Part shown: one piece after another, positions 1 through 64,000 of the stretch | How the letters are laid out: the number at the start of each line of letters is the position of its first letter | How positions within the stretch are numbered: the first letter of the stretch is position 1 | From: Paramoeba atlantica | Lineage: Eukaryota > Protista > Discosea | DNA length: 64,000 nt | Reading direction: 5' to 3' | Assembly (NCBI GenBank): GCA_977017575.1 | Contig: CDRNVI010000099.1 | Span: 124,001 to 188,000 of the forward strand | The notes under the pieces: generated by a model | The model's database searches: none | The model's input: the letters and a program-made list of their open reading frames with translations, nothing else | What the model was told of the DNA's origin: nothing | Translations under genes and position numbers: made by a program

Positions 1-1418
1 CTTGCGCCAGGGTAAACAATATAGTTCCGCCGGAGTGGTTGAGATTTAGTTTAATTTAAGCACCGTATATTGGGTTAAAGTATACCTTATACCCCCCCCA
101 GTAGGGTACCCCCCCCCGTAAGAGAGATTTGGCCCTTTTTGGGCTGACCCCCAGTAAAAGTCATTTGGCTCGGGAGCCCCACAGGAGGCGTATAGAGGGT
201 AGGGGTGTGGATGTCTGCATGTTGGGGGCCTCGGGGGTAACTCAAATAAGCGTTTTAATACGTTTTAACAAGAAAAAATAGAAAAAAATAGTCAAAGTTG
301 GGAGAAAAGTGGAAAATGGCCGAAAAAGCATACCCCCCCAGTAAGAGAGTTTTGGCCATTTAGTCCCAAAACCCATTCTCTTACTGGGGGGTATACGGTA
401 ATGAGGTTACGAATTATGGGTTAACCCTTGCGAAGAATCCGTAAAGCTTTGGACAATGAATACTGACTTAAAAAGAAACGGATCGTCCTTGTAAACGGAC
501 CCTACTTTAGACTGTACGAACGCCTATATAGGTGGGTCGCATACAGCGTGACACGTACATAAAGGAAGAAGGAAGAAGGGAAAAGGAAGAAGCTTCCCTG
601 TACCATTACCCTAAAGTTTAGGGCCTAAAGGTACCGTTAGAGCAGTGCACACCCTTCATCCAAAGAAATTGTTGATCATTTGGAAGTCGCAGAGATGATG
701 CTCCGTGTAGAATGGGTGGAAAAACGGAAATCGCGATTGGAAAGCCCAACTACCGCTGATCTTTAACCGGGTATTGTGTGAAGTCCCACCATTCTTGTCG
801 AGGCATTGGTGCTGATGGAAAAGCACCGCAAAAATGGTCACCTCTTTTTAGTGACGCCAATCGGACAGACCCTCACATACAGTGTAGAGTAAGTGAGAGC
901 GAATTTCCGGAATACTGGCGACGGAGTTTACCCAACGCAGGATGGACACTCAAGATGGCGGATTTGCTAGCCGAACTCTTGTCCTTCAAATTGTGCGAAG
1001 TCCTCGAAAGCCAGTATGCGAGCGAGTGTGAGCCGTTGCTAAAGGGACGAAAAATTGGTGCAGAATGGTTCCCGTCGATATGGGAAAGCTTTCGTGGAAT
1101 CGCCGTTGATGACTCGAAGCTGACACGCGATCGTGACAAACAAATGCGCGAAGAATACTGCGCAAAGTGTTTCGCAAGTGGGGCAATTCAAAAAGTAAAT
1201 AACTTCTCTACGCTCGGACTTCAATGACATCAGAAAGGAACTGTATTCCCTACGAGACGATGTTCAAGAACTTTATCAATCCTCTGATCTCAAGGAATCG
1301 AGCTCAAACTCGAATTCGGTTCTAGGTAAGCGTAAAGTTTATAATCGGACGGGAATACGTTCATGAACTACGTTTTTTTGACCAAGTTAAGTCCCTCTTC
1401 CTTCTCCATAATAATATA

Positions 1419-2756
1419 AACCCCGCGTCATGAAAAGTGACCCCCCACTTTATTTTCGTACAAGTGTCCGTTTGAGCTGATTTTTGTTGCATTTTGCAGA
1501 TCTCAACACAAGGACTTTGCGCGTGAAGAAATGAAACTAAAAGAAGCGAATACGTATATTTTATTGAGGAATTACCATTTTTTCACTTTTTCGCCTTTCA
1601 ATCTTATACACTCCTTAAGGCGTGAGTCAAAGCTTAAGACCGTTTTGTCGATCACATTTTGAGACAAGCGAGACCACGCTTTGCGTACACATCGGATGAG
1701 TGAAGGCTTATCCGATGGGGTCTGTTCGTCCAACGCCCCTTGGACCATAGACCAGACGTTTTCTATTGGGGAAAGATCTGGTGAGTTGGGGGGCCAATTT
1801 TTCAGAAGTTCACTCATTGCGCTTTCAATGTACTCCTTTGAGGCACGAGCAGTGTGTGCCGTTGCCCCATCTTGCTGAAAAATACGATTAGGGGGGAAAT
1901 CTACCTCTTTTAATGTTTCTATGTACGTCTCACTTGTAATAGATGTGTCATTTTGTAGAATTACCAAGTACCTCCACCCCACTCCTACAGCACCCCAAAC
2001 TTGGCATCTTGGTGCCCAACGTACTTTTTGACGCGGGGCTGCTTTTTGACCGCGCCTTACCCACATTTTTCTTCTGCCATCATTCGTATCAAATATTTTT
2101 TCGTCTGTAAAGATGACACGGGAAGTATCTATATTGTAATTCAACGCAAATTGAACTCTTTTTACTTTTTGTCGTTCGGTAAGCCCTTGGCATAGCGGTC
2201 GAGCGGCATAACTGTAATCCAGGGATGATAAGTCTCTCTGTACAGTTCTTTTTGAAACTTGTATATTCTTTTTCTTCAATTGGGCTGCTATGCGCCTTGA
2301 TTAATTGAGTCTCGGTACTCCAGCGGGGTCAAGAGGGGTTATTATCTTCTCAATTTTCGTTTTACGAGTTTTCATTATTTTTTTTCGCTCAGGACTCAAA
2401 GTGTATACTGGGGTAGTTTTTTTTTCGTTCAAATATTTTTTAACTATCCTTCTAGAAACGTTGAAATCACGGGCTAGCTCTTTTATTGATACTCCTTGTC
2501 CGTGCCTCATCTTTAAAAGAACCTTTCCACTAGAAGTCAGCCCCCCTCTTGGGAGTTGATATGGTGATTTTGGCATTTTTGAAGAAAAAGTTGAAAAAAT
2601 TAATTTTTTTTTACTGAATTTTAAAGTTTTAAAATGAGCTAAAAACAGCGGGAACGTACAGATCTCAAAATTTTGAACGACAACGTGGTATGATAACCCC
2701 CCCACGACCCCATGTGCTAAAAATAAGGGGGGGTCACTTATTGGTGACGCGGGGTT
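1419..2756 (-). mobile_element. Tc1/IS630-like DNA transposon (DD35E), transposase interrupted by one in-frame TAA
   Basis: Imperfect TIRs AACCCCGCGTCA..AAGTGACCCCCC at both ends, flanked by TA (1417-18, 2757-58). ORFs 2301..2705 (HTH-like, ELARDFNVSRRIVKKYL) and 1572..2279 (IFTDE, FQQDG, WPPNSPDLSPIE) are in the same frame, separated by TAA at 2301-2303 (PRLN*SRRIAAQL). Confidence 0.9.
1572..2576 (-). pseudogene. Tc1-like transposase with premature stop
   Basis: ATG at 2576 (MPKSPYQ); about 335 codons with one internal TAA; DDE motifs intact, 35 residues between second D and E. Confidence 0.85.
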
Positions 2757-3102
2757 TATTACAAATTTATTAGTATTTACAATTAGTTATACCCCTTCCG
2801 GGTAAATGGGTTTCAGGTAAATTATCCGGGTCTGTGGCTCAGTTACCCCCTTCCCTGCTTCCTCCAGCTCTCGTAAGTCCTTCGCCCGCACTTCGGTGCC
2901 ATTTCGAGACCGCTTTTTCGACCGGTTCGGATGCTATGGATAGCGACACTCCTACCCTGGTCGAGCATCCGTTTAAAAAGCCCTAGCGCAACACTTCAAA
3001 GCTGTGGACGCTGTGCGCCATAAACTCCTCCCCGCCTATCCAAGATCGGGACGCTCATTAGCCGACAGTGGAATATGCGGCGTCGCGTATGGCGGAAAAT
3101 AT

Positions 3103-3171
3103 AACCGCGGGAGTCGAACCTGCGACCACCAGACTATGAACGGCAGGTCTTACCAACTGGACTACCTGGGT
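3103..3171 (-). pseudogene. degenerate tRNA-like sequence (Met-like CAT loop), possibly a SINE head or Pol III promoter
   Basis: Minus strand reads TAGTCCAGTTGGTAAGAC (A box) ... TTCATAG ... GCAGGTTCGACTCC (B box). Acceptor and anticodon stems pair poorly. Confidence 0.45.
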
Positions 3172-4208
3172 TCGAGTCCCGGGACCTACGTTTTTAAGCA
3201 CCGTGATTTGTGCCCAAATCGAGGATAGGAGGGGGGGCTGGACCCCCTTTTCTCATCCTGCTGGATCCACCCTTCCCCGGATACCATAAAGAAGGAAGAG
3301 GCAGAGGTTGTAAACAACACCCGCAATAATGATAATAATAATGCTCAAGAATGATAATTCTTTTGAGATTAGTATTATCATTATCATCATTAATGGAAGG
3401 GGGAGTACATAGTTTTCGACAAAAAAACACGAATTTCAGGCCAAAAATGCGAAATTTTAACCCCAATTTGGGCCGTTTTTGAAACCTTACCAGTAGTTTT
3501 TAGTTCAAAAAACGTTTTTTTTAAGACACGAATTTTTTTCTAAGAAAATTCTACGTACATGAAAATAAGTTGATATTTTTTTAAGGGTCTTCACCACATA
3601 GAATTATATTTTTTTAAGATTACCATTATTAATGACAGGGGGAGTATACACGTAGTCCAGAAGCCCACTGAGGATCGCCTCTTTCTCATCAACGCGGGCG
3701 ACTTAGTATGCACCGAATGTGGTCCCCCAGCCATACCAGGTTGCTCTACAAGCTCACCTTGTCAAGGTGCACGTCCCCAAGCGCCTCAGGAAAGCGTCCC
3801 TGGCCCTCTTAAGGGAACGTGCTCGGGAAGATCTCCGGACGAAACGATACGCCACCCAATGGTTAACCGATGTACTCCCATGGTTTTCCATAATTGGGCA
3901 CATGTACAATTCAAGGAAGGCTTCCCTTGCTCCTGACGTCGTGTCGCACCAAATCTTCGTACGTGGCAATTGCGAGAAATTGGGTTACATTCTTTCAGAA
4001 GGTATCTCTGAGGACGGTATTGATGTTGAACTCTGCGAGAGATTTCGAGTGTACCGTACTACACGGTATACTTTCTATTCCTTTCCGAAGTAGGCCAAGT
4101 CATACGAATTTCAATACGAATTCCGAAACTGCCTCCAACAAACATAAAGAAATATGGCACTGATAACCCCCACAATGCCTCACGTCTTCCCCAACCGAGT
4201 GGATCTGA

Positions 4209-4910
4209 TTACATCAGATGGCATCTTTTTGATACACCTTCCTGATCAGTCAACGATTTGATTTTAGTTTTGCTAAAAATTGTCTCGCTGCGTGAAATGA
4301 TTTGCGGTGGCAGCTGACTTGCATTATATGTTCCGCGGAGACCTGGATTATTGCTCATACATAGCCGTGATATAGATTGTGGAAAATCTTCAAGGTCCAA
4401 AACTCTCTCGAAGCAGTTCGCATGTAGATATAATGTCTTTATATTTTTGGGAAGCTCCGCAAAATCTAATATGCCTGAAAACATGTTCACCGAGATATCT
4501 AGATATTCGAGTTTAGTCGGCAATACCTCTAATGGAACTTCACCGAAAAGGTCATAATTTACGTAGAGCTCCAAGGCAATAAGCGTAGAGGGCAAATACT
4601 CCCACCGTGGAATTCCTCGTAGATTAAAAGCTCTAGAAAAATTTGGAATCAAAGCTTGGGTTAATGTTAAGCGTTGCTGTGCCGATGCCATATTACGCCA
4701 ATCGATACCGACCACATTGCCTTTATGATCACATCTCACTCCAAACCATTTACACGCGGGTGTCGATGTGCTATTGAAAATGTCGCTCTGTGGGAGATCA
4801 ACATTTTGAAGAAACTGAACTAACGAATACTCGGGTGGGAGATGCGCATTTAAACGTCCGAGACGAGTCGATGTACTGTCGGAGTTGCGCACAGAGATGA
4901 GAATATTCAT
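4209..4910 (-). CDS. short LRR protein with LRRNT-like cap
   Basis: RLGRLNAHLP start motif, PACKWFGVRC cap, repeats such as LPTKLEYLDISVNMFSG and LPKNIKTLYLHANCF. ATG at 4910 chosen by comparison with paralogues. Confidence 0.85.
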   Translation of the reverse strand: MNILISVRNSDSTSTRLGRLNAHLPPEYSLVQFLQNVDLPQSDIFNSTSTPACKWFGVRCDHKGNVVGIDWRNMASAQQRLTLTQALIPNFSRAFNLRGIPRWEYLPSTLIALELYVNYDLFGEVPLEVLPTKLEYLDISVNMFSGILDFAELPKNIKTLYLHANCFERVLDLEDFPQSISRLCMSNNPGLRGTYNASQLPPQIISRSETIFSKTKIKSLTDQEGVSKRCHLM

Positions 4911-5344
4911 TGTATTGGGAAAATGAGTATAAGGGATGTTGCAGAGCAAAAAATGCTTTGAGAGAAACACATATGAAGAAAAATGGACGAGAAGATTCGA
5001 ATTTGTCTTTTCGAATTCTAACGGAATGGGACTAAGTCCACGAATATTGGACCGTTCGTGGCTGAATGTGACATTGAACACATAAACAACATCCAGTTCA
5101 AATCACTCCATGAATCCACTGTACACCCTTGTTACTGAAATAAGCCCGTTTCTGTTGCATAACGAGGCGGAAGCGTAAAAATAGAAGGAAAAAATCGATT
5201 AAATTGAATTTTAATAATAAATTTAATAATATCCATACACGTAATTTTATTATGTAATTTAATATATAGTTTATATAATTTTAATTGAATAAAATTAAGT
5301 TCCAAAGACAATGTTTTTGTACAAAATAAACAAAAATAAAAACA

Positions 5345-5467
5345 CGGGAAACGCAAAATATCAGATGACACGTATCTCTGCGAGAGCTCTCGAATGCGGT
5401 GTTACTTTCCAAAATTGGACGATTTATACGAATTTTTCTCCCCCCCACCTTTTTGTGCCACCCCCTG
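5345..5467. mobile_element. solo/truncated Tc1-family terminal inverted repeat
   Basis: Ends CCCCCTG|TA and carries CTCTGCGAGAGCTCTCGAATGCG, shared with the TIRs at 9503-10277 and 14088-15640; same subfamily as 49195-49287. Confidence 0.75.
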
Positions 5468-5495
5468 TAGTACTGGAGCGGTAGAAGCTTTATGT

Positions 5496-6095
5496 TCAAT
5501 TCTGAACCCAATCAGCCGGAATGCCCCACCAAGAAGATTTAGGTTGAATGCCATTCGGAATCGATCCTTGGAGATTCGTATTTCCCGTTATATCAAATCC
5601 AGTAATCTTTGAATCCTTCATGAATGAAAGATCAACAAAACCAGTAAACTGATTTGCACCGATGTTCAAAGTTCGCATGGTAGGTGGCAGGTCGTCAAGT
5701 TGAAGCTCACCTGTAAACCTGTTCTCTTGGAGCCACATTCTTTCAAGTCCAGGAGGAAGCGACGCAAAAATTACGCTCCCACTCAATTGGTTGTCGCTTA
5801 GGTCGATTGATGTTACAGAACGTGGTATCGAACTCCAATGCAATATACCTGACAGTCCTCGAGTTTTCCAAGCAATGCGACTAACTTTACCCTCCTCACT
5901 ACATGTCACACCATTCCACTCACATGCTGGTGTAGTCGTGTTCCACGACTCGTGTACATTTTGAACATCACTAATAAACTTTGTAAGTTCATATTCCGGA
6001 GGGAGAAACATGCCCCTGACCTTACCTGCACGCGTTGTACCCTTCGGAGAATCTGCGGCTCTGCAAATGAAGTGTACCAGAAAACTACTACTCAT
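5496..6095 (-). CDS. short LRR protein with LRRNT-like cap
   Basis: TPACEWNGVTC cap; IPRSVTSIDLSDNQLSG, LPPGLERMWLQENRFTG and LPPTMRTLNIGANQFTG repeats; start at MSSSF (6095) inferred. Confidence 0.85.
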   Translation of the reverse strand: MSSSFLVHFICRAADSPKGTTRAGKVRGMFLPPEYELTKFISDVQNVHESWNTTTPACEWNGVTCSEEGKVSRIAWKTRGLSGILHWSSIPRSVTSIDLSDNQLSGSVIFASLPPGLERMWLQENRFTGELQLDDLPPTMRTLNIGANQFTGFVDLSFMKDSKITGFDITGNTNLQGSIPNGIQPKSSWWGIPADWVQN

Positions 6096-6365
6096 AGCCT
6101 GTTTATTTAGAAAGTGAAAATTCGGATAGCGCCCAATGAAAGTACTTTCGTTTTGTGACAAAATGTTATTATTCTTATACTGAACATTTATGCTGCATAA
6201 ATGGACTGTCATAGGGAAATCCATGCCTAAATACGTTGAAAAACTATCATACAAAAAAATCGTAAAACAACATACATACAGTTTTATGTTTGTTTCTGAT
6301 CACCCCTATTTTTTACATACATGTAAATAATGATAGTAAAAATATTATTTTTGTGTAAAAACAAA

Positions 6366-7390
6366 TTAGCACAGCAACAAATTAGCACAGCTCCACTCTT
6401 TTACCGCGGAGGATAGTATCGCGGCGTTGCCTTTTTGAACAGCAACATTAATGGCTTGTAGTGCATGACGCAGGAAACCTTTCCTGTCATGAGTGTACCT
6501 TGCGATCTCCTTTAGGAGGAGTACGGCGCGCTTCCCTGCCACACCAAAAACGGTAAATGCAAGGGGGTAGAAATGCATACCCCTTTTCGTCGCCACGTCA
6601 CTGTGCGCTTTTCCTTTTAAGCTTTCCACCCTTTCTAGAGCGTTGCCAGGCGCTACCCATTCGGCCTTAACATAAGAAGGGGCGAGGGGGTTAACGACGG
6701 TCACGTCCACCAGACATATCTTCCCTCCCAGCATAAAGCAGACGTCGGGACCCTGACCAGCAGAGAATCGGGGTTCATGATTGTCAGGAGTGAATCCGTA
6801 CTGTCGTAGCAAGTGCGCGAAGGCATTCTTAACACGTTTGTGGCGAGTGGCCGCAGTGTCGCCTTTGACTTTATTGCAGTCAAGGGCGTGCACAACAAAA
6901 TCTTTGTTTGAGAGGATGTCTCCGCACTCACATTGTGCGAAAGGGTCCGAAGTAGGTGCTATCAAGTACAGCATGCGCATGGCTGTTTGCCATTCTGGGT
7001 CGCGCATGAAGTACTCACCCCGATTCCTACGCGCCTCTGTCCAATTGCGCGTTCTCTTGTCCATCAACTGAAGTGAATGGACGTCATGTAGTTCGCTGGT
7101 TTCTTTACGCACTGCTGACTTCGACTCTTCATATCTTGTCAAGGCAGAACGTCGTCTTTCCATACACCCTAATACCTCATCTTTTGTGCGAGAATACAGA
7201 GTTGCTGCTTGCTGCGCAAAAGGTTTCGCCCCCAAAAGGTCTCCCGTCATGAGAGTACTGTGAAACGGGTTCTTTTCCAGGTCTTCGAAGCCTCCTAGCA
7301 GCTCTGAGGCACACTCCTGTATGGCCTTGTCCGCTAACACGTTGGCTTTTGCCGTTACCTCCGGCTCATGACACCGCATTAGGTAGTCCC
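6366..7390 (-). mobile_element. 5'-truncated CRE/SLACS-clade non-LTR retrotransposon (RLE domain)
   Basis: CECG..H..C zinc knuckle, RH motif, GPDVCF..CLVDVTVVNP and FYPLAFTVFG, typical of CRE-clade restriction-like endonucleases. Confidence 0.75.
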
Positions 7391-7746
7391 ACCGGAGGCA
7401 TACAATGCACAAGATTTTAAATTGTACAAGGATTTTAAATAAGTGCTCGTAGAAAAAAATATATTCAAAAGAAAAGCGAGGATTGAACTTACGGACTACG
7501 TCAACGCCGTGAGGGAGATAATACCTCTCAACGAAAAGTAGTGACGTGTAAGTATGGGGGATACAGAATATGCACAATTCAAATTACTACCACAAAGCTT
7601 ACATGACTATTGTACCCACAAACGATTTCTCTTACAGGACATACACATACTGTATGTTCTCGAGTGAAACGAACAACGGATTGGAAATTATTGAGTCAGA
7701 AAACGGTGGGAATCAAAAACAGGATCCGACAAGAAAACAATTCATC

Positions 7747-8029
7747 TTACATAATGAAACAACCCCCACGCCTTTCTGTGTCAGATTTGATTTTCGTGTC
7801 CCTAATACACAAGGAGCGAGTCCCTACTACAACGCCGCGCGGCAGTGTATTCGTGTTATATGTTCCTCGTAGGTTGACATTGTGATGTAAAAAAAGCTCG
7901 TGGATGCCGCACGGAAGATGCTCAAAGTGTAAAGCCAGTTGAGAGTCATTCCAAGAAAAACTCATGTGAGTCAAGGATCTGGGCATCTCTATGAAATCCA
8001 AGGTTCCTGAAAACGTGTTGAAAGCCATA
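7747..8029 (-). pseudogene. 3' half of LRR gene split by retrotransposon copy A
   Basis: MAFNTFSGTLDF..LHFEHLPCGIHELFL..IRDTKIKS, collinear with the paralogue at 36530-37156; joins 16851..17227 as RLN|MAFN. Confidence 0.85.
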
Positions 8030-9502
8030 TATATGTTATCATGTAGAAAATATTCTACAGAGATTAGACGGTGAATATGGGAGTTCCATATTACGCGCAC
8101 AAAACGCGTTGAAATCACCTGACAGTCAGCGACTCATTCCTCAGAACTAACCTCCATCCACTGTTTGTTCTCGCGGTGCTGGAAAATTATGAAACTTCCC
8201 CGAAGAGCGCTAGTCGTCATATTTCGGCGACACACTGCAACCGCTTCTTCATTTCCCATGAAGAGAGAGTTGAGCGTTCGGGCCGACATATGCAGTTTGC
8301 CTCTCGCTCCCACCTCGAAGACGAGTGGGAATGTGGTAGGATGGTCGAGTTTTCTAGAGTGATATAAACTCGTGTACTTTTCTATTTTGCGCTCGTGCGC
8401 GAACTCAAAGTTCTCCTCCCAAGGGCAGGTAAGTTCTATAATGTATTCTTCTCCGTTAGATAGTTTCACCCATCCGTCAGGACGTAGCTCAGTATCAAGG
8501 TTCGTGAGCCACGCGGTGGTGGAGCGGAAGTGGGGGAGATCGAAGTGACATTGACTAGTGGAGGAGAATCGTTGTACGGAGTTCGCTAATGCCTGTAGTA
8601 CCATGTTATGCCGCAGGGCATACCTCCCTTGTTCGAGTGATTTCCTACAACCAGATAGAATATGCCGCGTAGTTTGTGTCTCGGTGTCACAGATGGGACA
8701 TTTATCGCTCGCATGTGTCAATACGCCCCACCTACGAAGAGACGCCCTGGTTGGGAGCGGCGTCTCGGTAAGCACTGAGGATGTGAACCGCGAAAGTGAT
8801 TCACTCTTAAGGCTACATAGGGCGGCGGCGAAGTCTCTCGCAAGGTCTGCTTCCGTTGCGATTCTGAACCATCGTCCTGCTACGGCAGTACGCCGTTGGA
8901 CGGCTTCCGTGAGGTGTCGCTCGTATTCGCTTCCAAGGAGTCTTCGGACGTTACTATGGCTTGTACTGTGCATATCCGTCGGCGGGCGAATGTATCCTGC
9001 TCTCCTTTTGTTCGCTTCTCGACTGATGCGCTCACATAAAGCGTGCTGGACCTCGGGATCACGCGATTTATCCATTTGTTCCATTGTCTCCACAGTGGAA
9101 AGAAGCCAAAGTTTTGACAGACTCATGAGATTCCAGCCATGCTCTGAATAGAGCAGCTCACTAGGTGCTGATTTCGCTACGTTTAACCATTTCCGAATTT
9201 CGCGTGTGGGGCATCGCTGTAGCCGAAGTACGTAATTGAAGGTAAGGCATGAGTTCACGACGAAGGAATACCGCAGACGAGAGATGATACCGTTATTGTA
9301 TATCCACAGGCGCGCGGGAAGGTCATGTGCGCTGGAAGATATATTACGCAACCAGGCTCGCAGACGGGTTCGTAGTTTTAGAAAGAGTGTCTTGCCTTGT
9401 TGAGCACCGGGTGCGAGCGTCATGCCTAAAAATGTGCTACCATTATCACATATGTGTGGGATAGGTGACGTGCCGATCATGATCTGTGGTCGGCGTGTCA
9501 TA

Positions 9503-10277
9503 CAGGGGTGCAAATCAGATGCTGGGGGGGTCTAAAATTAACAATGTTTGCGCAATTTTGGAAAATGATAGCGCATTCGAGAGCTCTCGCAGAGATCTAT
9601 GTATTTGGATAGGCGGTTTCCCGGGGTGTAAGGGGGTGGTCAACTGAGGAGAAGCCCAAAAAGGTCAAAATGCAAAAAATGAAGGAAAATTTTTGTACGT
9701 TCAATAATTACAACTTTCACCTTTTTGTTTCTACTACTATGTCGAAACGCCGTGGCATGCTGTTTAAAGTGTTTATGAGCATGTCATGACCATCTGTTTT
9801 AATGTAATCAACCGCCGTTTCAATAGAACATCCCCGGTTTCCTCAAATCGCTTAACCCACAACTTAACATGCTGTCGTGGACGCCTTGTCTTTGGCAAGT
9901 GGCACTGTAGGAGTTTGTATTCTCGTAATCTTTAACCAGAAGCATCCTGTGTGAATATTTTGTGTGCCCCGGGGGTTCATGTGATCTATCAGATAAGCCT
10001 TTACTGTTTTGCTTAGAGCGGGATTGCTTTTGCGGCATAATAGTGAGCTGAAAAACAAAAAAACACGGAAAAAACTGCAAAAATTGAAAAATCTGCAAAT
10101 TTTAGGGGGGTAAAAAAGCTTTAAAAAAAATATTTTTTTCGAATTTGTTTTCTTTTAACGTGATAATAGCGCCAAAACATAGATCTCTGCGAGAGCTCTC
10201 GAATGCGCTATTATTTTCCAAAATTGTGCAAACATTGCTAATTTTAGACCCCCCCCAGCATCTGATTTGCACCCCTG
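9503..10277 (-). mobile_element. internally deleted Tc1-like element inserted in the RT of copy A
   Basis: About 100-bp TIRs starting CAGGGGTG, TA duplication (9501-02, 10278-79); removing it restores the DSGYMTRR frame. Retains a transposase N-terminus (MPQK..PGH..RMLLV) homologous to 14296..15423. Confidence 0.9.
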
Positions 10278-12473
10278 TATATCCAGAGTCTTGCGTCATC
10301 GCCATGTGTTGCAGCCGGCATTTTTTCACGTTTAGTTTCATCCCAATATCGCTTAGAACTTTGACGAGTGCGTTTGTAGCATTCTGCATTTCCTGGGGGG
10401 TATTTGTCAGAGTAGTGAGGTCATCTGCGAAGGCTTTTAGAAAAATTTCTTTCGCATTCCACGTGATCCTGTGTTCGGGGCAACTTGAACTGACAAAACG
10501 CAGAATTAGCTCAATCGCCAAGTTGAATAAAATAGGCGAAAGCGTATCTCCCTGCAATACGCCACGACCTATCTCAATAGACTTCGTGAGTCCCTCTGCA
10601 CATTTGTACATTTGTATAGACGCTCGTTCGTACAACGCTTTGATGTAGTTAATGAGGATCGGTGAGACGCGCGCCCATTTTAAGGCCTGAAATAAAATTG
10701 TATGGGGTATGGATCCAAACGCGTTTTTGATATCAAACTGGGCAAGCACGTATTGCCTTTTGTGGCGCCGCTGGTGCTCGAGGATCTCGCAAAGAACCTG
10801 GGTGTGCTTAACTGTCCCATTCATATGCGGCAAGAAGCCTTTTTGTATTGTTGTATCCAGGGCATTGGAATCCAGGGAATGCTGAAGGATACGGTGACTT
10901 AGGATTGAGTGGAAAAGCTTCCCAATGCAGCTAGTCAAGCTTATCGGCCGCTAGTTTTCCATACTTGAGGTGGGGCCCCCTTTGTGGATAAGTCGAGTGA
11001 CCGCAGTTTTCCAGGTTGGAGGGCATACACCAAATTTTAGGACATCATTAAACACCTGTGCCATGTGAGTAAAGAGAGGGGCGCAGCGCTTTAGCAGCGC
11101 GTTCGATACAGTGTCCGAGCCTGGGGCAGCCCCAGAGCGTTTGGATGCGACGGCTGCTGGGATCATGTCTGAGTCAATATCTGACCATTGCATCTCATCA
11201 AGGGGATTTGGTTTCGTAAATTCTGCGGGAGGAATCTTGTGTATCTCTTCTGGTCTAGACATTGAGCCCACAAAGAATCTTTCAACCTCCTGTACAGGAA
11301 CTGTAGGGTAGGACGTCCCAGTTTCTGAGGTAGATGGGTCGACGCGATCTAAGCATTCGCGCGCGGCTGTCCAGGGATTTCGCTGGAATCGCGTAAGAGC
11401 CCACCGTCGACCGATTTCTTTCCTCTGCATACTGGATTCTTCCATGTACTGTTTTAGTGCCTTTTCGGCTTCCTTTATTTCCCCTCGTTGCTTGTTTCTC
11501 GCAGGACCCACCAACCATGAACGTTAACGCACGTTTAAGTTGTCGAACGTGTTGACTGAGTACTTTCACTGTGCGTTCAATGGCTAAGGGTCGTGATTTT
11601 CTTCTGGCTCTGCCAGTTCTGGTCCGTATAAGAAAGCCGTGCGTCGGATCGTTTTCCCGTGCGGCCTCGAATGCAGTTACAGCGAGGATTGCTGAGAGTA
11701 TTTCAGCTTGCGACAGGGCGTCCTCTTTGTTTCGCGCCAGGTGGATGTACGAGTTGCAGCGCTCCTCGATCTTCGCAATAATACTCTCCCACTGTTCCTC
11801 TGTGAAACGGACTAGAACGCGACCTCCATTTATTGTGCGGAATGTTTCGAGTAGGTTCTGCAGTACAGGGAGAGGTCGGGTAGCCGGGATTTGCCGGACA
11901 CGAGGGATGCGCTGCAATATCGTGTGTTCGCAGTTTCCTTCTGGTGGGGGAGGTAAAGGTAAAGGCAGAGGCGTGGGATTTGTTGCGGACTGCACAAGGG
12001 GTAAAGAAGGTGAGGAGCGGCGTACAGAAGGAGAATCATGTTGCGGGGCGTGGACAAGTGGTGCATTCCGCCAAGGCTCAGTATTGAACTCGAGCGATTC
12101 GACGGGTTGGTGTGAACTGGGGGGTAGGTTGATGCGCGTGGAGGGGGCGGTAGTGAAGCTTTTGCGGCGCGTTCCGCATCACCCATTGCAGGGCACAGTA
12201 TATTTCTCGTGGTCCAGCATGTGGCAGAGTACGCTACTTCAGCGACTTTGAGGAGAACTCCTTTCTGGAAGCATTGATGTTTACATGTTGCCTTGTCCTT
12301 ACATTTATGAGCGCAGTTGCGACGAGGCGCTGTTGGGGCAGGGGTGTTGTTGTCATTGCTGGTGTGCAGGTCCGGAGAGGTACGGACGGGTTCGCGGAGT
12401 ACAACCTCCGTGCTAGATTGTATGACACCATTTTTGCAACATCGATGCTTGCACTGAGCTTTGTTGCTACATA

Positions 12474-13180
12474 CAGGGGTGTAAATTTGGATGTGGGGGG
12501 GGTCTAAAATTTGTAAAACTTAGCCAATTTTGGAAAATAATAGCGCATTCGAGAGCTCCCGAACAGGGCTCATGAACGTAACAAGGCCGAACTATGCACA
12601 AGGGGGTATTGCCCCCTAGACAAAGCGCCCCCTAAAGCTATTTGCAACTTTCTAAAACAATAGCAAATATCGAAAAAAAAAATTATAATTGCTATTATCG
12701 TCGATTAATCCCAATCACAATACAGCATCGCTTTCGAAAGCTCTTCATGGCATTTTCATGGGCCTTGAAACGCTGCTTCGATCGCAATGATCAAATCTGC
12801 ACTATTCCGAGGGGCTCAACCATTTTTGGAGTCGCCCACTATGGAACATGATTTTTTAGCGCGAAAAAGATTGTGTTGTTTCGTAATCAGCAACAAGAAC
12901 CATGCACCAGCTTGCTTTTACGTGCCCAGGCGAAGAATAAACCCTTTCGTAGTCTTTGTGTTCGGGTGATGGCCCACAACCCCATCTTTGTAGCATTAAT
13001 CAGGGGAGAAATCAGAAAAACTGTGAAAAATGCAAAATTTTCCCTCCCAAAAAACTAAGTTTTTTTACGTGCACTCGAAATTCTAATTAACGCAGATGCC
13101 GTACATGCACGTTCATGAGCCCAGTTCGAGAGCTCTCGAATGCGCTATAATTTTCCAAAATTGGCCAAGTTTTACAAAAT
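12474..13180 (-). mobile_element. deleted Tc1-like element with truncated right TIR
   Basis: TA|CAGGGGTGTAAATTTGG left end; internal pieces homologous to both ends of the 14296 transposase; right TIR breaks off at about 13180. Confidence 0.85.
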
Positions 13181-14087
13181 AAAAACGTTAGCGCACGTTT
13201 AAGTTGTCGAACGTGTTGACTGAGTACTTTCACTGTGCGTTCAATGGCTAATGGTCGTGAGTTTCTTCGGGCTCTGCCAGTTCTGGTCCGTATAAGAAAG
13301 CCGTGCGTCGGATCGTTTTCCCGTGCGGCCTCGAATGCAGTTACAGCGAGGATTGCTGAGAGTATTTCAGCTTGCGACAGGGCGTCCTCTTTGTTTCGCG
13401 CCAGGTGGATATACGAGTTGCAGCGTTCCTCGATCTTCGCAACCATACTCTCCCACTGTTCCTCTGTGAAACGGACTAGAACGCGACCTCCATTTATTGT
13501 GCGGAATGTTTCGAGTAGGTTCTGCAGTTCAGGGAGAGGTCGGGTAGCCGGGACTTGCCGGGCACGAGGGATGCGCTGCAATATCGTGTGTTCGCAGTTT
13601 CCTTCTGGTGGGGGAGGTAAAGGTAAGGGCAGAGGCGTGGGATCTGTTGCGGACTGCACAAGGGGTAAAGAAGGTGAGGAGCGGCGTACAGAAGGGGAAT
13701 CGTGTTGTGGGGCGTGGACAAGTGGTGCATTCCGCCAGGGCTCAGTATTGGACTCGAGCGATTCGAGGGGTTGGTGTGAACTGGGGGGTAGGTTGTTGCG
13801 CGTGGAGGGGGCGGTAGTGAAGCTTTTGCGGCGCGTTCCGCATCACCCATTGCAGGGCACAGTATATTTCTCGTGGTCCAGCATTTGGCAGAGTACGCTA
13901 CTTCAGCGACTTTGAGGAGAACTCCTTTCTGGCAGCATTGATGTTTACATGTTGCCTTGTCCTTACATTTATGAGCGCAGTTGCGACGAGGCGCTGTTGG
14001 GGCAGGGGTGTTGTTGTCATTGCTGGTGTGCAGGTCTGGAGAGGTACGGACGGGTTCGCGGAGTACAACCTCCTTTGTTGCTACATA
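13181..14087 (-). repeat. tandem duplicate of part of retrotransposon A (homologous to about 11520-12473)
   Basis: ORFs 13235..13915 and 11571..12251 are near-identical; the second copy lacks about 50 bp before the Tc1 insertion site. Confidence 0.9.
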
Positions 14088-15640
14088 CAGGGGTGTAAAT
14101 TTGGATGTGGGGGGGGTCTAAATTTTGTAAAACTTGGTCAATTTTGGAAAATAATAGCGCATTCGAGAGCTCTCGAACAGGGCTCATGAACGTAACAAGG
14201 CCGAACTAGGCACAAAGGGGTATTGCCCCCTCGACAAAGAGCCCCCAAACGCTATTTGCAACTTTCTAAAGCACGGGAAAAAATAGAAAAAAAAATTAAT
14301 AATTGCAGTTTCCGCCGTTCTTTTCAATCACAATACGGCATCGCTTACGAAAGCTCTTCATAGCGTTTTCAGAGGCTATAGAATGTGTCGTTTGAAGATC
14401 TTGAAACGCTGCTTCGATCGCAATGAGCAAATCTGTACGATTTCTAGGGGCCAAACCATTTTTGAAATTGTCCATTATGGACCATAAATTTTCAACGGGC
14501 ATGAGATCAGGTGATTTTGCTGGCCAAGGAAGAACAGTAATTCCTGTCTCTTGAAAGCTTGTCCTGGCCAGATTGTGCACCGTACAGTTATCCATTGCAA
14601 TAACGCTAGAACGGTGCCGCTTAAGGTAAGAAATTAACCCTCCACGCTTCTTCATGGCTTCATCAAAAATAGCGCCCGTCACTGTACCTCGGTTTCCTTG
14701 AGAACGAACAGAAGGAAAAACGTGAAGGTGAAACCCATGCTTAAGGCTCGCTGCCATCCAAACCATAACACCATTCCCCCCATGCCATGCATCCAATTCA
14801 CCTTGCTGCTCCTTGGGAGCGTGAGTTTTGCGGCAGAGGTACGTGATGTGCCCCCCACTCTTCCCACAAGTAAATTTTTTTTCATCCATCCAAATGATAT
14901 TGGACAGTTCCGCGTCACTCCACGTTAGCATTTCTTCACAGAAACGTACTCGTTTCTCTTTATGCACTGAGGTAAGTGCAGGGGATTTCCGGACTGTGCG
15001 CAAAACGATGCCATGTGATTTCATGTGGGTCGTCAAAGTTTGACGAGAGCAAGTGAACCCAAGATTTTCCATTAACCGGTGGAGCTCACTCCAGCTCCTG
15101 ATGCCATAGGGTTGATCTCGAACACCCTCGTCTATAGCTTTCAAAGCAGCCTCACGTAGTTCAGGTGTCACAGCGATGTTCGTTGGGGCGTGTTTCTGGT
15201 TCTTGGAGTCTACTTCTCCAGTATCACGATAGCGCTCCACCCAGCGCTTCACAGTAGCTTCATGAACTTGAAAATTGCGTGCGGTTAGGGAAAAAGACTG
15301 TGTTGCTTCGTAATCGGCAACAAGAAGCATGCGCCAGGTTGCTTTTATGTGCCCAGGCGAGGAATAAGCCCTTTCGGAGTGCTTATGTTTCGGAGATCGT
15401 CCACAATCCCGTCGTTGTGGCATGAATAAGGGCAAAAAACAGAAAAATTGTGAAAATTGCAGGATTTCGTCTTCCAAAAAACTAAGTTTTTTTGTGTGCA
15501 TTCGAAAATCTAATTAACACGGATACGGTATATGCACGTTCATGAGCCCTGTTCGAGATCTCTCGAATGCGCTATTATTTTCCAAAAATAGCCAAATTTT
15601 ACAAATTTTAGATCCCCCCACATCCAAATTTACACCCCTG
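14088..15640 (-). mobile_element. apparently intact Tc1-like transposon
   Basis: About 105-bp TIRs (CAGGGGTGTAAATTTGGATG...CATGAACGT), TA TSD at 14086-87 and 15641-42, uninterrupted transposase ORF. Confidence 0.95.
14296..15423 (-). CDS. Tc1/IS630-family transposase (DD32E)
   Basis: MPQRR start at 15423; HTH-like region (LTARNFQVHEATVKRWV); WMDE, MDN and WPAKSPDLMPVE motifs. Confidence 0.9.
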   Translation of the reverse strand: MPQRRDCGRSPKHKHSERAYSSPGHIKATWRMLLVADYEATQSFSLTARNFQVHEATVKRWVERYRDTGEVDSKNQKHAPTNIAVTPELREAALKAIDEGVRDQPYGIRSWSELHRLMENLGFTCSRQTLTTHMKSHGIVLRTVRKSPALTSVHKEKRVRFCEEMLTWSDAELSNIIWMDEKKFTCGKSGGHITYLCRKTHAPKEQQGELDAWHGGNGVMVWMAASLKHGFHLHVFPSVRSQGNRGTVTGAIFDEAMKKRGGLISYLKRHRSSVIAMDNCTVHNLARTSFQETGITVLPWPAKSPDLMPVENLWSIMDNFKNGLAPRNRTDLLIAIEAAFQDLQTTHSIASENAMKSFRKRCRIVIEKNGGNCNY

Positions 15641-16810
15641 TATGCGCCGACAGGGGCGATAATTGACTTCATTGGTTGATGTTTGTGTGTGGTGTGCGGC
15701 GTCATCCATGTATTCTAGTGAGGGCAGATTTGCGGTCGGGAGCTCCGGATCCCTGACCTCTTCGAAGTGTCCGATGTCTGGTGTGGTATGCTGATCGGTG
15801 TCTATGGATAAGTCTGCTGGTAGTGGACTACTTGCTCGAGCTATGGGTGGTTCCACGAGGGGTAGCACTGGTTGAGGACTACTTTGGGCATCTGTAATGG
15901 GGACCCCCACTTTGCAACACTTGTGCAGACAATTTCTTTTGTCGCGGCATGTGTGTTTGCACGGTCTTCTGTGAGAAGTAAGTGAGGGTTCCATAGGGGC
16001 AACGACCTCCGGAGAGGGAAGAGACACGCTAGGCGGAAGAGATCCCTCGTGTCGTACTTTGCAACATGCGTGGAGACACGATGTTTTGTCCCGGCATTTA
16101 TGAGCGCATGGGGCACGTGGTTCGGAAGCGTGTTTTGAGGCATATGATGGCGGTGACACCTTGTAAGAGTCATCTCGGATCCTATAGGGTGCGCCGTAGG
16201 TGATCTCTGGGTGACCCCGTAGTAGTTCAATGGGTTGTATTTTTCGAGTTACGTGTGTGATTTGGAATTTTCGTAATCCTGGGATGTCACTACCACATAG
16301 TTTCTTTGTGACCGCTTTACCGAGCGCGTTCGAAGAGGAGTACACTGCGTTAAGCTGCATGAACGAATCCATGTAGGCGGAACTCCACCTGGCGTGACAA
16401 AACGTGCGACTTCGGTTTCCCGTTTCTTGGTATTTTAGGTGTTCACATGCGTTGTTTTCAATGACATCTTGAATTGTACACGATGTGATTATCAGACCAT
16501 CACTTCTTTTGCTTTCCGACTTCAAGGATTTGCCGATCGAGACTTCAACCATGTGGACACTCGAGAAGAACTCTCGTTCTGTGAGGGCAATGGCTGCGGC
16601 ATGCGTGTCTGGGAAATATGACCATGTGACGCTGTCTGAGGGGCGGATTTTGACGGGCATCGCTCGACTTTGGATGAAGTGAAAGCTCTGGGGATGTCGC
16701 TGCGCGCTGACAGGTCCTCCAGGGGGGCCGTCGTGTGCGATGGGAGCCGGTGAGGTGACATTGGAGGCCATGCTTCGGAAGATAAAGTTAGTACAAAATT
16801 GAAAATAATT

Positions 16811-16836
16811 CAACAAGTTACAGAAACTGTATCTTT
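16811..16836 (-). other. spliced-leader-like relic at 5' end of copy A
   Basis: AAAGATACAGTTTCTGTAACTTGTTG; contains most of the ACAGTTTCTGTAC core conserved in kinetoplastid/diplonemid SL exons. Confidence 0.8.
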
Positions 16837-16850
16837 ATGAGACGCTATCT

Positions 16851-17227
16851 TTAAGACGCTGCAGATCCCTGGGTAATGTGTCTAACCTGACTTCGCCCAT
16901 GAGATCGTTTGAGTAAAGTTCCAACGCAAGTACGGTTACGAGCAAATGTTCCCAACGTAGCGTACCTCGTAGATTGCCTCCCCGGATAATGTGAGAGTAT
17001 GTTTCGCATGCCGAGTTCATATCGTGCCAATCGATCCTTTCAACATTTTGTGCATCATTGCAACGTACTCCGTACCACTCACACGCTGGAGTCAAAGTGG
17101 TTTTGAAATTACTACTCGACGGAAGTGAAACGTTTTCAAGAAATTGAAGTAACAGAATTTCAGCTGGAAGACGTGCATTCATACGCCCCAGACGTAGCGG
17201 TGTCGTATCCGCGTTTCGCACAAACAT
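16851..17227 (-). pseudogene. 5' half of LRR gene split by copy A
   Basis: MFVRNADTTPLRLGRMNARLP..TPACEWYGVRC..LPRDLQRL; near-identical in design to 36530..37156. Confidence 0.85.
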
Positions 17228-18012
17228 TACGTAGGTGTGCAAGGAAAAGGAATAACGTTTTTCGTAAAAAGGAACAATAATTTTTGAAAACTCTGAACAA
17301 TAATCTGAATGTAACGACCAAAACAAATTGTATTGAATGACAACTGAACGCATATTGAAACATTCTCGTGCACCTAATAGTGACCTGCACGAAATATAAC
17401 TTGTTCTATAATACATGTATCCTAAAAAACGAATTGTAGACCACAAATATAGAATTAAATCTTAATAAGATATAAAAATTATATAAAAGACTTATAATTT
17501 TCAGAAAGAAAAGAAAAATATAAGGGTAAAAGAAAACATCAAATCGATTAGAGGATTGATTGTCTAAATCTTCTGGAATGTTCTAAAATTTCTTCCTCTT
17601 CAGAATCTTCTTTCTCGTCTTCCGCAAAATGAAAAATCAGTTCTTCTTCGGCGTACAGTATATAAATAGAATATAGAAACAAACTGACAGTGATGTTATC
17701 ACTGTAAATTAAATTTGTAACTAATTTCCAGCAAAAAGATAAAGCACAAAAAATATGTACACGTATTGTTTTCATAGATAGTGCTTGAACCTCAATAATA
17801 GTACCATAATAAATTAGTTTTTGTACAGTTTTTGTAGTTTTACGGACCTCTGAATTATTGTGTGATATAATCAGACAAAAGTTTTTTTCTTCGAAAAAAA
17901 TAGAAATGCGCAAAAAAAGTAGTTTGTGTATAGCGCGCCAAAAAGTAACATATTTACAGTTTCTGAAGTTTTTGAACCCGTGATCGAAAGCCGGCGGTAC
18001 ATTATCACTGAG

Positions 18013-18675
18013 CTACATAATCAGACAAGCTCCCTTCTGCTCTCTGATAGCTCTGATTCTTGTCTCCCTAATAGAAATTCTAACGAATCGTGGCAGTTTT
18101 TTTACGTCGTACATTCCCTTTAGGTTTTCATTGCATTCTAAATTGAGCTCGTGAACGGCCTGTGGAAGACACTCAAAGTGTAAAGCCCGTTGGAAGTCAT
18201 TAAAAGAAAAGTTGAGATAGATCATTGTTCTAGGCAAGTCTGCGAAATCCAAGGTTCCTGAAAACGTGTTGGAAGCTAGATTAAGACTCTGCAGATCCCT
18301 GGGTAATGCGTCTAGCGTGACTGCTCCAGTTAAATAGTTCGTATAAAGCTGCAACTCAAGTAACGTTGCGGGCAAATGTTCCCAACGTAGCGTACCTCGT
18401 AGCTTACGTCCACCGAGAATAGCAGAGGAGTTCTGGTGTGCGGAGTGCATAGCGTGCCAATCGATCTTCTCAACCTTTTGTGCATCGTTGCAATGTACTC
18501 CGTACCACTCACATGCTGAAATCTTTGTGGTCTTAAAAAAGCTGCTTGGTGGCGCATCAACGTTTTCTAGAAATTGAACCAACAGAGTTTCCGGTGGAAG
18601 ATGTGCACCCACACGTCCCAGACGTAGCGGCAAGGAGTCTGCATTTTGGACAAACATTAGGTATGTAAGAAACAA
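18013..18675 (-). CDS. short LRR protein
   Basis: RLGRVGAHLP motif, SACEWYGVHC cap, four LRR-type repeats. Confidence 0.85.
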   Translation of the reverse strand: MFLTYLMFVQNADSLPLRLGRVGAHLPPETLLVQFLENVDAPPSSFFKTTKISACEWYGVHCNDAQKVEKIDWHAMHSAHQNSSAILGGRKLRGTLRWEHLPATLLELQLYTNYLTGAVTLDALPRDLQSLNLASNTFSGTLDFADLPRTMIYLNFSFNDFQRALHFECLPQAVHELNLECNENLKGMYDVKKLPRFVRISIRETRIRAIREQKGACLIM

Positions 18676-18987
18676 GATAAGACTACTCGAAAAAACAATT
18701 CTCGAAACAAATTAAGAAAATTGTCCATGAACAGGAATAATATTGTGAATGCAACAGAACTTCAGGTTTTAAAAGGGTTCGCTGCCAGATTTATGTCGCT
18801 TTAAATTTAATTTCATGTCCTTCAACTATCAGAACCACAGTTTGTTATAACTTTTTCTTGCTAGAATTATGCCAATATAATGGTGGTATACACCACCAAT
18901 GGTGGTATACCTTGTACAGATCTATACAACTGCTACAGTAGTATAGTGTATAGTCCATATACATGTACATGCATAAATCATTATGTT

Positions 18988-19178
18988 ACATAATAAGACA
19001 ACTCCCACGCCGTTCTGTGACAGATTTGATTTTTGTGCCCCTAATAAAAAATGTACCCGTGCCTATTATAACGCCTGTTGGCAGCTTATCCGCGTTATAT
19101 TTTCCCTGTAGGTTTACATTATCATTTAAGAAGAGCTCGTGGATCCCGCGCGGAAGATGCTCAAAGTGTAAAGCCTAA
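18988..19178 (-). pseudogene. 3' fragment of an LRR paralogue
   Basis: Manual translation ALHFEHLPRGIHELFLNDNVNLQGKYNADKLPTG..ERRGSCLIM*; downstream intergenic DNA matches 36365-36520. Confidence 0.8.
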
Positions 19179-19682
19179 AAGATCAAGAGGGGGATAAAGC
19201 TTAACCCACTGTGAGTAATGACATGGGACTACACATCTCTAACTTTAAAAAAAAATGTAGAAAATTGTTCAAAAAACGGCGCAATTTTTTTGGGACCGGA
19301 AGTATAAAGAGGGGGTGCTGATTTTTCATCTGGATGAAAACGGAAGTATAAAGGGGGGGGGGGTGACCTCCCTGAAGCATAAAGGGGGGGGGTGAATTAC
19401 CGTGCGCGTAAAAATTAAGGGTAATTATAATCATTGCAGTAAACATTAGTGCAGTAATTTGTTTTTAAAATCGCTCTGCACTAAATAATATTATTCTAGA
19501 AAAGTAACCTTTTTTCCATTTGCTCATTCTTTATGGTGCCATATCTGAAGATAGCTCCGACAATGAGGACACTTCTGAGCCAACTAACTATTCTTTATAC
19601 GTACGTATGTACAGTATGTATGTACAGTATGTACGCATACTGAATCAGCTCAATGTACTGTATTTCTCTAATCTTTGCTTTT

Positions 19683-19892
19683 CTGTGGGCTCTGCACTTT
19701 GTCTTATTACTCTCATTGATATCTTACGAAAAAATCATATAAGACTCGTGAAAATTAGTGCAGTAAAAATTCGTCCTGCACTAATATTAATTAGTGCAGG
19801 ACGTTTTTGAAAGCAATTTAGTGCACTAATTTTTACGAGTCTTATATGATTTTTCCTAAGACATCAAGGAGAGTAACAAACAGAGCCCACAG
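19683..19892. repeat. about 210-bp imperfect foldback palindrome (MITE-like)
   Basis: Arms CTGTGGGCTCTG..AAAATCATATAAGACTCGTGAAAATTAGTGCA and its reverse complement; central perfect 14-bp stem 19772-19803. Confidence 0.8.
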
Positions 19893-19952
19893 TAAAATAA
19901 TGAATAGATATGAAGAGAAATATAGATTTCAATGTTCACTTTTTGAAACACT

Positions 19953-22900
19953 ATGTGTTTATTCAATGCAGAATCATGTTTAGATCTGCAGAGGTAAATT
20001 TCTACCTATGCTACGGTCGCATACGACGACCCCGCATAGGCTGTTTTACTAGCCTAGCCGCCCCCTTTCCAGTCGGGTGATTCCCGGTTTAGCCAAATAA
20101 CAAAGCTACTACGAATTGCTTCGCGTATGGCTTCAAGTTGGCATTCCGTGGACAGCCCTTTGTCACTCCCAAAAAGGCGGGCTACCTGCCGAAGAGAGGA
20201 AGCCGGCAATCCTCTTACACCCACCTCCATACACAGCAGATGTGTGTTCGGGTGATCCATCCTGCGGCGATGCAATATATTCTGATATTTTTCCGTTTTG
20301 CGGCAGTGTGCCTCCGCGATGTTGTCTTCCCAGGGTACGGTCAGTTCAACGATAAATTCAGTTCCATCGTGAAGCCTGACCAGGCCATCCGGACGCAGAG
20401 TGGTTTCTAGGGCTGCCCACCAACTTGGGAGGTTACGGAGGCCCTCGAGGTCGAATGAGGCCCAGGAGGTGTTGGGGGAGCCGACGATCGCGTTCGCAAG
20501 GACGCTCAACACTCTGTCATGTCGATACGTGTAGCGTCCTTGGTCTAAGGATGTCCTGCAACCTGAGAGCAGGTGCCTTAAGGTTTCGGGTGCTGAGTTG
20601 CAGATACGGCAAGACATACTATTTGCACCATTCTTCCCCCATGTTCTGAGCATGGTCCGGGTAGGAAGTGGGGCTTGGACCATCACATGTGTAGCGAATC
20701 TGCTCAGTGAAGTGCTCCTAAGGCCGTTAATGGCAGCTGCAAAATCTTTCGCCTGATCTTCCTCCGTGTTCGTGTCCCACCACTGTATGGCAACCGTGGT
20801 GCGGCGTCGCAGAGCGTTAATCATACGCTCCTCGTTCAGGTCAATGAGAGTTTTCCTGGCGCGAGATCGGTCGTTCAAGCAGTGCGTTATGTGAGTTGCG
20901 GGCCGTATTTGTCCTTTCAAGCGTCTCTCCTCTTCTTCCCGTATTTTGTTCCGAAGCACAGCTGCGGCAGCCGGATCTTTGGATTTCTTTAACTGGCACA
21001 TAAGGTCTGCAGTACATTCATGCCACAGTTGCGACAGGCTCCTCAGTCCCCAGCCGCGCGATGAGTAAATTGCTTCGGGACTAGAGCCACGCGCCACGTT
21101 AATCCAACGCCGCAGGAAGTTGGTACAGAGTTTCTGGAGTCGGAGGACAAAGTTCATAGTGATGCACGGGTGGATCGTAAGCGAGAAGCGCAAGCGGGAG
21201 ATAATGGCATGCTGATATATCCATAGTCGCGAAGGGAGGTCGTGGGCGCTCTTATCGATATTTCTGAGCCATGAATTAATGAGAGGACGTAGCTTCATGA
21301 ACAGCGCACGGGACTGTTGTGCTCCAGGGGCGATGGTCATGCCCAGAAAGGTGCTACCTGCATCACAGATTTGGGGAATGGGAATGTGATTGATCAGAAT
21401 TTGTGGACGGCGTGTCATGTAACCTGGGTGTTCATCGTCCGGTCGCACGGCCATGCATTGTACCCTACTCTTTTTCACGTTTATAGATAAACCTATTTTG
21501 CGGAGGATTGAGTATAGGGCTCCTAGTGCGACTCCTTCGGGTTGCTGGTGAGGACCGTGAGATCGTCAGCGTAGGCCTTTATAAAGCATTTCGCATTGCC
21601 TGGCAGATCGAGTCCGTACGCGGGAAAGTTAAGTGTCATATAACGCAGTACTACTTCCATGACGATAAGGAATATAGACGGGGAGAGGGTGTCGCCTTGG
21701 AGTACCCCACGTTGCACAGGAATTGTAGAGGAGAGACCTTCATAACACTTTATTTGCGTAGACGCTCCGTTATATAAACTACTGATGTACCCGAGGAGAG
21801 TCGGGGAGATCTTGGCCCATTGCATCGCCTCAAATATAACATTGTGTGGGACTGAACCGAATGCGTTGGATAGATCCAGTTGGGCTAAGCAGTATTGGAG
21901 CTTGTTCTTTCTGTAGTGCTGCAAGATTGCATCCAGCGTCTGAGTGTGTTCCAGTGTCCCGTTGATGGCCGGTAGGAAACCCTTTTGGATTGATGGATCA
22001 ATTACTGCTGCCTCGACCAGATGGCGGTTTATTTTGCGACTTATGATCGAATGGAGAAGCTTAGCTAGAACACTGATGAGACTGATGGGGCGCCAGTTTT
22101 GGGGTTGATCGTGAGCTCCATTTTTATGAATTAGGCGGGTAACAGAGCATTTCCAGGAAGGTGGGCAAGTGCGATACTTGAGCAACGCGTTGAAGACTGT
22201 AGCGATGTGTGAGTGTACGCTGTGACACCGTTTTAGGATGGTATACGTGATGGTGTCTTGACCTGGGGCACTACTATTCCTTTTCGAGATTAGAGCGTCG
22301 GATATTTCGGTCGGGGTCAGCTCTTCCCATGACATGTCGACAAGAGGACGGGTCCCAAGCGAGTCAGACGGAGGAATGTGGTATTCCTCTGAAGGAGCAG
22401 AAAGTGTATCACCAAAGTGCTTTTCCACGCTGTGCACATCGCATGTAGGATAGGAGGCTGGGGCTTCAAGACCGATAGGTTTGTCCAATGTTTCGCTAGC
22501 GGCGGTCCATGGGTTTCTGTTAAAGCGTTTCAGTGCCCGGCGTTGTTCGAGTGTTTGCCGCTGTGCGGTGGCCTCCGCATGATAAACCCTTTCACCTTTT
22601 TTGGTTTCCTTGATCGTTCGTTTTAAGGCGTTCCTGTCTGCCTTTCCATGTGTATAGCGTAGTCTTGTCTGCAGTTCTTTTAGGTGCCGGGAGAAGGACG
22701 AGGCTATTTTTTCGCTTTCCAAGGGTCTGCATCGGGTCTTTGCGTGACCTTTCTTTGTGCGGATTAAAAAGCCTTTCGTGGGATTCACGTCGCGAGCAAC
22801 CTCGTAGGTAGAGACAGATAGTATGGAGCTCAGGAGTTCGGCGTTCCTAACGGCGGAATCTATGTCTTGTTCAGGAGTGAGTAATGCACTACACCTTTTG

Positions 22901-25576
22901 AGAGCCTTGGTCTCAACGTCGTGCCACTGTGCGTCCGTTAAGTTGATACATATCTTTCCCCCTTGGATGTACCTGGCTGTTCGGAGTAGGTAATCGAGAT
23001 CCTGTTCTTTATACTCCTGCAGGTCTGGTGGAACCGCCGAGCGAGGTACTTTGGATTCCTGGGCAGAGCTGGTCTCGGCGGCAGTGGAACCTGCAGTTGG
23101 AGGAGCAGCGGGACCGAAGACTTTACAGCAACGATGAGCACACCCGAGTTTGTCGCGGCAGGTGTGGCGGCAGGGTTGTGCAAAGGATTGCAAAGAGGGT
23201 ACACGACTGGGTGGGTCTGCTATGCGATATGCTGGAAGCTCCGGAATAGCTTCTAAGACCGGCGGAGTTTCGTCGATGGGTGTGTGTCGATGTAGGGTTA
23301 TCACATGATCTGCAAGCCCGGGAATTTCGGAGCCGTTTAGTCTCTTAAGAACGGCTTTACTGAGAGTACCCGGAGAGGAATAGTAATCTGAAAGTTTTAG
23401 GGCTGCATCCTGGTACAGAGATACCCAACTGGAGTGGCGCGAAGACTTGTCCGGGCTTCCGACTTTGTGAATTGTAATGAAATCGCACGCCCCATGGTCC
23501 ATCAGTTCTTCTACGGAACATCCTCTTACTATGATGTCGTGCGTGGGGTTGCCAGAGTTCAGCGCCTTCGAAATGGCTGCCTGCGCTCCCTGCAGGGAGC
23601 TAATCCTGCTGCGTGTGATTTGACTTTCGCAGGCAGCTCGTACGTCCGGAAAATATAACCATTCTTGGGCACTTGCTAGACGAAGTTTCAGAGGCTTTGA
23701 TCGGGATTGTATAAAATGTAGGCATTGTTTCCCTTTCTCTGTCGAGCGACGTCTTTCTACAGGGACCCCCGAATTCCCAGAAGGCACGTCGTGAGGGACC
23801 TTCTCGAATACCCATTCCGGAACTTCGTCGTCCGCAGTGCAGAGAGGGAACGGTGGTTCTGTCAAGAGTCCTTCTGAGTCGTCGGTATGGTGGGGTGACT
23901 TTATACGATTAATAAGTAGTTTCTCTACGCCGCGGCGTGTGGGACTAGGCGTGAACGAGACGTTCCAGGACTCCGGCACTATCGAAAGATTCTGTGGCGG
24001 CGATAAAGGGGCAGGGAGGTACGGGACTTTCTCTGCTTTGGAGTTGTCGGAAGTGTCCACCCCTGCGTCGTGCTCGGGCGTGCTGCTGGGATGGTCGCGA
24101 TATGGTTCATCAGTTATCCGGTCTGGGGGGTGCTTTTCGGTATCAGAGGAAGAGATACGTGCGGGTGACGATGTTGTGATGCCAGGGGTAAGCCCTCTTT
24201 TGCAGCAAAGGTGGCCACACGTGGTTTTGTCCTTACAGGGATGTTTACATGGTAGATTGTATGGGTTCTGAGGCTCTGGTTCGGGCTGTCGAGCGCTGAG
24301 GCGCAATGTCGGTCCTTCCTGCAGCTTTTCTATAGCGAATTCGGGAGGTTCTCGCTTGGGAGATAGTTGGGACCCTCGGTTTACGGTCTTGGGAGTCATC
24401 TTTCTGAGAGGCGGTGGTTTCGCTCGTGCTTCCGGGGGAGGGATGCCAAGGAGGCCTTTACATAATTCATACGCAAGATTGATAGCTGTTGAGGAGATAG
24501 TATGTTGTTTTCCTTCCGGAGGAGAAGAAGGGGATTTCCGAAAGGTGGGCACCTTACTTGCTTCACGCTGATCAGCTCTGTTGGCATGCGTTGTAGCAGG
24601 GTTGTCGCTGTTTGATCTTGCGATTCCTGGGGCAATCAATTTTCTCTTCGCCGACATTTCTCCCTCGACGTGTTTCCTTGAGCGTTCGTAGTGGTTGGAG
24701 CCCTCGCTTGTGGATCTGCCGCTGGGTGAAAACACTTCCGTGTTCGAGGAGTTCTGCGCAGTTTGGGGTTTGCCCGCACATTGAAATATGGGCTTGGTCA
24801 AGTGGCGCAGTACTTTCACCATAAAGCCCCCAGAGTCTCCTGCCAGATTTTGACTCCCATTGTCGCGCGTACTGCTTTGTGGATCTAGTCTAGGTGCACT
24901 ACCGGCGCTCGTACAAGTGGTGTGGAGGTGACGTTTACAACAGGGGTGCCCGCAGTTCGCCTTATCCTTGCAGATATGTTTGCACGGGGCGATAGGTTCA
25001 GGTACATCCTTTACTACTTCAGATGATGGGGCTTCAGAGGACATTGTGTTTGTTTCCGTCCTCCTCGTTACATCGGTAACAGTATTCCCTTGGGATACAT
25101 GTGTGGTACTATCTTCGGGAACACAGGTAGGAAGAAGATGTCGTTTACAACATGGGTGGCCGCACAGACTCTTGTCTTTGCAGGGATGCTTGCATTGTGA
25201 AATGTTAAGGGGCTGAGTGGACGGCGGATTCGGCGCAGTCTTGCAGCAGGGATGGCCGCATTTTTTTTTTGCTCCTTACAAGTATGTTTACATCGCCGGG
25301 TCGTATTTATTGCGGTTTCCTTCTTTTCAGTGTTTGTTTTCAGTGAACCTCCCATAGGAGCTTTGGGGCTGACTCGGTAGGAGTCTGCATGTTGAGCTGC
25401 ATGTTCCTTGGCCTCGCGTTCAGCACCTGTCAGAGAGGTGGCGGATCGGCTAGTTACGTTGCCTAGTCTCTTATGAGAGTCCTGCAACGCCTGTGAGATT
25501 TCCCCACTTCTGGCATATGGCGAGGTCATGAAGGGTCGTAAACGTAGGGGAAAATAAAGACAACAAGGTACAGAAA
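19953..25576 (-). mobile_element. RLE-type non-LTR retrotransposon copy C (second subfamily, full length, two frameshifts)
   Basis: Partial SL relic 25561-76; ATG at 25529; five CxHxC..CxHxCCK fingers; RT (WRPISL, QGDTLSP, YADD); CRIC..H..C, RH, RPDG..VELTVPWE. Frameshifts at about 25265 (A-run) and about 21520. Confidence 0.9.
25561..25576 (-). other. partial SL-like relic at 5' end of copy C
   Basis: TTTCTGTACCTTGTTG, about 30 nt upstream of the element ATG; identical to the 3' 16 nt of the relic at 33918. Confidence 0.7.
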
Positions 25577-25642
25577 TGTGGTATAAAAAAACCAGGTACA
25601 TCACGAAGATCGAGACCTCCCGTAAACTTGTTACAGGAAATA
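25577..25642 (-). pseudogene. LRR fragment stranded between copies B and C
   Basis: Encodes ISCNKFTGGLDLRDVP; continues the LRR frame broken at 30397 (VIN|ISCN). Confidence 0.75.
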
Positions 25643-28600
25643 TATTGCATCATACAGGTAATCCTGCAGAGATTTATGTGGTGAAAACGCGCACAAAACG
25701 CGTTTTAGTCACCTGTTTATATCCAGCGTCACCAAGAACGTTCTCCTCCATCCAATTTTTGTCATTGCGGTTTTGATATACTATGAAGCTCCCTCTCAGA
25801 GCCTTCACGGTCATATTGCGCCGGCACTCAGCCACCAGCTCATCATTACCCATAAATAGAGAGTTCAGAGTTCGACCAGCACTGCTTATTTTTCCTCTCG
25901 CTCCGACTTCGAAAACGAGTAGAAAAGTACTCGGGTTTGTGAGCTTGCGGGAATAGTAGAGATTTGTGTACTTGGCAGTTTTTCGTTCGTGTGCGTAGAC
26001 AAAATTTTCCTCCCAGGGGCACGTCAATTCTATAATATACTCCTCCCCGTTGGACAGTTTCACCCACCCATCCGGTCGCAGCTCGGTGTCGAGTTCCGTG
26101 AGCCACGGAGGGGTAGAGCGAAAGTGAGGGAGGTCAAAGTGATATAGACTGGTCCCTTGGAATTTCTGCACAGAGTTTGCGAGGGCTTGTAGCACCATGT
26201 TATGTCGCAGAGTATATCGTCCTTGCTCGAGTGCTTTTCTACACTCGGAGAGAATATGTCGCGCAGTTTGCGTTTCAGTATCGCAGATGGGACACTTGTC
26301 GCTTGTTTGTGTCGATACGCCCCATTTGCGGAGAGACACTCTAGTGGGGAGTGGCGTTTCTGTGAGTACGGAAGCCGTAAATCGTGATAGCGATTCGCTT
26401 TTGAGATTACATAGGGCGGCAGCGAAGTCCCTCGCGAGGTCTGCTTCCGTCGCTACGCGGAACCATCTTCCCGCAACTGAAGTGCGCCTTTGCACGGTTT
26501 CCGAAAGATGCCTCTCATATTCACTGTCGGGAAGTCGTCGTACGTTATTGTGAGTTGAACCGAGTATGTCAGTCGGCGGACGAATGTACCACGCTTTTCT
26601 CTTGTTTTCTTCTCTCCTGATGCGTTCGCGCAGGGCGTGCTGGACATCGGGATCGCGTGATTTCTCCATTTGTTCCGCGGCGCTCGCGGTTGAAAGAAGC
26701 CATAGTTTGGATAAGCTCACGAGGTTCCAACCATGCTCGGAATACAACAGTTCGCTTGTCGCGGATTTTGCTACATTTAACCATTTTCTGATTTCATTTG
26801 TAGCGCATCGCTGGAGGCGCAGAACGTGGTTAAAAGTCAGACATGAATTGACAACAAAAGAGTAGCGAAGGCGGGAGATAATACCATTATTGTATATCCA
26901 TAGTCGGGCGGGTAGGTCGTGGGCGCTGGAAGATATGTTGCGTAACCAGGTACGGAGTCGATTGCGTAGCTTTAGGAACAGAATTTTACCATGCTGGGCA
27001 CCAGATGCGAGAGTCATACCCAGGAATGTGCTACCATTATCGCATATTTGAGGAATAGGTGTTGCGTCAATCATTATCTGCGGTCGTCTTGTCATGTAGC
27101 CTGAGTCTTGAGTCATTGCCATGTGTTGAATCCGACATTTCTTTGCGTTCAATTTCATTCCGATATCGCCTAGAACTTTGACCAGTACGTTCGTGGCAAT
27201 TTGCATTTCCTTTGGTGTGTTCGTGAGTATACTGAGGTCGTCAGCAAAGGCCTTCAGAATGGTTTCCTTTCCATCCCAAGTGATTCCGTACTGTCGGCAA
27301 CTTGAACGGATGAAGCGAAGAATCAATTCCATTGCCAAGTTGAATAAGATCGGCGACAGTGTATCTCCTTGTAATACTCCACGGCCGATCTCGATCGACT
27401 TCGTAAGGCCTTCAGCACACTTGATTTGAATAGATGCTCCTTTGTACAGCGCGCTGATATAGTTAATTAGAATTGGGGAGACACGGGCCCATTTTAGGGA
27501 TTGCAACAGTACTGCGTGGGGGATAGATCCGAAAGCGTTCTTGATATCGAACTGTGCCAGTAAGTATTGCCGTTTGTGACGTCGTTGGTGTTCAAGGAGC
27601 TCGCATAAGACTTGTGTATGCTCGACGGTCCCATTCATGTGTGGTAGAAATCCTTTTTGTACTGATGTATCGAGCGCATGAGAATCCAGGGAATGTTGAA
27701 GGATTCGGTGGCTCAGCATTGAATGGAAAAGTTTCCCTATGCAACTAGTTAAGCTTATCGGTCGCCAATTCTCCATAGTTGATGTAGGACCTCCTTTGTG
27801 TATGAGGCGAGTTACGGCAGATTTCCAGGTGGGGGGGCAAATCCCGAATTTAAGGATATCATTGAATACTTGAGCGATGTGGACAAAGATAGGGCTACAA
27901 CGCTTGAGCAGAGCGTTAGATACAGTGTCTGATCCAGGAGCAGCGCCCGAGCGCTTGGAAGATACAGCAGATGCTATCATTTCGGCGTCAATATCCGACC
28001 ATGGCATGTCGATGTCAGGCCGTGGTCCCAAGAACTCGGCGGGGGGTATGCTGTGATTCTCTTCAGGTTTGTAGATTTGATTCAGGTCTGTAGATTGGCA
28101 TCCTCCACGTACAACTTCAACGCTTTCTCTGCTTCCTTAATTTCTCCTCGCTGCTTGTTTCTCGCGGCCCCTTCATGAAGGTAAGTGCACGTTTGAGTTG
28201 ACGAATATGTGTGCGAAGCCTCTTCGTGGTACGTTCCATGGCCAAGGGCCGTGAGTTCCTTCTGGCTCTGCCAGCTCTGGTTCGCAGGAGAAAGCCGTGT
28301 GACGGGTCGCTCTCCCGTGCGGCTTCAAAGACGGTTACGGCGAGGATCGCGGATAATGTTTTAGCTTGAGACAGGGCATCCTCATCGTTTCGCGCTGGGT
28401 GCACGTACAAGTTGCAACGTTCCTCAATTTTCGCAATAACATTGCCCCACTGTTCCTCTGTAAAACGTACCAGAACTCGTCCTCCCGTTATTGTGTCAAA
28501 TGTTTCGAGAAGATTCTGCAGGTCAGGAATGGGCTGAATGGTTGGGGCTGGGGCGTGCTGGGCTCGAGGGATCCTCTGCAGTATCGTGCGTCTGCGATTT

Positions 28601-30396
28601 ACTTCCGGTGGGGGAGGTAAAGGTAAAGGCAAAGGCGCGAGTTCTGCTACGGATTCCATACGTGGTACAGAAGGTGAGGAATCCGGTTGCGTCTGGTGGG
28701 AAATGTCGTAGAGGGCTGGACAGTGGACTCGTGCGGGGCAGGGAGTTGGTGCGAACTGGTAGGCGGGGTGCCACGACTGGGGCGGGAGGTTCCGAAGCTT
28801 GTGAAGAAGCTGTAGCGCGTTCGGCATCACCAAGCGCAGGGAATAGAATATTTTTCGCCGTCCAGCTTATGGTAGAGTATGCGATTTCGCCAGCTTTGAG
28901 GAGAACTCCTTTTTGACAACATGAATGCTTACATTTAGTTTTGTCTTTACATTTATGTGCGCAATTACGGCGAGGGCCTGATTCAGGGTGGATATTGCCA
29001 TCTCTACTAACATGAGCTTCCGGGGAAGTGCGTGTATGAGAGAGCTCGTGGTTTACAGCCTGCGTACCGCTCAAGTTTCCTGTCTTGGATGGCCAGCTAG
29101 GATGATTCTGTGATGATATTATGCTAGCATCGGCAGGAGATGTCCTCGTAAACAAATTCCTAAATGACCATATTCGATTCTGACTGTTTTCTTCGATGAT
29201 CATGACCCCTGTCTTGCAACAATGGTGTTTGCACTGAGTTTTATTGCTGCATATGTGCCGACACGGGCGATAGTTGGCCGTGTTTGCTGATATTACGGCG
29301 GACGACGGTGGATTACCGGTTGGCAGTTCCTCATACTGGGCCTCTTCGCTCGGTATGGCATCTGTCGAGACTTGCGGATCGGTTTCTATCGATGTGGCTA
29401 CTGTCGGACTATGTGACCGTGTTAGTGGTGACTCCCCGAGGTGCCGTTCTGGTCGAGGATTATCAGTAGCACCCGTGATGAGGACTCCTATTTTGCAGCA
29501 CTGGTGCAAACAATTTGTCTTGTCGCGGCACGTATGCTTACAGGGCCTTCTGTCGGGAGCTAGTGAACTGTCTATAGCCACGGCTTCCGAAGAGGGAAGA
29601 GGGACGCTAGGACGCACAGACCATTCGGGTTTCACTTTTCAACATACGTGAAGGCATGCTGCTTTGTCCCGGCATTTATGGGCACAAGGGATACTTGGTT
29701 TAGTGGGCGGTAGTTTTGACACCTTGACGGGAGCATCACGGATTCTATATGGCGCGTCGTATGTGACCTCCGGGCAACGTTGGAGTTGTTCAGTGGGTTG
29801 GGCCTTACGGGTCACGTGTGATATGCGGAATCGTCGTAAGCCTGGCACGTCACCGCCGCGCAATTTCTTTGTGACGGCTTTGCCAAGCGCGTTCGAGGAG
29901 GAGTATTCTGTGTCAAGCTGCATGTCGGGGTCTGTATAAGCAGAGCTCCAGCTCGTGTGATGAAATGTGCGACTAAGGTTTCCAATTTCATGGTACTTAA
30001 CGTACTCGCATGCGTCGTTCTCGATGACATCTTGAGTGGTACACGTTTGTTCTATCAGACCATCGCTCCTTTTGCTTCCCGACTTCAGGGTTTTTCCGAG
30101 GGAAGCTTCTGCTGTGTGCGTGCTTGAGAAAAACTCTCGTTCGGTAAGGGTGATGGCTGCGGCGTGCGTGTCGGGAAAATAGGACCATGAAACGCTATCA
30201 GAGGGGCGGATCTTCACTGGCACCGCACGACTTTGGACGAAGTGAAAGTTCTGGGGGTGTCGCTGCGCTCTGACAGGTCCTCGAGGGAGGCCGTCGTGCG
30301 CGTGGGGAGCTGGGGGTGTGACATTGGAGACCATGCTCCGAAAGATAAGTTTAGTACAAAGTTAATAAATCAACAAAGTACAGAAACTGTATCTTT
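25643..30396 (-). mobile_element. RLE-type non-LTR retrotransposon copy B (full length, frameshifted)
   Basis: SL relic 30371-96; ATG at 30334; four zinc fingers in 28523-29680; RT plus RLE ORF 25674..28031; 3' end TATGATGCAATATAT. Confidence 0.92.
30371..30396 (-). other. spliced-leader-like relic at 5' end of copy B
   Basis: AAAGATACAGTTTCTGTACTTTGTTG, 36 nt upstream of the element ATG. Confidence 0.85.
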
Positions 30397-30873
30397 TGAT
30401 CACTCCAATATCAGTTGGTAAATGTGTCAAAACTAACCCTCCAGTAAACATGTTTCCACTGACATCCAAGTGGTATAGTCTAGCCGGCAAGTTAACTAGG
30501 CTCAAACCCCCCGTAAATGTGTTATTCGTTGCTTTAAAATATTCAATGTATTCGTGAAGTTTGAGCATACCATTGAATCGATTATCTGAAAAATCAGCTT
30601 CCTGAAGTCCTTGTTCCCAAAACAAATTCTCCAGATCCAAAGTTCCTACGAGGGCGTTCTCCTGAACTAAAAGGCGTGTAAGACTGTTCGGCAAATTATT
30701 GAGGAGTAATTTCCCCGAAAATGATTGCAGGAGGCATCGAATATCTCCATGTGAACCGGAAGAAAACGAAGGTCCAAGTCCAGCTCGGAGTAATCTTTGC
30801 TTGAATACGTCATGTGCGGAATTCGCGGCGTATAAGAAACTGTACAGCCCGTGAACGCGTTAGAACTTAAATA
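30397..30873 (-). pseudogene. middle part of a shattered LRR gene
   Basis: YLSSNAFTG..LDLRFLPVHMEIFDASCNHF..LPNSLTRLLVQENALVG..LPARLYHLDVSGNMFTG..LPTDIGVI. Confidence 0.8.
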
Positions 30874-31276
30874 TTTTGTTTATCATGCGCTCTTTGGCGC
30901 AGAGATAATCCCCTTAATGCGACGGCCGAAATCATCGGCACATAATCCGCCCACAACGGATGTCGCCAAAGGGGGTTCGACGCGGACTCTGTCGGTAGAG
31001 AGGTCCAGGCAACTCGCCTCTCTTTACGCAGCCGGAGGGGCGTACTGCAACCGACTCGGTCCCAGTCGGTAGAGGTGGTCCAGGCAACTCACCACCTCTT
31101 TACGCAGCCGGAGGGGCGCACTGCAACCGACCGCTGCCTCGCGATAATGCGAGGCAGAGTCACGCCCAGTGGTCCTCAAGGGAGGCCACCATGGCGCATA
31201 GCTCCCGGGAAGAGATAGGCGCGAGAAGAAGAAAGCCGGGGAGGGAAGAAAACTCACTCAAGGAGTGAGCCGGGGA

Positions 31277-33768
31277 GGTGGAAGTATAGGAATATTGCAT
31301 AAGTATAGGAATATTGCATAAGTATAGGAATATTGCATAAGTATAGGAATATTGCACAAGTATAGGAATATTGCATAAGTATAGGAATATTGCATAGCCG
31401 TCTAATCATGTCACAAAATACTGTGAATTGGTTTTGAGAGGGGTGTGAGGAGTTCGAATGTATAAAGAATATCTCTTTCTCCAGTTTTGCGGACAGTACA
31501 GAAGAACTTTTATCACGTTGGCTCAAGAATCATAAACTTGTTGCCCAACAGGTGTGGTGCCACAAAGTCAAGTATCATGACACCAAGGAAATCATGTGTG
31601 TACATGATGGTTCCCATTGGTATTGTCCTTACGTGGAAACTACAGAGTGTAGAGCACGTTACAGTGCGATGGAACCCTTATTCAATTTAAAAAGCAAACG
31701 AAGTATTAAGGACACACTCATCGTGTTGTACGGTCTCATCGAGGGTATGTCCCTTCAACAAGTTTCCCGCGAATGCACTCTTGGCAAGCTTACAATTGTT
31801 AAATTGTTTCAATTCTTCGAATACATTATTAGCACTGCGCACGACATGCGCTTCGACGCTTCACAGGGCACAGTTCTTTTCATGCAAAAGGACGAAACGT
31901 GCGTTTCCCGGATCAAGCGAATGGGGTGCGGTCGAGGGAAAAGAGTCCGACGCGATGGTTCCTCTTGGTACCATACTTTGGTACACTGCGATGAGATACC
32001 AGATGAAGAAGGTCGCATACACTATCCCATGAAAGAGATATTTGTAAAGTACCTGGAAAGCACAGATGCTGCCACTATGACCGCTCATGTGCGCCATCTT
32101 GCCAAGAACTCCCGTTGCCAAATATATACGGACTGCGCTGGTGCCAGCAAGTGTCTAAATCGGGAATGGCGCCATGGGGCCGTAAACCATCGAAAACATT
32201 GGGTAACAGTCTCCGGCATCCACACTAATACCGTGGAACATGCCAATGGCCTCCTCAAAAAGGAACTCAAAGCTCGTGGGGGCCGTCTTGGCAACGATGA
32301 AATATCTCGCGCTCACCGAATGAAGTTTTTCGCAGAAATTGCTAACGCGACACTCTCTGTCAACGGAGGTTCCCGTGTACGTCGCATCTTCCAAGATATT
32401 CGTACATTCTGCAAAGCTGTTAGTTTCTACCGCGACGAAGAAGACGAAAGTAGTGACTCGGAGTAAGGCTCGTTATTTTTTGTGTCCATGTGTACCGTCG
32501 TTATTTCTTCACGCAGAAGGAAATTTCTTCCCGCAGAAAGTACAGGTTATTTCATTCCGTATCCTGTATACCTTCAAGTTGGTTACCCATGTTGACAGTG
32601 TTTAGAATGCCCCTTTTCTGGTCGACGTTCACAATTTGCCCCCAAAAAGGTAAAGAACGTGACACTGCATAGGAAAATAAATACACAATCCTGCGGCCAA
32701 ACCACAATCCCCGGCCAACTATCTTTACGTGCCATTTACGGTTCTGTTGTGCAAACAAGATCTAGGTTTAGTTTTTGGGTGTCACACTTTCACGTGACTC
32801 AGTGGCCCGGCCGGCCCCTCCGTGCGTTCGGCCTCTCATATTCCCCAAAACAACTACCACCTTCCCCCCATTTATCAGGGGTCGCTCGCGCGACCCCCGC
32901 TAAATAGGGGGGGAAGGTGGTAGTTGTGGGGTATGGAGGCCTCTCGCAACTCCGGGGCCTCACCGGGAGCAAAGGTGAGTTCCCATAGCACCCCGCACCA
33001 ACTTTTGGCAAAAGTTGAAATCGGTGCCTAAAACTTTATGCATGTGAATGTGCTGTTCCGAAGTATAGGAATATTGCATAAGTATAGGAATATTGCATAA
33101 GTATAGGAATATTGCATAAGTATAGGAATATTGCATAAGTATAGGAATATTGCAGAGCCCCTCTAATTTTTTTTTAACTTTTGAAAAATTTCTCCTGGCA
33201 AGATCCCACCTGTATTGGATCTTACAAATCCTTTTCCTTGTAGATGAGACTCCAAAGTATATACGCACATCACATTTTCTAAAAATGGAAAAGTTGCATA
33301 TAGGGGGTGACCCCGCCAAAGTAGCCAAAAACAGGTGAAAGTGGGCTTTTTTAAGCAAAATCCACGAAAAGTGGCCATTTTAGGGCATTTTAGAAGGGTC
33401 CCCCCTAATATGTGAAGTCTTTATTCCAAGTAAAAGTAGTTCAAAGTGATAGATTAGGGTACGTTATAGCGTCCATATGTTCGGTATTCCATTTTCCCGG
33501 GGTTACAAGTCTATGAGGCACGTAACAAATAAAAAAAATCGCATATTTTCGAGAAATATACCACCCTTGACTTTGTAAAAATTTGTTTCAAATTACAAAA
33601 AATAGGTGGTTTCCCGACAGTGTAATCGCAGATCTATACAACGGTTATAATTATCTACCGAAATCAAGAAACTCATATTAAGGGGTGGGGGGTCAAAAAT
33701 AGAGTTATGCAATATTCCTATACTTATGCAATATTCCTATACTTATGCAATATTCCTATACTTTGACC
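31277..33768 (+). mobile_element. Merlin (IS1595-like) DNA transposon
   Basis: TIRs GGT(G/C)(G/A)AAGTATAGG followed by 19-bp repeats AAGTATAGGAATATTGCAT (6 left, 5 internal at 33061-33153, 3 inverted at right); 9-bp TSD AGCCGGGGA (31268-76, 33769-77). Confidence 0.92.
31408..32466 (+). CDS. Merlin/ISXO2-like DDE transposase (one early in-frame TGA)
   Basis: QKDET, IYTDC, AVNH and HTNTVE motifs. ATG at 31408 is in frame with ORF 31552..32466, but TGA occurs at 31435-37. Confidence 0.85.
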
Positions 33769-33917
33769 AGCCGGGGAGGGGTGAAAAGTCGGAAGTACGT
33801 CCCCTACTTCCACGACAAAGAGGGACAGTTCCCGCTAGCCGTCAGCCGGAAACGGGCATTAAAAGGGAAAATGTATGCCCGTTTCCGGGAAAAGAAAGGA
33901 AGGGCTAGCAAAATGTA

Positions 33918-33943
33918 CAACAAGGTACAGAAACTGTATCTTT
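33918..33943 (-). other. spliced-leader-like relic
   Basis: AAAGATACAGTTTCTGTACCTTGTTG. Confidence 0.85.
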
Positions 33944-34226
33944 ATAAATGCCTTAGATAATTGGGTAACTCGTTCAAATTTATTTTGCCTGAAAAGCAAC
34001 TTTTTCTCAAATTCAATGAGTGTAGATCCGTTGGGAGGCTACCCAAGTCTAATCCGCCTTCGAATTGGTTACTTTCCAGATTGATTACGTTCAGCGTCAA
34101 AGGAAAGTGGGAAACATTTATAGTACTCGTAAATTTGTTAAAACCAATAGCAAGATACTCTAGACCCGGAGGCAAATTATTTAAGATATTGGATCCAGAA
34201 AAGCAGTTTGCTGTTGTGGCGTACAC
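33944..34226 (-). pseudogene. upstream part of the shattered LRR gene
   Basis: LPPGLEYLAIGFNKFTS, FPLTLNVINLESNQFEG, LPTDLHSLNLRKSCFSG, LPNYLRHL. Confidence 0.85.
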
Positions 34227-34600
34227 TCTTAGCTCATAACACTACATACTCATAACGTGCACTTAATAATGTCTGTTATGTTCCCTTATGCCCTGTGTTA
34301 ACGTGTATGATTGCATATCATGTGCAAAGTTTATAACCACAATAATATTTGGCTTATTTGTGAAACTATTCGTATCAATATACCTTTCTTGGGCCCTTTA
34401 ATGTACGGAATAAGCCATGAACAGGTTAATCAAGTGTATTCCGAGCTACACCGGGTTCACGGCGCCGTTATAGGGAAAAAGACATGCGGCGTCTAAAATT
34501 TTCCCTATGTATGTGCGCTTTAAACTGCACATGGGAACAATTACATGACCTCCAGGGGCTTTGAACGAGCCCGAATGATCCGCCAGTTTCTATCCGCACC

Positions 34601-35045
34601 TTGCGTGAAGATTTCTCGCGCACAACAAAGTTACTTTCCTCCCCGCACCTGATGAACCCAAACTTGCTGTTTCAGCATGGTGTTCCGTGGCTTTCGGATG
34701 TGACATGTATCGTAGATGTCACTACCATTCCTTGCCGAGCGCGCAAGAAGCACACTGCTTGGGACAGCACGCGTGGTGAGTACGTGCAAAAAGACGCAAC
34801 TTACTCTGGAAAGCATCATAAGCATTGTTTTAAAGCAGAATTTTGGATGACGTTGGCCGGAGTTCTTTTCTTTTTTCGAGGACCTGTGAATGGAAGTATC
34901 CATGATGCGAAAGTTTACAGTACTACTACAACTCACAGGACTCCACTTTTCGATCATCACAAAGACGAAATGTTTCTTGGAGATCTTGGGTATATAGGTT
35001 GCAATCATTGTTTCGTACCATATAAAGAGTACAATAAGAAAAACT
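34601..35045 (+). mobile_element. Harbinger/ISL2EU-like (IS5-group DDE) transposase remnant
   Basis: CIVDVT, YSGKHHKHCFK, GSIHDAKVY and FLGDLGYIG motifs; sequence after KKNL no longer resembles this transposase; ends not identified. Confidence 0.75.
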
Positions 35046-35522
35046 TGGCCCTGGAATCTTTTTCTGTGGGAAAGAGGAGCATTGGTAATCTTCCTGTTGG
35101 CTCCTCTATCCTTCGTCGCACAGTTCTTCTCCTGGTACAGCATCGAGGACATCTCGTACTCGATGTGCGTCCACGTGAACTGTACTTTCTGGGCGAGGTT
35201 GGCCAAGACATGGAAAGCTACCTTGAGGAGCAACCATTATATGCTCCGCGACGAAAAGGCGAGGTGGGAGACTTTGTCGAGAGCTTGTGGCGCTCGATCA
35301 CGGGACAACGGTCTCGCGCTTGCGCAGCATGGCGCCCAAAACGCATGAAAGCTTCCACTTCCCTCGAAGCAAGCGCTGAAAGCAACCAAGTGGAAAGTCC
35401 TGCAAAGGGCTTATCGGGCAGGGTCATTCGATTTCCCGAGCTCGAGTAAAACGCTATGGGACAAAAAAGGGAATACGAAGTGCGAAAGTGTAAAGTGGAA
35501 AAGATCAGCACTAAGTACAGTA

Positions 35523-35602
35523 CTGTAACCCCCCTTTAATATAAACCCCCCAAACCTATCATAGAGACAAAACGCATTATTCTACGTTAAAGGGGGTCAC
35601 AG
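35523..35602. mobile_element. 80-bp MITE-like element with TA flanks
   Basis: TA|CTGTAACCCCCCTTTAA...TTAAAGGGGGTCACAG|TA. Confidence 0.6.
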
Positions 35603-36529
35603 TATTTGAAATGTGTTCAACCCTTTTAATATTTGTGAATGAGTGCTGAAGCTCAGTTTTGAAATCTATAGTACATTAATACTCCGTCCCAAAATTTTGA
35701 AACCATTCTATAGAGAGCACCTTGGCTTTGTTTTTAGTTCTGCAAAAAGCTACGGTTATGGGAATGCCACAAGAGGATCGGAAAAATAGTTTAAATTGAC
35801 GCACGTTAACGTTTGAAAATTTTAATTTTTTTGCTGAACTAAATTTGTTTGACATACGCTTTTTACAAAACTTGCTTAACAAATACTTCTTTTATACGAT
35901 GTCCATGTCACACATATCTCCCAGCACGTATGGGAGCTCTGATAGCATGAGCTCAGGTTACACGAGCTCGGAATACACGAGTTCGGAGGCAACTTCGGAG
36001 AGTGATTCCAAAAATTCAAAAGTTTGCCGATCAGGCTCTTCTGTCGTTTCATCATTGTCTTCGCACTCACCGGAGTACGCAAGCTCTGATTCAGAGGATG
36101 ATCCGAACTGGGATCCAGAAGATGAGTCAACAGACTCGGAAATATCGGAACCTCTCCCCCCCTCTCTCGGGGGGTGTATTTTAATCTTTTTTATGCATGG
36201 AGATTACCGCTGCATTCTCCCGAACTTTGACCCCCTCGAGTGCTTACTCTGCCTTCATTCATTGGTTATTTCAAAACTACTGTTTCCTTTTTGACTTACC
36301 TAGTGTTGAAACACCGCGAAACAGCGCGAAACACAGCAAAACAGCGCTTTAGGTCATCCGCAGCCCCTCAACTATCAGAACTAAAGTTTCTGATAGCTTT
36401 TTCTTGCTAGATTTATGCCACTATTATAGTGGTATGCAGATATATACAACTGCCATAGTAGTATAGTGTATAAGCTATATACATGTACATGCATAAATCA
36501 TTGTGTTACATAATAAGACAACCCCAACG

Positions 36530-37156
36530 TCATTCTGTGACAGATTTGATTTTTGTGTCCCTAATAAAAAATGTACTCGTGCCTACTATAACGCCTGTTG
36601 GCAGTTTATCCGCGTCATAGCTTCCCTGTAGGTTTACATTATCATTTAAAAAGAGCTCGTGGATCCCGCACGGAAGATGCTCAAAGTGTAAAGCCAGTTG
36701 GAAGCGATTCGTTGAAAAGTTCAGATGAGTCAGTGTTCTGGGCATGTCAGTGAAATCCAAAGTTCCTGAAAACGAATTCCATGATAGGTTAAGACGCTGC
36801 AGATCCCTGGGTAATGCGTCTAACCAGACTTCGCCCATGAAATCATTTGAATAAAGTTCCAACGCAAGTACGGTTACGGGCAAATGTTCCCAACGTAGCG
36901 TACCTCGTAGATCGCCTCCCCTGAGAATGTCAGAGAATGCTGATTTCATATCGTGCCAATCGATTCTTTCAACATTTTGTGCATCATTGCAATGCACTCC
37001 GAACCACGCACATGCTGGAGTCAATGGGTTTTTAAAAATGCCACTAGATGGCATAGAAACGTTTTCTAGAAATTGAACCAACATATTTTCAGGTGGAAGA
37101 TGTGCATTCACACGTCCCAGACGTAGCGATGTCGTGTCCGCGTTTCGCACAAACAT
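36530..37156 (-). CDS. short LRR protein
   Basis: RLGRVNAHLP motif, TPACAWFGVHC cap, LRR repeats; stop falls a few codons earlier than in paralogues. Confidence 0.85.
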   Translation of the reverse strand: MFVRNADTTSLRLGRVNAHLPPENMLVQFLENVSMPSSGIFKNPLTPACAWFGVHCNDAQNVERIDWHDMKSAFSDILRGGDLRGTLRWEHLPVTVLALELYSNDFMGEVWLDALPRDLQRLNLSWNSFSGTLDFTDMPRTLTHLNFSTNRFQLALHFEHLPCGIHELFLNDNVNLQGSYDADKLPTGVIVGTSTFFIRDTKIKSVTE

Positions 37157-37315
37157 TACGTAGATGTGTAAGAAAAAATACTATTCTGTATAGAGAGGAT
37201 TCATAACATGAATGCAACGGTACTAAACGTTTTGTTAGCTTTTGCTTTGGTACGTTTACACATCGCCCTTATTGTTGTGCAAAATGTTTGCTCTACACAG
37301 GTCGAGCACCTTAGC

Positions 37316-40300
37316 CTACGCTTCGTGACGTGAAAGATGCAGAAAAACGCTTTCCAGATTGCACCTGTTCAAACTGTATTCCTGTACCGCAAACTCATGC
37401 TTGCGACACAGAGCCTGCAATCTACGAAATGCGCGCGATAGCAAGAACTCGCCTTCAATCTGAAACCGTATTTGCGTGTCATGTCTCTCACGAAGAATGA
37501 CTTGGCACTGGGGAAATATATCCATCCGGAGTACGTCACAAAGCTGAGGTACGTCATCTGCATCACTCCCCCCACTTTTATTATGTATGCCCTGATCTGC
37601 TAAAACCTTCATTTCTTCTTGGCACGTGGCGTATACTCTCTCTTTTCGTAGCTTTCTCTGAAGCCCGAAACAAAGTTCATACCCGACCGCAAATTTACTT
37701 TTTATATGTGGCAGAGTCCCAAGACAACGCAATGTTCCTTTTGCCAGGATCCCGACGCGGTGACACAACGCCTCGACCTCTTCTAAGTGATGGGTACTTA
37801 GTAACACACAACGAGGGATTAGTTCTTCTCCAGAACGCTCTGTAGAAATTGCTAAGCCTTCTTGATGATTCGAAAACAGGACCTCCTGCTCTATGGGTAC
37901 AGCAATATGAAAAGGATCCGAAGAAGGCAGGTTGTTCAGCTCCTTAATTCTCGCACTTCTGGTGCCCATTTTTTTATGTTCGTTCAATTCGGTATCCATC
38001 AACCTGCTCTCTCTGTCATGATTTCCATAAAGTTGTTGCAAAAGTTGCCAAAACGTCCGCCGTGTTAACGGATCCATTCCCGCGCTGGCCTCATCTAGAA
38101 TTAATACTCGAGGGGAACCCAATAGTGCGATGCCGAGTGCAAGTTTTCGACGATTACCTCCGCTGAGATTCGTCGCGCAAACGTTCAAATAGGAGGAGAG
38201 TTCGAGAAGAGAGACTAAGTATTCGATCTGGGTGGGAATTTGGGAGGGCAGAATGCCTTGCAGTCGTGCGTAAAACTGCAAATGCTCCTTCACGGTTAAT
38301 AACTCGTGTAAACCTTCTAGTTGCGGACAATATCCAAGAACGGGAGATCGGGAACACGACCGCATCACAGTGGTCTCAAAAACGCTCTCGGGAAGCGGAT
38401 GACCACAAATTGTGGCATAACCCGAGCTTGGAGAAAGCGCTCCAGTAAGGATGGAAAGAGTTGTGGTTTTTCCTGCTCCATTGGCGCCGAGAAAACCGAA
38501 GACTTCCCCAGGAGAAACACCAAAGGTAAGGGAGCGAACTGCAGTAGAACTCACGGCATTCGTTGTTTCCGTTTCCAAATGTCTTGTTTCATAAAAAGAA
38601 TGGGTCGGTCGTCTGCGTAGAGAGACCGCAATACGATTCTTGAAAAATGCGACGCACTTCAGCGCATCATGTTTTAGTTTGGATAAAACCCCATTCGAAT
38701 AGGTTTTATTTAGCTTTACAATAGTGATGAGATCCTTGGAGCGCTTCCGAGAAGTCAGAGGGCAAACATCTGGGCGGCTACCCTGATGGCCGCACGCAGC
38801 CATAATTTCCTTTTCTTCCTGAACTACATCGGGATCGGCAGAAATCGTCCCGCTTGTTGTAGGAAACCCAGAGAGGTCCGTATAGCCTCTCGAGAGGACA
38901 GGAATTCGACACATCAACGGCCGCAACAACTTGGCTACCCACCAAGGCGCATCCATGGCAACCGCAATACTCAGAAAAACAACCGACCCCATCATCAGGT
39001 ACGCGACCGGGGCGCCCACACATTCCCACGCCAACGGCGACGTGCTCCCCACCCGTCCCCCCCACCCTTTTTGGCTCCCCTCGTTTCCTCCCCCCCACCC
39101 CAGCCCCCCCTCCCCCCACCTCTCCACCACCCCCCTCTTCGCCCCCCTCCACGCCAGCGCCATCAGCCCCTCCCCTAGACAGAACCCCGGAAACACGCGA
39201 AAGAACCCGCACCCACGTGGCGTACCCCCCGGGGTACGCCACCCGCATCACAAACGACAGCAGCGTGAGCGTGTACCCCCGAGAGCATCGCAAACAGCCG
39301 CACCGCCGCCTGGGCCGTACTCGGGGACCCAAACCCCCGGTGCACCACATACACCCCCGCGGTGCTGCTCATGCCGAACCCCCCGACCAACGCCCCCGTC
39401 CCCAGGAGGGTCGCCCACTCCCCGACGTACTCGTCCCGTCCGAAATGGGCAAAGACGGATAGCGACATTAATAGAGAGAATAGAAAAAGGGAGAGGTCGA
39501 AGAGAGAGTGGGCGAACCAGCGGGTCGCGCTGTGGAGTCCCGCGAGGGCGTGGAGGTGGGGGGCGCGGGCGGTTCGCTCGGCGACGTGGTAGCCGGCGAA
39601 GACCCCGGGGATGAGGGAGAAGGGGAGGAGGAGGAGGGGGGCGAGTACGAGGGCGCGGGCCGCTGTGTCCGGGACCGCGGGGTCGGGGGAGATCGGGGGG
39701 GAGGGGAGGGGGGGGGAGAGGGGGGTGAGGTGGAGGGGAGGGGGGAGGGGGGGGATTTCCGGGTTGGGTTGGGGAAAAGAGGGTGGTTGTCAAGGGGGGT
39801 GGATGGGGGTTGTTTGTTGGATTTTGGGGGTCTGGGGTTTTTGTTTGGATTGGGGTCGGATGGGTCGGCTCACTTTGGTTGTTGTGATCCCCGGTATTCG
39901 GTTTGATTTTGTTTTCCTCCGTTGGAGTGTGGTCTCCTTGGTTTGGATTTCGGTCTCTTTCCGTTCGATTTTGGTGATCCCCGGTTTTCGTTTTGATTTT
40001 TTTTTCCTTCGTTTGATTTTGGTTTCTTTCCGTTCGATTTCGGTGATCAACGGTTTTACTTTTGATTTTGTTTTCCTCCGTTTGGTAATCCCCGGTTTTC
40101 GTTTTTAAAGGGCTAAAGTCAATAGGAGGTTTTGTGGAGGATGGATAAGAAGAAAAAGGAGAGGATAAAACATTTGTCGCATGGGCTTCACTCCCCATGG
40201 CGTGTTGTACGTAAGCACGAATTTGTGCCACGTGGAGAGCACGAAGGGTTTCGGGCAGGGCATGCGGGGCTGAAGCGTTGTGCCAAAGGATGTAGAGGGG

Positions 40301-43300
40301 GTCGTGGGAGTTTTCAGAGGGTATTTGGAGCGCTGCAGGGAGGTATACGGGGTCGGAGTGTGGGGAGGGTGAAGGCCAGAGGGTCGATTCCAGTGCTCTG
40401 TGGTTGATCGAGTGAAAGTCGAACGGGAGATTTGGGTTTGTATCCTCTAGTACCTCCTTTACGCAATATTCCGGTGGGAACAAAGTGGGTAAAGAAGTTG
40501 TCCACCAATCAGGCGGGTCGTCCGCCTTGTTTTCGTCAACACTTCTTTGTTTCCGACGAATTATGGGGAGTGGAAATGAGCACTCTGAAGCCTTCTTGTC
40601 CCCGAAAAAACTCCAACCCCATTGTGTTTTCGAGTACAGCATTGCACACGACGGTAAGGCTCCTTCCGGGGAAATCTCTAAAGGCGTGGGAGCCGCAACC
40701 TCCGACGCTCGCGTGTGCATCCACAAAATCATGAATAGAAGTGCCACAGGAAGAAGCGTAGCGCTGAGCAGATAGCGGCGATCTCGAAGGGTTACGGAGA
40801 GTCGTTGAGAGAGAATGCCTTTAACTTGACTTAGGAGTAAACGGTAGCGTGTTTGATGAAAACAGGGAGGCGGAAGGCTTTGAACATTGGTTGTATGTCG
40901 TGTCTGGTCAGCATGGCGTGTCGTATCAGCATTCATTCGTAGATTCGTGTTTTGTAATTCCTTTATAGAATTTGTTCTGGAAAACGGCTCCTTGGGATCG
41001 TGTTCCATAGTTTTGAATTCCTTCGGCTTCAAAGGTAGTGTCATCTCTCTTTCACTCGAAACGTATTTGAAAACATCCTCTAGGGTAGCATGTTGAATGC
41101 CCATGGACTCAATGCCATACTGGGTTCGCACGGTGGGGTCTTCTAAGGCCTCAAAAAGAGCAGCCAACGTTTCGGACTCTGTGGAGGGCAACGAAATCTG
41201 TATTTCCGCCTCACGATCTACGAGAATGCGGGTGTCTGGTACATGTTGCGAAATCAGAGAATAAAGCTCAGCGCGTGTCCGAAAGTTCTTATTATTTTCT
41301 GCATTACTTTCTCTAGAACTTTTACTTTCCTGCGAAGAGATGTTTGTAGGATCTGGCGGAGACACACTACGTGAAAACATCGACAAGGACAGAATGTATC
41401 CTGCTCCATACCGTTGCTTTAACTCCAAGGGCGTGCCTACACATCGTAGACGAGCTTTATGAAGAATCGCAATCTGTGTCCCCAGCGCGTCCGCCTCATC
41501 AAGATAATGCGTCGAGATCAACAACGTTCGCGGGCGAGACAAGTCAGAAATACAGTTTCCGTCTTTTTGACCATTTCCTGTTTTCCTTGCAACGTATTCC
41601 GACAGCAAATCCCACAGCGCCCTGCGGGAGGCAACGTCAATCCCAGCCGTGGGTTCGTCTAACACCACAAGCGGACTGTTTCCCAAAAGCGCCATAGAAA
41701 TCGACAGCTTACGTTTCTGACCCCCACTGAGTTGGGAGGGAAGAAAATGAGCCTTGTCAAGAAGATTCAATTTTCTCATCATTTCATTCACCTCGTGTTC
41801 AATTTCGGTCGAAGCATTGCCCAAAAAATCGGTTTCCTTATCTCCACATCGTATACTTTGTTTCAGTGCGGAAACAAAATACAAATGCTGAACCACCGTG
41901 AGTCCGGACCACAGCAAATTGTGTTGCGGACAGAACCCCATGGTCCCCGCATCGCGTAGCCTTTCACATTGCTGTGTGAGGGATTGTCCAAAGATTTGAA
42001 TATCCCCGGAGCTCGGCCGGAGCATTCCGGTCAGCATGTGAAGCACGGTGGATTTGCCTGCCCCGTTGTGGCCGAGCAGCACGGTGATACTGTGAGAGGG
42101 CAAGGCAAGGCAGAGGTCATCCACGGCAAGGGTAACCGAGGATGAATGTGCGAGTTGGGAATTCGCCGCTTGGTAGTTCGCTGTTTGGTACTTTGCAGTT
42201 TGATAATTTGAAGTTTCGTAATTTGAAGTTTGGTCATTTGCAGTTCGATCATTTGCAGTTTCTAGACGGTTGTTTTCAGAGATGTGAGCGTTTGAAAGCA
42301 TTGCCCTTTGTTGGGGAGGAGGAGGCAAGGTATCGGGAAAGGTTTTGCGTAGATGTTGGAGGTGGATTGTAGTGGAAGCGTCGGAACGGGGAACTGTTGG
42401 TTTGTTGGTGCAGCGTTTTGCCTTTGACCATGTCGTAGTCTTTACAGGGATCGTCGCTTTCCATAGATTTACGAGATGAAAAAGTGAGTTGTAAAAGTTA
42501 GACGTAAAGTCTTTGACAACCTCGAAAAATGGTTTCTGGATCCCGTAAGTGTTGGGTAGCACTTGATCCAGAAATAGAGCTAGGAACGCCGAGAAAATGA
42601 TGGATAAAAGAAGTAACCAACAGCTTTGGTAAAACCAGTTCGGGGACGCGCCTGTCAGAACTTCCAGGACCGATATACCACGACCACTGGATTCTCTTTT
42701 CACCATTTGACGCATCCATAATGTAAAACTTGTGCTAGAAAAGGGAAGCGCAAGTAGCACACTAAAGTTAGGCAAGGGATCTGAAGAAGGAGAGATTCTC
42801 AAAAAATGGAGTACGTACTTGCATACAATTTGAATCCAATAGAATGGATTGGTGTAGGCCACAAGGAGCTGGATCGTTTCCTCATCCTGACTTGTGGGTA
42901 ACATCAGGGATACCGGAAGAGTGCTCAGTGTAAAAATGAGCGGCGTGACCAGCGCGGCAAGTTGTGCACGTTCAAATAGGGTGGATAAAAGCGCAGAGAA
43001 TCCGATTAAGGAAAAGCAAAAAAGGAACAGAACCGCAAAAAGCACAAAAAATGAAGTTTGGGATAGTAACGTACGAGAGAGAGCAGTGCTTAACAGTCCA
43101 GAGCTTATGGCGGAGGAAAATGCATACGCGATAGCCCAAGAGGCATAATAAGAAGTTCTTCGAAGCCCCATAATCCACAACACCTCTCGTGTACGGGACT
43201 CTTTCTCCTCAACCAGGGCTTGGGTGAGATGTGAGACAAAATACGTGAAGCCAAAGATAAGCGTTAAAGGAAGATGAGGTCCGATTTGAGATAAGAAATC

Positions 43301-45157
43301 AAAGAGAAGTTTAGGCGGATCCGGGAAACGGACCAGAATAGGTTTTGTGGAGAAAGGAGAAGAACCTTCTACATCCTCTTTCCTTTGATACTGCGTTTGC
43401 TCGTCGCAAACGAACTCATCCAGCAAGGATTGTAGCACAAGAAAGCCGCTGGTAAGGTATTTCGTAAAAGGGGCGTTACTCCCTAGCACGGGAAGGAACA
43501 TTTCCATGTCATCGGTGTCCCAGGGGGCAGAACTCATTGCTTTGAATGAATCCGTGATGCCCTCTGGAGTCTTCTTTAGCGTGCTAGGAGGCAGGCGGGT
43601 GTGATTCATGTAAATAGCATAGTCATACTTCCCTGTTTCGTTATTAAATGTGCGAAAATCGACAATAGCCCAAACAACGCCTTGAGCACTGCAGGGGGGT
43701 GAGTTGACATTCGCAGCTTGTTCAGAAAGAGATGTTCGCTCACAAGCTTGCAGAGCGTCCGATATCGTGTTGAAATAGGTCGTTTCTATATTGCAGGGAA
43801 AGGTATAAGGTCTGTCAAGATGTTCAGTGTGTTCATCACTACTTGCGGTCTCGCATTTGAACGAACTCGAGTTGCGCATCCCTAACAAGCTCGCAGCAAT
43901 TGGATGTCTACGGAGTACGAATTTCTGAAATCGCTCCGCAATTTCCGATTCGTTCGAAGCAAACCACAACACTGTACTGGGAAAAAAGCGTTCCTTCAGC
44001 TCAACATCGGGATTCATATTCTCATTCAAACGGCTCGAATGTCTCGTTTGTCGCCTCGGCTGTAACTGAGAAAGTCGTTGAAAATGTTTCTGCAGGAGAA
44101 AAGCTTCCAATGAAGGGATTCGTTGCGGAACATTTCCTCTTACTCGATATCGTGGTGGATCTGGACCATCTTGTAAAGTTCCACTAATACACAAATCCGA
44201 TGGCGAAGGAAGACAGTAGAGAACAACCTCATTGGTCTGTGTTGACTTGGATGCAAAGGTATCACTCGGAGGGCGTTCGGCCAACGTAAACGCTTTTCGC
44301 TTTTTCGTGGCGTATACCCCATCCGCCTGTGGCCTTCTTGTTTTCAAACGTTCCCAAGGCAACGTATGCAGATTTTTCGTGTGAAACGCTGCGTAGTCTT
44401 CATCGCGTGTTTCAACATAATGAGTCCCTTTTTTCCTTGTAGCTCCCTTTTGACGTGATTTATGATTTCTTTCCCCGGAGAGCGGCGAAGCTACCAGGGG
44501 GCTCGTTCATCTGTCATGTTCTGAAACCAGTCGGCAACTCCATCCATCACCCCTGATGTTTCTAGTGTGTCCAGTAAGTTCCCCAAAGCGGTTTCTGTTC
44601 CCTTAGCAGCATCTGTACGTTGAGTCTCCCCGTCTGATTTCGCGACCGATGTAAATTCGGGCAAATGATTCAAAAGCTCCCCGCTCTGTAGTTTCTTCAA
44701 CATCTCTGTGAGCCATTCAGAACCTTTATCTGCACGAAGACCTACGGGGTATGGCTTTCGAATTGCATCAGAAGGGCAGCGAGGAATTATGTGGAAGGCG
44801 GACAGCTTATAGCTGTCACGGAGGGAACAAATTCTGCCGCCCTGGGTTGTTGAACCAAAGAACTCGGTATCTAAATCGTATACATTTCCTTCAATGTAGG
44901 ATCGGGAAGGAGCAACACTTTTTACGTGGCCCGTCGCTTTGTAGCCCCATAGGGTAGGGGAGCAACAAAAACAATGGGAGCACGATTTCCAGAAACGTTT
45001 GCCATTTTCGATGTTTTTTTAACCAGTAGTGTTTTCGCGTGCAAAGCCGAAATTGCACCCAACTAGGGGAGGCGAAAATTTCGTAGTTGTCATAGGGAGA
45101 ATACACACCAGGTCGATGGTCATTTTCGTTATGAGATCGTTTTCGATACCTATACAT
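37316..45157 (-). CDS. ABCA: ABCA-subfamily full-size ABC transporter (several frameshifts)
   Basis: N-terminal KHYWLKKHRKWQTFLEIVLP; NBD1 GHNGAGKS/LSGGQKRKL/VVLDEPT; NBD2 GANGAGKT/LSGGNRRKL/LILDEAS. TMD2 is recoverable only across shifted frames at 39175-39800; further breaks at about 44.4-44.95 kb. Confidence 0.85.
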
Positions 45158-45785
45158 CGAAAGTCGAGTGTGAGCCAGCCATATTAACCACACCGTATTA
45201 ACTACGATGAAGAAAAAGTCCATTGCGTTCAAAAGCCTTTAAGTGTCCGGTACCCTTTCGATTCAAAGGAATAAAAGTGAATGAACGAACCTCTTCTTCC
45301 CAATCTTTTGCTCGTGTTCGGTGTCGCGTCTAAAGATAAAAGTTCTGTACTCATCAGCTTTTCTAAAATCGTTCATTGCCAAATGAAAACCGAGTGTAGT
45401 GTCAATTCTATATCACGGATACAAAAAATCAAAGTGTCACACGATCGCGGTGCGTCCGATTTAGTAAGTATTTTGCTAATTTCACACTACATTCTAACAC
45501 ATATCATTCTACCCAAATCTATAAACACCAACATATTCAAAAAGCAAAAATACTAGAGTACTAGTATATCAAATACTCGTGTATATCTATACTCGTGTAT
45601 CCATTGAATGCGTGAAAAAACACATTGAAATCCTACCCAACCATACACCCCCTAAACGCACCCCCTAAAAGGGCGCTATCTAACACCTTCATTCCCCTTC
45701 CCCTCTCCCCCCCTCCTCTCAACCCCCCTTTTTTTCACCCTACTTCCTCCTTTCCTTTATTTTTACCCCCTTTCCCTCCCCCCCC

Positions 45786-46257
45786 TCACCTCCCCACCCC
45801 CCTCACCACCGCCACCACCGCCGTCCTCCCATACGGGATGTACGACAGCCCGTACCACACCATCGCGACGTACTGCAGCACGCAGGCCAGCACGGTCAGC
45901 GTGCCGCTGTGCAGCACCAGCGCGGTCACCAGCGTGAGCCCCATCGCGGCGAAGTACACCGCGGTGGCCACGACCCGCTTCCGGTGGAACATGCGGCGGG
46001 CCTGGGCCCGGGGACCCGCCAGGAACCCCGAGGAGACCAGCGAGAGCACGTTGCTTAGCGTCACCAGGAAGCCGTAGAGCGCCCACTCGCGCTTGAAGAC
46101 GGCGACCCAGCTGAAGATGGAGAGCAGCAGGCCGGCGCCGAGGCAGAGGAAGAAGCCGTAGGGCGCGTTGGGTGAGGGAGAGGGCGGGGAACCAGACGGA
46201 GTTGTCCTCGGTGGGTTCGGAGGAGGAGGAGGGGTCGTCGGAGGAGAAGAGGAACAT
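45786..46257 (-). CDS. SFT2: SFT2/Got1-like vesicle transport protein (one frameshift near 46172)
   Basis: [56 protein letters not shown], the SFT2 family pattern. Confidence 0.8.
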
Positions 46258-46312
46258 GGGGGACAGGGGAGGGGGATGGGGGTGTGGAAGGGAATAGAGA
46301 GGGGAGGAAGAG

Positions 46313-49191
<2,879 letters not shown>

Positions 49192-49194
49192 GAA

Positions 49195-49287
49195 AATATG
49201 GGGGGTTAAAAATCGTATAAATTGTCCATTTTTTGAAAATTAGCACCGCATTTGAGAGCTCTCGCAGAGATACGTGTCACCTGATAT
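49195..49287. mobile_element. truncated Tc1-family TIR abutting the satellite
   Basis: Reverse-complement match to about 5355-5445 (GCATT(T/C)GAGAGCTCTCGCAGAGATACGTGTCA). Confidence 0.7.
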
Positions 49288-49640
49288 TGCCCTTTCGAGC
49301 TACCAGATTTAGAAACTGGAGGGTCTCGGGGCCGGGGACACCATAGGTGGTGAAGGCCAAAGGGAAGAAACCGATCCCCCTGGCCCCCGCCATCTCTTCG
49401 TGAGTACGCCGTTTTAGGCGTTCCGCCTGCATCACGGTGAAGGAGGGCTCCGCTGCCTCCTTGTCCACATAAGAATGTGCCAGTGGGTTCACCACCGTCA
49501 CGTCCACTAGAACGAGCCTCTTCCCCGGGAGGAAATAGATGTCCGGTCCCCGTCCGTTGTCAAACCTAGATTCGACCAGATCCGGGGTGAACCCATACTG
49601 AATCAATAGGTTCCGGAACGTCTCCTTAACCCCTTGTGAC
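49277..49640 (-). mobile_element. CRE/SLACS-like RLE fragment
   Basis: LLIQYGFTPD..GPDIYF..LVDVTVVNP..FFPLAFTTYG, homologous to 6366..7390. Confidence 0.75.
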
Positions 49641-49689
49641 GGGAGGATTGGGTCTTCAATTCGGAAGGCGGCAAGACCTTCCATAATGA

Positions 49690-50670
49690 TTGGTGGTTTT
49701 CACTATCACTGAGATAATCGGATGTGAAATGGGCCGCACCCATTGGAAGTTGATTTCTCGCAGAGATCAAGAAACACTCTATGGTCTGTTGGTGTAACAG
49801 ACTGTTGGCGTGGATATTCCGGCATTGAGGAATTTTGCCGCTACCACGCGGTAAATCACAGCAAAGAGTTTGTAGAGCTGCATGGGTACGACACTAATCA
49901 TGCGGAGTGTCTACACGGCATCATAAAAATTTGAACGTACCTTCAGCATTACAACTATGGAATGTCCTCAATGGATTTGAAAAGAAATTTGTGGGTGCTT
50001 TTGAGACCCAGTGGCACAACACGCTTGAAACTGACTGGCGCATGATTCAAATTCCCGAAGACGGAAATTTGCGAAACTTGCCAATGCGTATAATCTGAGG
50101 GGGGGTGCGCATTTCTATGGTGCACGTACATGGCGCAGTATGGATGACGTCCCCCGTGGGGAAGAAGCTGTGACATGGAGGAAGAATCACTCTCTGTTTC
50201 GGAATCCTGTATGTCCTCGACATAGGGATGCGGAGATGAAGGATATCCCGGAAAACCAGGAATCTCTATCTGCATGTTTCACGCGGATGGGGAGCGTAAT
50301 CCGTGCAGAGAGAAGGTGAGCAAGTTTCTGCCGTTCGTTAACACGAGGACAACTTTGCAACCAGGCCAGCTTTTGTTACTCTTTGGGGATATCGCGAATA
50401 ATATGTGTGTCGGACAGATTGCCAGATTGCACCATAAAATCGTGTCAAAGTTTATTCATGATATCGGGAACGCTGCTCTGCACCAAGAAGAACATATGAA
50501 TTTGGTCGGATGCAGGTTGACGAAATCTTCATCGGGAAAAGGAATTATCACCGCGGAAGGCGGCAACGCCATACTGGTTAGTGGTTTGTCAGTATCACTG
50601 AGATAATCGGACGTGAAATGGGCTGCACCCATTGGAAGTTAGTTTCTCGCAGAGATCAAGAAACACTCCA
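49690..50670 (+). mobile_element. two partial, degenerate copies of a second Merlin-type transposase
   Basis: TDCWRGY..AVNHSKEFV..DTNHAE (49790-49934) and QVDEIFIGKRNYHRGR (about 50510-50560); about 90-bp direct repeat at 49695-49780 and 50580-50670. Confidence 0.7.
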
Positions 50671-50959
50671 TGATTTTATCACTCCCCATTCCGTTCCGAA
50701 TCCCTGTAACAAACTTTTAGAGAACACGAAAAGTTTGATACTGTAGACATTACCACGGGCTCAGAGGGTGATGATCCGGACTGGGATCCAGATGACGATA
50801 TATCATGCTATCCGGGTACCGCACCGACGACAGGGACTCTAGCGAAGACGAAACGCCTCTTTTCACGGGGTGGACTCACGAAACCTCTCATACACTGGAG
50901 GTTTATGAGGTGTATGAGGAGGTGTACGATGAGTAAGGAAGAAGTACATGTGCAAAGTG

Positions 50960-53900
50960 TGCCTTCACGTATGTTGCAAAGTGAAACCGAAAGGTCTGTG
51001 CATCCTAGCGTCCCTCTTCCCTCTTCGGAAGTCGTGGCTATAGACAGTTTACAAGCTCCCGGCAGAAGGCCCTGTAAGCATACGTGCCGCGACAAGACAA
51101 ATTGTTTGCACCAGTGCTGCAAAATAGGAGTCCTCATCACGGGTGCTACAAATAATCCTCGACCAGAACGGCACCTCGGGGAGTCACCACTAACACGGTC
51201 ACATAGTCCGACAGTAGCCACATCGATAGAAACCGATCCGCAAGTCTCGACAGATGCCATACCGAGCGAAGAGGCCCAGTATGAGGAACTGCCAACCGGT
51301 AATCCGCCGTCGTCCGCCGTAATATCAGCAAACACGGCCAACTATCGCCCGTGTCGGCACATATGCAGCAATAAAACTCAGTGCAAACACCAATGTTGCA
51401 AGACAGGGGTCATGATCATCGAAGAAAACAGTCAGAATCGAACATGATCACTCAGGAATTTGTTTACGAGGACATTTCCTGCTGATGCTAGCATAATATC
51501 ACCACAGAATCACCCTAGCTGGCCATCCGAGACAGGAAACTTGAGCGGTACGCAGGCTGTAAACCACGAACTCTCTCCTACACGCACTTCCCCGGAACCT
51601 CATGTTAGTAGAGATGGCAATATCCCACCTGAATCAGTCCCTCGCCGTAATTGCGCACATAAATGTAAAGACAAAACCAAATGTAAGCATTCATGTTGGA
51701 GTTCTCCTCAAAGCTGGCGAAATCGCATACTCTGCCATAAGCTGGACGGCGAAAAATATTCTATTCCCTGCGCTTGGTGATGCCGAACGCGCTGCAGCTT
51801 CTTCACAAGCTTCGGAACCGCCCGCCCCAGTCGTGGCACCCCGCCTACCAGTTCGCACCAACTCCCTGCCCCGCACGAGTCCACTGTCCAGCCCTCTACG
51901 ACATTTCCCACCAGCCCACGAGACGCAACCGGATTCCTCACCTTCTGTACCACGTATGGAATCCGTAGCAGAACCCGCGCCTTTGCCTTTACCTTTACCT
52001 CCCCCACCAGAAGTAAATCGCAGACGCACGATACTGCAGAGAATCCCTCGAGCCCAGCACGCCCCAGCCCCAACCATTCATCCCATTCCTGACCTGCAGA
52101 ATCTTCTCGAAACATTTGACACAATAACGGGAGGACGAGTTCTGGTACGTTTTACAGAGGAACAGTGGGGCAATATTATTGCGAAAATTGAGGAACGTTG
52201 CAATTTGTACGTGCACCCAGCGCGAAACGATGAGGATGCCCTGACTCAAGCTAAAACATTATCCGCGATCCTCGCCGTAACCGTCTTTGAAGCCGCACGG
52301 GAGAGCGACCCGACACACGGCTTTCCTTCTCCTGCGAACCAGAGCTGGCAGATGGCCCTTGGCCATCGAACGTACCACGAAGAGGCTTCGCACACATGTT
52401 CGCCAACTCAAACGTGCACTTACCTTCATGAAGGGGCCGCGAGAAACAAGCAGCGAGGAGAAATTAAGGAAGCAGAGAAAGCGTTGAAGTTGTACGTGGA
52501 GGAAGCTAATCTACAAAGAGGGAAATCGATCGACGATGGGCATTAACTCGGTTCCAGAGAAACCCGTGGACAGCTGCGGGCGAATGCCTAGATCGCACTG
52601 ACTCAATCCAGGAACCCGAGACGTCTTAACTTACAGTACCTCTTCAAGACGTTGAGAACTTCGCGGCATCATTGTCAAAACCTGAAGAGAATCACAGCAT
52701 ACCCCCCGCCGAGTTCTTGGGACCACGGCCTGACATCGACATGCCATGGTCGGACATTGACGCCGAAATGATAGCATCTGCTGTATCTTCCAAGCGCTCG
52801 GGCGCTGCTCCTGGATCAGACACTGTATCCAACGCTCTGCTCAAGCGTTGTAGCCCTATCTTTGTCTACATCGCTCAAGTATTCAATGATATCCTTAAAT
52901 TCGGGATTTGCCCCCCCACTTGGAAATCTGCCGTAACTCGCCTCATACACAAAGGAGGTCCTACATCAACTATGGAGAATTGGCGACCGATAAGCTTAAC
53001 TAGTTGCATAGGGAAACTTTTCCATTCAATCCTGAGCCACCGAATCCTTCAACATTCCTTGGATTCTCATGCGCTCGATACATCAGTACAAAAAGGATTT
53101 CTACCACACATGAATGGGACCGTCGAGCATACACAAGTCTTATGCGAGCTCCTTGAACACCAACGACGTCACAAACGGCAATACTTACTGGCACAGTTCG
53201 ATATCAAGAACGCTTTCGAATCTATCCCCCACGCAGTACTGTTACAATCCCTAAAATGGGCCCGTGTCTCCCCAATTCTAATTAACTATATCAGCGAGCT
53301 GTACAAAGGAGCATCTAGTCAAATCAAGTGTGCTGAAGGCCTTACGAAGTCGATCGAGACCGACCGTGGAGTATTACAAGGAGATACACTGTTGCCGATC
53401 TTATTCAACTTGGCAATGGAATTGGTTCTTCGCTTCATCCGTTCAAGTTGCCCACAGTACGGAATCACTTGGGATGGAAAGGAACTTTTCTGAAGGCCTT
53501 TGCTGACGACCTCAGTATACTCACGAACACACCAAAGGAAATGCAAATTGCCACGAACGTACTGGTCAAAGTTCTAGGCGACATCGGAATGAAATTGAAC
53601 GCAAAGAAATGTCGGATTTAACACATGGCAATGACTCAAGCCTCAGGCTACATGACAAGACGCCCGCAGATAATGATTGACGCAACACCTATTCCTCAAA
53701 TATGCGATAATGGTAGCACATTCCTGGGTATGACTCTCGCACCTGGTGCCCAGCATGGTAAAATTCTGTTCCTAAAGCTACGCAATCGACTCCGTACTTG
53801 GTTACGCAACATATCTTCCAGCGCCCACGACCTACCCGCCCGACTCTGGATATCCAATAATGGTATTATCTCCCGCCTTCGCTACTCTTTTGTTGGCAAT

Positions 53901-55161
53901 TCATGTCTGACTTTTAACCACGTTCTGCGCCTCCAGCGATGCGCTACAAATGAAATCAGAAAATGGTTAAATGTAGCAAAATCCGCGACAAGCGAACTGT
54001 TGTACTCCGAGCATGGTTGGAACCTCGTGAGCTTATCCAAACTATGGCTTCTTTCAACCGCGAGCGCCGTGGAACAAATGGAGAAATCACGCGATCCCGA
54101 TGTCCAGCACGCCCTGCGAGAACGCATCAGGAAGAAAACAAGAGAAAAGCGGGGTACATTCGTCCGCCGACTGGCATACTCGGTTCAACTCACAATAACG
54201 TGCGACGACTTCTCGACAGTGAATATGAGAGGCATCTTTCGGAAGCCGTGCAAAGACGCACTTCAGTTGCGGGAAGATGGTTCCGCGTAGCGACGGAAGC
54301 AGACCTCGCGAGGGACTTCGCTGCCGCCCTATGTAATCTCAAAAGCGAATCGCTATCACGATTTACGGCTTCCGTACTAACAGAAACGCCACTCCCCACT
54401 AGAGTGTCTCTCCGCAAATGGGGCGTATCGACACACACAAGCGACAAGTGTCCCATTTGCGATACTGAAACGCAAACCGCGCGACATATACTCTCCGGGT
54501 GTAGAAAAGCACTCGAGCAAGGACGATATACTCTGCGACATAACATGGTGCTACAAGCCCTCGCAAACTCTGTGCAGAAATTCCAAGGGACCAGTCTATA
54601 TCACTTTGACCTCCCTCACTTTCGCTCTACCCCTCCGTGGCTCACGGAACTCGACACCGAGCTGCGACCGGATGGGTGGGTGAAACTGTCCAACGGGGAG
54701 GAGTATATTATAGAATTGACGTGCCCCTGGGAGGAAACTTTTGTCTACGCACACGAAAAAAAAACTGCCAAGTACACAAATCTCTACCATTCCCGCAAGC
54801 TCACAAACCCGAGCACTTTCCTACTCGTTTTCAAAGTCGGAGCGAGAGGAAAAATAAGCAGTGCTGGTCGAACTCTGAACTCTCTATTTATGGGTAACGA
54901 TGAGCTGGTGGCTGAGTGCCTGCGCAATATGACCGTGAAGGCTCTGAGAGGGAGCTTCATAGTATATCAAAACCGCAATGACAAAAATTGGATGGAGGAG
55001 AACGTTCTTGGTGACGCTGGATAGAAACAGGTGACTAAAAGGCGTTTTGTGCGCGTTTTCACCACATAAATCTGCAGGATTTCCTCTGCAGGATTACCTG
55101 TACAATATATAATAGCCTGTACAATATATAATATACAATATATATGTATGATGCAATATAT
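50960..55161 (+). mobile_element. RLE-type non-LTR retrotransposon copy D (5'-truncated, very close to copy B)
   Basis: Zinc fingers, RT 52672-53600 and RLE 53963..55024 near-identical to B; several frameshifts; 3' end TATGATGCAATATAT preceded by short tandem duplications. Confidence 0.9.
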
Positions 55162-55656
55162 CAAAAGAAATTGACGGGTGCTGCTTTCTTTGCCAAGTCG
55201 GGCGTCCAGCGGCCCGACACGAGAAACGACATAAAAGTGTACCCGGTTGTAAATTTTGACTTCGCAACGGGTATCCGAGCCGGTGACTCTGATACGGACG
55301 TCGCCGTAAAGCAATAAACCACTTACGAGGAGTTACCGTTCATTTGTTTGTCGACGGCGTTATATCTTGTGTTCCGTGCAAAACAATATTCGAAGCAAGG
55401 AAACGTTTTCCGCGGCACTGTGCATGTAGCACATTGTGCGCCGAAAACTGCACCAGTCAGCAAGCTCCTCCCTAATGTTTCAGCTGCTGACCAAGAAGCA
55501 AAAGCTCAGTTTACTATTGAATAAGCTTCTATTATTAATATTTTTACTTTTATTATTATTACTGTTCATGTGGTCCAATTGACTGCATCACGGTTGTTCA
55601 GAAAAAGGGGCATACAGATGTACGCGCACGTTGGCTTCAACACCGCAGATGAAGCG

Positions 55657-55819
55657 ATGTGTTTATTCAATACAGAATCATATTTAGATCTGCAGAGGTA
55701 AATTTCTACCTATGCTACGGTCGCATACGACGACCCCGCATAGGCTGTTTTACTAGCCTAGCCGCCCCCTTTCCAGTCGGGTGATTCCCGGTTTAGCCAA
55801 ATAACAAAGCTACTACGAA
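55657..55819 (-). mobile_element. 163-bp 3' stub of the C subfamily
   Basis: Near-identical to 19953-20115. Confidence 0.9.
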
Positions 55820-56119
55820 GCCTGCGGCAAGCGTATCCTATAAAGGAATCAAGCGAAAAAGGCAACCCCCAGAAGCGTAAGCACGGAAATTAAAGTTTTT
55901 CAAGAAAGTGCCAAAGTGAACACTCTTTTTTAAGTTTGGGGATTTTTTTGTACGATCTTTGTATTTTATGGTCACCTACTTCAGATAGCTCTGAAAAACG
56001 AATAAAGGAATAGTTTTTTTTGAAAAGAACAACAATTGAAGATTTTGCTTCCACTAATTCTCTGTTGAAATTCGTCCACAGCACCCTTTGTAATATTCGT
56101 CGGATCTAAGTTTTTCTGC

Positions 56120-57030
56120 GGTTCTTACTTACACCACTTATACTTGGTGTCTCGTAAATCCTCTGTGGAGATTTCCAGATTCTCCGACGAGGCTGTGGGG
56201 CTACACCAGCTGTCTATCGAGGCGCTGAAGAAGGGGAGGCCGGACCCAGGAGTCCGCGCTAAGACCCCAATCAAGTCCCGCGCTTGTGACTTTTGTGGCC
56301 TCCTTTTTGTGCCCGCCAAACGCAATATATGCTTGTATGACGAGTGTATGTCCCTACGTGCTCAGCACAGAAAAGATCTTTGTGCGCGTGCGAAGACTCA
56401 AACTCCCCGGATCCCTCCCCTCTCTCTGCTTTTTCAGCCAGGTCCTCTCGGCACCGGTCGGTGACCCGTAGACCCCCGCTCTCTCTCCTCTCTGAGCCGC
56501 TCCCGGAAGAAAGCTAGCACTCCTCATGCGAAAGCCCCTGCTCCTATTCTGAGGAAATCGTCAACCGTTTCTTTTGCTCCTTTCTCCCCAGCTAACCTCT
56601 CCTCGAAACCCTTCGCCAGTTACCCGGATGGACGGCGGAGGCATCGAGGCCCGAGATTCTCTCCTGGTCTATGACAAGAACACCCATAGAACTCCCGTCG
56701 GCGCCAGATGTTGACCGGAAGGCCACAAGCCTGGCGCCGCTTAGAGCGCCAGGCCCGTCCGGATGGACCAAGGAACTCCAGGTCCCATCCTGCAGGAGGA
56801 CACCCGAGGGACGTGATCAATTGGATCATACAAGGGATCCTAACCAACTCCCTCCCCCCCACGATGAGGGATTTTCTCACGGGAGCAAACCTCAAGCTTT
56901 TCAACAAGCCTGGGGCCCCGGTGGGACACCACTCCTCCTACAGGCCTATTGCCATGGGGGAGGTCCAACTGAAGCTCGCAGGGCTACTGGCCCTCGAACA
57001 AGTCAGAGACCACCTCCCGGCCGTGTAAAA
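56120..57030 (+). mobile_element. CRE/SLACS-like retrotransposon fragment (Cys-rich region and RT start)
   Basis: CDFC..CLYDEC motif; FLTGANLKLFNKP..YRPIAMGEVQLKLAG resembles the CRE-clade RT motif RPIAxGE. Confidence 0.65.
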
Positions 57031-58057
57031 AAAGGTAGAAACCGATTTATTTTTGTGTTCCCCACAGCTGCCAACCCTGTTTGTCGAATTCAATGGGAAA
57101 GCACATGTGCCGCTGTCGGCACGGGCCCGATCCTGCGCCTTCTCGTACAACAAGAGATGGGTAACAAGGCAAGCCGAGGAGAGGTCGAAAGATCCGGTCC
57201 GAAGCACGTGCGGATAGATGGGTCGTGATCTTGCCCCCCCCCCCCACAAGTTAATTTCACCCTCCGTGAGGCATCACAGGGAGGATGGCTAAAACGTCGG
57301 AAAGCAGAAAAGGTTAAGGAGGTGGGTGAAGGGTCAATAGTAAGCAGGATAATATTGAAGTAAAAAGAAAAGAAAGATAAAAAATCGATAAGGATACATT
57401 TTATGTACCTTGTTGACTTCTTTTTCCTTCTTATTACAAGTTCCTTTGGAATGAGCGAGGTTTTCTCAGACGACTTGAGTGATTACTGTCCAGAAAGTGA
57501 AGATGATTATTCGGACAATATTGAAGATTCAGTCTATCCTCTGTCAACAAATTTTTCTTCTCGAGCAAGGCGTCACAGTAATGATCTAGAGCGGTGGGTA
57601 TGGAACCCACTTGCACCTCCTTCCCCTACCGAAATGAATTACTTCTGTGGACACAAGACGCTTTTTGCACCATCTCACGTGTTAATCGGGACAAGCCTGA
57701 TCTGTGTTCGATCATGATCAATGAGCTTCGCGAAACAGGCACAGAGCACCTGATCCGAGACTTTGAAAAGTGTGCTCATAGAGCGTGCGCATAGAGAGTT
57801 TATAAAAGAAAAAAATAGAAAAAAAAGTGCACCTTTTGTACTTTTCCTTGTACTTTTCCTGAACCAACGTATTCAGGATGTGTTTCTGAGTAGTAAATTT
57901 TATAACTAACGTATAAAGAAGTGTTTGTGAGTAGTAGACGGATATGAATCGAAAATAGTAAATCGATGAGAAAAAATACAAAAACGATTGTGTTTCCCGG
58001 TAATGAACAACGCCACCATATTAAAAAAAGAATAATGAAAGAAACACAACTCACTCG

Positions 58058-58717
58058 TCAATATAACTGTATAGCAGTTCCACCAAATTGAAAAGAACAT
58101 TCTGAAAGGAGACCCGGCGGTAGATCATTTTTCCGATAAAAGCCTTGAAGGTCGTTGTTCTCTTGTAGGTAGAGTAACTCAAGACTGCGGGGGAGATCTT
58201 CGAAATGCAGAATTTCGGTAAAATTGTTTTCTGCAATCACGAAGTGTACCATTGACCGTGGAAGGTAGCTGAAGTCTAGTGTTCCACTAAGCCAGTTGGT
58301 CGAGGCTCGGAATTTCCGCATATCACGCGGTAAATCTTCTAAGTTCAGTTCCCCGGAAAACCGGTTGTGCGATAAATATGCCATGCGGAGCGTTCGAGGC
58401 AGATATGCGAGTGGAATATGCCCAAAGAGCTCATTTTCGTGCAGATATAGCTGCTCCATTGTAGCGGGGAGATATTCCCATTGTGGGGTGCCGCGCAGTG
58501 TTTTCCATGCGAGGGAGAGCTGAGCGACTTTTCCGTTTTCCCAACATGTTACACTAGGCCACTCACATACCGGGACATCGGAAATCCACTTGTATGATTT
58601 TGAGGTAATGTTTTGAAGAAATCGATCCAGTAGCTGCTCTTCAGGGAGAGAAGCAGCGCTGACTCTTCCGAGTCGCACAGGGACATCGGACGCGTTAAAC
58701 ATTTGCAAAGAAGTCAT
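58058..58717 (-). CDS. short LRR protein
   Basis: RLGRVSAASLP, PVCEWPSVTC cap, four to five LRRs (LPRTLRMAYLSHNRFSG). Confidence 0.85.
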   Translation of the reverse strand: MTSLQMFNASDVPVRLGRVSAASLPEEQLLDRFLQNITSKSYKWISDVPVCEWPSVTCWENGKVAQLSLAWKTLRGTPQWEYLPATMEQLYLHENELFGHIPLAYLPRTLRMAYLSHNRFSGELNLEDLPRDMRKFRASTNWLSGTLDFSYLPRSMVHFVIAENNFTEILHFEDLPRSLELLYLQENNDLQGFYRKNDLPPGLLSECSFQFGGTAIQLY

Positions 58718-59515
58718 GTAGGTAATTGTGTGGATAAAAATATAGGGTCACCGGCAGTATACGGTGTAGGTTCATTTTTTTTGTAAAAAATCTTTACATA
58801 AATTTTAACATGGAATGGTTTCATTACCCCCAATGGGTTTAGCGGCATCGCTTCCTTAGGCAATGAGGACCTATTTGTGACGTTCTCATTCTTACGATGT
58901 ACTAGCCTTTCCAACAGTGACTCGCTTTTCGAGTGCATTGAATGAACTCGAAGGATACTTACAAACGGAGCCCATCATTTCAGAAGAATCATAACCGGGG
59001 TCACCGAGCACGCCCCCGCCGCGAGCATGTCTGGAACTTTTTCAATGCAGCGCAATGGTTGAATCCACGGTTTATCAAGTGGACAACACGTCGTGAGGAT
59101 GGATCCTTTTTTTCTGACGCCCCCTGATGACAAGGTACGAAACGAGGGTTGGATAATGGTTCGCCTCTTTTTAACGGCTCTTGTGGTGAATCGAAGACTA
59201 TCGTATACCCCCCAGTAAGGCAGACCTCCAGTAAGAAAGATTTGGCCCTTTTTAGGCAGACCCCTAGTAAGGTACCTCCCACGGCGAGGTCGAGTACATT
59301 TTTTTGTCTGTGTCAAGGCTTTTCTTACGAGGACGAAAATTCGTCTTATCAATGGTTGGAAAGGTTCATTGCGCGGTTTCATGGGGCCTTCGAATACGCA
59401 GCTCAACAGCTGGATGATTATGAGCGTCATGTGATTCGTTGTACATGTGATTCGCCGTACGTGGCGAAATCTTGAGCTTTGACCTGTTTGTAGAGGGTGT
59501 CCGGGGTACGCCTCC

Positions 59516-59776
59516 GTGAGACTTTGTCGAAGCATTGCCGCTATTCCATATCGTAAAGATGCGGAGAAATCTATGAAGGCACACGGTCTCTTGGTCCTTC
59601 CCGAATGTCCCGATCATGGGAACCAGTTCATGGTTGACCTCCGGGGTAATGATCAGATGCGACGTTGTTTGCACCGAGAACCCGGTGGTGGGAATTCTTG
59701 CCGAAAGCACGTCAGCCATTTTCTCCTTTACATTTCGACCGACACTTGTTCGTCCCCTAGCACGCTTCTCTTATGA
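59516..59776 (+). pseudogene. Cys-rich N-terminal fragment of a Merlin-like transposase
   Basis: CPDH..CLHREPGGGNSCRKHVSHFL aligns by eye with CMFHADGERNPCREKVSKFL at about 50270. Confidence 0.45.
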
Positions 59777-62700
59777 CTTATCTTAATGCCGTAGTTGTGA
59801 AAGCGCCGTAGTTGTGAAGACCGTCTCTGTATACGCCAATACTTTCTTACCTGATCATTAATTTTATGCCAGACACATTACTTTCGTCCCCCCCTGAAAA
59901 TTACGCGACATAAAGCACAAAGTGTGCTTTCCTAGTGCTCTTCTCCTTAAAACGATTGGGAGTAACTGTTCGGGAAGAATTAGTTAGGATGCCTCCAAAA
60001 GCCATTCAGTATGTACAAGAAAAGAAGTCCACGACTCCTATCCTTGAGAGTGATGCTGTCATGGCGGAAAAGAGAAATACTGTGAATGAAGCGCGTATAG
60101 TCCGACGGACTCTTGCTGCGATGGTGCGCGGCGACTTTTCATCCGTCAGCTTGCGAGATGCGCTTTGCGCGCTTTCAGCAGAGTTGGAACACTCTGAAGC
60201 TGTCCCGGTCGCAGAAACAGAAATTCCCACTCGCGGAGACCAAAGCAATAAGGACCTACGAAAAGCCTTTTATAGTCTTATTGGGACGCGCGAAGACCCT
60301 CGATGCGATGTCCAACTACAACAGTGCCTAAGTTAGACACCGGTTTCAGTACAGAAACGTGGCTCTCGCCACACGTAAAGCAGGCAGTGAAGGAGTCGGT
60401 AGGCAACCGGCCTGACATGGTGTACTACGCCTAGCTTTTGGCAGACTCCTCTCCTGGTGCCCCGATAGAAGGCATCAATTCTGAGGGCGTGCGACTCGGC
60501 ATTTGGACCCTCCTGTGCAGGATGGGGGCGGTGCTGCTCATGCACCGCCTACGGTATGAGGGTGCTGCGGTGTCTGTAGAGACACTCGAGCATCTCATGC
60601 TCGACAATCATACCGAGACCACCAATAAATCCATTGTGGCCATTCTCGTGGGGTACGAACGTGCGTTGGCAGTGGTAAACCGCAATGCGTCCACCGTGTA
60701 CAAGGTTTCGGCTGAGACATTCCCTTCGGCCCCTCAAACCCCAGTGGCACGAAACGCCTACAAACGACCCATCCCCGGTAAAGTCCCCTCAGTCATCAAA
60801 GCGTGAAACTATCCACGCGCTCCACGCGGTACGTGCCATCACTGTGGAAAAAGAGGCCATGAAATCCGCGATTGCGAGGTGAAGGTCGTGCCAAACGACT
60901 TCTTGCACGGGCAAGATAGCACCTATCAGCGTAGTCATTCTGGCCCAGTGGTTCAGAACATCAGTTTTCGGAAGCAGTAGCTCAGGGTCGCAATAAAAGT
61001 TAATAAAAAGTTTATAATTATTTCAACGGATTGATATACAGGCACGTAGGAGTCACGTTTACAGGCACGTAAAGTTATGTTGTTTATATTTTCAAAAATC
61101 GGCTTTCAATTTTTTGCGAAACAGTGAAAATCCAGATCAGAATAATTGGGCTTGAGAAAAAAACAAATGCGCTCTTAAAGAATTATTTAATTCGTAGTAT
61201 CCTGTCTTAAATTGCTTTTAACAATACTGAATTCAGCACGCAGTACATGAGCTCACTATCCGTTTTTACAATATCGGCGTTTTTAAGAATGAATACGTTT
61301 TTCTCCGAAATTGTTGATTAGAATTCCTTTGACTCAAATATAACGCGAGAAGTTCTCAATATAGGTTCTAATTCATATACAGTAGATATGATATTTTCGT
61401 TCATAGCTTTTCAAAACTGTAAAGTCTCTTACATAAAGTAGCCAATCAACATCACTTAGATAGGAAATGCGCGAAGGCGCGAAAGTAATATCGACCTAGT
61501 GTGGCTCCAAAGAGGTTCAAAACAAAAGAACAGTTGCAGAAAATTTAATATATTTTCTTGAATATACAACATAATTACTATGGCATGGTCCAGACGACGC
61601 CGTATGAGTGATGAAGCCGTACAGGCTGACACACAAAGACTGATTCAAGTAAATGCGCACTCACAGCTCTCTCAATTTGCTGTGTCCCCAGAAACTGCTC
61701 GAAGACGGTCTCTTGATTTTTCAAGAATTGAGCATCTCTTGGGAGTGCACAGTGTGTGTAACCGGAGAAGCCTTCCTGGCTCTTTGTGCATGCCTCTCAA
61801 GGTTTTATCGGGCATCAAACCTAGAGGCTCTACGCTCCGCCCTAGTGTGGCGGCAGCTTGAAGATGAACCCATGGAGCGGTGCTGGTCACAAACGATCGG
61901 TTTTCGCCAGCGGTTCAAAGGAGCCACCTGTTTGTGCCTGGATCCACAACCCAGAGGTTACATAAACATAACGTCTTTTTGAAAGGCATCCCCATCATTG
62001 TTTCCGCTCTCCGTGACGCAGGGGGACGAAGAGCTGGGTCAACTGCAAAGCTTGGAGGTGTCACGCGCTGGCGTGGAGACAAGTTAACGTGTTTGTCTTT
62101 TTATACACTGGTCTGGATTGCGTGGCTTCGTTCATTTTCAGTGAAATTGCCAAGCGACGTCACGTTAGCGCATCTGTTCGTCGATGTTACCAACTTCTCC
62201 TGGAGCATGGTGCGGAAGCCCTGAAGTGCCAAAGCCGATAATTTCTCGACAAATGCAACGTACTTCATCTTGCACTCCGCAAATTTTCTGATATGATGAA
62301 TAAGCCCATGACGACGCAAGTTTCGCAAATGTTGGAGGAATTATATGAACACGCTTGTTCTGGTGAAGGTCCCGATGGACTTGACATTGTGATGCAACAC
62401 CATATGCGCCGTCTCAATAAAAATCACATGAATTTCTGGAAGGACGTTGTGTAGTTTCGTCCTGCTTTCATTCTACAGCACGCACGGCCGTGTGGACTGC
62501 AACCCATCTCTCTCGCTCATGCGAACAACTTAGGATTGGAGCGAGAGGAATGCCCAACACAACGGTATCTCAATTCGGTGCACTCTTCGACGGGGATGAA
62601 GAAGCAATATCATCTCGTTAACAACAAATCATACGAAGTGCAATCTTCGGATGCTACGTGATCTGGAATTGGCGAGAGGAACTCGCATGGTCGGATGGAC

Positions 62701-64000
62701 CACAAGAAGCTTGATGGGCTAGCTGCCGTAGTTCACGTTGCGTGTGAACCGCAAAAAAAATGCCCTTCCGGCTTGCCAGGTATGAACTGGAAATGAAACT
62801 TGAAACGATGAAAATGCTGGTACACCTAAAGCGCTTCAACCTTTATTCAATATTTCAGAACAAGAGTGGGAGGAATGGGGATCTTGTCTTGAGTTTCGTT
62901 GGAATCCAGAGATACACAATGATGAAAATGCTTAGTGGCTAGAAATAGGCAGCGAGATGTTTCCTACTATCATAGTACTATTATACAGTAGACAAGTATA
63001 AAACGGTGGTATACCAAATATCTACAAAGTCGGAGAAAATACAAGACCTGTAGGGGGGGGGTACATATCGTTGCCCACCACTGTACGTATTGCAAGTTCT
63101 ACATCTATTGTACGTGTATATAGAATAAAATTTACCAACCATCGGGGTTATAACTTTTCCCCAACTATAACCTTTTTCTTGCTATCCCTCCAATATACAG
63201 TAGTTCCCAAATCGCGCAGCCCCTACGGCACGAACTCTACATTACATGAGCCCCACGCGAGTTTCATTGTGTTGCCCTCTCTCACTCACTTTGGGGCCGG
63301 CGCGCATTCACTTTTCATCTTTCATTACTTCAATGACCAACATAAAAAGAGTCAAAGAGACATTTCATAATCGTCACAGGAGTGTTCATTGCCCGTGGAC
63401 CTACAAACTTCTCGATCTTCCCTGACACTGCCATCTCACAGATGGTGTTTGATTCCTCATATTTTATGTTACGGGTAACACCAAGTACCATGCGTACGGT
63501 ACGCGAGTATGGTACTCGGTTACTCAAGGCCCTAGGTACTTCATTTGGCTGAGTGCCGTACTCGCGTACGTATGATAATATGCCACTTTTGTTCCACGCA
63601 AAACGGTTTTTCTATATTTTGCTGTTTTCTATATACTGCACCCCCCTAGTTATCTATCGCTACATTTCGAGAAAAGGTGACACATGAGTAGGGTGGGGGT
63701 GCGATAGATAACTAGGAGGTCAAAGTGCGACATATATCTAGGGGGTCGGTCGCCAAAAAAAGCGAGGGAACGAAATGTTACATATTTAAGTATTTCTCGA
63801 TATTTCAGAGTACCTCCAGGTTTTATTTATTCGATCAACGGCCTATGAGTTGTAGCGATAGTGAAGAACTATCAAGCGGAGCGATTCTTTCGGAAAGGGA
63901 CGATACCGACTGTTTTCATAGAAAAAGATGATCCGGACTCCCAACGCGGTGGAATCTCCCCCTTTTCCCCCAAATTTTTTCTTAAAAAAAGTACTTCAAA

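What the first reader, a model, noticed from the sequence alone, without database searches (positions are those of the whole stretch)
8030..16850. Retroelements insert at the same codon of the LRR LxLxxN motif in three independent events
Seen, after removing the inserts: copy A restores CTT AA^T ATG GCT TTC AAC (L N M A F N); copy B restores ATC AA^T ATT TCC TGT AAC (I N I S C N); the SL-capped mini-element restores TTA TA^T TTA AGT TCT AAC (L Y L S S N). All cuts fall in the x codon between the two hydrophobic residues, with no clear TSD; junctions are ambiguous by about 2 nt because of AT microhomology. Established: RLE elements are often site-specific for multicopy RNA genes (R2-rDNA, NeSL/SLACS-SL). 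Inference: this family uses a protein-coding repeat family as its multicopy target, and may drive LRR turnover or shuffling.
Basis: partly seen in the sequence, partly recalled or inferred. Interest (0 to 1): 0.85.

Follow-up and report, generated by a model that had tools for sequence, protein, structure and literature searches.

The report
Jumping genes that target LRR codons
In this protist, a group of R2-like jumping genes and their small hitchhikers repeatedly land at one codon of the repeat unit of a large leucine-rich-repeat gene family, so a protein-coding repeat serves as their landing site the way ribosomal or spliced-leader RNA genes do for their relatives.

Summary

**Window events.** All three inserts are cut in at codon x5 of LxxLxLxxNxFxG, in sense orientation:
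- copy A, 8030-16850
- copy B, about 25640-30395
- the 3-kb SL-headed mini-element, about 30874-33943

The host frame resumes at L6, 9 nt before the Asn codon. Uninterrupted paralogs show the empty sites, with no duplication or deletion above 3 nt.

**The element.** It is an R2-like LINE with one 1561-aa ORF holding RT, a CCHC knuckle and a PD-(D/E)xK endonuclease. The endonuclease fold matches solved R2 proteins.

**Genome-wide (45.7 Mb).**
- 53 element 3' ends are followed in phase by the LRR Asn motif (control 0), about 40 of them independent.
- 12 of 32 classified insertions of the coding-type families sit at this site, and 7 of 8 full-length A/B copies do.
- Chance expectation is below 0.1%.
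- Elements of one family are 96-99% identical while their flanks cannot be aligned, so these are separate events.

**Limits.** Specificity is partial, about 6-40% by family. The claim about LRR "shuffling" is untested.

No paper in the searched library describes a protein-coding target for endonuclease-bearing LINEs of this type. The scan reached the same conclusion earlier on another piece of this genome (s1-377381, s1-377395).

The parts
8030..16850 (-). Copy A. This is a full-length family-A R2-like LINE carrying a spliced-leader (SL)-like 5' leader. It ends in a 3' hairpin plus (TA)n tail at 8030. It is interrupted by nested DNA transposons/MITEs (about 9502-10279, 12459-13183 and 14073-15650, the last holding a Tc1-type transposase ORF at 14296-15501). 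It also has an internal 0.9-kb duplication (11520-12409 = 13184-14073).
   Evidence: The haplotig/duplicate copy L001 lacks the nested inserts and has an intact 1561-aa ORF.
16851..17446 (-). 5' half of the LRR gene hit by copy A. It holds the N-terminal cap (CxWxGVxC) and the first repeats, and ends ...LPRDLQRL + AA of codon x5.
7750..8029 (-). 3' half of the same LRR gene. It resumes with the T of x5, then MAFNTFSGTLDF...
36509..37222 (-). Uninterrupted paralog of the copy-A host gene. The empty site reads CTT AA^C CTA TCA TGG AAT at 36793-36776.
   Evidence: 81-87% identity to both flanks of copy A.
25640..30395 (-). Copy B. This is a full-length family-B element, about 75% identical to A in nucleotides, with an SL-like leader at the 5' end and a hairpin plus ATATAT tail at the 3' end.
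30874..33943 (-). SL-headed non-autonomous 'mini' element. It has the same type of 3' hairpin (TGCGC...GCGCA) and an A-rich tail (AAACAAAATAT).
33944..34235 (-). Upstream piece of the LRR gene hit by the mini element and B. It ends ...LPNYLRHL + TA of x5.
30396..30873 (-). Middle piece of that LRR gene, running from L6 (TTA AGT TCT AAC) to ...LPTDIGVI + AA of x5.
25578..25639 (-). Downstream piece of that LRR gene (ISCNKFTGGLDLRDVPG). It is then cut by element D at a different phase.
19950..25577 (-). Element D, a more distant SL-headed RT element. Its 5' junction lies in the LRR gene, about 18 nt upstream of the canonical site, and its 3' flank is not LRR.
50960..55130 (+). Copy C, a 5'-truncated family-B copy with a rearranged tail. 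BLASTX finds no LRR in its flanks.

Best explanation
A superfamily of R2-like non-LTR retrotransposons integrates preferentially at one point of the plant-type LRR coding unit LxxLxLxxNxFxG. The members share three features: one ORF with N-terminal Cys/His fingers, RT, a CCHC knuckle and a PD-(D/E)xK restriction-like endonuclease; a 5' end carrying the 3' part of the host spliced leader; and a 3' end with a conserved hairpin between ATCTC and TGA(T/A). Non-autonomous derivatives that share the same ends use the same site.

The insertion point lies inside codon x5, just before the L6 codon and about 10 nt upstream of the conserved Asn codon. Insertions are always in the sense orientation.

Shown:
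- the site, the phase, the orientation and the independence of the events
- the genome-wide enrichment
- the endonuclease type
- near-blunt integration, with 0-3 nt of overlap

Inferred:
- The element protein reads DNA that the LRR consensus keeps constant (for example AAY NNN TTY NNN GG downstream, or YTN CCN upstream). The reading part is probably the N-terminal finger array, as in R2.
- The protein nicks the bottom strand at x5|L6.
- The RNA tail ((UA)n or A-rich) pairs with the few AT bases at the nick, and reverse transcription is primed from the target.
- The 5' junction forms by microhomology at the AAA of the leader.

The roughly 2,000-10,000 LRR units act as a redundant 'safe harbour'. 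The preference is strong for families A and B and for one mini family, and weak for others.
For: **Window junctions and empty sites.**

**Phase.** In 15 of 15 LRR-resident 3' junctions the host resumes at the L6 codon. No antisense LRR flank occurs among 37 unique flanks.

**Genome-wide counts.**
- 3' end followed by the Asn motif: 53 hits, control 0.
- Denominators: 55, 131 and 106.
- 12 of 32 classified family A-K insertions are at the site.
- 7 of 8 full-length A/B copies are at the site.

**Repeated hits on one gene at the same phase.**
- window gene: mini plus B
- L004: A plus mini2
- L011: H plus B
- L003: L plus A
- tandem pairs at one site in L005 and L010

**Independence.** Same-family elements are 96-99% identical with unalignable flanks. 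A 90%-identical paralog is empty at both sites.

**LRR family size.** 2,128 strict N-x-F-x-G-x-L-D matches against 62 for the control.

**Statistics.**, my calculation.

**Element type.**
- phmmer to R2Bm 8gh6, E 8.5e-34.
- Invariant C..C..H..C, RPD, E-L-T and K.
- The C-terminal model (pLDDT 91.7) matches R2Tg/R2Pm/R2Bm at E 1.6e-7 to 4e-5.

**3' hairpin.** Compensatory stems occur across families.

**Relative with another target.** A relative in another assembly sits in (GT)n on both sides, so targets differ between lineages, as expected for sequence-specific RLE LINEs.
Against: The preference is far from absolute.
- About 20 of 32 classified family A-K insertions are not in LRR DNA.
- Only about 2 of 36 exact 'mini' copies and about 10 of 95 mini' copies are followed by the motif.
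- Copy C and element D in the window are off-site.
- Four intact relatives fetched from a second assembly are not in LRR.

No recognition sequence could be separated from the LRR consensus itself. The target sample is small, and one search is conditioned on the motif.

No true empty allele of the same locus was recovered, only paralogs. No biochemical evidence exists for nicking or DNA binding.
Confidence: 0.85

Rival explanations
1. Generic AT-rich (WA^T) nick preference. Under this reading, LRR hits only reflect the density of LRR genes and of AAT/TAT codons in them.
For: For families A and B the junctions are AT-rich (AA^T AT., TA^T TT.) and overlap the (TA)n tail. Many off-target sites exist.
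Against: Only about 25% of sampled LRR units have AAT or TAT at x5. Even 2,500 such sites among millions of WAT sites give an expectation below 0.1% per insertion, against 37% observed (my calculation). Mini families with CATAAC, CATCAAAA or AAAACA tails land at the same phase in front of CTG, CTT and CTA codons. All hits are in the sense orientation.
Confidence: 0.03
2. One or a few ancient insertions were spread among LRR paralogs by gene duplication or gene conversion.
For: LRR genes are a large, recombining family. The assembly holds many duplicated contig pairs (A_W = L001, L009 = L010, and others).
Against: After removing haplotig pairs, same-family copies are 96-99% identical while the 250-nt flanks on both sides cannot be aligned. 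A paralog only 10% diverged is empty at both sites. At least 8 distinct element families occupy the site. Haplotig-specific extra insertions are present (L010 against L009).
Confidence: 0.03
3. Insertion is random and purifying selection does the rest. Only copies in dispensable LRR genes, and in the transcribed orientation, survive.
For: Disrupting one of thousands of LRR units is probably cheap. Sense orientation could help expression from polycistronic transcription (my inference).
Against: Selection cannot produce a single-nucleotide phase within a 69-nt repeat. Any position in the gene would be equally disruptive (15 of 15 in phase; p about 1e-20). Many copies persist outside LRR genes.
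Confidence: 0.04
4. Endonuclease-independent capture of cDNA at a recurrently broken or structured spot of LRR DNA.
For: No direct evidence. Near-blunt junctions and microhomology are also seen in break-repair insertions.
Against: The elements encode an intact R2-type endonuclease with all catalytic residues conserved. The 3' junctions are precise and family-specific. A relative is specific for (GT)n, which points to protein-determined targets.
Confidence: 0.03

Closest known systems
R2 elements (28S rDNA-specific RLE LINEs; solved structures 8gh6, 8ibw-z, 9dou, 9nl2-4)
   Same: Single ORF with N-terminal zinc fingers, RT, a CCHC knuckle and a C-terminal PD-(D/E)xK endonuclease. The sequence and fold matches are significant. 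Both integrate nearly blunt at a fixed point of a multicopy target, and both have a structured 3' end.
   Different: The target here is a protein-coding repeat rather than rDNA. The fingers are an unusual CxHxCx5CxHxCC array, and Pfam reports no Myb domain. A spliced-leader relic sits at the 5' end. Specificity is only partial.
CRE clade (SLACS, CZAR, CRE1/2) of kinetoplastids and NeSL of nematodes: spliced-leader-gene-specific RLE LINEs (PMC12278014, PMC4640811)
   Same: RLE LINEs of trans-splicing organisms that are associated with spliced-leader sequence and with a multicopy target.
   Different: Those elements sit inside SL RNA genes, with SL sequence on both sides. Here the SL piece is only a 5' leader on the element, and the flanks are LRR codons or other DNA. 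Clade placement by RT phylogeny was not done.
RHS (retrotransposon hot spot) genes of Trypanosoma, hit by ingi/RIME (Bringaud 2002, as cited in PMC7563717)
   Same: A protein-coding multigene family with one hot spot where LINEs and their non-autonomous partners insert repeatedly, producing pseudogenes split into two halves.
   Different: As far as I know, ingi/RIME are APE-type LINEs with target duplications. The RHS hot spot is one site per gene, not a site repeated in every unit of a tandem protein repeat.
Microsatellite- and small-RNA-gene-specific RLE LINEs (Togen (TG)n, Utopia U2, LIN tRNA/28S; PMC4640811)
   Same: Related lineages change targets. A relative of the present elements is embedded in (GT)n.
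   Different: All listed targets are non-coding repeats or RNA genes. The list holds no protein-coding target.

Membership tests
RLE-bearing (R2-supergroup) non-LTR retrotransposons | Reverse transcriptase domain of LINE type | tested here: met
   Pfam RVT_1 at E 1.9e-33. phmmer to R2Bm/R2Tg at E 1e-32 to 1e-34.
RLE-bearing (R2-supergroup) non-LTR retrotransposons | CCHC knuckle followed by a PD-(D/E)xK endonuclease, C-terminal to RT | tested here: met
   C15, C18, H27, C32, R87-P88-D89, E103, T105 and K119 are invariant in 14 relatives. The model (pLDDT 91.7) has the C-terminal part of the R2 proteins as its best PDB matches, E 1.6e-7.
RLE-bearing (R2-supergroup) non-LTR retrotransposons | Target-primed insertion signature: precise 3' junction, variable or truncated 5' ends, little or no target duplication | tested here: met
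   The 3' junctions are family-specific. 5'-truncated copies of 72-290 nt exist. Overlap is 0-3 nt against the empty paralogs.
RLE-bearing (R2-supergroup) non-LTR retrotransposons | Endonuclease nicks the target and the RT primes from the nick | not testable with these tools
   This needs purified protein and target DNA.
Site-specific LINE (target = LRR codon x5|L6) | Insertions concentrated at one sequence position far above chance | tested here: met
   53 hits against 0 for the control. 12 of 32 classified insertions are at the site. 15 of 15 are in phase.
Site-specific LINE (target = LRR codon x5|L6) | Most copies reside in the target, as for R2 in rDNA | tested here: inconclusive
   7 of 8 full-length A/B copies are in the target. 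The share is only 6-40% across all families and fragments.
CRE clade (SLACS/CZAR/CRE1/2) | Inserted at a fixed position inside spliced-leader RNA genes | tested here: not met
   The flanks are LRR codons or unrelated DNA. SL-like sequence occurs only at the element's 5' end.
CRE clade (SLACS/CZAR/CRE1/2) | RT groups with CRE in a phylogeny | not tested
The named hits were R2- and NeSL-like proteins.
Host target: plant-type LRR protein family | LRR repeats with an N-terminal cap | tested here: met
   For the L052 paralog: Pfam LRR_1 at 46.8 bits, LRR_4 at 39.7, LRR_6 at 35.9 and LRRNT_2 at cut-off. For window ORF 5496-6254: LRRNT_2 at E 2e-6.

The most novel reading that the evidence does not exclude
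An R2-like LINE lineage has evolved DNA recognition of a protein-coding consensus (the LRR unit). It uses thousands of codon-level copies of that motif as its genomic safe harbour. Sister lineages in the same organism read other targets, such as (GT)n. This would be the first restriction-like-endonuclease LINE with a protein-coding target, and a natural series of retargeted R2-type integrases.
Probability: 0.65. Interest if true: 0.8.

Novelty: new variant of a known kind. Interest (0 to 1): 0.72.

Why it matters
Published target lists for endonuclease-bearing site-specific LINEs contain rRNA, spliced-leader, tRNA and snRNA genes, transposons, microsatellites and telomeres (PMC4640811). They contain no protein-coding sequence.

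A family that homes to a fixed codon of a protein repeat matters for four reasons:
- It extends the 'multicopy safe harbour' idea to coding DNA.
- It supplies a steady source of pseudogenes, and possibly of turnover, in a large LRR (surface-protein-like) family.
- It gives a natural set of closely related R2-type enzymes with different targets. That is useful for learning how such enzymes are retargeted, a current aim of R2-based gene insertion work.
- It is a warning for annotating LRR genes in this genome, because many are split by these elements.

Tried and rejected
**Genome fetching.** The remaining junctions were therefore assessed only through hypothesis-driven pattern counts.

**Public runs.** Only short Logan contigs were available. 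They reproduce the paralog's empty site, with the break exactly at 30396, and the L009/L010-type junction in several samples. They give no true empty allele of the window loci and no RNA evidence.

**Relatives in a second assembly.** Four intact relatives were fetched from ERZ24900291. None is in LRR DNA, and one is in (GT)n. This argues for family-dependent targets rather than adding LRR cases.

**Copy C.** I tried reading its 3' flank as a frameshifted LRR unit. BLASTX gives no LRR support, so it is counted as off-target.

**Recognition motif.** I tried to separate a recognition motif from the LRR consensus. The samples (16 targets, 36 background units) are too small, and one search is conditioned on the motif.

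**Literature.** Searches for an LRR-targeting retroelement in kinetoplastids or elsewhere found nothing.

**Not resolved.** Clade placement (CRE, NeSL or R2) and the identity of the organism, which is coded.
Full report
**What is in the window**

Self-comparison and Pfam show several copies of one retroelement superfamily on the minus strand, set in an LRR-gene-rich stretch. BLASTX finds 5.6 kb of LRR-like sequence in the 64 kb.

- Copy A occupies 8030-16850. It is swollen by nested Tc1/mariner-type transposons and a 0.9-kb internal duplication.
- Copy B occupies about 25640-30395.
- A 3-kb non-coding element with the same kind of ends occupies about 30874-33943.
- Copy C (50960-55130, plus strand) is a 5'-truncated B-type copy.
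- Element D (about 19950-25577) is a more distant relative.

All carry at the 5' end the sequence ...(ATA)AAGATACAGTTTCTGTACCTTGTTG. Downstream of that point the families diverge completely. From my own knowledge, this sequence resembles the 3' half of kinetoplastid and diplonemid spliced leaders.

**Check of the observation**

| Event | Host before the insert | Host after the insert |
|---|---|---|
| A | ...LPRDLQRL, CTT AA | T ATG GCT TTC AAC (MAFNTFSGTLDF) |
| B | ...LPTDIGVI, ATC AA | T ATT TCC TGT AAC (ISCNKFTGGLDL) |
| mini | ...LPNYLRHL, TTA TA | T TTA AGT TCT AAC (LSSNAFTG) |

In each case the cut lies inside codon x5 of LxxLxLxxNxFxG, the insert is in the sense orientation, and the reading frame is kept.

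Uninterrupted paralogs supply the empty sites.
- Window 36509-37222 reads CTT AAC CTA TCA TGG AAT across the A site.
- L052 is 89-90% identical to the gene hit by the mini element and B. It is an intact LRR ORF, with Pfam LRR_1, LRR_4 and LRR_6 above cut-off.
- L052 reads straight through both sites.

Compared with these paralogs, the filled sites show 0-3 nt of overlap and no deletion.

**What the element is**

A duplicate of copy A on another contig (L001) lacks the nested transposons and has one open frame of 1561 aa. Its parts are:
- four to five CxHxCx5CxHxCC fingers in the N-terminal third
- an RT domain (RVT_1, E 1.9e-33)
- a C-terminal CCHC knuckle followed by RPD...ELT...K

The best solved relative by sequence is the Bombyx R2 protein (E 8.5e-34). 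The CCHC, PD, E and K positions are invariant in 14 relatives. A model of the last 202 residues (pLDDT 91.7) finds R2Tg, R2Pm and R2Bm as its seven significant PDB matches, followed by PD-(D/E)xK cap-snatching nucleases. This is therefore an R2-type LINE with a restriction-like endonuclease.

All families share a 3' signal: ATCTC, a 5-7-bp stem, a loop, the complementary stem, then TGA(T/A). The stems differ by compensatory changes: TGCAG/CTGCA, TGCGC/GCGCA, TGCAC/GTGCA, TACAGG/CCTGTA and TGTAGAA/TTCTACA. A family-specific tail follows: (TA)n, A-rich, CATAAC and others.

**Genome-wide test**

The window's genome (45.7 Mb, 248 contigs, many duplicated contig pairs) was searched with element ends and with patterns.

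*Families A-K.* The pattern for the 3' end of the families with a CAG/TAG stem gives 55 hits against 4 for the control.
- After removing duplicates, 32 insertions could be classified.
- 12 of them are at LRR x5|L6 and 20 are elsewhere.
- Of full-length A/B copies, 7 of 8 are at the site.

*Phase.* In a table of 16 independent LRR-site events, 15 have a readable downstream flank. All 15 resume at the L6 codon, 9 nt before the Asn codon. BLASTX finds no flank in the antisense orientation.

*Several hits per gene.* Several genes are hit more than once at the same phase, in different repeat units or in tandem at one unit:
- window gene: mini plus B
- L004: A plus a 0.7-kb mini
- L011: H plus B
- L003: L plus A
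- L005: A plus mini'
- L010: G plus B

*Direct hypothesis pattern.* The pattern joined any 3' hairpin, ATGA(T/A), 5-35 nt and AAY NNN TTN NNN GG. It gives 53 hits against 0 for the control. About 40 remain after I removed six haplotig pairs, three likely false hits and four of uncertain phase, all judged by eye.

| Family | At the site | Denominator | Source of denominator |
|---|---|---|---|
| mini (AAAGAGCGCATGAT) | about 2 | 36 | |
| mini' (...ATGAA) | about 10 | about 95 | |
| mini3 (CGCCACGAGCGTATGAT) | about 17 | about 45 | |
| mini2 (CACTATAAGTGCATGA) | about 10 | about 60 | |

*Expectation.* The genome holds 2,128 strict N-x-F-x-G-x-L-D units against 62 for the control. Even with 10,000-20,000 units, a random insertion would hit the site within 2 nt on the right strand at about 0.05-0.2%. 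That predicts fewer than one such hit among all 292 counted 3' ends, against about 40 observed (my calculation).

**Why it is not just AT preference**

Families A and B end in (TA)n. Their targets have AAT or TAT at x5 and ATN, TTN at L6, so microhomology plays a part.

Two facts point past AT preference.
- Only about 8% of sampled unhit units have WAT WT at x5-L6, and half have CTN at L6.
- The mini families with CATAAC(C), CATCAAAA or AAAACA tails land at the same phase in front of CTG, CTT, CTA, ATC and TTG codons alike.

What the events share is the position in the LRR unit.

**Why the events are independent**

Same-family copies are 96-99% identical over their terminal 600 nt. Their 250-nt flanks on either side cannot be aligned, apart from the obvious haplotig pairs.

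At least eight element families use the site. A paralog that differs by only 10% is empty at both sites. One haplotig carries an extra family-G element exactly at the 5' junction of a B copy that its partner lacks. Gene duplication or gene conversion of one old insertion does not fit these facts.

**Limits**

The preference is partial.
- Copy C and element D are off-site.
- Families E, F and G are mostly elsewhere.
- Some elements form tandem arrays, for example at 5,370-bp and 3,392-bp spacing.
- Four intact relatives from a second assembly of the same or a close organism are not in LRR DNA.

One of those relatives lies in (GT)n on both sides. That fits the known habit of RLE LINE lineages to switch targets (PMC4640811).

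I could not define which bases are read, I found no true empty allele, and I have no evidence for 'shuffling' of LRR genes.

**Comparison with what is known**

Kinetoplastid CRE-clade elements sit in spliced-leader genes (PMC12278014, PMC4728078).

The nearest analogue for a protein-coding family is the RHS hot spot for ingi/RIME in Trypanosoma (PMC7563717, citing Bringaud 2002). It involves a different class of LINE and one site per gene.

Searches of the held library found no report of LRR-targeting retroelements.

Within this scan, the same conclusion was reached earlier on another piece of this genome (s1-377381, s1-377395). The present work repeats it independently, with window-specific empty sites and genome-wide counts.

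**Verdict**

The main interpretation is supported as a strong but partial target preference. In kind, this is a new variant (new target class) of site-specific R2-like LINEs.

Noticed in passing
window 9502-10279, 12459-13183, 14073-15650; L003 and L006/L007 just after the family-A tail: Tc1/mariner-type DNA transposons and MITEs have inserted repeatedly into the retroelement body or directly into its terminal (TA)n tail. Their terminal repeats begin TACAGGGG... and contain GGGGGGGTCTAAAAT. One copy has a 401-aa transposase ORF at 14296-15501.
   Followed up: partly
L056 (ENA assembly ERZ24900291, contig ctg3877l), element 2924-7660: An intact relative is flanked on both sides by a long (GT)n microsatellite. 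Its ORF is 1501 aa and 41% identical to family A, and it has the same leader and hairpin design. This is a different target in the same superfamily.
   Followed up: partly
3' ends of all families, e.g. window 8036-8064, 25649-25673, 30882-30905 (minus strand): A conserved 3' hairpin lies between ATCTC and TGA(T/A). Its stems show compensatory changes across at least 12 families. It is a likely RT recognition signal shared by autonomous and non-autonomous elements.
   Followed up: partly
L009 vs L010 (two contigs, allelic); window copy A vs L001: Haplotig pairs differ by whole insertions. A family-G element is present only in L010, at the 5' junction of a B copy. The nested DNA transposons are present only in the window copy of A. 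Both point to recent activity.
   Followed up: partly
L009 5' junction; L019/L020 5' junction; window 16839-16850: The 5' junctions show short duplications that mix host and leader sequence, for example TTATGGYTTCT+ATAAAGATA twice and AAAGATAGAGGAA twice. Copy A alone carries 12 further leader-like bases (AGATAGCGTCTC). These look like template-jump or microhomology signatures.
   Followed up: no
genome contigs C44:23239-39373, C88:2778-9722, C11:1250-7105, C65:1243-11637: Some families form head-to-tail tandem arrays with constant spacing (5,370 bp, 3,392 bp, about 2.9 kb, about 5.2 kb). This inflates copy counts outside LRR genes.
   Followed up: no
window 46060-49300: A 3-kb array of 8/12-nt units is extremely G- and A-rich on the plus strand (GC skew up to 0.78). 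It lies just downstream of an ABC-transporter gene pair (37316-44362, minus strand).
   Followed up: no
window 6366-7577 (minus strand): A 403-aa ORF next to the copy-A host gene has no Pfam hit. It contains a C-x-C...H...C stretch and may be the tail of yet another mobile element.
   Followed up: no

Follow-up and report, generated by a model that had tools for sequence, protein, structure and literature searches.

Why would a retrotransposon carry an array of zinc fingers that look like the finger of the Mer3/HFM1 meiotic helicases, and what would such fingers do in front of a reverse transcriptase (RT)? The question was raised by a preliminary description of positions 15643-16772 of a 64,000-nt stretch of DNA (contig CDRNVI010000099.1, 124001-188000), here called the window, which belongs to an assembly of 45.7 Mb in 248 contigs. 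The window is eukaryotic DNA, and the genome carrying the elements is kinetoplastid-like. We read the interval as the N-terminal part of a dead, site-specific retrotransposon with a restriction-like endonuclease (RLE), in which the fingers and a second domain, referred to below as domain X, would together form a DNA-targeting front end. We give this reading a probability of about 0.6.

The finger motif is real, and chance is excluded as its source. A six-frame scan of the window finds 16 fingers of the CxHxCx5CxHxCC type, eight of them perfect and eight near matches to C.H.C.DK..C.H.CCK, all in reading frames of the elements described below. In the whole genome, the exact DNA pattern for the second half of the finger (K..C.H.CCK) has 425 matches versus 0 for the reversed pattern. 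A genome profile search with the finger yielded 488 candidates, 150 of which were scored, all with E < 1e-7, and the finger profile had no matches in three shuffles of the window. The module is about 25 residues long and strongly basic, reading C-x-H-x-C-x2-K-x2-C-x-H-x-C-C-K. Its ligand pattern, C-x-H-x-C-x5-C-x-H-x-C-C with seven invariant Cys/His residues, is unchanged in 18 and in 71 aligned fingers.

Between element families the fingers are 68-76% identical, versus 26-46% for the linkers, which makes the fingers the best-conserved part of the N-terminal region. The linkers are rich in Pro and Ser, as had been described. The dN/dS ratio is 0.26 in the one unsaturated pair, most family pairs being saturated. 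AlphaFold2 predicts a compact finger core with pLDDT of ~90. Neither the finger nor domain X has a matching Pfam model even at E 10, and profile searches of PDB sequences with each of them gave no matches. A 40-residue model of the finger likewise had no matches with Foldseek and VIA-align, the model being too small for this to imply a new fold.

The interval belongs to copy A, a dead element at 8027-16836 on the minus strand, as delimited by tblastn and blastn maps and by reading of its ends. All features of copy A named here lie on that strand. The interval (15643-16772) holds an N-terminal ORF fragment, starting at the ATG of the ORF at 15608-16816 and ending where a DNA transposon interrupts the element. 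Upstream of it is a 5′ head (16811-16836, AAAGATACAGTTTCTGTA...) that resembles the 3′ part of the kinetoplastid spliced leader. Domain X follows at 16235-16672, recognized by alignment and predicted fold as an alpha/beta domain of ~150 residues with the motif W.YFPD..HAAA. Next come finger 1 (16058-16108; motif scan and finger profile) and finger 2 (15911-15961; motif scan and profile, AlphaFold2 core pLDDT ~90), both intact. Of finger 3, the first four residues, C-R-R-I, remain at 15641-15652 by the transposon junction; the transposon sits between C-R-R-I and C-S-N-K, and the histidine codon of this finger is already mutated.

The interrupting transposon is of the Tc1/mariner type (14088-15640), as judged from the Pfam domains HTH_Tnp_Tc3_2 and DDE_3, its repeats and its ends. 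It has ~110-bp inverted repeats, a TA target duplication, and an open transposase ORF of 401 aa at 14296-15501. Beyond it, outside the interval, finger 4 (13929-13979; motif scan and profile) ends in CCQ. The second half of finger 3 and finger 4 are then found duplicated at 12265-12483 (motif, repeat map and profile), within an internal duplication in which 11520-12856 resembles 13184-14492. The RT, CCHC motif and RLE region occupies 8158-11499. A MITE of ~780 bp at 9500-10280 in copy A shares the inverted repeats of the Tc1/mariner element, and fragments with the same ~110-bp repeats lie at 12470-12579, 13109-13180 and 5374-5417. The MITE and several fragments share these repeats, which shows past activity of this Tc1/mariner family within the retroelements and next to them.

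The earlier account of the interval thus needs some adjustment. It had placed the motif at 15643-16772, where it is indeed present, on the minus strand, but with just two intact fingers (16058-16108 and 15911-15961) and a third that is cut. Its counts of four fingers in subfamilies A, B and D and five in C apply to the families and not to this interval. The two strings that it gave as examples come from other copies (29492-29545 and 51070-51123; 24199-24252).

Three other copies lie in the window. Copy B, of a four-finger family, is at 25640-30396 on the minus strand, with fingers at 29636-29686 (containing a stop), 29492-29542, 29213-29263 and 28913-28963, followed by the RT and the CCHC/RLE region. 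Copy C, of a five-finger family, is at 19955-25579, also on the minus strand and with the same regions after its fingers, which are at ~25240-25290 (broken in an A-run), 25144-25194, 24934-24984, 24199-24249 and 23122-23172; two copies at other places in the genome are ~99% identical to it, and its intact relatives have five fingers. Copy D, at 50959-55161 on the plus strand, is 5′-truncated inside finger 1 and retains a remnant of it plus three fingers, at 51073-51123, 51352-51402 and 51652-51702, the last being degenerate.

Elsewhere in the genome, intact copies consist of one ORF of 1358-1862 aa that encodes between two and six fingers, and at least five families fall within this range. RVT_1 and zf-RVT were found by Pfam in every intact ORF scanned, RVT_1 with E values of 1e-24 to 1e-33. 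Both follow the finger arrays. Across the families, the C-terminal 250 residues conserve CCHC (C..C..H..C), RH[DN], RPD, ELT.P.E and K..KY, a set of motifs by which the restriction-like endonuclease of R2-type elements is recognized. The same motifs are also seen in distant relatives from protists and a fish, among them an RT protein of the fish, a UCH-RT protein and a Myb-RT transcript. The carrier of the fingers is, from these motifs, a single-ORF non-LTR retrotransposon with RT, CCHC motif and a predicted RLE of the PD-(D/E)xK type. Its closest proteins, ~50% identical, are ENA predictions, and a word-based protein search with the finger region matched one ENA protein. Among RNA sequencing runs, none was found to contain the element. 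No C2H2 or Myb domain was matched by Pfam in the element ORFs.

The kinship of the fingers with Mer3/HFM1 was examined both ways. In an exhaustive search of 1.84 billion representative proteins, a profile made from 18 element fingers had 152 matches at E ≤ 1e-3, with the exact ligand pattern in all of the 150 listed. When 23 long matches were scanned one by one, 17 had a Sec63 domain, and every one of these is a single-cassette helicase (DEAD, Helicase_C, wHTH, Sec63) or a fragment of one. In these 17 the finger comes shortly after the Sec63 domain. Several matches bear such names at NCBI, for example "ATP-dependent DNA helicase MER3" in Blastocladiella and "probable ATP-dependent DNA helicase HFM1" in Lepisosteus and in Oppia; the element profile matches proteins with the name MER3 or HFM1 at E values of 1e-5 to 1e-3. 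The reciprocal profile was made only from 19 fingers of the 17 helicases, which had first been found with the element profile, and it recovered all of the fingers in the window, with 17 matches at domain E values of 1e-6 to 2e-12, and nothing else, with none in shuffles.

Beyond the metal ligands, the two sets share [DN]K and CCK.G[VIL]. By sequence, the element fingers are the same module as the Mer3/HFM1 finger, being alike in ligand pattern, flanking residues and two-way profile matches. The assignment of the fingers to the Mer3/HFM1 type, for which the preliminary description had proposed an HMM of the finger as the check, therefore holds: the profile does match Mer3/HFM1 helicases, and the helicase profile matches back. 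In human HFM1, a "zinc finger motif" has been placed at the position after the Sec63 domain, and HFM1 variants associated with infertility map to the finger (PMC8383409). The arrangement differs, as Mer3/HFM1 helicases have one or two fingers shortly after Sec63, whereas the element has two to six before the RT. The DEAD/Helicase_C/Sec63 cassette is absent next to the element fingers, RVT_1 and zf-RVT being the only Pfam domains of the ORFs. The element shares the finger module with Mer3/HFM1 and is not a member of the helicase family.

Did the element then take its fingers from a host Mer3 gene, as had been suggested? There are seven Sec63 matches in the genome, and one of them, a gene for a single-cassette Sec63 helicase, ranks first for four Mer3/HFM1-type helicases, of which three bear the name MER3 or HFM1. 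This Mer3 candidate, with DEAD, Helicase_C and Sec63 domains, lies on contig C3 (L008:2178-6740, minus strand) and has an allele on contig C30. When its locus was searched in all frames with both finger profiles, no finger was found. Its low-complexity tail of 570 residues does not have the finger seen in Mer3/HFM1 of fungi and animals. Elsewhere, the module stands beside SNF2, RNase T, RNase H, ubiquitin, OTU, HHH and polymerase-lambda finger domains and CCHC knuckles.

A recent capture from the host Mer3 gene with later multiplication inside the element would agree with the identity of the module to that of Mer3/HFM1 and with its tandem copies. We consider it very improbable, however, and rejected it, because the host single-cassette Sec63 helicase has no finger in any frame and the module is spread over many unrelated proteins and other RTs, including a different class of retroelement in the same genome and an unrelated metagenomic RT with the module at its C-terminus. 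In addition, the fingers lie at corresponding positions in divergent families, which makes the arrays old. The module, too, looks old, and it seems to move between proteins.

The other retroelement of this genome is an ORF on contig C13 (L025:3984-6092, minus strand), in which RVT_1 and RNase H are followed by a single Mer3-type finger at the C-terminal end; after it comes a 1312-aa ORF without any Pfam match. The metagenomic RT ORF, on a 4.5-kb GC-rich contig (L023, JGI metagenome 3300045502), ends with two Mer3-type fingers. These are of a subtype, E-C-x-H...CCKRHL, that is also seen in numerous short environmental proteins and in a transcript of Cantina marsupialis (P0055).

Domain X is the other constant part of the N-terminal region. 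It is conserved over ~150 residues in all families and always has a finger directly after it; families differ in whether the other fingers precede or follow this pair. Its AlphaFold2 model has pLDDT values of 76-93 by 10-residue block, mostly >85. Against the PDB, VIA-align matched the model to the DNA-binding part of the homing endonuclease I-HmuI (Z 5.2), the DNA-binding domain of I-TevI (Z 4.1) and DNA-binding sCTP (Z 5.0, rmsd 2.1 over 52 residues). In the ESM Atlas, the structure matches are clusters with GIY-YIG or HNH plus NUMOD1/4. In BFVD, most matches are homing endonucleases of the HNH and GIY-YIG kinds or NUMOD proteins, and Foldseek gives these local matches probabilities of up to 1.0. 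The likeness to NUMOD has modest scores (Z ~5, Foldseek E ~1e-3). No Pfam NUMOD family matched domain X in sequence even at E 10, and a feature search of the ESM Atlas gave no usable match. The reading draws its weight from the agreement of three independent structure libraries, each with a modest score, and by it domain X is probably a NUMOD-like DNA-binding domain.

I-TevI and I-HmuI, whose modules match the predicted fold in the PDB, the ESM Atlas and BFVD, resemble the element in having small DNA-binding modules strung together with a zinc finger (I-TevI has one) and joined to the nuclease of a mobile element. They differ from it in that the nuclease of the element is of the PD-(D/E)xK type and lies at the far end of an RT protein, and in that domain X, unlike their NUMOD modules, has no sequence-level match to NUMOD families.

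Where the elements land was read from insertion junctions. Eight independent insertions, from at least five families, are in sense orientation right after LPxx[LIV]xx[LIF] of leucine-rich repeat (LRR) genes; they comprise copies A (at 16836) and B (at 30396) of the window and those at L009, L010, L014, L016, L017 and L021. The LRR gene resumes ~7 nt before the Asn codon of LxxLxLxxN. A ninth locus with the same LRR junction as copy A, L015, is a paralogous duplicate of that copy and was left out of the count. These insertions mark the element as a site-specific LINE that targets one codon position in a coding repeat. The specificity is not absolute, as two of the three young (~99% identical) C copies are outside LRR sequence, and the target DNA is degenerate.

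The preliminary description had named the fingers as a candidate determinant of LRR targeting. The LRR position is the same in families that have anything from two to six fingers, and finger number does not track the target. Since finger number varies while the target stays the same, it is unlikely that the fingers alone encode LRR specificity. The NUMOD-like domain X is, from its predicted fold, at least as good a candidate for targeting as the fingers.

In the reading that we prefer, the protein order of the intact relatives is a nucleic-acid-binding front end, the RT, the CCHC motif and a PD-(D/E)xK-type endonuclease, where the front end would consist of the NUMOD-like domain X and two to six Mer3/HFM1-type fingers. 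R2 finds its target through the zinc finger and Myb domain of its N-terminus, and nicking is abolished when these are deleted (PMC10499050). By analogy, the front end of the present elements would stand in for the C2H2 and Myb domains of R2 and keep the protein bound to its target DNA at a set distance from where the endonuclease cuts. The core recognition unit may be domain X with the adjacent finger, a pair that is invariant. Additional fingers might then add affinity for DNA or for a branched DNA/RNA intermediate without adding sequence specificity.

The fingers could instead bind RNA, as a gag- or ORF1-like RNA-binding or chaperone module, leaving the choice of target to domain X and the endonuclease. 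We regard this as rather unlikely. The domains that accompany the module across proteins (RNase T, RNase H and zf-CCHC knuckles, together with RT) would suit RNA binding just as well, the fingers are highly basic, and the target is constant while finger number varies. Yet the fingers sit where R2-type elements keep their DNA-binding domains, one finger is always fused to the NUMOD-like domain, and Mer3/HFM1 is a DNA helicase. Less probable still is a protein-protein role, in which the fingers would reuse whichever partner the finger may have in Mer3/HFM1 and recruit host recombination or repair factors to finish integration. Such a role would suit a module common to a meiotic recombination helicase and found also in ubiquitin, OTU and SNF2 contexts, but the Mer3-like protein of the host has no finger, and tandem basic repeats are more typical of nucleic-acid binding.

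A front end of this composition sets the elements apart within an otherwise familiar class. They have the same single ORF, RT, CCHC motif and C-terminal PD-(D/E)xK endonuclease as R2, R4, NeSL/Utopia and CRE/SLACS/CZAR, and, like RLE elements such as R2, they insert in one orientation into a repeated target, undergo 5′ truncation and have a nucleic-acid-binding region at the N-terminus (PMC10499050; PMC4640811). The N-terminus, unlike that of R2-type elements, is without C2H2 or Myb domains and has Mer3-type fingers and a NUMOD-like domain instead. The target differs as well, being a codon position in protein-coding LRR repeats in place of rDNA, snRNA or spliced-leader genes; CRE/SLACS/CZAR of kinetoplastids insert into spliced-leader RNA genes, and the copies here are in LRR genes. 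N-terminal C2H2 and/or Myb domains are typical of RLE elements and do not strictly define them.

In the searchable literature, no paper on a Mer3/HFM1 finger in a retrotransposon was found (MER3 also names an unrelated human repeat family). Nothing relevant was found there on NUMOD-like domains in RLE retrotransposons or on LRR-targeting LINEs. New here are the predicted NUMOD-like domain in every family, a target common to families with different numbers of fingers, the lack of a finger in the Mer3-like gene of the host, and the state of copy A.

Site-specific RLE retrotransposons are under development as gene-insertion tools, and their N-terminal domains set the landing site. The present elements use a different front end, aimed at a short degenerate coding motif and not at rDNA. 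They also provide hundreds of naturally varied finger copies in one genome as material for work on the structure and ligand of the finger, to which PDB searches found no homologous solved structure. It is conceivable, although we hold it only tentatively, that the Mer3/HFM1 finger represents a zinc module for DNA or branched DNA intermediates, uncatalogued yet widespread among eukaryotes, which together with a NUMOD domain aims an RT at one codon of a protein-coding repeat. If this is true, the varied arrays in this genome would be a direct way to learn the role of the helicase finger.

Both ends of the elements have features of their own. The 5′ ends begin with AAAGATACAGTTTCTGTAC..., resembling the 3′ part of the kinetoplastid spliced leader. 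This sequence lies at the 5′ end of the element itself; the sites in which the copies sit are LRR genes and not spliced-leader genes. Such heads are seen in the window at 16811-16836, 30375-30396 and ~25560-25579, and elsewhere at L010, L011, L014, L016, L017, L019 and L020, being partly duplicated in L014 and L017. The 3′ ends of different families share the motif AATCTCTGCAG ... CTGYATGAT ... ATATAT, located at ~8027-8075, 25640-25680, 19955-20010 and 55060-55161. A short inverted repeat within the motif, CTGCAG / CTGCA, could form a 3′ stem-loop for recognition by the RT. In copy D, the shared 3′ tail is partly duplicated.

Numerous near-identical pairs of loci occur on different contigs (C3/C30, C15/C53, C1/C3 and others), for example Sec63 genes and finger arrays with identical DNA. 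The 45.7-Mb assembly may include both haplotypes or recent segmental duplications. Within the window, the minus-strand ORF at 39248-44362, of 1704 aa and with ABC_tran and ABC2_membrane domains, is an ordinary host gene for an ABC transporter between the retroelement clusters.

Follow-up and report, generated by a model that had tools for sequence, protein, structure and literature searches.

Spliced-leader relics at the 5′ ends of different retroelements

The 64-kb window, i.e. the whole stretch of DNA that was analysed, contains LRR genes interrupted by retroelements, namely the LINE copies A, B and C and a mini-element referred to here as the SINE, together with a further, 5′-truncated LINE, copy D (Table 1). 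Copies A, B and C encode RT and zf-RVT domains. The order of motifs met in RLE-LINEs is found in ORF2 of copy B (RVT_1, then CPIC...H....C, then RPDG...IELT...KTAKY), whose closest named relatives by sequence are R2 proteins. Copies A and B belong to one family with homologous UTRs and 74% identity over the first kb, and only a 250-nt stretch with 68% identity is common to copy C and this family. The 3′ end of copy A is ...ATGATAACATATATAT and the tail of copy B is ...ATGATGCAATATAT, both without poly(A); the ends of A, B, D and the SINE all have the form ...ATGAT..(TA)n, and neither a poly(A) tail nor a target-site duplication is evident for A, B, D or the SINE. A search of the window with Rfam returned no family at the gathering score, HDV-type ribozymes included, which is a weak negative.

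Table 1. Features of the window discussed in the text; positions are those of the forward strand.
Feature	Positions	Strand	Remarks
LINE copy A, R2-type, decayed	8027-16838	-	internal duplications; nested Tc1/mariner-type transposon
SL relic of LINE copy A	16811-16838	-	28 nt, SL nt 11-38; 1 mismatch (TAAC for TACC); UTR from 16810
5′-junction duplication, copy A	16837-16852	-	AAAGAT + 10 nt near-copy of upstream LRR flank
LRR gene sequence upstream of copy A	16839-17446	-	insertion point directly after LPxxLxxL
LINE copy C, separate R2-type family	19953-25576	-	RT in ORF 21523-25044, zf-RVT in ORF 20054-21478; 3′ end approximate
SL relic of LINE copy C	25561-25576	-	16 nt, SL nt 23-38
LINE copy B	25640-30396	-	4.76 kb; ORF2 25674-28031 with RT, CCHC motif and RLE nuclease motif
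SL relic of LINE copy B	30371-30396	-	26-27 nt; 1 mismatch (CT for CC)
SINE, ~575 nt, in two pieces (33945-33769, 31278-30871)	30871-33945	-	complete; 97.8% identical to L058
DNA transposon splitting the SINE	31279-33768		2.49 kb; ORF 31552-32466 (+), IS1595-type DDE domain
SL relic of the SINE	33918-33945	-	28 nt
Copy D, 5′-truncated B-like LINE	50960-55161	+	95-97.5% identical to B; no relic left
Fifth SL relic, decayed	57381-57415	+	at least 30 nt; A-rich run before; 37-nt UTR + 88-codon ORF after

Further insertions were noted in the window. Tc1/mariner-type transposase ORFs (HTH_Tnp_Tc3_2 and DDE_3) occur at 14296-15501, inside copy A, and at 1572-2279 (minus strand), and about 10 bp of the SINE are duplicated at both junctions of the transposon that splits it. 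Near where copy D ends, 163 nt matching the 3′ terminus of LINE C (55657-55819, 98.8% identical) probably represent a heavily 5′-truncated insertion of that element.

Copies A, B and C and the SINE are all inserted right after the LPxxLxxL of an LRR repeat and in the orientation of the gene, and the same position and orientation are found for three copies elsewhere in the assembly (L022, L058 and L097). Uninterrupted paralogous LRR sites are present in the window itself, at about 36790 and 18282. The co-orientation of A, B and C with the LRR genes, already pointed out in the initial annotation, is thus explained by site- and orientation-specific insertion, and co-transcription of the elements with these genes is plausible.

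What these elements have in common is their head. The initial annotation had described a 26-mer heading copies A and B and the mini-element, with its last 16 nt heading copy C, and a motif search of the window confirmed this with exact copies, all on the minus strand, at 16811-16836, 30371-30396 and 33918-33943, the 16 nt of copy C lying at 25561-25576. The search further revealed a decayed copy with three mismatches on the plus strand (57390-57415), an older relic missing from that set of four; no match to the 26-mer was obtained in 100 shuffles of the window. Read on the minus strand, each copy ends in TTGTTG, in line with the earlier statement that the relic always ends at TTG, and the first ATG follows at 39 nt (A), 36 nt (B) and 31 nt (C), within the 30-40 nt originally estimated. 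The claim that different 5′ UTRs follow the relic holds for C and for the mini-element and fails for A versus B, whose UTRs are homologous. In copy A and in the mini-element, the AT that precedes this sequence in the host spliced leader (SL) is also present, extending the relic to 28 nt (SL nt 11-38). A junction structure like the duplication at the 5′ end of copy A was found at L067/L068 and L075/L078.

The 26-mer corresponds to the 3′-terminal part of the host SL exon. Indeed, tandem arrays of SL RNA and 5S rRNA genes with a period of ~2.56 kb were found on four other contigs (C97, C107, C11 and C74), in which the SL exon is 38 nt long, starts with AACT, has the 26-mer as its last 26 nt and is directly followed by GTATGAG, i.e. 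by a GT donor. Each array unit has one 5S rRNA gene, a constant sequence upstream of the SL exon and a hairpin-rich tail after GTATGAG, and the units sampled are uninterrupted; this layout matches one reported for bodonid SL arrays, going by a title cited in PMC2621209. The exact SL string was not found in the literature searched. Besides the arrays, there is a dispersed retrocopy of a whole SL RNA (L033, G000:C6:25588-28621), comprising the exon and a 67-nt intron and ending in ...GGGGCTT followed by A's, an end that likely marks the 3′ end of the SL RNA.

Evidence at the RNA level was sought by aligning public runs to the beta-tubulin locus (L085). In run X1 the genes of this locus are covered and the intergenic region 4459-4612 has no coverage, and one contig of this run carries 22 unaligned letters, GATACAGTTTCTGTACCTTGTT (then G), directly before position 4633. 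The junction falls at an AG acceptor (4632-4633) located 35 nt upstream of the beta-tubulin ATG, and a contig of run X5 terminates there too. Since the genome has no SL at this junction, the leader of the beta-tubulin contig was added after transcription. These data support the post-transcriptional joining of the SL to the host beta-tubulin mRNA at an AG acceptor, the leader-bearing RNA being a single transcript-like contig from run X1, for which no run type is recorded. The host SL therefore does not differ from the 26-mer, whose sequence is carried by both the array exon and the beta-tubulin contig. In comparisons with named proteins, the beta-tubulin reached 91% identity to trypanosomatids and 89% to Perkinsela, and an identical one was not found; a search for the paraflagellar-rod family was uninformative, as no genome, controls included, had a match.

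The 5′ side on which the relics lie, and their surroundings, bear on the idea that the elements are insertions of the CRE/SLACS type into SL RNA genes, the 26-mer being flanking gene sequence. The elements are RLE LINEs, and a relic of 28 nt has precisely the length of the exon part downstream of the SLACS/CZAR site (nt 11/12 of a 39-nt exon; PMC5814959), but the relic is on the 5′ side of the element, with a UTR and no SL intron after it, each relic is preceded by LRR coding sequence, and the true SL arrays are on other contigs. Contradicted as it is by the flanks in the window, this explanation is extremely improbable.

The relics extend far beyond the window. The genomic count of relics and of downstream classes that the initial annotation had proposed yielded, in the 45.7-Mb assembly to which the window belongs, 963 exact 16-mers and 880 hits to a 20-mer of the motif, against none for the reversed controls, with unrelated UTRs after the TTG (dozens of distinct ones among the loci inspected). 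In all loci read with their flanks, the 3′ boundary of the relic is the last base of the exon, and diverse UTRs and ORFs follow. The carriers inspected are nearly all multi-copy families of mobile elements (LINEs, the SINE and others). The 5′ boundary, on the other hand, is ragged: among 100 relics listed together with the 19 nt before them, 57 extend to SL nt 4 or beyond, 7 begin within nt 5-8, 11 have a length of 26-29 nt, 4 of 22-25 nt and 21 of 16-18 nt (15 of these exactly 16), these figures and the other censuses reported here being counts over listed samples. A-runs directly precede many of the full-length relics. A boundary fixed at the splice donor on the 3′ side and ragged on the 5′ side is what the copying of trans-spliced RNA predicts, and a conserved internal motif of the elements would not yield this pattern, which favours the relic reading. 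Together with the leader of the beta-tubulin contig, the ragged boundary also speaks against a fixed element sequence that is never added post-transcriptionally.

We therefore consider, with a probability of roughly 0.8, that the 26-28-nt head of the elements is a DNA copy of the end of the SL, reverse-transcribed from trans-spliced RNA. The core of the initial annotation, namely SL-derived heads copied back from trans-spliced RNA, is thereby retained: the relic is SL exon, with a fixed 3′ and a variable 5′ boundary. In the scheme that we propose, the elements would be co-transcribed with the LRR genes and then trans-spliced, so that the retroelement RNA would obtain a normal mRNA 5′ end, the SL being joined at its exon end to the 5′ UTR of the element. 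Reverse transcription would return the leader to DNA, and the relic would be shortened from its 5′ side by variable amounts; the cut at SL nt 10/11 common to the A/B LINEs and the SINE would be made at reverse transcription or integration. Two sets of data run counter to this reading. First, the hallmarks of retrocopies (poly(A), clear target-site duplications) are incomplete in the elements of the window. Second, the relics of the A/B family and of the close C-family copies are all truncated (20 of 20 and 6 of 6, respectively), and one copy, L068, starts at the upstream duplicated AAGAT with no SL sequence after it.

The second point deserves attention, as it bears on whether a leader is added anew in each cycle. 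The 20 A/B copies in the assembly that retain their 5′ region have the relic cut at about SL nt 11-16, with the exception of one cut at nt 23, and none of them has a full leader or is a relic-less copy with an AG acceptor. In addition, the A/B relic keeps its canonical sequence in subfamilies with up to 26% divergence, which also counts in favour of a leader copied from trans-spliced RNA. The SINE family, with about 400 candidate copies in the genome, behaves similarly, the relic starting at about SL nt 11-16 in 13 of 13 copies taken without regard to the relic. It is thus possible, though rather unlikely in our view, that the 28-mer of the A/B LINEs and of the SINE was once a relic and is now a heritable, selected 5′ module, the RNA starting or being processed at SL nt 11 (e.g. 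by an internal start) and acquiring no new leader per cycle. This would account for the uniform start of the A/B and random SINE copies whatever their flank, for the lack of a relic-less source copy, for the invariance of the relic across diverged subfamilies and for L068, whose start at the upstream AAGAT repeat suggests that the 5′ end is set by local sequence or that the head is heritable. It is opposed by SINE copies with longer relics, of 33 nt in L058, which belongs to the subfamily of the window copy itself, and of 36-37 nt in L044 and L054; the RNA of the SINE has hence carried more leader than the 28 nt seen in the window. Furthermore, the A/B copy L080 reads 28-mer, then 16-mer, then UTR, which requires a second addition of leader, and the relics of the six close C-family copies, none of which has a full SL, vary from 7 to 24 nt.

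Nested relics, which the initial annotation had suggested looking for, are frequent: the pattern CCTTGTTG, 0-19 nt, CCTTGTTG has 112 matches in the genome versus 2 in the control. Among 100 listed nests, the sequence behind the leader is a 10-mer in 40, starting after CTG and not after AG, a 16-mer starting right after the CAG of the relic in 13, and a 22-mer starting after AAG in 2. At least 15 families have the 10-mer nest and at least 8 have that with the 16-mer, and triple nests occur with leader, 16-mer, 10-mer and UTR in this order. The earlier suggestion that the two AG dinucleotides of the relic could serve as acceptors in daughter copies fits the 16-mer and 22-mer nests; it accounts neither for the commonest nest, the 10-mer, nor for the uniform cut of the A/B family near nt 11, and the nests support such a use of internal AGs as a minor route, comparable to that of dinoflagellates (PMC3229502). 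Two other sources of the 10-mer were rejected: the assembly has no variant SL gene with a duplicated 10-mer, and a general stop hot-spot at nt 28 is not apparent, as single 10-mers (~8 per 100, for a control rate of 9.5%) occur at chance level, so that the 10-mer form is specific to nests. The favoured starts of relics all lie just 3′ of G10, G16, G22 and G28, G residues that recur every 6 nt along the leader.

The same junctions prompt consideration of template switching, in which the reverse transcriptase would jump from the element RNA to an SL-bearing RNA or to a free SL exon, the element RNA itself not having to be trans-spliced. Such jumps are exemplified by U6-L1 chimeras. The junction duplications and the partial leaders in odd order (L007, L010, L067 and copy A) show that template jumps do occur, and the nested boundaries just 3′ of a G, the commonest of which shares TG with the last two bases of the SL, fit a jump guided by microhomology. 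However, the joint between SL and UTR is at one fixed UTR position in each family, which suggests a defined acceptor, and a jump to the SL RNA would bring in the intron, a sequence encountered only in the whole-SL-RNA retrocopy mentioned above. Trans-splicing is moreover the simpler explanation, being the route by which every host mRNA obtains its SL, and as the origin of the heads we regard template switching as quite unlikely.

Some loci suggest that copying and leader addition may take more complex forms. At L001-L004 (G000:C1:8252-26549), L035, L039 and L045-L048, the first 30-34 nt of the 5′ UTR are present on both sides of the relic, and one family with such a repeated UTR forms a head-to-tail array with a period of 5,093 bp; this arrangement suggests that terminally redundant RNAs were copied as concatemers. 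At L088 (G000:C11:179157-179327), which belongs to the C family, a 24-nt relic is preceded by 18 nt of foreign sequence and, further up, by a relic of ~25 nt, as if a leader had been added a second time, upstream of the flank of an older insertion.

The SINE raises questions of its own. Its 3′ end, ...ATCTCTGCGCC...ATGATCATAACC, and that of the A/B family, ...ATCTCTGCAGG...ATGATGCAATATAT, have short motifs in common, and in most SINE copies the 28-nt head is followed by GT and a structured RNA. The mini-element is nevertheless not a copy of an SL RNA gene, the true intron (GTATGAGAAGC...) differing from the sequence after the SINE relic. One could imagine that the leader piece is a working part of a LINE/SINE partnership specific to LRR genes, the 28-nt head defining the 5′ end of the element and the leader being recycled between cell and parasite rather than persisting as a passive scar; SINE transcripts may then act as short alternative leader donors. 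We hold this proposal to be speculative and doubtful.

Returning to heads copied from trans-spliced RNA, the closest precedent is provided by dinoflagellates, in whose genes SL relics are established marks of retroposition (PMC5585692, PMC6050394) and for which SL relics and mRNA recycling were reported by Slamovits and Keeling, as described in passages of PMC3229502. In both situations, retroposed sequences start with a host SL copied into DNA, and nested truncated relics follow a full leader, some of them, according to the same passages of PMC3229502, starting right after an AG of the leader. They differ in that the dinoflagellate relics are on ordinary host genes, whereas nearly all those inspected here are on families of mobile elements, and in the kinetoplastid-type 38-nt SL of the present host. 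Two further differences are that the most frequent nest here (10 nt) has no AG before its start and that single relics frequently show fixed cut points.

Among mobile elements, those of the CRE clade of trypanosomatids (SLACS, CZAR, CRE1/2) target the SL RNA gene, with insertion at nt 11/12 (PMC5814959, PMC12278014). The elements of the window resemble them as site-specific LINEs of the RLE type tied to the SL, with RT, zinc-finger and RLE motifs, a likeness at the level of features. In contrast, CRE elements have poly(A) tails and those of the window a short TA-rich tail, and the latter are inserted in LRR coding repeats and not in the SL exon, the leader being a copied 5′ tag. The R2 elements of animals have 28S rDNA as their target, and their 5′ end is freed by an HDV-like ribozyme. 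Shared with R2 are insertion at one site and in one orientation of a multi-copy host gene, an arrangement that would permit co-transcription, and variable 5′ junctions with small duplications; the elements of the window differ by the SL at their 5′ end, by a protein-coding repeat as target and by the lack of a detected ribozyme, a weak negative as stated above. Like L1Tc/ingi with Pr77, they appear as LINEs in need of a usable 5′ end within polycistronic transcription, the former being kinetoplastid elements; L1Tc has an internal promoter and a ribozyme, and its RNA is unspliced and without SL (PMC1874656, PMC3185411), while the elements of the window carry the SL. TcTREZO of Trypanosoma cruzi, described as a retroelement specific for the MASP multigene family of surface proteins (passages of PMC5814959), likewise targets a surface-protein multigene family; it is another type of element, and the passages of PMC5814959 on it mention no SL relic at its 5′ end.

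In the literature searched, outside which much of the subscription literature lies, no description of SL relics borne by kinetoplastid or diplonemid mobile elements was found, and SL-headed retroelements as a genome-wide habit are apparently undescribed. The relics indicate that, in a kinetoplastid-like organism, many families of retroelements obtain their capped mRNA 5′ end through the trans-splicing of the cell. Alongside the solutions of L1Tc/ingi, R2 and SLACS, the last of which relies on a captured SL promoter, the use of the SL would be another way to live within polycistronic units. The relics furthermore constitute a built-in marker of retroposition, with about a thousand dated events, well suited to the study of reverse-transcriptase stops, of the formation of 5′ junctions and of repeated leader addition. 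Finally, the specialisation of R2-type elements for a coding repeat within a surface-type LRR family bears on the breakage and reshuffling of such families.

Two observations concern coding sequences. In an abundant relic-headed family (L006, L015 and L021), an ORF begins right after the relic, with the N-terminal motif GSWDQF..N.HLI...STY; Pfam searches with ten N-terminal relic-headed ORFs gave only sub-threshold matches to LsmAD (ataxin-2), with E values of 9e-5 to 3e-3. In the window, the region 45800-49300 has an extreme GC skew (up to 0.78) and a low GC content, and contains an ORF of 1061 codons on the minus strand (46061-49246) with no Pfam match.
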